DNA of 46,839 bases, counting the filler, from Jimgerdemannia flammicorona (taxonomy: Eukaryota): the NCBI GenBank assembly GCA_003990765.1. It is 2 parts of 2 records of this genome, joined end to end, with 100 filler letters (N's around TTAATTAATTAA, not from the genome) between each part and the next. Parts side by side here need not be neighbours in the genome. Positions count along the whole stretch, not along the records: positions 23,472 to 46,839 come from RBNJ01001115.1; 1 more part is not named here. One strand, given 5' to 3'. The translations under genes and the position numbers were made by a program. Shown piece by piece: positions 1-46,839 of the stretch (positions within the stretch are counted from its first letter, which is position 1; each line of letters begins with the position of its first letter). The notes beneath the pieces were generated by a model, which was not told where the DNA came from, made no database searches, and saw only the letters and a list, made by a program, of their open reading frames with translations.

Positions 1-430
1 CCCCCTCCCTAGGCTCGCCTTGCCCTTCCCCTCAGCAGCACCAGCCCTTCCCCCAGCTGGCCACCCACTCCCCTTGACCTTGTCTGCAAAGCTCGGGAGC
101 CCAGACTTTCCCCCATTGTCGCCAGCCGACCCTTGCCCACCAGCCCTGTCTCCTCCTCCACCACGGCCTCCTGCCAGCAGGCCCCTCATGCTTCCCCCCA
201 AGCCAGGACCTCTCCCCACATTCTGCCATTCGAACGCTCCAGGGCCACCCTGCCCAGTACGCACCTCCGGATGCTCGTTGGTCGCCATGAAACTAGTAGC
301 TTTTCTCCAGAAACTGTGTCGAAAGTGTTGCCAAAGGGTTGTGTAACCTGAATGTTACCGGAGAAAGATGTCGAGAACTGTTGCTTGAAGTTTTGTATAA
401 CGTGAATTGTACAGGAGAAAGGTGCCATTC

Positions 431-431
<1 letters not shown>
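1..431 (-). mobile_element. 5' end of a LINE (5'UTR plus start of ORF1, running off the window edge)
   Basis: Minus-strand ATG at 288 opens a stop-free 96-codon Gly-rich frame to position 1 (MATNEHPEVRTGQGG...GLPSFADKVKGSGW...). SFADKVK resembles the S(Y/F)AxxV motif of LINE ORF1 N-termini. The G-rich strand bias matches the other LINEs in the window. Confidence 0.55.
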
Positions 432-470
<39 letters not shown>

Positions 471-486
471 CTACCGCATCGATATC

Positions 487-671
487 TTTTTTTTATTTTA
501 TAGTCACTTGGACTCCCATTCTTTATTAATACCTCTATAGATAATACATAAATGCCTCAATCCACCTCAACCGATGCCCCTTGGGTCCCCCTCCTCACCC
601 ACCCCACCCCCCTACCGAAGGACAACCCACCCACCCACTACCCTAATTCTTCCCTCACTCTTCTTACAAAT
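487..671 (-). mobile_element. 5'-truncated LINE 3' end
   Basis: Minus strand reads ICKKSEGRIRVVGGWVVLR*GGGVGEEGDPRGIG*, matching the ORF2 C-terminus at 27222-27779 (ICEQSGGRVGIV...PPRGIG*). It is followed by AATAAA, GGAGTCCAAGTGACTAT and an A-rich tail. Confidence 0.85.
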
Positions 672-3600
672 ACATTCCACCAATTTCCGTAATCTGGGTG
701 TCTTCTATGGTTACAATATCCCATTGCTTGAAAATGATGTTCCTGATTATTGATCTCTTGTTGTCTTGAGAATCAGTATCCATCTTGGTCATAAGTTGGT
801 GGAAGAGTAGATAAGGGGTATACTTCTGTTTGGGTGAAGAGGCCTTGTCCTCTGAATTGGCTTTTCAACTTGGTGGTAACTTCTTGGAAAGTAGTTGACT
901 TTGCAACTGTATTTGGGGTTCTGGTCTCTGGGGTCTCTGTCTCTCCTGTTAGTCTAGTAGATGGCACTGATAGCAGTAGTCTTGGGGGAGTGGAAGACCA
1001 TTTGGTGTGAGCATCTTTCTAGCCAAAAAGCCTTTTCTTGGTGAGTTTCTTTCTTGGGGATAATGGTGATTATACTGGGTCCTTCTTCCATATTTCAAGG
1101 GTCATTGTCTTCAGGTGGTGTCCAGTGAGAGTCATCCCAGGGAATGAGTTCAGGGACTTCTTCCTCTTCAGGTACTTCTTGTTTAGGAACTTCTTAGTCA
1201 GAGACTTCTTCTTCCTTGGATAATTCTTATCTCCAAATTGCTTGCACTTCTGCAGCTTTGACTGCAGGTGTTTCTGGAATATGTCTGCATTTCTTCTTCT
1301 TCTTTCTGCACTCTGGGCAGGTTGTGCCAGGCGATTTTCTTGTTCCCCTGATCTTGGAGGAGTGCTCAGGATACTTGTGTCTCTTGAGGCAGGTGGGACA
1401 TTCTTTGATTTCTCCTACAATGGCTCCAATGGTGATAGGGACAGTGTTCTTGGCCCATATATTGTCTTCTGGTCTATCATTCACTAGGTTAATTTGGGGG
1501 TTGAGTCCGGGATTATTTCCATCTTCAGATTCTTCTTCCTTCTCTATGATAGACTCTTTACTGCTGGCATATTCTTCCTGAATAGTGACCTTCTTCTTCT
1601 TCGATTGCTCATAGCTGGTCATCTTAACTCTGTACTTCTTGCCTTAGTAGTCAAACTTGAGTACTTGTTGACCAATATCAACAACTGTATTCATTTCTTT
1701 CATCCAGTTGGTACCAAGAATCATGTCATAGGTAACAGCTTCAGTGACAATAGCTTTTGGGATGGAGAACTGAATGTGTCTAAGAGAGATGGTGATATTT
1801 CATACTTCTCTAAGAGGTTGAGTTTGGGCTCCATCTGCTACTATGATGCTGAGGTTGGATAGTCCATCAATGGGCCATTGGAGGGTGTCTAGGAACTATT
1901 TAGCAATGATACAGACAGCTGCTCCTGTGTCTATAAGGATCTTCACCTTTTGTCCTCTAATATCTCTATGTAAGTAGGTGCTGACATATCTCTCTGCAGC
2001 CTGGATAGGTGTCATGGCTGGCTCTTGCTGTGCAATGAGAACTCAGCCAGTGCTAGATCTAGTGGTTCTTAGCAATTTATTTCAAACTCCAGCTGGTGTC
2101 AGTTGCAGGAACTGCAGAAGGGGAACTTCCATCTTAGCCTCTTGAACCTTCTGCCAGGCTTCATTGTAGATATCTCTAGGTATGGTCTTTGGGGTGTACT
2201 TCTTCTAGGGCTTTGAAGCAGCAGTTTCCCATTCTTCTTATTCCATTTCTTCATTCTCTGGTAGTAGCTTATTTGTCTTGAGGACAAAAGGTGAGGGAGT
2301 CCAGGACAGTGATTCTACTTGTTCTTCTTTATATTCTTCATCTTTCTTTTAGATAATTCTTCTGCTGATATTCCTGGATGGTCTTCCTATAGATCTCTTT
2401 CTTTTCTCTGCTGGATAGGCTGTTTTCCAAGTGGTAACCTTGGTAGGGTACAAGTCTAGGTCACTGTAGTCTTCACTGTTGCTTGCTTTCTTGAAATCTT
2501 CAACAGGATGGGCTTCTATCTTTTTGTACTGAGTGTCATTCCTTCAGTTAGATGATTCTGAGTCCCTTTGGTCACTTCTTTTATTATCATATTCAGTGGC
2601 ATAGTGTCTGAATTATCTATAGTGGAAGCATTGGACTTGGGCTCTGTCTTGGACAGAGTACCTTCTTTTTTCTTGCTGGTAATTCCTGTTATCTCTTGGT
2701 GGATAACCTTGGCTCCTCTGTAGTGGGTATCCTCTGTTGTCTTGGTAGCTCCAATTTTCATATATAGTGAGTTTTTCAATCTGTCCAATCAATTAGTCCA
2801 ACTTGGAGCTGAGGTCTTAAATTTCACTTCTGTCCTTCTTTCCTTTGGATGGCCTTCTTTCTTCAGATCTTTCTTATTCTTGAAGGAGTCCTTATAGTGC
2901 TTTGACCAGGATATGTATCTTCTTTATCTTCTTTCTTGTCATAATTACTCCAGGTAGTTCCTTGTCTGACATCAAAGAATCCTTGGGCTACATCTACTTA
3001 CTCTTCAGACCTTCCGATGCCTAGGGTGCAGACATACTGGGCAATATTCAGGGGAATTCTATTAATGAAGGTCATTGGACCTATAATGTCCTGGTTGGTG
3101 GCATTGAATCTGGCAGCATGCATTCTCTTCTGAATTCTTATAAAGAAGGCTCTGGGTAATTCTTCAAAATTCATCTTCATCTCTATGATGGATTCTTAAG
3201 CCTTGTGGTGGGTTTCATTTCCTGCATACTTTTCAATGAACCAGTAGACCATGGCCTCATATTCTAGCTCATAAGACATTGCTGCTTGTATCTGTCTTGC
3301 TAGTTCTGAATTTGGGTCATTTGCTATTCAGTGGAAAATTCCTCTGGCTTGTTCCCTGAGCTGAGCCTTATAGATAGCAATTTTTCTTTCATCTGAGAGA
3401 TTCCTCAGGGCTGTGATTCCTTCAATTCCATCAAGGAATTCTCTGGGGTCTTCCTCTGGGTATCCTGCAAAGGTTGGCAATGAGGTGGCCATTTTGTTGT
3501 CACTTTCTTCTTATTCTGGTTCTGGTTCAGATTCTGATTCTAATTCACTTTCTGAGCTGTCACTGGAGATGGGGTTGCTTGGGTATCCTGAGGATGGTGT

Positions 3601-4031
3601 TCTGGATCTTGGACGAAGTAGAATGAGCCTAGGTATTCTTGTATAAGCTACTTCCAACTCTGTAAGGGCTTGTGGTAAAGGTTTTATTGGTAAGATTGAT
3701 GGGACTGGTATGGGGTATCTGGCTGTAAGATCTTGGGCTTGTGTAATAAGATCTTCTAGTTCTTGTGCAAGTTCTTCAAAATCTCCAACTGGGCCACCTA
3801 TGTTATCTGGTTGGTCTAGTTGGAGATTTCAGATGGTACTGCTTTCTGGTTCTGGTTGGGATCCTTCTGATGCTGGGTAGTTGGCAAGTCTTGATGTGAT
3901 TACTTCTCTTCCTGTCCAGATGCTGGTAATAACTGGTTCTCCTGTAGTGGCAGAGATTGGTGTTGTATCAAATGTATCCAATTTGACTGTGGGTTCTTGT
4001 GAGCTGAAAAGTCATGTCTATTTTGAAATCT

Positions 4032-4048
4032 TCCCAGTTGAGCCCCCA
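4032..4048 (-). other. Primer-binding site, tRNA-Pro type
   Basis: TGGGGGCTCAACTGGGA lies two bases after the LTR terminal CA. TGGGGGCTC is complementary to the conserved ...GAGCCCCCA 3' end of eukaryotic tRNA-Pro. Confidence 0.75.
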
Positions 4049-4999
4049 AATGTAATGTGCCTAGCTCAATGGAGGCAAATTACAAGGTTGGGGGTTGATG
4101 TAGTTTGGCTTGAGCCCCCAGTTACTTTGTTAAAAGCAACAAAATGTTCTTGGTGTTTAGTGGTATAATAGTCAATCTGGATATCTGCGAGCGATTTGTG
4201 TGTTGATTTCCTAATTGGGATGGTTCTCTGGGTGTAGTGGCGATTTGTGAAGGGGTTTCCTTCTTGGGTCAACTGGGAATTGGTAGAATTTCGTATGTAG
4301 CATGACGATCTCCAAAAGTATGCGATTTCTGGCATGACGATCTTGTGTCCAAAAGTATGCGATTTCTGGTGGATAGCTTGATTTGGCGCGGCTTCCCTGA
4401 AATGGCAGCTTACTGGGAATTATACTGGTGGTGGGTTCTCCGAATCGGGCTCACTGGGAATAATAACTCGGGTGTTGCGGATTCTTCCTGAATCGGTGGC
4501 TTCAACTGGGAATGCGGATAACTTGAAAATGGCGAATGACGCAGATTCTCTTGAATCAGCAGACTTCTTGAAATCGGCGGCTTCAACTGGGAAAGGGTCT
4601 CTTGGCAAAGTTACGTTAAAGACTGACTTCGTTTGTGCGACGGATCACTGCGAAGTTGTGTCAGAAACTGGCTTGAGCAAGGTGGCTTTCTCTTAGGTGG
4701 AAATCTTCAGGCTTTTCTAGCAAGCGAACCAATAATTCCAAAGGCAGCAAAGTTCTTCACTCGAACTTGGCAGCAAAATCTTCAAGCTTTGTATCAGAAA
4801 GTGGACCAGAGTGGAAAGGGGACCAATGCTCAATCTTTAGAGGCTTCTTTGGTATTTGTATTTTGGACTGAGGTTTTATTCACTCTTGTCTCTGGGGTAA
4901 TTTATATATTGTGGTTGCTATCTGGTTGCTACATGGCTAACTATAGATTTACTACTTCTGGTAATGTTTGGGTGTATCCTCTGGGTACAGGTGTGTCCA

Positions 5000-5056
5000 C
5001 AGGACATGAGTGTGTCTGCAGGACATGAGTGTGTCTGCAGGACATGAGTGTGTCTG
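5000..5056. repeat. 3 x 19-bp perfect tandem repeat (CAGGACATGAGTGTGTCTG) within the LTR U3 region
   Basis: Directly visible at 5000-5018, 5019-5037 and 5038-5056. Confidence 0.95.
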
Positions 5057-5229
5057 CCAGTCACAGATGTATTCTCAGGACACAGATAAACAATCCTGAT
5101 CTGGTATCCTGGCTAATTATATAAGTAACTATGATATACTGGAAGTTATGTCATGCTGGGTAAGTATGCCAATTGTTTACATCATCTGGCTAAGTTATAA
5201 TTCAGGTGGTATGTTTTGGTTTGTTATAA

Positions 5230-6960
5230 TATATATAATATTTATTATATAGTAATTCTGATCATTTTTACAATAATTTTTAACTATCAAAGTAAAGATA
5301 GTTAATCTTTATTTTATCAGAGAGAATAACTTATTTTCTGTCCTTGACTATTTAGTCTTTATATTTGAAGATAAATATATAATAAGTCTAATATATTATT
5401 TAAATCATCTGCACTTCTTTAGCTTTACAATTACCTTTATATATACTCTCTTTTTTCAGTATTCTCTATATTATTTTTATACTTACAGAAGGTTTGCCAT
5501 TATGTTGAAGTTTATTTTGAATTTCTTTTCTAATCTCTTAGAGTGTTTCTGCAATCTCAGTTATAGTTTTCACCTTATCAATCATAATCTGACAAATGAT
5601 CCATATTCTATTCTCAGCTGAGAATATATGAAAGTAATCTCTTTTTAGTAGTATAATCTTGCTACAAAACTTTTTTCATATATGAGAAATAGTTATAGTA
5701 GTAATGTCTATTTATTTGGTAATTTTACTTACTAATATATCAGACTTTAGAGTAGATGATATAATTGTAAAGGTTAACTGAGATTTTCTATTGTAAAAAG
5801 TATAGAGAAAAAGAGTGTATCAAAAAAAGTATATTAAAAATAATAAATTAGTAAAGTTTTAGATATATATAGAATAGTTCTAGAGTAGGAGTTAGTAAAT
5901 TAAATCCATTTGTTAAATAGTAGAAGACAACTTCTTACCAATGAGCAGTTTATTTAAAAAGGTTATACTTTAGATATAATTATTTATATTTAGTAAAATA
6001 TATACTATTTAAGCTCTTGACTTTTTTTTTCTTAATAGTTAAAATTTAGATTTTATAATATTCATATTTAGACTATAATAGGATGAGATTTAAAAATAAT
6101 AAAATATTGATAAGGTTTTATCTCTCACTTTATCTATAGATAGTAAATATTAGAGATAGTATAAGATACAAATATAGTAAAAGATATAATAGCTGATATA
6201 TAATCTACTATATCTATCTATCTAAATTGGTGAGATCTTCAATCTGTTCTATAATTATAATTATACAACTTTGTCTTATATTGTAACCAATCTCATATTG
6301 GTGTCAGATCTCTAGACAGCTATCTGATAGATACAGTCTATTAGTTATCTTCTTTATAATTGACTAGATCAGATTATTGATCTCTAGGTTAAGTAATACT
6401 AACTGATAATTTTATTATATTATACTCCTTGAGATATGGCTTTAGATTCTATCTATATATTAGGCTTAAGAAATGTTGATAGTTATTAGTTTGGTATCTG
6501 CTATTATATTGAGTAGATATCTTTTTCTATAATGAGGTTTGATTAATATCTAATCTAGATACTATAGCTACTTTTTTTATAACTTTTTGCTTTTCTTTAG
6601 TCTTATAGATCTTAGTCTTTTAGAAGTACTCCTGACTGCTGTTTGATCTTGACCTTGTTCTGAATAATCTGTAACTGTTCTTTGATCCCATATCTCAAAC
6701 AACCTATTATATTATTAGCTATGTATTTTCTTTCTTGGGTCAGCAGAGATTACTAGTTATCTGAGGAAATCTTTGCCTTCTTTAGACAGTATTTAAGTCT
6801 ATAGATCAATTTGTTTTTAACCTTACAAGGGGAGTTGGTTGCCCTGTTAAGGCATTAGGCTTCTGGTCTGCAGGCTAAAGATGTGATCTATTCTGAGTCC
6901 TTCTGGTAAAAAGCTATCACACTATATACAGTGCAACTTGATACCATAGAAGTTTCTTGT
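5230..6960 (-). mobile_element. Heavily decayed LTR-retrotransposon remnant
   Basis: AT-rich and CpG-free. Weak remnants of a Cys knuckle (HCI*CDS at ~6925-6905) and of the integrase PYHPQTNG motif (FYYLTNGF at ~5925-5900). Confidence 0.4.
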
Positions 6961-6963
6961 CCT

Positions 6964-6965
<2 letters not shown>

Positions 6966-6998
<33 letters not shown>

Positions 6999-7405
6999 GT
7001 CCCTTGGACTCCGTCTTTATTACCAGTCTATGAATAATTATACAGTATCACCACCCATTAACCAATCCCCATCTGGGGGCCCCACCCCACCCCTTCACGT
7101 CTAAAGACCACCCTCTCGCCAACAACTCCAACTTTACCCCCACTCTGCTCACAGATTTTCAACACCAAGCGGCGCCGTTGACCCCCCTGCAGCCTCCAAC
7201 CAAACCACCAGCCCGTCAAGGTATCCTCCATAAGAAACTGCCACCTTGCCAACTGGCTCCCCAAGCTCGGTCGCCTCTCCCCCTCAAATACAAATAGCCA
7301 ATGGCCGGCCAGCCCAACCCAAATCGCCAACGCCCAACCTAACGTGATCCATTCATCCCCTACCCCTCCTATCAATCTATCCCTCAGGTCCTCCCACCTC
7401 AGCAT
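6966..7405 (-). mobile_element. 5'-truncated LINE 3' end with poly(A) tail
   Basis: ORF 7058-7405 (WEDLR...GWALAIWVGLAGHWLFVFE...LVLKICEQSGG...PQMGIG*) is homologous to 27222-27779. AATAAA and a 30-nt A tail (T run 6966-6995) follow. Confidence 0.92.
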
Positions 7406-7959
7406 AATAAGTTATATATATATTCTTTTATTTTATATTAGATATATTTAAAATTTTACTTTATAAATTTATTTTAGAAATAAACAAATAAAATTTATTA
7501 ATATAAAATAATGAAAATTTTAAATTTTATACATTATTTTTTATAAAATATTTTTATATTAATAAATTAATAATTTAATCAATATTTTGATAATTATAAT
7601 TGCTAGTGGCCAAGAGCTACGACCAACATATAATTGAGATATATCCACGACAAAGCGTTGGAAGAGAGCACTCGCAAAAGATTGGCCCAGGAGATCAGGG
7701 ATCGACACTTCGACGTTATGTGACGTCATGTTCACATTTAAGCGTCATACGAATCTGACACGTTGATGATCTTGATCTCTTTTTGTCCATGTGAGCTAAG
7801 TGCCGCATGTGAGACGGGTCGTGCCGGGCTTTCACATGCCTGGGCATTGTATAAAATAAAAAAAAAGATGAAGCATTAGTCATGGGCGACCAATGGGCCC
7901 CAGTCACATGACACGGAACAAAACAATCCTGCACCTACTGCCCCGCATTTGACACGTTG

Positions 7960-7965
7960 TATAAA
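7960..7965 (+). promoter_or_regulatory. Putative TATA box of the thiolase gene
   Basis: TATAAA 74 nt upstream of the ATG, followed by a CT-rich tract. A TGACGTCA (CRE-like) palindrome lies at 7721-7728. Confidence 0.4.
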
Positions 7966-8033
7966 TTTCCTCACCCTGGACCCTCCGTCCCTCCTTCTCT
8001 TCACACCCTTCCTTGCAAACAAACATCCCCCAA

Positions 8034-9676
8034 ATGGCCTCCCAACGTCTTGAGCTCATCTCGTCCCACCTCACCGCTCAGCCTACGGCCTCCTCAAATG
8101 TCACAAGGATCGGTGCCAAGAGCCCCGACGACATCGTCATCGTTTCCGCTCTCCGCACTCCCATCATCCGTGCGCGGAAGGGTCCCTTCAAGGATACCCT
8201 CCCTGAAGGTACGTTATTTATGCGAATCGAAGGAGAGAGCTGTTCCGTTATGTAGGAACCAGTTGGGAAATAATGGTAAAAAAGAAAAGAAAGAAAGCAA
8301 GAAAGGAAACTGCGTAGAGGGTGGCTTTTTCCTCTGCCGTATTCTTGTGATTTCTCCAATTGACGATGCTCCAATTTGATCCACAGAGCTTCTCGCTGCC
8401 GTCCTAAAGGCCACCATCGAAAAGACCGGGATCAAACCCGAACTGGTCCAAGATATTGCCGTCGGTAACGTCCTCCCTCCCGGAGGTGGTGCCAGTGCTG
8501 CCCGCATGGCCGCTCTCTACGCTGGTTTTCCAGAGAGCACCGCCATCAACACCGTCAACCGCCAGTGCTCCTCGGGTCTGCAGGCCACAGTTCAGATCGT
8601 CACTGCCATTCAGACTGGTTTGATTGATATTGGCATTGGCGCCGGGGTGGAAAGCATGACCACTAACTACGGTGCCGCTGCACTGGGCAACACCTCCGAG
8701 AAGATTGCTTCTGCGAACCAGGCTGCTGCTGACTGTCTCCTACCCATGGGGTATGCATTTATTTGTTGTATCATTTGGCTGAAGTGGGCACATGGACCAA
8801 CTCGCGAAATCGTTTACATCTTGTTCCCCTTATAGCATCACGTCTGAGAACGTTGCCGCCGATTTTGGCATCACCCGTGATAAGCAAGACACCTTCTCTG
8901 CGCGCTCCCACCACCTCGCCTCCGCCGCCCAAAAGGCCGGTCTTTTCAACGCCGAGATCATCCCCGTTACCACTACTGTGCTCGACAAGGACGGCAAAGA
9001 GGTCACCGTCACCGTCGATAAGGACGACGGTATTCGCGAGGGTGTCACCTCCCAGTCGCTATCCAAACTTAAACCCGCTTTCTCAGCAACAGGTACCACC
9101 ACTGCCGGTAATGCCTCTCAGGTCTCGGACGGTGCTGCTGCAGTCCTCCTCATGAAACGCGCCACCGCCGAAAGGCTTGGTTTGCCCATCCAGGGCAAGT
9201 ACATCACCTCGGCGGTCGTCGGTGTGCCGCCTAAGATTATGGGTGTGGGTCCGGCGTACGCTATCCCGATTGCCCTCGCCAAAGCTAACATCAAGGTGTC
9301 GGATGTGGACATTTTTGAAATCAACGAGGCGTTCGCTTCGCAGGCCGTGTACTGCGTTGAGAAGCTCGGCATTGATATCAACAAGGTGAACCCTAAGGGT
9401 GGTGCTATCGCCTTGGGTCATCCTCTTGGTAAGTAACAATCGTCGGCTTGTTGTAAACCGGAGCATGGGAATCACTTTGGTTATCAATATATACTGTCAT
9501 TTTTCGAACGAAAGCAACTCACCACTATCAAACATATCGAATCAATAGGCGCTACTGGTGCACGTCAGATCGCCACCCTCCTCACTGAGCTCAAGCGCCA
9601 AAATAAGCGTGTTGGCGTTACTTCTATGTGCATAGGTTCGGGCATGGGCATGGCTGCTGTCTTTGAGCGCGAGTAG
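8034..9676 (+). CDS. POT1: Peroxisomal 3-ketoacyl-CoA thiolase, 419 aa; exons 8034-8208, 8387-8750, 8836-9428, 9549-9676
   Basis: Three GT..AG introns join an uninterrupted 1260-nt frame. N-terminal PTS2 RLELISSHL (RLx5HL). Thiolase motifs NRQCSSGLQA (catalytic Cys), FEINEAFA, GGAIALGHPLGATG and SMCIGSGMGMA. Confidence 0.96.
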
Positions 9677-12600
9677 ATTTATGTATAGCTAGTTTGAATT
9701 CCGAGCGGAATTAGACGGACGAATCTCCTTGGGAACCCAAAGCATATAACATATTCGGTTTCTTTTTTTTTTTTTTTTTTTTTTTTTTCAATCGTTTACG
9801 GTCTCCTGTGTTATTCTTTCTCCATGCTTTTCGCCACTCGTTGTGATCAGGCCAATAAATGAAGCACACATTTTAATTGTATGACGAAGAGAACCAAATG
9901 GTTAGTCTTGGGCTAGACCTACGCTCCATCTTATTGCCATTCAACGGAAATACGAGGCAAATGCTTGAAGCGTGGCCTGACGAAATCAGATTTCGGAAAC
10001 CCATTTGGCCGGGTTGGTTGCACCTGACACACAAACGTCCATCGACCAGCCCAACACATTGATCCTTCCCGCACAGGTATGTTTGACCTGCCCGATCGCG
10101 CTGTCATATCGGCTGAGGGTCAGGCCCCAGAGATGCGCCACTCATGTTGTAGTTTCGGGATGTTGTTCCAGAGAGAGGTGCAGTGAGGGTCAGAATAAGT
10201 GGAGGTACATAGTGTATGGCAGAATACTCGTGCATCTCACATCTCACACGCCGATCCAAAAAAAAAAAGGACCGCAAGCAGGGCGCCCGCGTCATCGGTG
10301 GAATGGACACACACCAGTGAACCAAATGTCAATGGCTAAGGGTGAGGTGAGATGAAGTCGAAGGGCGTTAGGGTCACCATAATGAAAATGTGTAATTGAG
10401 CAGAGACATGATCCTGGAAAGAGAAGGTTAAATGGACTACTCTCAACAATGCCTCCGGCGCGCCGAATCCCTTTGTCCGGACCGGAATGTTCTAACAAAC
10501 CAAAGAGGTTCGCCGAATGAATCAAAAACCGCAAACAAACACCTCCATGATCAAACACACATCCAACAACTTCCCTCCCTGTCCACAAATATATATAGTT
10601 CTCGAATGGTTATTCTTACTCCATGGGACCATCGTGTGGAAATAGGCCGATTGCGAGCTTCCCCGCCCCGAACCTTCTCAAAGAAGATGCTGTCTCCTCC
10701 TTTCGCCTCTCTTGTGTTCCACTGCTGTTTATTGGTGGGACGGAGCAACGTCCTGTGCCGATCCGGTTCTTCTCGCTGGGGGAACAGGGGACCGAACGAA
10801 AGAATGTTAGGATGTATAAATGTGGTAGCCGCCTCGTCTATGCCATCCCAAAGTCGACGTAGATCCCCATCTCCTTGTGCACGTAATACAAGTTACTGTA
10901 GTGGATGATGTCAATGAACGTGGATGTACTGAAGCGAGCGGAAATAGCACTGGATGTCTAGCATAGGTAACATGGGGCAGAAGTCCAATGAGGAAAGAGA
11001 GGAAAGGTGCGGATCGGTTTTGTCTTTGTAATGAGATTATAACCTACTAGACTAACCATAACGGAATAGGCATTAGCTTGGATTCAGCAACCAGATCAAG
11101 AATTGCCCAATTTGGATATCAGTTCTCAACAAGATATTCGGGTACTACGAAGGAACAGGTTCTCACAACTGTTGCATGACGCCATTTGTTGATTCACGCG
11201 GGCCACAACATTTTCAACATGACAGAGGACTATCTTGACATCGACTTGCTCCTTATGAGTTGGCCAGGATCCCATGAAGCTTTGAACGTTGCCCCAGGAG
11301 CCTATGAAGCTTTGAAAGCCAACGGGCTAATTTGGATAGTGACTACAGAGAGGTCATCCATGAACGTGAAGTAGAAGACCAGTAGTCGCTGTCAAAATCG
11401 GTTATCCTAAAAGCATGCCGAGCAAACCATTACCATAAATAGTCGAACAAGCCAAAAATGTGGATGTGAAGAGTTCGAAGTCAAGAACAAGGATGCTCCT
11501 GATTCCGTAGGTAATTAGAGATAGAGACGATAACTTAGATTTACAAATAATTGATGCCTGGAATGCCGAGGTGCAGACGAACGCTCGAGGAGACTCTTAA
11601 CAAGCATATTGGATTTCGTTCACTCCAAAGCTGCCGACACTACGCTACATTTATATTTTTGTATCTTTTCTTTCGGAGGGGTGGACCCACGTCTCTAAAG
11701 AGCTACAACCGATGTGTCGAGCAGGATGTGGAAGGAGAACCACATAAAAAATGATTTCTGACGAGGGAGAGTCCTAAATTCATAGAGTTTATCGGATTAA
11801 TGAGAAGAGCGGAGTAGAATAACATCAGTGCACGATGCCCGCGATCTGAGAGATCTCCTTCAGAGTTTATCACCAATTTTTAATAACGAGCTGAATTCTT
11901 CTCCCGCCAAATTGCTATGTAGCAGCAGCCGCACGCGCCGCGCCTGTGAGTTTGAAAATGGTTCCTGTACATGGTCTCTGACCTAGGAACCGGGCGCGGC
12001 TGTCAAAATTGACAGATGTATATATGCGATATGTATACTATCGTGACCTGATCATGGTGTGGGGCCTCGTTTTGAGGACTGTATATTCTATTTATGAGTC
12101 TTGTTTGAACTTCAGGATTACACACGGAAAAAGTGACGGCGATTCGGGGAGGGGCCTTGATGCATAAGAAAAAGTTCATACCTATTTATTGAAGAGTGTA
12201 GCATAAGGTTGCTTCTGTCTGATTTTGTATGGCTGTGAATCAGTTTTATAGATTCTTGCAAGTGAGAATCCTTAGCTAGCATTGGGGGCATGTGATGGAT
12301 GATGCTAAAGAAGGTCGGTTCTCCTTTATGGATTTGTAGTCGCGGGGGCATGGCCAAGGAGGAAAGTTCAGGGTGTATGTAACACGCCACAGCGATTGGA
12401 GGACCTAGATGTTCAAAAGGGGTATGGAGGAAATGATTTTGATTTTTGGAGTCTTAGAGAGTGTCACCGGGCTGGTTAGTTACCCGCCATAATGACACAC
12501 AGCACACAAACCAATAATCGCTGTGACTTCAGCCGCTCTTGCCGTTTTCAACCCAGATGCACATTGCCCTTTGCAACCCAGTTCTCTCTGCGACAAGATA

Positions 12601-12771
12601 AACCCCAAACCACTACGAGGAACACCCATCCCTCCCCCCTCAAACCCTCTCAACCATCCAGCCCCCCTCCCTGATTTCCGACCTGTGCCACCTCTCCCCT
12701 TCCCCCTCCCTGTCTTCCGAGAAACCCTTGTTTCCAAACCTCCGAAGCAGCAGCAGCAGCAGCAGCTCAAC

Positions 12772-15700
12772 ATGATGGACCACGAACCCATTGCGGGCAA
12801 CATCGCTTTAGATGAGGCGCATATAGACGAACCGGCGAAATACAATCACAATATCTCGGACACACCATCATCCGTCGCCGACAAGTACACAGTTGACAAT
12901 CCCTCCGACGAGCTGGCATCCCATATTGACACCGCCGACGCTAAAAGAATCCAAGACATGAGCTGCGACGAGATGTCTGCCAGGATTGCCGAGAACTTTA
13001 AGCAACTTTCCTCCATGCTTAAAACGACGCTAACGCCGTCGTCACTTTCTATTGCGGGTTCTCTTGCCACCACCCCGGACCTGTCCACTGACTCAGCCAT
13101 GACCTCACCCCTGGAGACCTCGCTTGCCGAAGAGTCATTCGACGACGAAAACACAATCGCCAAGAAAGAGGGCCTATCCGACGACGAGAAGCAGTACAAG
13201 GTCACCCGCGTTTTCAGGCGCGCGGCATCCAACGGCGACGTCGCCAAAATAAAGGATATGCTCAACAACACCCTCGTGCGCGAGTACATCAACCTCAACG
13301 CTAAGGATGAGGACGGAACGACCCCATTGATTTACGCCGCCTGCTTTGGCCATTCCGACGTCGCATTTGCACTTGTCGAGGCTGGTGCCAAGGTTGATAT
13401 CCAGGATAACTGTAAGTATCTTGGCAATATGGCCAGATGATTTTTTTTTTTTTTTTTTTTTTTTTTGAAATTTCCGCAATACCAAATTGCTAACACAAAA
13501 GCTGCAAATCTTCCCCATGTACAACGAAATCCGCAGTCGGTTGGTCTGCCCTGATGTGGGCCACAAACAACAACCACGAAGCACTCGTCAAAGTTCTCTT
13601 GGAGCACGGTGCCTCATCATCCCAAAAATCCGCCAAGGGTCGCACCGTTTTTGATTTTGTACACACAGATAATAGTAAGATTGTCGAGATCCTATCGCAC
13701 AATCCCCGCGACAGTATGTCCAGTACCTCGTCCTTCGGCGTCCCCCGCACCACTGGAAGCTCTTCCTCAGGATCTTCACATGCTGGTGACAACGATTTCT
13801 ATTTCCACAGCACGTCGGAAAACTTTGACAACTTTATGACGGAGGAGGCCGAACGTCACCGTCGACTTGTAGAAGCAGCGGCTGAGCTCGGTCTAGACGT
13901 AGATCTAGGCGAGTTTGATCCTAATTATGGGAATGATGCGGGTGAATACGGTGAGGATGGCGAGGAGATGGACCCCGACGAAGACTTGGGTTTGAATCCG
14001 ATGAACGATTTCCTATGGGATAGATGCTTGCCTGACCAGATGTTTGTGTTCTCGTCGAATGATCTGGGTTATATTCTCGATACTGTCATAAGCAACGTCA
14101 AATTGCCAGTCAAGACAAGGCAGGAGATTTGCGTTCCGGCGAACGTGCTGTTTTTGAGTGCGCGTTTCGCTCATTACTTCTCGTCTAATGAATTGGTAAA
14201 GGAGATAATGGAGGGCGCAATGCAGCGTATGACCGCTTATGTCAAGGTTAGTGAGCAGGTGTTTTAGAGACATATTTCAGACATATGATTGAATGAATGT
14301 ATGGCTCATGAAAATGGATCTCACACATATTCTTTTTAGAGCAATCCGAGGAACACTTCCGTTCTTGCGTTTTGGATCACCAATTTCACTCAACTACTAT
14401 ACTATCTCAAGAAAGACACTGGCCTTGTCGCCACTACCGGAGAATATCAATTACACTTGTCCGAACTAATTAACGAGACCTATCAGTTAATCATCGCCGA
14501 CGCCGAACGCCGCATCGATAAGATCCTTGAGCCCGCGATGCTGGAACATGAGCAGATTCCTGGGTTGGAGGAAGTGAAATTTAGCGATGACTGGCAACGG
14601 TTCTTCAAGCTCGGCAACCGTCGGTCAATGATCACACCCAACCACTCCGATCAGGCCTTTGCTTCTGGGGCGAACGGTTCCGTTGCCATGAAGCGTGCGT
14701 CGTCGGCCTCCATGATGGTGCACACTATTCGCCAGCAAAGTTTACAGAGCACGTATCAAGAAGCCCAATCTCGCCAACACTCCCCGTTCTCGCCTCGTTC
14801 CATTACCACTCTCCTCTCGTCAACTCTTCTCGTCTTGCAATCGTATGAGGTTCACCCCAGCATCATCATTCAAGTGATCGCGCAGTATTTCCACTACATA
14901 TCTTGCGAGCTTTTCAACCGAATTCTCACCACCAAAAAGTTGCTGTGCCGATCTAAAGCTCTCCAGGTCCGCATGAACATTTCGTACATCGAAGACTGGG
15001 TTCGTCACAACAACCTCCCCGCAAGCCTTGCGAGCTATTTCACGCCGCTTGTCCAATTACTGCAGCTGCTTCAGTGTCTATCACAGCTCTCCGAGCTGAC
15101 GCTGTTCATCGATACCCTCAAGAAACTGGATCAGCTTAACCCGATCCAGGTCAAGCGTTGCGTCCTCAATTATCGATATGAGGTGAACGAACCACGTGTT
15201 CCAGAGGAGATCGAGAAATATGCAATGCAGATTGCCGAGGATACCGTAAAGCACAAGCGTGCCCGGCGCCCCGGCTCCTCTGAAAGCTTCCGTCGCAGCA
15301 TTCAAACCACTTCATCGCGATCCAGCATAGTTTCTATTTCCGCTTTTCGACAACGTAGCGATAGCGTTTCCAGCTTTGCTTTGCCTGCCATGATTGCATC
15401 GCAATCGGAAAGCGCTGCCTCAACACCTAATCCTCGCAGCATAACACCTGATGAATTTTTCAACGACGGCGCCAGCGTGCGCAGTTTCGCAACAACCGCG
15501 ACGGCCACAACCTTCGCCACAAGCGGTATGATCGTCGGTGATGACGACGACGACGAAGACGACACGACAGACGTTGTGGAAACTAAAGACTCCAAGTTCT
15601 TGTTGCCTTTCTCCGTGCCTACGACGGCCAACATGCTATACATCACTGGATGGGGGCCACGATACGAGAAAGAAGGCGGCGACGGGAACGCAAGTGGATC

Positions 15701-15860
15701 GGAGGATGATAGCGAGGTATCAAAAATTCTCCGAGATGACGAGGAGAGACGGCGTAAAGCTGAATCGGAAAGGAGGAAGCGTGAGCGGGAGCGTGAAGCC
15801 GTACCAGTAATTCCGGACGATTGGATGGAGCGATTGGACAGGAATTTTGATAAGTTGTAG
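12772..15860 (+). CDS. Ankyrin-repeat + DIL (Dilute) domain protein, ~956 aa; exons 12772-13411, 13537-14246, 14340-15860
   Basis: Introns GTAAGT..GCAG and GTTAGT..TTAG join three ORFs in frame. Ankyrin repeats DEDGTTPLIYAACFGH and DNFGWSALMWATNNNH. DIL-like segment IIIQVIAQYFHYISCELFNRIL...KALQVRMNISYIEDW...LVQLLQLLQ...LNPIQVKRCVLNYRYE. The start codon is the first ATG of the frame and is not confirmed. Confidence 0.9.
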
Positions 15861-17053
15861 GATATACTGCGGTGCCGATTAAGCCACCAGAACTGAAAAC
15901 CTTCCATGTTGAAAGTTGCCGGAGTGGATGGAAGTATAGCGGAGTGAATTCTATCGGATATATCGCTAATGCGCTATGGTGTCACCGGCCAACACCTTTA
16001 TGGAAGTTGTATTTCCGGTTGTTCCGAGTCGTGACAACGGTGAAGGAACAAGATGCCTGTAAAAGTATATATTTTTATTCCCCTTGAAGATATTGTATTC
16101 GGGATCTTCAACAAAATCAAGTCCTTCATCAGTTTGTCTAGTCGTATTCAACCTTGTTTCCATTTAATCTACATGGTTGTCGCAAAGCGTTTATAGTGTG
16201 CCATAGCTCGTAGTCCTTTATTGTTTGCATTTTATACCTTTCTGTTTGTCACTGCATTTTTGTGCTTCAAATTCGTGTAATTTTCATCTGCTGCAATTTT
16301 CGTAACGAGCCAATTTGTTTTATTTCTCGATTCATGTGCTGGAGTCACAGAGTCACTATGTAGAGGTGAGCGCTCAAATTCCTGGTATTGCCTCCCAAGT
16401 CATAACCCTCTTCCATAGGCTCTCTCTCCCCACTAAAGACTTTCTTTTCTATGATTCCGACTTCCATGTTTGCCCCTTTGGATATTTTGAAGAGATGTGT
16501 GTTTTGGTTATCGCAGCATCGTGCAAATTTGTAGATAATGTATTATCAAATATATCTCGTTTGAAAGCTACATCAATGTCCAAGCTGACTGCATGGATGT
16601 AAGTGTTGGCCAAGATGACAAAGCATTAATATTTTTGCAGGAATATATTTGCCTGTGTTACAGATTAAAGGATACCCTTCAGTCTGTAGGCAAATTTGTC
16701 TGCAAAAAAAGGGAGACTGATTGGCCGTGCCATCTTGCGGTGATACGCGGCCATAATATCAACACTTACACACTCCACTTATTGCAAAGTTCAACATTTC
16801 AGGTATGTCATTTTGATATTCGTAATTTCACTCTTTGCCCAACATAAGGTTTTGGTTTTTCAAACCACTGTAGGCTAATCTCATTTCCCTATTATTATTA
16901 TTATTGGTACCTTTACCCACATGTTTGCCGTTTGCCATTCAACATTTTTAACACCCAAACCAAAAACCCACACGTGTCCATTTCAAAAAAAACCCCCGCT
17001 AAGAATATGGGAAGTTGTTTCCTATCACCAGGTCTGGGTGGCCAAGTACATGA

Positions 17054-17493
17054 ATGATCCAGAAAAGCTTTACTTTACGAAGGCGATGGTCAGTTTCAGC
17101 AAGGACGATCAATGAAATCAAAGGCAAAGGCAAGTCTTTCTTGCTTTGCGTGGCCACTTGCTTTATCCCAAAAGGAGGTGGAGCCCTTTGCTGTGCCTCC
17201 TGTAGCGCAGCAATATCACATGTCGAGCACTTTGTTAATGTATTGCTATCTCCACAACAAGGCGTTGTTTTGTGGTCGCCAGTGGAGTGGGGTTCAACAC
17301 TTCTTGGGCACTGGCTGTTTGTCTACACTATATGAGTGACCAAGGGAGTGTGTTGTGGTAGAGTAGAGTGGGGTGGGGTTGGGTTGGGGCTACCAGTGTG
17401 GTATGAAGACCATGTGTTTGTTATAGATTAGTTAATAAAGGGGCCTAGTGCTCAATTGGAAAAAAAAATAAAAATAAAAAATAAAAATAAAAA
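17054..17493 (+). mobile_element. 3' fragment of a more divergent LINE family
   Basis: ORF 17054-17335 has a CxxC...EH zinc-finger-like segment (CASCSAAISHVEHF) and GHWLFV, shared with the other ORF2 ends. It is followed by AATAAA (17434) and an A-rich tail at 17460-17493. Confidence 0.6.
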
Positions 17494-17595
17494 GAAGGCA
17501 GATGGTTGTCATAATTGTGAATAGTGTGTGGTACTTTAGAGAGAGGTAGTGTAGATGCTAAAGTATATCTTGGTAGTCTGCTCAAGTGTAGAAGG

Positions 17596-17944
17596 TTTTT
17601 TTTTTTTTATAGTTATCCACTTTATTATTTATTATCAAACCAATTTAACCTATATAATATAGTAGCCCCACCCTCTACCCAATCTCCCTAGGGGGGTTAC
17701 TCTCTATTTCTTCTCAATTAAAGGTCACCAGGCCCTTAACCATCATAATCCTCCCACCATTCTGCTCACAAATCTCCTCTATAAGACATTAGTAATAACT
17801 ACTCTGAAGGCTCCACTCCACTCATCTGTCAGATAAAACATCCCCTCTTAACTCTTTCTATCTCATCAAATACTCATTCAAACTTATCTGCTTTCTCTTC
17901 TTAAATACAAATAACCAATGTTCAGTCAACCCCACCCATACTAC
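17596..17944 (-). mobile_element. LINE 3' end, interrupted at 17944 by an LTR
   Basis: Minus strand reads VWVGLTEHWLFVFK...EEICEQNGGRIMMV...NPPREIG*, then AATAAA and an A tail. Confidence 0.85.
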
Positions 17945-19341
17945 TGTAATGAGCCAGCAAGAGAAACATACCAAGTCACTATCTGAATTAGTTACTATAA
18001 TTTAACCATATACTATATCAAATATACCAGGCAACCAGAACTACTTTACAATATCAACTTATATAAATAACCCAGATAGGAAACATTACAAATCTTGAAG
18101 GTCACCTTGAGACCTTGAAGATCACCCTGAGACCATGAAGGTCACCCCTTCCCATATATAGTAATCTATAGTTAGCCACATTGTAATAGAACGAACAGAG
18201 GAGACGCGACGGAATGATCACGTGACCCTGCGATAACGTCACAATTGAGTGTGACATACGACGAACGTAACGAACGAGACGTGAACTACACAAACGATGC
18301 AGATAAACGATATCCAGCTTAACCCCAGCAACTGGCGCCACAGCAAATCACTGCAGCAACTGATCATTACCTAACAACAAAGGTCCTGATCACAAAGGAA
18401 GTGATCACAAACTCACCCATAGTACTAAATTAGTCACTTATTCTTAGTCAGAAATTACTATAAATACCTCCAACATTTCATCAGTCCTTGATATAAGAAT
18501 CAAGTCTCCCTCCACACACACACATTCTCCTGAGTTTTAGTAATGACATCTAAGTGACTCTAGTGTTTCTGACTAAACTCCAGAAGTCTAGCCAACTTCT
18601 GCCAAAAGTGAGACTAGTATATAAATCTTACAGACTTAAGTAAACCTCTTATTGAACTTGAATTCCAAGGTGAATTCAGTCTGTGTACAGCAAAGAACAA
18701 GTCCCTTGTAACTGCAGTTATCAAGAAGAATATTGCTACTATAACTACTTTTAAGTAAGTACTTCTTCATACTAAAGACTTCTTAGTATACTTATATATT
18801 AAGTCTCTAAGTAATGTTTTATTTTTCTAATTATCCAAAGAATAAGAGAAGGGTAGAAAGAGAGTTATTACAACTTGATAGCAACAGAATTACTGAGCCA
18901 AAATGGTACTAAGAACATACTCCTGAGAAGTTAGAATAAGACCAATTCTAGATAGAAGTAACTTCAGAACTAACTATGGATTTTCAAGAAACAAATCCAC
19001 AAACCAGAGCCTATCTAGCAATTGCCACTAAGACTAAGTGATACCAGGAAAATACAGACCCAAGGCTACATCAGTTTCTGATTAATAAGATATATAGAGA
19101 TTTATACAAGGTCTTTAAGAACTACCACCTAGGCCTTAGAAATATAAGTAGCTACTATAAATTCTATATCCTTATCCATAACTACATTGGAGTTATTAAG
19201 ACTCAAGAATTTACTACTGCTACTACTTAGGAATTTTAAGCTATATATATCTTAATAGCTTCTTCTGTAGCAAGAACAGTAACTACTGAGTGAATTATAT
19301 CTGATAGATACTATCATACTCCTACTTAAACCTCTTTCTAC

Positions 19342-19344
<3 letters not shown>
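17945..19344 (+). mobile_element. LTR retrotransposon 5' end: LTR 17945-18872, decayed PBS and gag start
   Basis: Terminal inverted hexamers TGTAAT...ATTACA. TATA-like TATAAATA at ~18459. TGATAGC just after the LTR is compatible with a mutated TGGTAGC (tRNA-iMet) PBS. A homologous LTR lies inverted at 22687-23356. Confidence 0.8.
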
Positions 19345-19376
<32 letters not shown>

Positions 19377-20862
19377 TAGTCATAAGGACTTTCACTTTAT
19401 TACCAAACTATCTACAATATACTAATACAAATGAACCCCTCATCCAATCTCACTCAGAAGCTCTCTCTTTCTCTCATCATTCTCCCAAAATACTATCAAC
19501 CCTCTTGTCACCCCAATCCTCCCCCTACTTTTCCTACAGATTATCTCTATCAGTTACCTCTGATACCCCCCACCAGTACCTCTACCTCTCTTCTACCCAT
19601 TCAAAAGATCCATCATCGGCCACTCTTATCTAGTCACCCTCACTCCCACTATTAACTACTGATTCTCCTTAAATATATATAGCCAATATTCTATAAGTCT
19701 GATTCAAATTACCAGCATCTATTTTAATATCTATTACTCATCTTCCAACCCCCCCACCAGTCTCCTCTGGAGGTCACCCTACCTCTCTCTTGTCACTAAC
19801 CCTGGTGAGTACATCTTTAACTATATCTCAATCACTTTCCAAAAATCACCCATCACCTTATACTCTCTTAATTAATATTCAGAAATCTGTACCACTCCTT
19901 TCTCTTGTCTAACATTCAGATACTTTTTACACTCCTGAGTACCTTTTTCCATCAAGTAACCATCTGATAGTTCAACAATATATTATACTATAGAACTCCC
20001 CACTATACTACTTAGAACTTAGAGAGAATCAATCTTACCACCTACTTGCCCTATAGCTAAATATCATTCTAGTCTCATAATCTCCACTCTCTACCATATC
20101 ACAGGCTACATATCCCTTCCATACTTCTGAAGGTACTCCATACTATCCTCTAAACAAAAATTATCTACTAGTACCCTACTCAATAGAAGGCAATCTCACC
20201 TCTATATCTAGAGTCCCTATTTCTTCTCTCCTTTATTACTCTGCTATTGAAGACTAATATAGTGAGCTCCATCAATCACTCCCCAACAGAATCCCCTATA
20301 GTATATCCTCTGACTCCCCTCCAAAGCCACCAGAGATAGAAGATCTCCAGTTATACTCCAGGGAGAGAACTGGGCCTCCCACACCCTCTGTATGAGAAGA
20401 ACTCACTCTCTGCTCCTCAACTCACTTGTTCACTTCAGCCATCATACTTTCAAATAATGAAGATACTGGGGAAAATTCACCAGATCCAGATCTCTCTGAT
20501 TTACTGGCCAGATCAATATCTTCCAACCAATCTGACTTTGTCACTCAGCCCATATCCAGGTTTTGGCTATCTTCAATAATTACTTAATCATCTATACCAG
20601 AAAGTCCAAGTGGTACCCCAAGTACTATAGCTTAGGTAGCCAGTATATATTCAGCACTATCACTCTCTCTATCAGAGATATATAAGACTATCTCACTCTA
20701 AGAGAGTGCTCTCTCACTCTGCCAACCATTGCTCTTACTATTTGTAAGATAATAAGGAGCTATATACTGAAAGTAAATCCTCAGATAGTGAACAGCCTCT
20801 CTTGCAGAGACAATTATTCCAATCATATCCCCACCTACTATCTCTCCTCTCAACACCAAAGT

Positions 20863-20896
<34 letters not shown>

Positions 20897-22686
20897 CAAC
20901 ACCAAAGTCTCACACTTATATTAGTTGAGCTTAGTATCCAAGTACCTCTCATATCACTCTACTATACCTTTCAGTGCTGCAATATTCTCAGCTGATCCTA
21001 GCCTAATCATCATATCATTAGTGAAGGCCCCTACCTTTCAATTAACTCTCAGAATATCTAACCCTCTCACCTTTTGCCATATCCTATCCAAAAGAGATTC
21101 TAGAGACAATATATACAGGATTAGTAACAGTGGATATCTCTGCAGCACTTCTCTGCCCAGAGGAAATAAAACTCCTCTATATCTATTTATCATAATTACT
21201 GCTCAACTCTCTTCCAGCAGACTGACTAAGGTCCACCAGACCCTAGGGGGGACCCCAATATATTTTAGCACTCCTTTCAACCATACTCACCAGACTCTGT
21301 CATAGGCCTTCTCTGTCTAAGAAAACCAGCTACTCATTCACTCTAGTAGTGTAAGCTCCCTCAATGATACTATATACTCAGGACATTTTATATATCTCTG
21401 ATTAGACATCTCTCTATAAATCCTCTCTGCTCAGTCTCCAGAACCTGCTGAGCTACTCCTTATAGCCTAGCCACCAGTATCTTCATAACTAGTTTGTAAT
21501 CCATATTCAGAAGCATGATCAGCCTTCAGTTTTTCCACTTCTCTCTCCTCTCCTTATTCTTAAATAGCAGAGCCACAAGACATAAGCTCTGCCCCCCAAT
21601 CCATACCCTTGAGCTAATCACTTCATTACATATTATTGTCATTTCCTCCAGAATTATCTCAACTTCTGCTATCTTTTTCTAAAAATCCTACTATAAGCCA
21701 TCCTCTTCTGGTACTGTCTCTGAACTCATTATCATCAGTACCTACTAAATCTCTTCTCCTTGAACAGCAGTACCAAGGTCATCTAAGTCTACTGTCAGAT
21801 CAGAATATCATTCCTCTAAGTATCTGTCAATGTTCAGCACCCCTACTCCTCCATCCTCTTCACTCCACAACTGTCCTCACCATTTGCTCAACTAGTTCAG
21901 AATCTCTGGTATCTCAATAACCAACTCTCCAGTCTTATCTAAAACCCCCTCCCATTTCTGCTATACTCTTCTCACCTGTAGAAGCCATGATAAAAACTTA
22001 GTAGACCTCTCTTCCTCCTCTAATCTCTGCTACCATAGCTAGGCTACTATGCCTCTAACCTGTAGGTCCTTCTCTTGCCTCAGCATATCCTTCAGCTTCT
22101 CCATCTCTAGTCTGATCTGCTGTATTCTCCAATCTTCCTTCTTACCATCATTCAATAGATCTGCCTAAGATATCAATAACCTTGCTAACCTCTGGAAGGC
22201 TCACCTCACTTTTTTCTTTCTCTGAGTATCCTGTATCCTTCCTATCTCTCTCTAGTACTGTTGTATCTCAGATTTCAATCTCTTCTAGCAATCTCCAATT
22301 TTCAGCCTCTCTACTCTCTAATCAATTATCCTAGAGCTAATATCTACTACTCATATATCTCATAAAGAGGCCTTCTCTAGCAAAGAAGTGTTCAGATATC
22401 AATGTTCAGGCCCCTTCCCACTTCCCCCAAAATACCCCCTTTCTAGAAGATCTCAGTGATCTGATCATAGATACCAAATAGTTTCTAAAGTTCTCCAGAT
22501 ATCAACTCCCCAGTATTTAGCAGTTAATATCCAGTTAATCCTCAAGCCCAGCCCTGCCACCCAGTAGGTATAGACTCTACAATCCTCCCAGCATTCACTA
22601 ATGAGCTCAGATATTTGACTTCCTTCCAAGCTTCCATATTACTACTCCTACTCACTAACTCTCTTTCCTCATTAGTTCTGTCTATC
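19345..22686 (-). mobile_element. Heavily mutated L1/Tx1-like LINE ORF2 with poly(A) tail
   Basis: Collinear with 24600-27868. LGREVLQRYPLLLILY (= LGRGVPQGDPLSPILY) at ~21155-21110, GAFTNDM (= GAFADDM) at ~21030-21010, endonuclease SDH at ~22460. T run at 19345-19373. Confidence 0.9.
20851..20911 (-). mobile_element. Poly(A)-only insertion flanked by a 15-bp target-site duplication
   Basis: CAACACCAAAGTCTC (20851-20865) - T31 (20866-20896) - CAACACCAAAGTCTC (20897-20911). Confidence 0.85.
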
Positions 22687-23356
22687 TGTAATAACTCTCA
22701 CTTCTACCCCTCTCTTATCCTTTGGATAATTAGAGAAGTGGACTATTACTTAGGGACTTAGTACACAATATGTACCAAGAAGCCTTCAGTTTGAGGAAGT
22801 GCTCACTTATAAGTAGTTGTAGCAGTAGTACCTTCTGTTTCAAAGGTCTTTCTCTTGTGCCCTATTTCAAGAGTCTTGTTCTTTACTGTACACAGACTGA
22901 ATTCGCCTTGGAATTCAGGTTCAATAGTTTTACTTATGTCTTTGGGGATTTATATACCAGTCTCAGTTCTGGCAGAAGGTAGCTAGGCTTCTGGAGTTTA
23001 GTCAGAAACACTAGAGTCACTTAGGTGTCATTACTAAGACTCAGAGGAATGTGTGTGTATGAGGGGGACTTGATTCTTGTATCAAGGACTGAACTAAAAA
23101 CTGCTTTATTTTGGATGGAAACTGGGGAGTATTTATACAAGTTGGTCCATGATTTCTGACTAAGTATGAGTGACTAATTTGGTAACTATAGTGAGGTTTG
23201 TGATCAAGACCTTTGTCAGGTGGTTTTTGGCAAAAAACAACTTTGTGATCAGGACCTCAATTACTAGGCAATGATCAGCTGCTGTGGCAACTGTTGCTGT
23301 GGTGCCAGTTGTCAGGGATAAGCTAAATATCGTTTTTCGCGTCGTTCGTTTGCATC
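22687..23356 (-). mobile_element. Partial LTR of the same family as 17945-18872, inserted into the LINE endonuclease region
   Basis: The reverse complement aligns with ~18290-18872 and ends at the same ATTACA terminus. No PBS follows, so it is a 3' or solo LTR. It is truncated by a T run and the gap. Confidence 0.85.
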
Positions 23357-23371
23357 TTTTTTTTTTTTTTT

Positions 23372-23471
23372 NNNNNNNNNNNNNNNNNNNNNNNNNNNNN
23401 NNNNNNNNNNNNNNNTTAATTAATTAANNNNNNNNNNNNNNNNNNNNNNNNNNNNNNNNNNNNNNNNNNNN
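23372..23471. other. Assembly gap with artificial spacer
   Basis: 44 N + TTAATTAATTAA (stops in all six frames) + 44 N = exactly 100 nt. Confidence 0.95.
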
Positions 23472-26400
23472 GATGCAGGGGGCCCAGCAGGTGTGCTTTG
23501 GGGTCCCTGATGTGGCTCAAGGGGGTCAAGTGGTGGCAGTTGGCGAGGATGAGCTGGTGGATGTCCCTGAGGAGGAGTGGGATGAGGCTGCTAGTGTAGG
23601 AGCTGACACCATGATGTTGGATGCAGGGCGACTGGGGACTCTGGGAGGGAAGGAGGTGGGGAACTTGTTGTGGGTACACAAGGTGATGGATAACCTCGCA
23701 GCAGAAGCATTGGGGGAGGTAGACCTGCGGGCAATGCCTGAGGAGCATTGGGCAAGGATCCTGCATGGGGATGGAATGGTGGAAGCACTGAGGGTAGAGA
23801 TTCTGGCGATTTTGCTGGAGGAGGAGGGATATGAGGTTGACAAGGTGAGGAAGGCAGAGCTGGGGGTGGTCGCCACTGAGTGGACAGACTACTGTTAGGC
23901 AGAGCATCGGGGTCTGCAGCTCTGGCAGGAGGCATGTCTGGAGTATCGCAAGGATTTTGAGGAGCATGAGGATGGGGCAATGGTAGAACTTCTGGGAGAG
24001 TTGGAGGCATGGGAAGCTGGGGAGAGGGAACTGGCTGCTGAACTTAACTTGGACTTGGTGCAGGAGAGGCAGGGTGCCGACTTATAGAGGATGGGCTCTG
24101 ATATATATCATTATTCTTTATGAACAGTACAACCAACATTTTTTCCTTGAATGTGAATGGGCTAAGGGGATCTGGGCAGCATAGGAACATTTTTACTTGG
24201 CTCAAGGGATTGGAGGCTGATCTCTTTTTATTGCAGGATATTTGATGTGAGGATGAGGACGATTGGGCAGAGTGGACTAGGGAGTGGGGGGGGGCTGCTG
24301 CTTGGTTTAGAAAGGTAGCAATTCTGGTAAGGAAGGGCAGAGGTGACTTGGGGGGAATCAGGAGCTGGGGCAATCACTTGGTCTGGGGAGATTGGCATCG
24401 GCCAGGGTGGGAATCGGTGAAGGTGGGCTCTTGCTACTGCCCTGCAGCTAGGGGTGAGCAGATTGCATGGATTAGGGGATTGCTGGAGGAGGGTATTCTC
24501 TTGGAGGAAGGGGTCGATGTTCTCAGTGGGGACTTTAATATGGTTCAGGATCAGTGCCTGGACAGAACTTATTGAGGGAGGAGTGCCAGGGGTAGAAGTG
24601 GAGATCTGTATGCATGGGAGGAGGTGAAGATGTTGAGCTCCTTGGGGGATATGGGCAGAATGAGGTGGGGTGATACCAGGGTTTACATGCATTGGGTGAA
24701 TGGCCTGGGCACAAGGATTTACTGGATTCTGATGGCAGAGTGCTGTGGTTCAGATGTTTGGAAGGCATTGAAAGTAGAGTGGTGCCCATGGTCTGATCAC
24801 TGGGGACTAGTGGGGTAGGGGCAGTTTGGGGGGAGTGGAGATGGACCTGGACATTGGTGCCTTAACTCCTCCCTGCTGGCTGAGAAGAGGCTGTGGGACC
24901 TGTGGGTGGAGGACATTCAGGCAAAAGTTTTCATCTGGAAGCATGAGGGTTTGCCTGTGGCTGTCCGCTGGATGAGGTTGAAAGAGGCTGCAAGAGATTA
25001 TTGGGGAGAGGCAGATAGAGAGGCTGGGAGGCAGAGAAGGAGGTGCACGAGGTGTGCTTCCAGTAGGCTGAGGAGACTACAAATGGATTGGGCAGATTTG
25101 CTCACTGTTGTAGGGGTGGAGGATTGGAGGATTGAGAGGGCGAAATTGGAGATAGTGGAACTACAACAGGTGCTGAGGGGATAGGAGGAGACCCATATGC
25201 ATGGCATGGCTGCTAGGCTGTGGTGTCAGGGGCTTGAGGAGGGTGAGTGGCCTACTAGGTACTTATCGAGACTTCTCAAAGCTAAGAGAGTGTGTCATCA
25301 GTGGGATGGGGTCCTGGATGCTGATGGGAATATGGTTCATGGCACGCAACAAATCCTGGGGGTCTTGAAGGAGAGATGGCAGGGTTTGTGGAGTGAGGGA
25401 GAAGGGGGTGTGGATGAGGCAGAGATTGTGAATACACTAGATGAGTGGGGGCCACCGCAGGTTGCTGGACTGAGGGACTTGATCTTACCAGTGCAGGGGG
25501 AGGAGATCCAGAGTGTCCTGGCAGCAACTAAGCTTGGGATGGTGCCAGGGGAAGATGGATTGCCTTGGGACTTCTGGAAGAAGATGGTAAATATCCCTGG
25601 AGTGTTGGGCGAGATGGCTGATCTTTGTGACCATGTCCTTTGGAGTGGTGAGTGGGTTGGAGAGTAGGATCTGGGGCTGGTGGCCTTACTGTACAAAGAC
25701 AAGGGAAGGAGGGAAGACTGGAAGAACTGGAGGCTTATCATGCTTCTGGATATAGACAGGAAGATGGTGACTAAGGTGATTGTCACAAGGCTGCAGAAGG
25801 TTGCCCAACAGGTGCTCGGGGAGGAGCAGAGGGGCTTTGTTGGAGGTAGGCTAATAAGAGATGGGACTGCATGGGTTCATGGTGTTATTGAAGGGGCCCG
25901 GGCCTGTGGACTGGATGGAAGGTTGGTCTTTCTGGACCAGGAGAAGGCCTACAACTGTGTATGGTGGGTGTGGCTGGGAAAGGTGTTGGACCAGATTAGT
26001 GTTCCCCCAACATTTAGGGCCTCTATGTTGAGTCTGCTGGAAAGTAGTCAAGCAGCTCTGATATGTAATGGTCACTGTGGGAGGGCATTTCCCTTGGGCA
26101 GAGGAGTACCTCAGGGGGACCCTCTATCCCCGATTCTTTATGCCCTTTCACTGGAGCTGTTGATGGATAGGATTTACCAGAAGGTAGCAGGGCTCTCTAT
26201 ATATGGTATAGTGTGGAAGGTGGGGGCCTTTGCTGATGATATGGTGGTGGGACTTGGGTCTGTGGCAGATGTAGAGGCACTTCAGGAGACTGTAGAATGG
26301 TATGAGGCTCACTCAGGGGCGAAACTCAACTGGCATAAGTGTGAGACAATGGTGCTAGGGAATGGGGTAGTGGGTGGGGACATCATTGGAACAATTGTCC

Positions 26401-27868
26401 CTACTGGTGAGGTGGTGCGGTATCTGGGCATCTTCCTCTCTGTATATGGGTCTGACTTGCCATGAGTGTGGTGGGAGGGCAGGGTGAAAAGTTGGGGGGA
26501 GGCCCTTTGAGGATGGGGAGGCCGCCATATCTCTCTAGCAGGGCAGGTGTCGATCCTGAATGTATATTGGTTCCCAAAGCTGTGGTATGTGGCATATCAC
26601 CTCAACTTCCCAGCATGGGTGGTGAAGAAGCTGATGAAGGTGGCTAGGGAATAGATTTGGGTGGGGAGGAGGTCCCAGGTCAGTTGGGATACTCTTGCAA
26701 GACTGGTAATCAGGGGAGGTCTTGGCCTGGTGGATTTCCCTAAGAGGCTGCACTGCTTGAGAGCCTGGTGGTTGAAGAGAGCTGTGGAATTGCAGGGCAG
26801 AGGTTGGGTGCCTCTGCTGCAGAAGGTATGGGAGATGTGAACATCCCCCCAAGGGTCCTCAGGAGATCTGCTCTCTTTGGTGGGGCTGAATGGAGTTCAG
26901 AGGCTGCGGTTCAAGGGCTTTTGGTGGGGAGTGGCCGATGGAGCACACCGAATTGGCCTGCGATGGTAGGGTAATGAGGGGGAGGCAGCATGGGAGCCTA
27001 ATATGTGGTGTTGGGATGGACTGCTCCTAGGGGGTACTCCACTGGCTGCGTTCGATATTGGGGAGGGAGTGGAGTGTCAGCAGGGGCTTGGCCAGGACCT
27101 TTGGCCAAGTAGCTTGCAGGTGGTTGGAATTGGAGAGGAGTGGAACTGGGCAGGCATCTGGTCATGGAGTGCTGAGGTATGGAGGTGGCTTCCTCCCAAG
27201 TTCTGAGTGGTATGGTAGCGAATGTTGCAGAGGAATGTCATGCTGAATTTCCACTCAGGGCATTTAGTAGAGGGTGGACAATTTGACTGTGAGGAGTGTT
27301 ATAATGTTGGGCAGGCTGGGGGTCATGTACAGATGCTGGAACATTGCCTGGGAGAGTGTGAGGTCTTGGGGGAATTTTGGGCTGAGATAGGGGATAGACT
27401 GGGTGTGGAGCATCAGCGGGTGGGGGAGGGGGGTCACTGGGAGGACTTAAGATCTTGGCTTGTAGGTGGGGTGGGGGCTAGTTGGCTCACTGTAGGATGG
27501 GTGTTAGCAGTATGGGTAGGTCTGGCAGGCCATTGGCTTTTTGTATTTGAGGAGAGGCAGTGGTTGGGGCTGCATGAGAAGGTGTCAAGGTGGGAGGAGC
27601 TGGTGGGGGATCTGCTGACCAGATGGTGGGTGGGTTGGGGTCCTCAGGGAGGACGACGTCATGGTTTGGTGATGAAGATCTGTGAGCAGAGTGGTGGGAG
27701 GGTGGGGATAGTGTTCGACAAAGTGGTCTTTCACAGGGAAGGGGTAGGGGGGGGGGGCCCCCCTAGGGGGATTGGATAGAGGGTGGGATCATTGTAATTA
27801 TATGGGATAGATGGGTATTAATAAAGGAAGGGAGTCCAAGTGAAAAAAAAAAAAAAAAAAAAAAAAAA
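23472..27868 (+). mobile_element. Near full-length L1/Tx1-like LINE: ORF1 tail, ORF2 24120-27779 (APE endonuclease-RT-zinc finger, ~1219 codons, inactivated by nonsense changes), 3'UTR, poly(A)
   Basis: MNSTTNIFSLNVNGL, GDFN and WSDH (APE). NWRLIMLLDIDRKM, LDQEKAY, GVPQGDPLSP, AFADDM and VRYLGI (RT). CEEC...EHCLGEC (zinc finger). The ORF pieces at 24348, 24624, 24906, 25197, 25680, 27003 and 27222 all share one frame. A tail at 27843-27868. Confidence 0.96.
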
Positions 27869-30800
27869 GTAATTATTCATATAAGAAGAGTTAGATTAAT
27901 TGATAGACCTTAGTATAATTCAACTCTCAGAGAGTCTCTGGACCTTCTCAGTGGTTATTTCAGACAAAAAGAACAGAAACTTATAATTTTGTAGTAATTT
28001 CCAGAAGCTCAACCTAGTGACTATTAAGAATACATATCTCTTGCCAAGGATTAACAAACTGTTAGATATATTGAGTAGTAATATATGGTTCTTAACCTTG
28101 GACCTAAAGAGTAAGTTCTGGTAAATTGAATTGATACCTAAGAATAGACTAAAAATAGTATTCATTATAATATTTAAGCTATATAAGTACTAATGTATAC
28201 TGATAGGCCTATGAATTTACTGGCAATATTTCAATAACTGATAGATCTTATCTTATAGCTATATATCAATAAGTTTATATTAGTCTATATAGATGATATG
28301 TATCATTATATACTTTACAACTTATAAGGAGTATATAGAGTACTTAGTTATGGTAATAGAAGCCTTTTACTAACTAAATCTTATGCTCAACTATAAGAAA
28401 TATTTCTTCATACAAAAACAGATTACATATCTAGGACATATCATCAATGATATCAGAATCCATATAGATCTGGTTAAAATATAATAGGTCAGCACTTTTT
28501 CAGCACCAAGAATCCTTAAGAATATATACTAGTTCCTAGGAATTATGAGGTATTATTGGTAGTTTATACCTAGTTTTACTATAGTAATACTATCTCTTAT
28601 AAGGTTAATCTCTAAGAAGTATGTCTTCATATAGTTGGAGGACATATAGTATATCTTTGAGGAGCTTCAGGATCATCTGATCAAAGTATCTACCCTGGCT
28701 TATCTATGTAATGAGATTTCTTCCATCTTGCAGACAGATACTTTGGACTATATAATTGAGTATATACTCTTCCAGATAGGGATTGATAATCTTGAGCACT
28801 CTATCACTTATATAAGCAGAACTCTAACTAATATAGAGCAGAGATATATAATGATAAAAAAGAAAGAATTAGCAGTTATATAGAATATAGATTAGTTTCA
28901 CTATTATTTGGATACTAATCATCTCTTTATCATACAAACTAATTATATAGCTCTTAAATCTATTCTAGCTATTAAGAAACCCAAGATATATAGAGTACAG
29001 TAGATTGTTAAGTTGATGGCTTACTAGTATACTATTGAACTTTGGCCCAGATAGGTCCACTTAAATACCAATATACTATCTCAATTAATAGAACTTGAAT
29101 CTGAGCAGGAGGATCTGATAGAAGTCTATATGGCTGATAAAGAAAAGATAGAATATGTGAATACTAGATAGACCCCAATAGTATATGATGTAGTTCTTAC
29201 CAGAGTAATCAGCATCACACCTTGCAACCACTATTTAGCTACTCCAATTTAGAGAAAAATAGGAGAAACTACTTAGAAGCTTAAGGTATACTACTTCATA
29301 GATCACCTGTAGACTCTTTGCTATATTAAATATAAGGAAGTCTTATCTCATTCCAATCAGATATCTTCTATAATAGACTATTTCTATGAGATAGTACATT
29401 TCAGACTCAAGAATACCTTATGGGTAGTATAATATAAATATCAGTAGCCAGAAATATTTCAAGATATATAATACTATATTGCCTCTTATAGAACCTATCA
29501 GGCATAAGTCAGCTCAAAACAGTATAAGAAACTAGTATCTATTGAGATAACAGACCTATTTAATAGAGTTGATATGGACTTTATTAGGCTCCTACTTATG
29601 ATAGACTATACTAATATATACATCATAGTCAGTATTGACTATATAACTAAGTGGATTGAGGTCCAAGCCACTATAGACACCACCATTACTACAGCTACCA
29701 GGTTTATATATATATAAAGATATTATTTATTAATATAGTTGTCTGGTAATTTTACAGAGTAACCAGAGAAGTTATTTCATAAGGAATGTTATTAGAGAAC
29801 TAACTGTCCATTATACAAATTCACTACTCCTTATCATCTGCAATCTAATGGCTTAGTAAAATACTTTAATAGGACCAAAAAATCTACTCTAAAGAAGCTT
29901 GTCCTTGAGAATAAAAATAACTGAGATCTATATCTACCTATAGTGCTTTTTGTATATCATATTATAATCCAGACAATGATATATTATTTACTATTCATAC
30001 TTACCTATAGGTAAGAGACTTGGTACCTATTTGGACCCATCATCAGCTTAATTGACAACTATATAAAGAGAGCTCTGGTCAAAGTGATCAATAGACATAT
30101 AGAGGAAATTATACATCTTGACAGTAAGGTATATAAGTAAGTACTAAAGTAAATCAGGAATAAGCAAGTATATATGACAGAAAGCTTAGTATAATGCACA
30201 GAGGGCATGGGGTCTTATCTTGCTATTGATAGAGAGAGATCTAGTAATATTGTATAAAGAAACTACTGGTCTGTGAGAATCTCAGTAGAGAGACCCATAT
30301 ATAGTTAAGATAGTTTATAGAAATGATACATATTAACTCACAGAGGTTGACAGTGTAGATTTAGAGGCTCTCTAATATAGAAATAGGCTTTGGACATATA
30401 TTATAAGAGTGTAGGAACCAGAGATAGATAGGATTAAGTATGGGAAAATAATGAGAAGACTGAGTTTAGAGTAAAATTAAATACTTGCAAAACTGGCAGA
30501 GTGAAATTTCAAGTATAAAGTGATAGCTAGAGAGGAATTTGTAAGTATATAGCAACCTAAAAAATAGAGAAAACTGTATAACCATATATATAGGATAAAC
30601 TGAAACCTACTTAGTGAACTTTTTTTTTTATAAGATATCTTATATTAAAGAACAGGCCATTAGTATATATAAGGTATAGGTGGACCAATATTGATATAAA
30701 AATATATTGTAGCCTTATTTTTCCTTTTTTTGATATTTCAGTACTCTTGTTTCATTTTGCTTTATTTTCTTCTTCTCATCTTTACAGAGAAACTAGCCAT

Positions 30801-31862
30801 TATGACTAACTTCCTATTATGAGCAATTTATCATTCTTTCTCCACCCATGAGACCCTATGACTCTGAGGCCAAGTCTTATACATACCTGTATTCTCCTTT
30901 ATACTTCAAGTAGTCTTTATATTTTCTTTATCTCATCTTTATAATAACAACTTCTTGTATCTATCTCAATCAAGTAAATCTGCTCTGACTAATAAGAATG
31001 AAGTATTTTAGTATTTTGGACTAAAACTCCAACAACCTCCACTTGAAGTCTATTAATATCAGTAGTTTCAGTTAGCTCCTAGAGATCTGGACAGTATTGT
31101 AAATTGGCAAGAAAGGTACTTATGCTGATAGATATATGAAAGAAGACTAGAAAGTAATACCAAGATCTCTCAGATAGACACTATAATACTAATAAAGTAT
31201 AACTCTTATACCTGGGCCTGATGAGAGGAGTTATTTCTCTGGTTCCTAATCTTGGTAATAATATGTAATACAGATAACCAAATAGTAATAACTTTTATTG
31301 TCTTGAACATTCTGGAATAATATATGATAAAGTAGCTATTAGAAGAGTCTCACTATTAAATTTCTAGTATAGTATACTTTGAAGTAGTATATAAAGCATT
31401 AATATTCTATAAGTATTACAAGTAGTCTACTGACTGTACAAAACAAATATATAATGAATATTATAATAAGCATATGAATGAGGAGGTCTTCTGATAGTTG
31501 AAGCATAAGATCTTATATATTTTGAAATAGTATTTGATAGTTAAAATATCTATAGAGAATATTCTTCAGTTTCTAGACAATGAATAAGATATATTCTTAG
31601 AAGAACAACTATATACTAGAGACCTCAATAAGCTTGTAATTCTTAATAAAGATCTGGCTGACTTTGACTCATGCCCTGGTATTCTCTAGCCTCTTCATTA
31701 TCTGAGGTTAAAAGACAGATCTCTTGATGCTAGATAATCCCCAATTACTATGCCTTCAATGCTTTTTCCACCAGTTAGGCCTTTTGGTATCCCTAATAAT
31801 CCATCAGTATTATCTATAGGATGAGTCAAAAAAAAAAAAAAAAAAAAAAAAGAGAGGGTAAA
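27869..31862 (+). mobile_element. Decayed Ty3/Gypsy pol (RT-RNaseH-integrase, ~27870-30410), 3' extra region and polypurine tract
   Basis: SIIQLSESLWTFSVVISDKKNRNL*FCSNFQKLN...YLLPRINKLLD...TLDLKSKFW*I (RT). DMDFI...SIDYITKWIE and TTPYHLQSNGLV (integrase), in RT-RH-IN order. A(n)GAGAGGG PPT-like tract at ~31828-31858; a probable 3' LTR begins at ~31863. Confidence 0.88.
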
Positions 31863-32309
31863 TATAAAGGCATATATCTAGAAATTGATATATCCTAACA
31901 GATAAAATTCTTATATAACTCTACCATTGGCCATTAATGGAAGAAGTCTGCTGTGAGTTATTATGTGCTTCTTCTATAAGAATTACTTAGAGAAAGCTTA
32001 TATATTATAGTAGAATTATCTAGCAAATATCAAGAATATATATAAATAATAAAAAATTAAGAATGACAATAAAGCAGTTCTGGAATCTTAAATAAGTATA
32101 CATATATTGTCAAGGATTGGATATCTAAGGAATATTACATATTAGATCACTTTTTAGACTTTCCTGATAGTCTTTAGATATATTTCTTAGTAAAAATTCT
32201 TAGTAAACTCATCTATATATCTCTAATAAATTCTTTCTATATTAACTATACTCTATTTATAACTATTTTCTTATTGATAATTCTTGTATAATCTTTATAA
32301 GTATTGATA

Positions 32310-32629
32310 TAGAGATCTCAAATAGCTGGCCATATGGCCAATGACTGGTCAGAGTGGCTCAATCTTAAATTTACAGCCAACTAACCTTAAATTTAGTCTT
32401 ACCAGCTAGCCAATCTATAAATTTAAGGCTGAGCTACTCTATTTCAGTCTTAAATTTATAGCCAACTAATTAAGTGACATTTATAGACCTTTTATTTAAT
32501 TTGGAAAATTTAGAAATCAAAATAGCCAAATAAGATCTAACTACTTAGTCAACTAGCCAAATTATAAATTTTAAGATCAAGCTACTCTGGCCAGCTATTG
32601 GCTATATGGTCAGCTATCTGGGATCTCTA
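32310..32629. mobile_element. hAT-type MITE, 320 bp
   Basis: ~60-bp imperfect TIRs, TAGAGATC...GATCTCTA. The 8-bp flanks TATTGATA and CATTAATA both derive from CATTGATA by single transitions. An 8-bp TSD is the hAT hallmark. Confidence 0.85.
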
Positions 32630-33721
32630 CATTAATATAGTTATATATAAGCTACATATAAGTCACAAATTATCAAGATATAATAATTTCAATAATATTA
32701 TTTTGAGCACCACTAGTTTCATAATGGTTTATATTTAGAAAACTTAAACAATTTTACAGTAGGAGATAGATAGAAATATAGAGTACAATATTCATCTATG
32801 TATGTGAATTTGTCCTCTATATAGTATATTAAATTAAAGTATGTCAGTATTACTTAGATGATTAGTGACAGTAATATATCATCATTACAACTGACCAAAA
32901 TCAATCCAAAAGACTAGACCAATGAAATATATTGGTATAACAACTCAATATACTAATATATAGCCTTATGTTATTTTATCAGATTTATATCATTTATCAG
33001 TAATACAGAGAAATAGGCAATCTATACAACTTTAATAAAATTGCCCTCTTTCATAATAAAGATTATGAGTTCTACTAGTACTAAGTGGCTATAGCAAAAC
33101 ACTTCTTTAAAATACACTATGCTAGAAATATCAGATGACTAGTCTAGTAATATAAGATATACCAATCATGTATATTCCAGTAATGACAGTTTGCACTATA
33201 GATATAACTACAACAATAGATATGGGAAACATAGTCCCAGTTATTAGCATAAATACAATCAAAAGGTCCATCTCAATCTTCAATAGAAGAGACTATGCCA
33301 TTTGGATATTCTATATGATAAATCTCCTTGACAAATATAGCTTAGCAGAGTATATAAAGCCATAAGCACTAATTTAAGATTATGACATTATAAACAATTG
33401 CTAAGTATTATATGAGATTATATTTATATTATCAAACTTATAAATAAAGCTCATAATATATACTATAATAGCTCATAATATATGAGAGATTCTATATACT
33501 CATTATATGCAAGTATCTACATCCAATTGATTTTATCTAAAATCTCAATTATTCAATATACAAATGAAGCTCAAGAAGAGTATCTATGAATATACTAATC
33601 ATATTGATGATCTGGTAAATCAAGTGAATTCTCTTAGTACATCTATAGATTATATTAGTAATGAAGATAAGGTTATAGCACTCATAAGGGGACTTCTAGA
33701 TATGTATAATATTGTTATCAC

Positions 33722-34063
33722 TAGTGCTCCCAAAACGAATATTCGAATCAATTCAGAGTGGATATATATGGTATTTAAATTGAATTGATTCAATTCAATT
33801 TGAATATTGTTTTGATTTCCAAATTAGAATACAAACATTTTCCTCAATAACTTCATGAGTTTTCATCTAATTTTGATAAAACTAGTGTCATTGGAAAGCA
33901 CTCTATAATGGCTTTCCAATGACACCAAGGTTACCGAAATCAGATAAAAGCTCATGGAGTTATTGAGGAAAACGTTTGTATCCTAATTTGGAAATCAAAA
34001 CAATATTCAAATCGAATGAAATCAATTCAATTCAAATACCATATATATCTGATTCAAATATTC
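33722..34063. mobile_element. Foldback/MITE-like palindromic insertion in Copia gag
   Basis: Arms of ~160 bp (33737-33899 and ~33911-34063) are near-perfect reverse complements around an ~11-nt loop. The left end is TAGTGCTCCC; the matching right terminus is missing. Confidence 0.85.
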
Positions 34064-36797
34064 ATTACAGTAAGTATAGACATAGGAAACACCATTGTTA
34101 TAGTTGAGAAAATGATAAGAAGAGTGGTGAAAATAAGCAACAATATGAAAAAAGTCAATACTGGTAATATTGGAGTAGCAGAAGAACTATCAAGAGAAGC
34201 ATAGTAATATAAACACTATTGAAACTGATAAAAGTGATAATCTATTTTTTGTACAAGCTACCAGTTCTACTACTAATACTAGTTCTACTAGTGTAAGATC
34301 TACTACATCTATGAAATCTAATCAGAAGAATGATAATTTTGGACTATAAAGTCTTATTAAATCTACTGCCAGCACTAGCTCTATCAGTATGAGACCTATA
34401 TCTATGAGCAGTTCTATTACTGTTAAATCCACCAATCTGATATCTAAAACCAGTTAGCAAAACACTTTTGAGTAGATGAAAAGTAGTAATAATATCAGTA
34501 CTACTAACAACCATATATCTGCTAGTAGTAAATCTGTCAATATAGCTGATGATAATAATATCTGATTAATGGATTCTGAAGTTATATAATATATAATGCT
34601 ATATAGAGAATAGTTCTCTATATATAAGTCTTTTGAATATTCTGTATCTATCAAATTAGAAAACACCAATATCATCTATGTTCAAGAAAAGAGAAATATA
34701 GAGATATATTTCAATGAAAATATCATCAAGCTCACTACTAGTCTTGGGGACATACTGTATACTTTAGAGATAGGAAAGAACTTCTTCTCTATAAATAAAA
34801 TAATAGTCCATAGTAACAAAGAAATATATATATATATACAAAAAATACTACTACATATAACTTATATAATAATAAGCTAATAACAGCTTTGAAATATAGA
34901 AATCTTTATACAATTAATGATATATCAAATAGAAATAGCATAAAAGTCTCTACTTATATAACAACTATATCTAATATATTTAATATATAGTATCAATGCT
35001 TAGGATATATTAGCAAGATGAGTCTCAAACATATGATAAGAAGTGACTTGGTAAGTAGATTGTCAGCATATATATATTTAGAAGATAGCTTTTGTAAGAT
35101 ATATATAGAAAACAAAGCTTTCTAGTAACTATTTGAAGAACAATTAAAACATGCCTTAGAGATCCTCAATCTAATCTATATAGATATATATAGCCTAATG
35201 TATACTCTATCATATTCCAGTAAGAGATATTTTCTGATATTTATTAATAATCATATATATAAAGCATATGTATATTTCCTATCAGCAAAGAATAAAGCCT
35301 TAAAAAAATTCAAAGAATTCAAAGTGATTACTGAGAATGAAACAGAATATAGAATATATAATATGTACTTAGATAATAGATATAAATATATCAATAATAT
35401 ATTTAGAGAATTCTTAATAAGATATAGCATAAGCTATCAAATGATAGCTCCTTATATACCTTAGAAAAATAGTATAACTGAGTGATTTAACCATATAGCT
35501 ATCAAAATAGTACAGATAATGATCAATACTGCTAGATTAGGACATTCCTATTAGGCTAAAGCTATCAATATGCATATATTTATAATTAGTACATTTCTCA
35601 ATTACTAAGTAAGAATTCTAGCAATATGTATTCCAGAGATGCTGATCTTATCTCTGAAGAATTATGGAGTAAAATAAAGCTAGATATATATATATTTAGA
35701 TACAATATATATATCCTTAATAAAAATAATATTAATTAGTATAAATTCAAACCAAAGGTAGTTAAGTACATACTTTTTAGATATAGCAGAAAATTATATA
35801 GACTTTGGAATCTACATATGAAATATATAGTGATTTTACATAATGTATAGTTCAGAGAAAAAGAAAAAAATAATAAGATCTATATAAAAGTCTTAGTAGA
35901 AATCTCTATATTTTAGTTAGTACAATAACTAGCATTAATAATATCTCTGATAATTCCAGCAGTAAATCAAAATTATTTTTAACCACTATATATATCTAAG
36001 CTAGAGTTGTCTGAGCCAAGAATTACTAAGATCAAAGATGATGATAGTGAATTCTCCAATAATGAGGAATCTTTCATTAAAGACAAAAGTAAGCAAAAGT
36101 CAAAGTATAAGCTCAGGAACAAGATATATTTAGAATTAGAAAGTTATTAGGATATGCCAGTAAGCTCTAGATAACAGTAATATCAAGACTACATGAGCTA
36201 TACCAAAGCATACAAATGTATATATATCATAATATCTAATGAGCTAAATATATACAATAAAGCTATAAGCAATACTGATAACAAAAAAATAGCAATGTAT
36301 AATAGATGAGAAATATGATTTGCTTATTGAGAATGGTATTTGAGATCTAGTACTCCTTCTGCCAAATTATTAAGCAATTAGATCCAAGTAGGTCTATAGA
36401 ATTAAGCATAAGAGCAATAGAAGTATAGAGTAGTATAAAGCTCATTTTGTTACCAAGAGTTATTTATAAGATTATAGTATAGACTATAATGAGATATTTT
36501 TGCCAATATTCAAGCTTACTTTACTTAGAATACTCCTTGTAATTGACATAGTATATAACCTTGAAATCTATTAAATAGATATAAAGACAGCATTTTTAAA
36601 TAGTAACATAGATACCAAATTATATATCTATCAACTATAAGAATATAAACTATATAATAGCCCAAATAGTAAACTCTTATGAAAATTATACAAAGGACTA
36701 TACAGCATCAAATAAGTGGCATAGTTATGAAACAAAAGAGTTGATAAACATCTTCTTGACAATGAGTTCACATATTATAAAGTAGATAATTATATAT

Positions 36798-37240
36798 TGT
36801 GATATATGGTATGAAATCGAAATAGAGAATAGACACTTGATTGCACCCAGTCCCAAAGTAGTATAGTCTTATAGTTAGCAGTCCTTGATTTCGACATTAT
36901 CTAAGTTTTTTTAGATATTATCCAAATCGAACATCCTGATTTAGTATAGTATTTAGACATTGTCCAAATATTTTGACAAAGTCCAAATGACTCATTTATT
37001 ACTTAGCCACCCTCTCATAGCTAGTAAACTTATATAAATAACCCAGTATCTTCAAGTGAATAAACCTCAGATTGAAAGTATTAGAAAAAGAACAAGTATA
37101 CTGATAAAAGGACCTTTGGGATTACCTCTTTAAAAACACATTTGACCTTAAGGAACTACTGACTCTGGGAGTCAAGAAGACAAGAATTCAAGATAAAGAA
37201 ATCTGACATACTTGCCCATCTTAGCATCCACTACATTACA
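36798..37240. mobile_element. Solo LTR (443 bp) inserted in the Copia RT
   Basis: TGTGAT...ATTACA termini and a 4-bp TSD ATAT. Copia RT reads ..VDNYIY before the insert and resumes ..IVFISI*VDNII (YVDD-equivalent) after it. Confidence 0.85.
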
Positions 37241-38546
37241 ATATATATCTAGTATTATAGTATTTATTAGTATATAGGTTGATAACATAATCATAATTAC
37301 TAGTAGAAATAGACTTAATAGAGTTAAAGAAGCCCTATACTGAGAATTCAAGATAACTGATATAGATAATATATCTTTCTTTTTAGTAATATTGATTATA
37401 TATGATAGAAATATATACATATACCATATATCTCTCACAAGAAACATATGCCAAAGCCATCCTCAAACACTTCAATGTGAATGAATATAAGTCAGTCAGC
37501 ACTCCTATAAATACTTTTGTAAAGTTAAGGAAGCCAAATACCATATCTAAGAATAATGACAATAAGAATAATATCAAAAATATTCTCTATTAGCAAGTGG
37601 TCAGCTCTCTTATATATCTCATACTAGGAATAAGACTCAATATATCATACTCTATAAATAAGATAGTGCAGTATTCCTCCTACTATAATAATTTACATTG
37701 GAGTATTATTAAGAGGATTTTCCAATACTTAAAGAAATTAGTATACTATATGCTTATATTGGGTGATAACATTAGATTAAGCAGGAGAAATAGCAAAAGC
37801 AACAGCATCCAGCTATCTAGGGCATATACATAATACCAATTGGATCAGAGACTTGGATGATCACTGATTTATGACTAGATATCTCTTCCATATTGGTAAA
37901 AATGATAAAGGATCTGTAATCTTATAATAAATATATAAGCAATCTTCCTTTGCAATATCATCTATATAAGCTGAATATCAGGCTTTATCATTGGTAACAA
38001 AGGAAGCCATATGGCTCTGCAAATTATTAAAGGAGCTCAGCTTTATGCAAGAAAGTACTATACTATACCAAGATAACCAGTCTATAATTGTACTCATCAA
38101 GAATCCAGTATATTACAGTAGAATAAAACATATCAATATACAATATCATTTCATTTGCAAATACATAGAAAATGGTGCAATATACCTGAAATACATCCCC
38201 ATAAAGTATATAATTGCAGACTCATTGACTAAAGCCCTTCCAAAGTCAAAGTTCAAGCAATGCACTAAAGGAATGAGTCTTACAAGCTATACATTAACTA
38301 TGGGACAATTTTCAGGCTATCAAAAGCCTCTCATACCATCTATGCATCTAACTTCTACATTGGTTACATCCCTTATCTACGAGTGGGTTACAGTGCTTTT
38401 CTGTGGGTATTTTCGGATATTTCATATATTTTGAAATACTTTTCGACCCACGAAAATTCTTTAGATATAGGATTTCTAGTTCTTTGGGTTATATGCAGTT
38501 CTAGTTTTTTTTGCATGTGTTTTGCATTGCTTTTTATTCTAGTTTG

Positions 38547-38600
<54 letters not shown>

Positions 38601-38800
38601 GGTACATGTTGTATTCTTTTTTTTGGTTACATATCTCGTTGAGCGGGAGTGTTGAGATGGCAACTCGATATGCCAGCACGTGACCTTACGCCATTCCATC
38701 AGATTTACGTCATTCATCAGTAACGCAGAGAAATACGCGACCTACGCAACTTCAATAAAATCGCCCTCTTTCACAACAAAATGAAAAAGAAACATATGTA

Positions 38801-39373
38801 ACATACTTTCCCCATTCTCGTCGATGAGCTGTTTTAGGATCTGTGAGACGATCAGCGGCTGCGATAAGATAATCAGGCGGTCGAGCATGATGATGGCAGC
38901 GCGCATCAACACATTAAGCTGGAGTTCCGGCTCATTGCCGTCTTGACCCAATTGCTGTCAGGCTCGATATTCGGGTCAGCAGTCCGGCGGTTGCTGGCAA
39001 TTGGTTCCGGGTCAGGGGCTGGTATCCATTCTGCTTGCGTTGAAGCGAGCGGTAGGGCCGGTCCAGGGAGCCGGAGAGGATGGCGAAGAATGGATGAAAA
39101 GGAGGCAGGTTGGGATGATGATGTCCAGAGACAGGAGCCACCCTTGATTGGGTGTTGTTGGTGGCCACCCTTGATTGGGTAGTTGTTGGTGGAGATGGTA
39201 TGATATCTTGTGTCAGACATGGCGGGTGCGGAACGAGAAACGCGCGGAATTACCGAGCCGCTCGTGACCAGGTAACGGAGCAAGACGTGGTGGGAAATTT
39301 TTCTATCATCGGCCTTGGCGACCTTGGCGGTGGCAATGAAGCGGAAATTCGTGGTTTGTATTTGACTAGACAT
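38801..39373 (-). pseudogene. Possible first exon of a disrupted gene of unknown product
   Basis: Two overlapping minus-strand ORFs (39373-38906 and 38951-38742) suggest a frameshifted exon ending at a GTATGT donor (38806-38801), about 20 nt before the Copia insertion site. No recognisable domain. Confidence 0.25.
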
Positions 39374-40564
39374 CCGTCACCCAGACTTGCCTATCTGAGG
39401 CATTTTCACTATATTATCTGCTACGTCGTTAGAGTTGAAAAAATAAGACGCACATGTGGCGGTGTCCAACCCCAGGAACCAATCATGGTCGCTTTGAGTT
39501 GCGGATGGTATGAATCCCTGGCTCTCACCTCCACTGGAGAATTGGCGCAGAGAAAAGCAAATATACGCAGTGCAAACTTCAACAGCGGCGCCATATTATC
39601 GTCGTCTAACCATGTTTAAATATTTGAAGCAAGGCCGTTTCCGCTGTATGATATTAGTAGAATGTTAAAAATATGACGAATGTCTAAAACAGCTTTTGAA
39701 TGCATTTTATGCACCATTCCATATTAAATAACGCATATGTGTACTGATTTTGGATAAACTAAATATATTCATCTAAGAAATTATTACTTATACTATCACC
39801 TGTGTCGCTTATCCATTTCAAATATAGAAATATGGTGCCGCTCAGTCTGTCTTTAGTTGTACCGAACTGTCATAATTACTAGTTGCTAATTATAATTTTA
39901 CGTATCGAAGCAAGGAGGGGGGGGGGGGAGGGTATCGATATGTGATGGCAGCAACCTCCTTAATGTTTACAAACGTTGTTTCTCGTCAATTTTTCACAAA
40001 AGCATCAGACGCTTCATTTATCTACTTTCATTACCTGTATAGCAGGCAGAGTTAGACGCTCTGCGATCATGAAGTTCGTCGGATCTGCGCAGCATGACTT
40101 CACCCTAACTTGGAGGTAGATAATATAATTAGATATGAGGGTGTTGAAATCATTTCAAAACGGACCTTATCTCCCAATGAAATAAGGCCAGCTTTGATTT
40201 GAATGCACTCATATGAACTTGCCCACAGGGACTATGTACAACAACCTGCGCTGACGGCCGAGGCGTGACATCGCGATGTGATACGTTGAGTCCGATGTTC
40301 CAAAATGCAACCCCCCATACCATACGCTGATACCAAAACGTAAGTCCATGTGCCACGTAGCTTACCGCCAAAATGGCGGCTCTTTCCATCATAACCACGA
40401 TACAAATTCTTCCACAGCCGAAATCACACCAAATAAAACCCTTTATTTCTCTCCCTCTATTAACATGGTCGAGCGGTCTTACTCAGGGTCCATCTGGAAG
40501 AACTCAACCTACCACGATGGTGCGCTGATGGTGTCGAGGTAAACATATACCGTGCTTTACTGAC

Positions 40565-40714
40565 TTGACCTCACACTTGTCTGCCCGCATCAACTCAGGA
40601 GCCTCGCAGAGACAGTCGGTCAGTTTGTAGACCTCCCCACACTACATGGCATTTGGTCATCATGCCTGCAGAACACTGTTTGTCCTACGGGTCATCCGTC
40701 CGCATGCCGCAGAA
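40565..40714 (+). repeat. Dispersed direct repeat, copy 1 (paralogous to 44522-44659)
   Basis: TTGACCTCACACTTGTCTGCCCGCATC...AGACCTCCCCACACTACATGGC...TCATGCCTGCAG...CATCCGTCCGCATGCCGCAGAA aligns with the second copy. Confidence 0.8.
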
Positions 40715-41547
40715 TGGGTTGACAGCTGGACCCATTTATCTATGTGGCTGGACACACTACCCGTGATGTTTCACCAAAATTCCCTTATCTACTATGCGAC
40801 ATGAGTCAAATAGCCATAAACAAAACCGATGTCATGACATGCATCTATTGTAAAGTAGGGTTGTTTATGGCCATTCGACTTGTGTTGCATAGTATGGTGA
40901 CGCCTTTAAGTAAAATTATCGCAAGGTAACCTGTCAAGCCTGAAAAATTTTCCTTGTTTACTTCCAACGGATTGGGATAGCCTGAATGCACAGAATTCTG
41001 AGATCTGCAATATAGCCACTGGTCACATCACACAATCTGTTGCTATGGTAGCACGTCACACATACTCGGCCACCTTGGTATGTCGGTGACTGTAAGTTCG
41101 ATTCCGTTGAGTAGATTGGCGTTGGGCAGGCAGTACAGTAGCAGAAGATCTAGATGACGTGTAAGCTTTCCGACGAATTTTATTATGATACATCACAAAA
41201 TCCTGGTACAATACATTGCGTGCCTTTGAGTACACTTAAGTATATACATGTGTACATAAAATATGCCATGTATATACATGTGACGTGACTTATGATGTAT
41301 GCAACGATTTCACTTCAGCGGCCGACCCAGATGGCTGAGCCCAACCCAGTATGACTTGGCCTGGTCCAGTGTGCGTAGGGCCGGCAGAATATGAAATTCA
41401 GGAGAATTATTAGGGAAATAATATGGGAATCATTATCTGTTTCATATTTCATGAGTTGAGGTCAGGTCTGTTTGTGATATAGGTTTCCTTCAGGCCAGGT
41501 TTGCCTCAGGCCAGGTTTGGCCTCAGGTTTGGTCAGGTATTAGCCTT

Positions 41548-41712
41548 GGGTTGGGTATGATCTGGGTCAGGTTTGGCCTCGGGTCAGGTATGATTCAGGT
41601 TGAGTTTAGCCTTGGGTTGCATATGATTCAGGTTGGGTTTGGCCTTGGGTCAGGTTTGCTTCGGATCAGGTTTGGAGACGGGTCAGGTATGATTCAAGTT
41701 AGGTTTCACCTC
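41548..41712. repeat. 5 x 33-bp degenerate minisatellite (GGGTCAGGTATGATTCAGGTTGGGTTTGGCCTY), with further partial units from ~41480
   Basis: Units start at 41548, 41581, 41614, 41647 and 41680. Variants (CAGGT/TGGGT/CGGGT) are consistent with decay of CGGGTCGGGT, a motif typical of DNA-transposon subterminal repeats. Confidence 0.85.
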
Positions 41713-42044
41713 AGGTTGGGTTTTCCTGAGGAACACCATGCACTACTTACATTGAGACCCTTCATACTGACCTGGATAAACTTAATGTCAAATGTCAGAT
41801 AGACGATGTCTATCCCTCCGTGTTGCACAAACGTCACTAAGTCGTGAGATTAGGGGGCACGTATGCACGTTTACCAAAGCAGCACTGAAGTCGCATCAGC
41901 CACTAGTTAATATGCGTGAGTCATCGGGTTCTAATCCCTACAGAAAAAATTTTCCATAGAATAGGGGCATCCACAGGTATAAATTGAACCCCATTGACAC
42001 CTTCAATTGACTCAACACAACTGACCTCAAACCACAAAGCCATC

Positions 42045-42604
42045 ATGAAAATCCCCCTCTTCCTCCTTGCTGCCTTGGCGCTCGTGAATACCTCCTGCGC
42101 CATCAGGTTCGAGCTGTACCCGTCCGAGAACTACCTGCCCTCCCATGGTTTTGTGCCTGTAGAAGACTTTTATATAGATTCTTGCCAGAGTAAGTTCCAA
42201 ATGACGTGTTGAGTGTTGGAGATGGCAATGCAGTCGATAGACGCGTTATTTCTGACTACTTTTCTCACCTCCCATTCCTTTCCGACCTCTCGGAAATCTT
42301 TGTCGGCAGCACTTTCCAATCCTACTACCTTTGGCTCATATATAACCAGGGTGGGAAATCGGCACCCAAGATACTTTTGTTATAGGGTAAGGTTAATCCT
42401 GCCATTCCAACGCCATTTCAACGCCGTTTAGGATCTCGTCTAAATTCCACACAACCTGCCTCACAGTTCTATAGCGAGCCGGGCTGCCATGGCCCGCTGA
42501 CACACCAATACCCTGAGGCAAGAAGGCCCACTTTTCCATCAGATAAAATATCCTCGATCTATGTTGTAACTAGTGATTCGTATTTTAATTGCACTACGAG
42601 ATAG
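42045..42604 (+). CDS. Small secreted protein, 119 aa, possible beta/gamma-crystallin-like fold; exons 42045-42189, 42310-42386, 42467-42604
   Basis: TATAAA at ~41978 and ATG in CATCATG context. Signal-peptide-like MKIPLFLLAALALVNTSCA. Introns GTAAGT..GCAG and GTAAGG..ACAG give the open frame IRFELYPSENYLPSHGFVPVEDFYIDSCQTLSNPTTFGSYITRVGNRHPRYFCYRFYSEPGCHGPLTHQYPEARRPTFPSDKISSIYVVTSDSYFNCTTR*. Confidence 0.75.
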
Positions 42605-44521
42605 TGAGTTTGTGGAAAGGTCCTCTGTCAGGATTTTCTTGGAGAGAATGCAGTTCGTGAGAACTGTTATATCGATTTTAGCAATAAACATGTCACGAGA
42701 ATCTGAGCTTCAACATTTACCTCATATTATTGCAATAGGTGGATCCGATAGTGCACGCAAATGCGTCTTGTATAATATTTAGAAGTGAGCACGGTAACGC
42801 ATTAATTAATTTGATACGCAGCGACCAGTCTTGAACACACGTGCAGACACGTCATCTCCATCTTATACTGTGCTGATCCTGCAAAGATCGAATGGGGGCC
42901 AAGAATTCGGTAGCGAGCAATATACTCTCGCTCGTGTATATACTTACATGATGCTCACACATTAAACCTATACAACGCCTCACGCTACGTGTCAGCGGTT
43001 GGCACAAGTCCTGCATGAAACAGCATCGATCATACTGTTCCATGTGCATATAACTTTGAATCTGAACACAAAATAATGGTTTAGTTTGTTTGGTTTGCGT
43101 TGGTTCGGACTATATACCACATGGCACATTTATAGGTTTATGTGCACTGGGTCAATCAATGCGCAACCTGATTTTTCTTCTCATATTGGTTTGACGTTGA
43201 TGGGGTTATAGCGGAGACCCAGTGGAGCCAATGATCCGACGCTGCATTCTCATGCTGTTGTGGCAATCAATTCTCATGGCACATACCTATCCAGGTTGGA
43301 TTTTCAAATGGGTCGGTCTGTCGACGTTCGCTACGCTCCGCTACGGTACTCGTCGTCGCCGACTGGTCTAGGGCCGACCGTTCACTGTTTCACTGCTGTT
43401 TCGTGCACTGTTTCATGTACCGCTTCATGCATTGCGCTTTGCTTTGCACTTTGCTTTGTGGTATATTAATCCCTTTAGTTTTCTATATATTTATATATTG
43501 TATTTCGCCTTAGGGGATACAGCTTGCTTTGCCGTGCTTGCTTTTTGCCTGGACACTTCATTTGCCTTTTGTGGGGCTTATTTGCTGATCTGTTTACTGG
43601 CTTTGTTTCTGTGCCCTGTCTTGCGTCATTCGCTTTTTATATACTGCCTGGTCATTACTGGATTACTGGATTTTTCCTTCGTATTGCTGTCTATTACGTG
43701 TCGAGCTAGCATTCTGCCTCTCATTTGGAATGCATCGAATGTACACCGTCTAAGCTTCTTTCTGTATAAAAATATCACCTCCGCTTCGTTTGTCCTGTTT
43801 TGCATCTCGCTTTTATGATCGATGACGCGACAAATGTGATCTACAGACCGTTCCTATATCGATACCAATCATCGAATATTGCAATGCAATCGAATGCTTT
43901 CAATGTTCCTTGGTGTTATGGAGACGTGGATATAACATGATACACATGCCGCGCCAGACTAAAGACACTCGCAAAAGATATGCTTTTAATGACGATGGAA
44001 ATGATGATCCAACCATCAGAGAGTCGTACCCGAGTCGGGGCGCAAAAACCGTCGGCATTCCTCTTGTGTGCGCATACCACGGACGACACTTTATTAATAT
44101 TCATATTCAAATTCATGCTTGAATCAATGCTTACAAGGATACTCGCATCGAAATTCACACAACAATGTCCGTCAGGTGAGACGAGTCAGACCGATTGGCC
44201 GATCTGATGCTGAGTTTGGTGTCACCTCATCGAAGTGTCGCCACCATCCCCTGGGGTGAAGCCAACAAAGACCTCTTTGACGTGCTCCTCAACCCCATTC
44301 CGGGCTCACAAGCTCGTCATCGGTGAGCTGACTGAACTCTCTGAAGAGGCCCTTGACCTGCTCTCACTGAGGCCACGCCTGAGTATAATTCTGTACGGTC
44401 AACGACTGAATTTGGGCAGGTAACGAGAATGCACCATCGGTTTTGGAGCTCCATGTTATTTTGCATGACATTGCTGGGAGATGGAGCGTCGCGCGCCTTG
44501 GTGCTCAATATAATGAGCGCT

Positions 44522-44659
44522 TTGACCTCACAGTTGTCTGCCCGCATCGATCTCGAGTGCCAGTCGACACGTTTGTGGAAGACCTCTCCATATTACACGG
44601 CGTTTTGTTTTCATGCCTGCAAGAACACTCTACGGAGCATCCGTCTGCATGTCGCAGAA
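44522..44659 (+). repeat. Dispersed direct repeat, copy 2, inside a possible pseudogene (~44200-45013)
   Basis: Aligns to 40565-40714 and lies in ORF 44443-44754. Confidence 0.8.
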
Positions 44660-45402
44660 AGGTGTATCGCAAGTGCCAATCTCCAGTGGGATCAATCGAA
44701 AGTCGGTTATTAGGTAGCTATTTCGGGGGTGGCCAGGCTTTGGAGCTTCGATAAGGGGATTAGCACAGACAGCATGACTTTCCGTCACGGTATAAAGGTT
44801 CACAACAATCTATGCGAATGGGACATTGTCGTTGAATTCATTGGCGTCATTGACCTCTGTGCATTTAACTTAAATGACCATATCTGTGTCACCTGGACCA
44901 ATCTCCCCAACAAGGTGTATCCTACTGACCTTATTCAAGTATCGGATAAAAAATCGTTGGGGCTGAATGATGAGGTCATCTGCAGTATGAATACTGTCAT
45001 TGCTCTGTGCTGAAGCTTATTATATTGTCTAAACATTTTATGAAATGTATACATTGTAGCCATAGCCATTTATTTTTAGTTGATATTAACTATGTCTTTT
45101 AAGTGTATTCGCATAAGACTTCAGCCAACACGGAAGAAATTATTCAGAGTTGGACGAACAAGCAAGCATACCAATCATTACAACCATTTGCGACAATGTC
45201 GTGGACACCCTATTTTCCGTGGTCTTTTTTTTTTCTCCCCTTCCGCGAAGAATACCATTACCTTATATAACCTGAAGAACTCCCTCACGTTATAGTTATA
45301 ATAAGTACAATGGCAATGGCAACCTTATTAAGACATTGTACATTTACATCTCAATAGTTTTATTAATGGTCAACGGAAAAATTGCAAATACCATTAAAAA
45401 AT

Positions 45403-46630
45403 ATATGTCGGAACAGTGTGAAGCATTGTATGCAGCTGTGCGATTGAATCAAGTTCATACCCTGTGCATGTTTGTCATCCATCCCCTGTTCGTGTTTAGG
45501 GAACAGTATCGACCACGAGGATGCGCCTTAGCCGAGTCTCTGACCTTGACCACGCTGAATCTAGAAAGTATGTCTCAACTTCGTGATATCTTGTGTGCAG
45601 CTGCGCGATGGAATCAAGCTCACGATCTGTGCGCGTTTTCTCATCCACCCATTGTTCATGTTTAGGGAACAGCATCAACAGAGAGGGGGCATGTGCCTTA
45701 GCCAAGTCTCTAAAGCAGAACACGACCTTGATCATGCTAAATCTCTACAGTGTGCCAGAACTGTGTGAAGCATTGTGTGCAGCTGCATGATGGAATCAAT
45801 CTCACGATCTGTGCATGTTTGCTCATCTATCTCTTGTTTATGTTTAGAAGCAGAACACGACTTTGACCACGTTGAATCTCAGAGGTATGTCAGAACTGTG
45901 TCAAGCATTGTGTGCAGCTGCGTGATGGAATCAAGTTCATGACCTGTGTGTGTTTGCTCATCCATCCCCTGTTTATGTTCAGACAACAGCATTGGCGAAG
46001 AGGGGGCCATGCGCCTTAACCAAGCAGAACACGGCCTTGACCACGATGAATCTCTCCTGTATGTCAGAACTGTGTGAAGAATTGTGTGCAGCTGCACAAT
46101 AGAATTAAGCACACGATCTGTGCGTGTTGGTCCATCGTCTCCTGTTCATGTTTAGGGAACAGCATTGGCCACGAGGGGCATGCGCCTTTGCTGAGTCTCT
46201 GAAGCAGAACATGATCTTGACCACGCTGAATCTTGAAGGTATGTCAGAACTACGTGAAGCAGCATGTACAGCTATCCAATAGAATCAAGCACACACAATC
46301 TGTATATGGTTGCTCCTCCATCCCTTCATATTTAGGAAACAGCATCAGCTATGAGAGAGCACATGCGTTAGCCGAGTCTCTGAAGCAGAACATGGCTTTG
46401 GTCACGCTGAATCCCGAAGTATGTTGGAACTGCATAAAGCATTGTGTGCAGCTGTGCAATGGAATCAAGCTCATAATCTATATATGTTTAGTCATCCATC
46501 TCTTGTTCATGTTCAGATAACCACATCTGCTATAAGGGAAAAAGCACTCTAGTCATGTCTCTGAAGCAGAACATGACCTTGACCTGCTGGAACTCTAAGG
46601 TATTTTGTGGCTGTATGAAGTATTGTGTTT
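45403..46630 (+). pseudogene. Tandem array of 7 intron+exon units, each exon one 28-aa RI/NLRC3-type leucine-rich repeat; mostly frameshifted
   Basis: Exons: 45500-45567 (68 nt), 45666-45749 (84), 45848-45884 (37), 45983-46058 (76), 46156-46238 (83), 46336-46418 (83), 46517-46599 (83). They are separated by mutually homologous 97-98-nt GTATGT...TTTAG/TTCAG introns. Consensus peptide xNSIGxEGAxALAESLKQNxTLTTLNLx. Confidence 0.9.
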
Positions 46631-46807
46631 AGATATATATATTATTAATAAATATATCATCAATCTTTACATTATCAATAATATGTAAAAATGTATTATT
46701 AGAGTATCAATAAAAACAATTTCTGTTTTTTCAGAACTCCAGAATCCCAATAAAAGGTTATAAGTCCCACTAATATTAGTGGTTAAATAGTTAAGAAAAA
46801 ATACCTC

Positions 46808-46839
<32 letters not shown>

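Follow-up and report, generated by a model that had tools for sequence, protein, structure and literature searches.

The plus-strand array at 45403-46640 of the window (the whole analysed stretch of Jimgerdemannia flammicorona DNA, 46,839 nt long) most probably, with a probability of about 0.8, represents a pseudogene relic in which the LRR portion is what survives of a ribonuclease inhibitor (RI)-type, Pfam LRR_6-like LRR gene of a Mucoromycotina fungus. It is composed of seven tandem units followed by the start of an eighth intron, and each unit comprises a 97-98-nt GT..AG spacer and an exon encoding one 28-residue RI-type LRR. Judged by its sequence, i.e. the broken exons, the lack of a flanking exon and the lack of a codon-position signature of selection, the array is not a functional protein-coding gene, and it presumably makes no protein.

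The seven units of approximately 182 bp described in the original prediction were recovered with Tandem Repeats Finder, MAFFT and nhmmer. For positions 45713-46470, Tandem Repeats Finder reported a period of 180 (3.5 copies, score 537) and a period of 135 (2.0 copies). In the MAFFT alignment, into which the units entered as cut by hand, the unit lengths were 165, 182, 135, 174, 180, 180 and 181 nt, with 41 nt of the eighth intron. At E<1, an nhmmer profile of the seven units recovered precisely these seven in the window and nothing elsewhere; as the profile was built from these units, the result is circular for those seven and informative for the absence of further copies. Comparison of the window with itself by BLAST yielded offset self-matches with E values down to 1e-136, and the intron core motif (up to 3 mismatches allowed) occurred 5 times versus 0.00 expected from 100 shuffles.

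The predicted GT..AG spacers of 97-98 nt were also borne out. Their lengths are 97, 98, 98, 98, 97, 97 and 98 nt; GT stands at seven of the eight starts (GTATGT in five, ATATGT in unit 1) and AG at all seven ends (TTTAG five times, TTCAG twice). The exons measure 68, 84, 37, 76, 83, 83 and 83 nt. Their interpretation as symmetric 84-nt phase-1 exons with one 28-residue RI-type LRR each turned out to be the right reading, with the intact phase 1-1, AG/GT-bounded form kept by one exon of the seven (45666-45749) and the other six having lengths of 37-83 nt.

The onset of the array at 45403 is abrupt, directly after AT-rich DNA. Intron copy 1 (45403-45499, 97 nt) has a donor mutated to ATATGT and the acceptor TTTAG, and exon copy 1 (45500-45567, 68 nt) has lost 16 nt through two internal deletions and contains a TAG in the LRR frame. 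Intron copy 2 (45568-45665, 98 nt, GTATGT...TTTAG) is followed by exon copy 2 (45666-45749), the sole 84-nt phase 1-1 exon, whose phase-1 translation is a single RI-type LRR, NSINREGACALAKSLKQNTTLIMLNLY. Intron copy 3 (45750-45847, 98 nt) has the donor GTGTGC and the acceptor TTTAG; in exon copy 3 (45848-45884, 37 nt) the 5' 47 nt are deleted and the rest reads KQNTTLTTLNLR. Next to intron copy 4 (45885-45982, 98 nt, GTATGT...TTCAG) lies exon copy 4 (45983-46058, 76 nt), with a frame shifted by a 1-nt insertion and a 9-nt deletion.

Intron copies 5 (46059-46155) and 6 (46239-46335) are both 97 nt long. Exon copy 5 between them (46156-46238, 83 nt) carries a 1-nt deletion in a G run, which shifts the frame within the exon, and exon copy 6 (46336-46418, 83 nt) has an open LRR frame, NSISYERAHALAESLKQNMALVTLNPE, and a phase broken by the loss of its last base. 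Intron copy 7 (46419-46516, 98 nt, acceptor TTCAG) belongs to the most AT-shifted unit, with 0 CpG, and precedes exon copy 7 (46517-46599, 83 nt), which encodes the degenerate LRR NHICYKGKSTLVMSLKQNMTLTCWNSK. The start of intron copy 8 (46600-46640, about 40 nt, GTATTT...) fades into AT-rich DNA. Both flanks of the array are AT-rich and without an open frame.

Pooled pairwise identity amounted to 77.5% (1572/2028) in the intron columns and 74.2% (988/1331) in the exon columns. The introns are thus about as similar to each other as the exons are, and the claim that each exon was duplicated together with its intron holds. A structured intron RNA was considered and rejected, since four introns fold no better than their shuffled versions (z +0.8 to +1.6).

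Disabling damage (a phase break or a stop) is present in six of the seven exons, and an LRR frame open across the full length in three (2, 6 and 7). In the MAFFT alignment each indel is private to one unit. Substitutions at codon positions 1, 2 and 3 number 31/170, 21/171 and 27/172, respectively, with no third-position excess. Compared with their consensus, the units carry 168 differences, and 124 of these are transitions: 50 C>T and 45 G>A versus 29 in the reverse direction. RIP, raised as the cause of decay by the TpA-rich units 6 and 7, was rejected. CpG deamination fits better: 36 of the 95 GC-to-AT changes fall at CpG, of which the 180-nt consensus has only 10, and 28 fall at CpA/TpG, although these outnumber CpG 3.4-fold in the consensus. 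The bias fits methylation-driven deamination, which may lie behind it. With a CpG observed/expected ratio of 0.53, the array stands between the thiolase/ANK-DIL genes (1.0) and two CpG-poorer stretches, the LINE relic (0.14) and the AT-rich block (0.04). Of the two possibilities in the original prediction, the relic stands, with six of seven exons broken and no flanking exons; nothing here shows the other, a working non-self-recognition system.

The RI-type LRR is described in PMC6642158 as a 28-29-residue repeat, LxxLxLxxN/CxL...G..a..L...L. Exons 2 and 6 agree with this consensus, and the intact relatives P0001 and P0039 fit it better than the window exons do. When the 67-aa ORF around exon 2 was compared with a 5.8-billion-protein database, the soil ORF P0001 was the single match among 9 candidates (E=2e-6). 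The match takes in exon-coded and intron-coded parts of the window, and the translation of intron copy 2 shows 75% identity over 20 aa to the intron-coded part of P0001. The soil-catalogue ORFs P0001, P0008 and P0039 read through introns that are homologous, by translation, to those of the window and carry intact LRR exons, e.g. DNSIGHEGARALAESLKQNTTLTSLNLE. With homologous introns around intact exons in these three ORFs, the unit is not confined to this locus, which deals with one of the conditions under which the original prediction would have failed. P0006, a partial protein of J. flammicorona, begins with a near-identical LRR and matches positions 45665-45766 with 65% identity over 34 aa.

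In the PDB, P0039, which contains two intact family exons, matched chains 5irl/5irm, which we take to be NOD2, and ribonuclease inhibitor (1dfj/1a4y/1z7x). When the peptides of the seven decayed exons were used as a profile, the only match was a weak one, to a GALA LRR protein (E=9e-4). The P0001 query identified 5783 proteins at E<=0.001; of these, the 8 fetched and the 3 analysed by Pfam proved to be multi-repeat LRR_6-type proteins or read-through ORFs. Against Pfam LRR_6, P0001 itself scored 19.7 bits (cut-off 23.4), and P0002, P0003 and P0004 scored 222-321 bits. The window ORF at 45587-45787 matched no Pfam family at E<=0.01, a single repeat being too short to pass.

Among named full-length proteins, the nearest to the LRR are the Mortierella alpina 'RNI-like' proteins P0002, P0004, P0009 and P0015, with 63% (P0002) and 62% (P0004) identity to the LRR of P0001. 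They share with the window array the phylum Mucoromycota and the RI type, theirs being present as 8-12 LRR_6 stretches according to Pfam. They differ in their conserved N-terminal region, some 600 aa long and without a Pfam match, which neither the window nor any of the 70 metagenome loci contains and which gave no usable match in the ESM Atlas.

Our own motif screen identified 84-nt phase-1 LRR exons between short introns in 7 of the 70 metagenome loci, with 12 such exons in L003, six each in L006, L007 and L036, and two each in L001, L005 and L035. The repeat boundaries in the window fall at GT and AG, and they also agree with the exon borders of the intact arrays in L001, L003, L007 and L036. 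Locus L007 contains six intact 84-nt exons and spacers of 68 nt, a length that is no multiple of 3, so that only removal from GT to AG preserves the frame. Its introns are 98.5% and its exons 86.9% identical, and 27 of the 37 exon changes lie at codon positions 1 and 2. At the nucleotide level, BLASTN of the seven window introns gave no match in the 70 loci, nhmmer gave exon-level matches only, plus a weak pyrimidine-tract extension, and a 22-nt intron DNA pattern (3 degenerate positions) gave 0 matches in JGI metagenomes. It seems that the LRR cassette family is alive elsewhere, and in this family the introns are probably spliced at the predicted GT/AG sites.

Pfam analysis of 36 of the 91 window ORFs (>=90 aa) identified thiolase, ankyrin, DIL and RVT_1 only; in the same set there was no NACHT, NB-ARC, Roc or COR, and no domain within 19 kb upstream of the array. 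Using tblastn, the NACHT region of P0003, the Mortierella-type N-terminal region and the tail of P0006 had no match in the window outside the array. The search for an N-terminal partner domain, proposed in the original prediction, was negative: neither NACHT, kinase, ROC/COR nor HeLo was identified beside the array or its close relatives, and NACHT or NB-ARC was not found in the metagenome loci with the cassette design. Among NACHT-LRR matches, five were looked up and two clusters were named, both coral NLRC3-like. The stretch of about 19 kb around the array has no domain match and contains retroelement relics and dispersed repeats. The RVT_1 match at 25668-26462 is a LINE-type RT relic about 19 kb from the array.

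Could the array still belong to a live gene, in which alternative splicing leaves out the broken cassettes and joins the usable exons to others far upstream or past the window end? In principle, exons of symmetric phase 1-1 can drop out with the frame kept, as reported for human NLR LRR exons in PMC6642158. Moreover, 3/7 exons keep an open LRR frame, GT and AG are retained at 7/8 intron starts and 7/7 ends, and the window ends 200 nt 3' of the array; further gene parts may lie past 46839. We nevertheless consider this explanation very unlikely, as the phase-preserving length is found in only one exon, substitutions show no third-position excess, the exons are no better conserved than the introns, the 19 kb upstream are without a coding exon or domain found, neither flank has an open frame, and CpG decay in the array is partial, in contrast to the thiolase/ANK-DIL genes with their ratio of 1.0. 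Amplification after the death of the gene is unlikely as well. In such a scenario a fragment of one or two units, captured by or left over in repeat-rich DNA, would have multiplied into a 182-bp satellite, through replication slippage or unequal exchange, without ever having been a seven-LRR coding array. The equal divergence of introns and exons is also expected from an amplified dead fragment, the array begins exactly at the first base of an intron without a flanking exon, and the surrounding stretch of about 19 kb, with its retroelement relics and dispersed repeats and no domain match, would suit this route. On the other hand, the disabling indels are all private to single units, therefore an undamaged unit must have been copied every time. 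Framing by a transposon was rejected, since neither transposon termini nor long direct or inverted repeats were seen around the array. A functional origin is the simpler reading because related loci have intact-exon arrays of this design.

It is hardly conceivable that a non-coding tandem repeat, with the 'introns' as a mere part of the repeat unit, resembles LRRs by chance. The exon 2 ORF without a Pfam match and the one weak PDB match of the decayed-exon profile speak for it, but the P0001 match spans exon-coded and intron-coded parts alike, a Jimgerdemannia protein (P0006) begins with a near-identical LRR, those examined among the 5783 proteins found with P0001 are LRR_6-type or read-through ORFs, and the repeat boundaries fall at GT and AG and at the exon borders of four intact metagenome arrays. 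Such a resemblance is effectively refuted by the P0001 database match, its relatives and the intact metagenome arrays.

If the pseudogene reading is right, living members of the family would have a separate 84-nt exon for each 28-residue LRR, with a phase-1 intron of about 98 nt on either side. Neighbouring introns would be homologous because exon and intron are copied together, and such homologous introns would allow unequal crossing-over, the probable copying mechanism, to add or remove whole LRRs with the reading frame unchanged. The window copy would have been assembled by cassette duplication to at least seven units and would then have lost its function and flanking parts. Since that time it would have decayed neutrally through private indels and CpG-enriched GC-to-AT transitions, as in the surrounding retroelement relics.

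A similar organization is described for the LRR exons of animal NOD/NLRC genes, each of which encodes a single RI-type LRR of 28 aa (Hoss et al. 2019, PMC6642158). As far as that account goes, the common features are the 28-residue RI-type LRR, one per short frame-preserving exon, and an exon border fixed in or next to the beta-strand, a likeness at the level of the strand. In the window array the border falls after LNLx and before G-N-x-I-G. Unlike in the animal genes, no NACHT or other nucleotide-binding domain adjoins the array, the host is a fungus, the introns of about 98 nt are still mutually homologous, and the copy is dead.

[quoted passage not shown] 2019, PMC6564038). According to the same source, they share with the window array a tandemly repeated exon plus intron detectable at the nucleotide level, a characteristic intron length within the array, unequal crossing-over as the proposed mechanism, and a retroelement-rich setting, i.e. 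an association with a LINE-like element there and the LINE-type RT relic 19 kb away here. However, the window exon is 84 nt and not 90, its phase is 1 and not 2, and it encodes a whole LRR, whereas in Tetrahymena a 30-aa repeat is put together from three exons (PMC6564038). In contrast to the ciliate system, the host is a fungus, and the window array was not seen to adjoin a retroelement directly.

Another parallel is provided by the LRR-ROCO genes of the brown alga Ectocarpus, in which a 72-nt exon encodes a single LRR and inactivated exons occur (Zambounis et al. 2012, PMC3341825). As presented in that paper, symmetric exons with a single LRR each, their shuffling or duplication, and inactivated exons are common to both, pseudogenes being frequent in the algal family. 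The algal exon differs in encoding a plant-specific LRR of 24 aa (72 nt) rather than an RI-type LRR of 28 aa (84 nt), and its length is given as a multiple of three, with 'phase 0' pairs, whereas the window exons are of phase 1-1. ROC-COR is part of the algal genes and was not found by Pfam in 36/91 window ORFs.

In contrast to the NLRs of Dikarya, no nucleotide-binding domain is linked to the window array. Common to both are repeat arrays of a kind considered to diversify when highly similar units recombine. Dikarya NLRs combine NACHT or NB-ARC with WD40, ANK, TPR or HEAT repeats (PMC12258605, PMC10197012); fungal NLR-like proteins have mainly WD40 and TPR repeats (PMC10197012), and N-NACHT in fungi is described as paired only with HEAT repeats (PMC12258605). 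The window repeat is an LRR, which is not reported as a fungal NLR sensor in the portions of these two papers drawn on here. LRR profiles are part of the NLR definition in PMC12258605, and no LRR-bearing fungal NLR is mentioned in those portions of it. Fungi have been described as being without LRR pattern-recognition receptors (PMC2939053). We found no paper on LRR exon-cassette arrays or LRR-type NLRs in Mucoromycota; the supplements of PMC12258605 (S9) and PMC10507103 may list LRR-bearing proteins of this phylum, and the terms 'leucine', 'LRR', 'NLR' and 'NACHT' are all absent from PMC12574304 and PMC11134847. The one-LRR-per-exon cassette design is apparently unreported in fungi.

Our analysis suggests that a Mucoromycotina fungus once held, and that its relatives apparently still hold, RI-type LRR arrays on a modular one-LRR-per-exon plan. 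The combination of a 98-nt intron and an 84-nt exon might serve as a handle for finding living members. The window copy probably has no function of its own and is useful mainly as a marker, and it constitutes a record of the decay of repeated DNA in this genome via CpG-biased transitions.

It is rather doubtful, though worth setting out, whether the relic is the footprint of a living, undescribed fungal LRR repertoire with a diversifying recognition role. In that case, Endogonales-like Mucoromycotina, and probably other soil eukaryotes, would build RI-type LRR genes from exon-intron cassettes; near-identical introns would act as recombination tracks, and selection would drive the exons apart, in the pattern seen in L007. 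A kingdom described as devoid of LRR receptors would then have a recognition system that is based on LRRs and diversifies, with the same one-LRR-per-exon design as the animal NOD/NLRC sensors.

The fungal host outside Dikarya, as originally claimed, is supported by the ANK-DIL gene of the window, whose best named matches are to Umbelopsis (51%) and Mucorales. Within Mucoromycotina, the source lineage may lie near Endogonales. In the ESM Atlas, the ANK-DIL ORF matched eukaryotic DIL-domain clusters only, with scores <0.9.

The window contains a head-to-tail array on the + strand (45403-46640); for 45713-46470, Tandem Repeats Finder reported two periods, 180 and 135 nt. Cutting at GT and AG and aligning the pieces gave seven units, with lengths of 165, 182, 135, 174, 180, 180 and 181 nt, and 41 nt from the start of an eighth. 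Each unit opens with a spacer of 97-98 nt, and the coding part lies downstream of it. The spacers start with GT in seven of eight cases (GTATGT in five) and all seven end with AG, within TTTAG or TTCAG. Only one unit retains a complete coding part of 84 nt (45666-45749), which, read in phase 1, gives NSINREGACALAKSLKQNTTLIMLNLY, a 28-residue ribonuclease-inhibitor-type LRR. As the GT/AG spacers and this phase-1 LRR exon were both found, the anatomy proposed in the original prediction, i.e. 97-98-nt GT..AG spacers alternating with 84-nt phase-1 exons for one 28-residue LRR each, was correct. Offset matches in a self-BLAST of the window reach E=1e-136, five occurrences of the intron core motif were counted (0.00 expected from shuffles), and a profile of the seven units recovers just these source units, and no others, across the 46.8-kb window. 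From the conserved GT/AG ends, together with intact arrays that have spacer lengths not divisible by three, we infer that the array spacers would be spliced.

The exons of the seven units measure 68, 84, 37, 76, 83, 83 and 83 nt. Exon 1 is 16 nt short and runs into an in-frame TAG, exon 3 lacks its first 47 nt, exon 4 has 1 nt inserted and 9 nt deleted, and exons 5, 6 and 7 each miss one base; in the alignment all of these lesions are private to one unit. Pooled over all pairs of units, intron columns are 77.5% identical and exon columns 74.2%, and differences from the column consensus are distributed over codon positions 1, 2 and 3 as 31/170, 21/171 and 27/172, which indicates that coding sense has not been protected since the units diverged. 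With its exons broken and no better kept than its introns, the array is thus a relic, one of the two options previously offered for it.

The 168 differences from the unit consensus include 124 transitions, 95 of them GC-to-AT and 29 in the reverse direction. As many as 36 of the 95 GC-to-AT changes fall in CpG, even though the 180-nt consensus holds just 10 CpG. The CpG observed/expected ratio of the array is 0.53 (TpG 1.63, CpA 1.52), compared with 1.0 for the thiolase and ANK-DIL genes at 8-16 kb of the window, 0.14 for a LINE-type reverse-transcriptase relic and 0.04 for the AT-rich block at 28-38 kb (28% GC); judging from these regional values, the array decays like the repeated DNA of this genome. 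Its CpG decay is probably due to deamination of methylated CpG. In general, repeated DNA (window 24000-38000) appears to lose CpG almost wholly, whereas genes (8000-16000) retain it.

The 5' edge of the array is the exact first base of an intron, preceded by AT-rich DNA; on its 3' side it grades into AT-rich sequence and, where the window ends, a run of poly-T. It is not framed by long repeats, direct or inverted. The Pfam scan, which covered 36 of the 91 window ORFs of at least 90 aa (longer, non-overlapping ones were chosen), identified a thiolase (8380-9433), an ankyrin and DIL gene (12496-15857) and a reverse transcriptase, RVT_1 (25668-26462, E=4e-28), and among these 36 ORFs no domain between 27 kb and the array. 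The array stands alone, as a fragment in a region poor in genes and rich in repeats. Beyond the array, tblastn found no match in the window for a NACHT region (from protein P0003), for the N-terminal region of P0002, a Mortierella alpina 'RNI-like' protein, or for the non-LRR tail of P0006, a partial protein from Jimgerdemannia flammicorona. The proposed link to NLRs found no support here.

The nearest named LRR is that of P0006 (Endogonales), with the N-terminus DNSIGDEGARALAESLKQNTTLITLNLKE. A 67-aa frame around exon 2 had a single match among 5.8 billion proteins, P0001 (E=2e-6; nine candidates were scored). P0001, P0008 (87% identical to P0001) and P0039 all come from a soil protein catalogue and are open frames continuing through introns; in P0039 the order is intron, GNSIGDEGACALAESLKQNTTLTSLNLEG, intron, DNSIGSEGARALAEFLKQNTILTSLNLES, intron. 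Residues 1-20 of P0001, an intron-coded part, agree at 75% with window 45591-45650, and the stretch CAMESSSRSVRV is also present in unit 2 of the window. As judged from sequence, the intron-coded parts of these soil ORFs are homologous to the window introns, and since their exons are intact, the exon-plus-intron unit exists elsewhere in undamaged form and is not confined to the window.

With P0001 as query, an exhaustive HMMER search returned 5783 proteins at E<=0.001, the best 150 of which were grouped by their N-termini using local BLAST. A conserved N-terminal stretch of about 600 aa known from Mortierella alpina 'RNI-like' proteins is common to 22 of these best 150. It had no Pfam match in the scan, and nothing was obtained for it in the ESM Atlas. 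The large family in which RI-type LRRs come after this stretch, called 'RNI-like' where its members are named, comprises 24 of the 155 proteins P0002-P0156, including P0002, P0004, P0009, P0015 and P0026. A NACHT-type N-terminus as in P0003 was found in 14 of the best 150. We reject these NACHT-LRR matches as evidence for fungal NACHT-LRR proteins because, among five examined, the two named clusters are coral NLRC3-like (Acropora, Montipora), the other three being without name.

Scanning JGI metagenome contigs with a protein pattern yielded 70 loci, which were screened with a motif of our own (AG, 84 nt of open, LRR-fitting phase-1 frame, and lastly GT or GC). At least two such exons, spaced 34-620 nt apart, are present in seven of the 70: L003 has 12, L006, L007 and L036 have six each, and L001, L005 and L035 two each. 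In most of the remaining loci the 84-nt repeats are contiguous, without introns. Neighbouring introns are visibly homologous to each other in L001 and L005, and nucleotide-level tandem periods were seen in L003 (136-145 nt) and L007 (152 nt); at the BLASTN level the window's intron is not shared by the cassette loci. In L005, ankyrin repeats stand in frame immediately before the LRR exons, from which an in-frame TGA separates them; this would fit an ANK-LRR gene that may be disabled too. The order along L005:40-1763 is a 409-aa ankyrin frame, the TGA, ankyrin-like sequence and then 84-nt LRR exons with homologous introns. L007:1-1010 (32% GC) consists of six 152-nt units, in which identity reaches 98.5% among the 68-nt introns but only 86.9% among the 84-nt exons. 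Codon positions 1 and 2 account for 27 of the 37 exon differences, which cluster within the repeat's first twelve residues. This pattern, the opposite of that in the window array, suggests a live-looking array with exons under diversifying selection or introns homogenised. Locus L016 bears an exon near-identical to those of L007.

In a living family of this kind, each LRR would occupy a self-contained phase 1-1 exon. Since neighbouring introns are paralogous, misaligned exchange between them would gain or lose whole LRRs in frame, and exon skipping would preserve the frame too. PMC6642158 documents the same frame-keeping one-LRR-exon logic for human NOD/NLRC and NLRP genes, and arrays with exon plus intron as the repeated unit are documented in Tetrahymena (PMC6564038) and Ectocarpus (PMC3341825). 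The window array would be a product of such cassette copying, probably by unequal exchange, that died afterwards: as the lesions are private, the units would have been intact at copying, and they would since have drifted about 23-26% apart without coding constraint.

The array works like known LRR exon-cassette systems, but it belongs to none of the named families. It is not an NLR, because no nucleotide-binding domain was found with it by tblastn or in the 36 ORFs scanned with Pfam; it differs from the brown-algal (Ectocarpus) family in that these ORFs show no ROC-COR and in exon and LRR type, and from the ciliate (Tetrahymena) family in having an 84-nt phase-1 rather than a 90-nt phase-2 exon. 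Of the earlier interpretation, the architecture and the relic stand, while an active recognition system and the NLR link are unsupported. In the literature, taken without the supplementary tables of the NLR survey PMC12258605, we found no account of LRR exon-cassette arrays or LRR-type NLRs in Mucoromycota. LRR-bearing genes of Glomeromycotina and Mortierellaceae have passed to their endobacteria, according to PMC10507103. Although itself a fossil, the array points to a testable LRR cassette family in early-diverging fungi, apparently undescribed.

Some further features of the window were recorded. For the ANK-DIL frame, the best matches that carry a name are from Umbelopsis isabellina (51% identity), followed by many Mucorales (41-46%); Glomeromycotina and Mortierellomycotina give weaker or incomplete matches, and those in Dikarya are lower still. 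We place the window in a Mucoromycotina fungus, which supports a source outside Dikarya, and one that is not a close relative of Umbelopsis or Mucorales; through the LRR match to P0006 it is possibly near Endogonales. RVT_1, a LINE-like relic, sits in a wider block (24000-28000) with 52% GC and a strong positive GC skew of 0.42-0.47; parts of this relic are found again at 6971-7371, on the opposite strand and with 71% identity. Open frames at 37396-38434 look similar to a Ty1/copia-type polyprotein in its C-terminal portion, and 37970-38431 had no Pfam match. At 41496-41706 a 33-nt unit is repeated in tandem (5.3 copies, 72% matches) with an overlapping 16-nt periodicity. Pure poly-T runs of 26-51 nt lie on the + strand at 433-470, 6966-6995, 9759-9788, 13441-13466, 19345-19373, 20866-20896, 38549-38599 and 46813-46839, and one poly-A run at 27843-27868, a density of homopolymer runs unusual for 47 kb; one of these runs (27860-27807) belongs to a repeat shared with 487-538. 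The 44-N runs of the inter-record filler (23372-23415 and 23428-23471) sit within a repeat matched at 18290-18897, 72% identical on the opposite strand.
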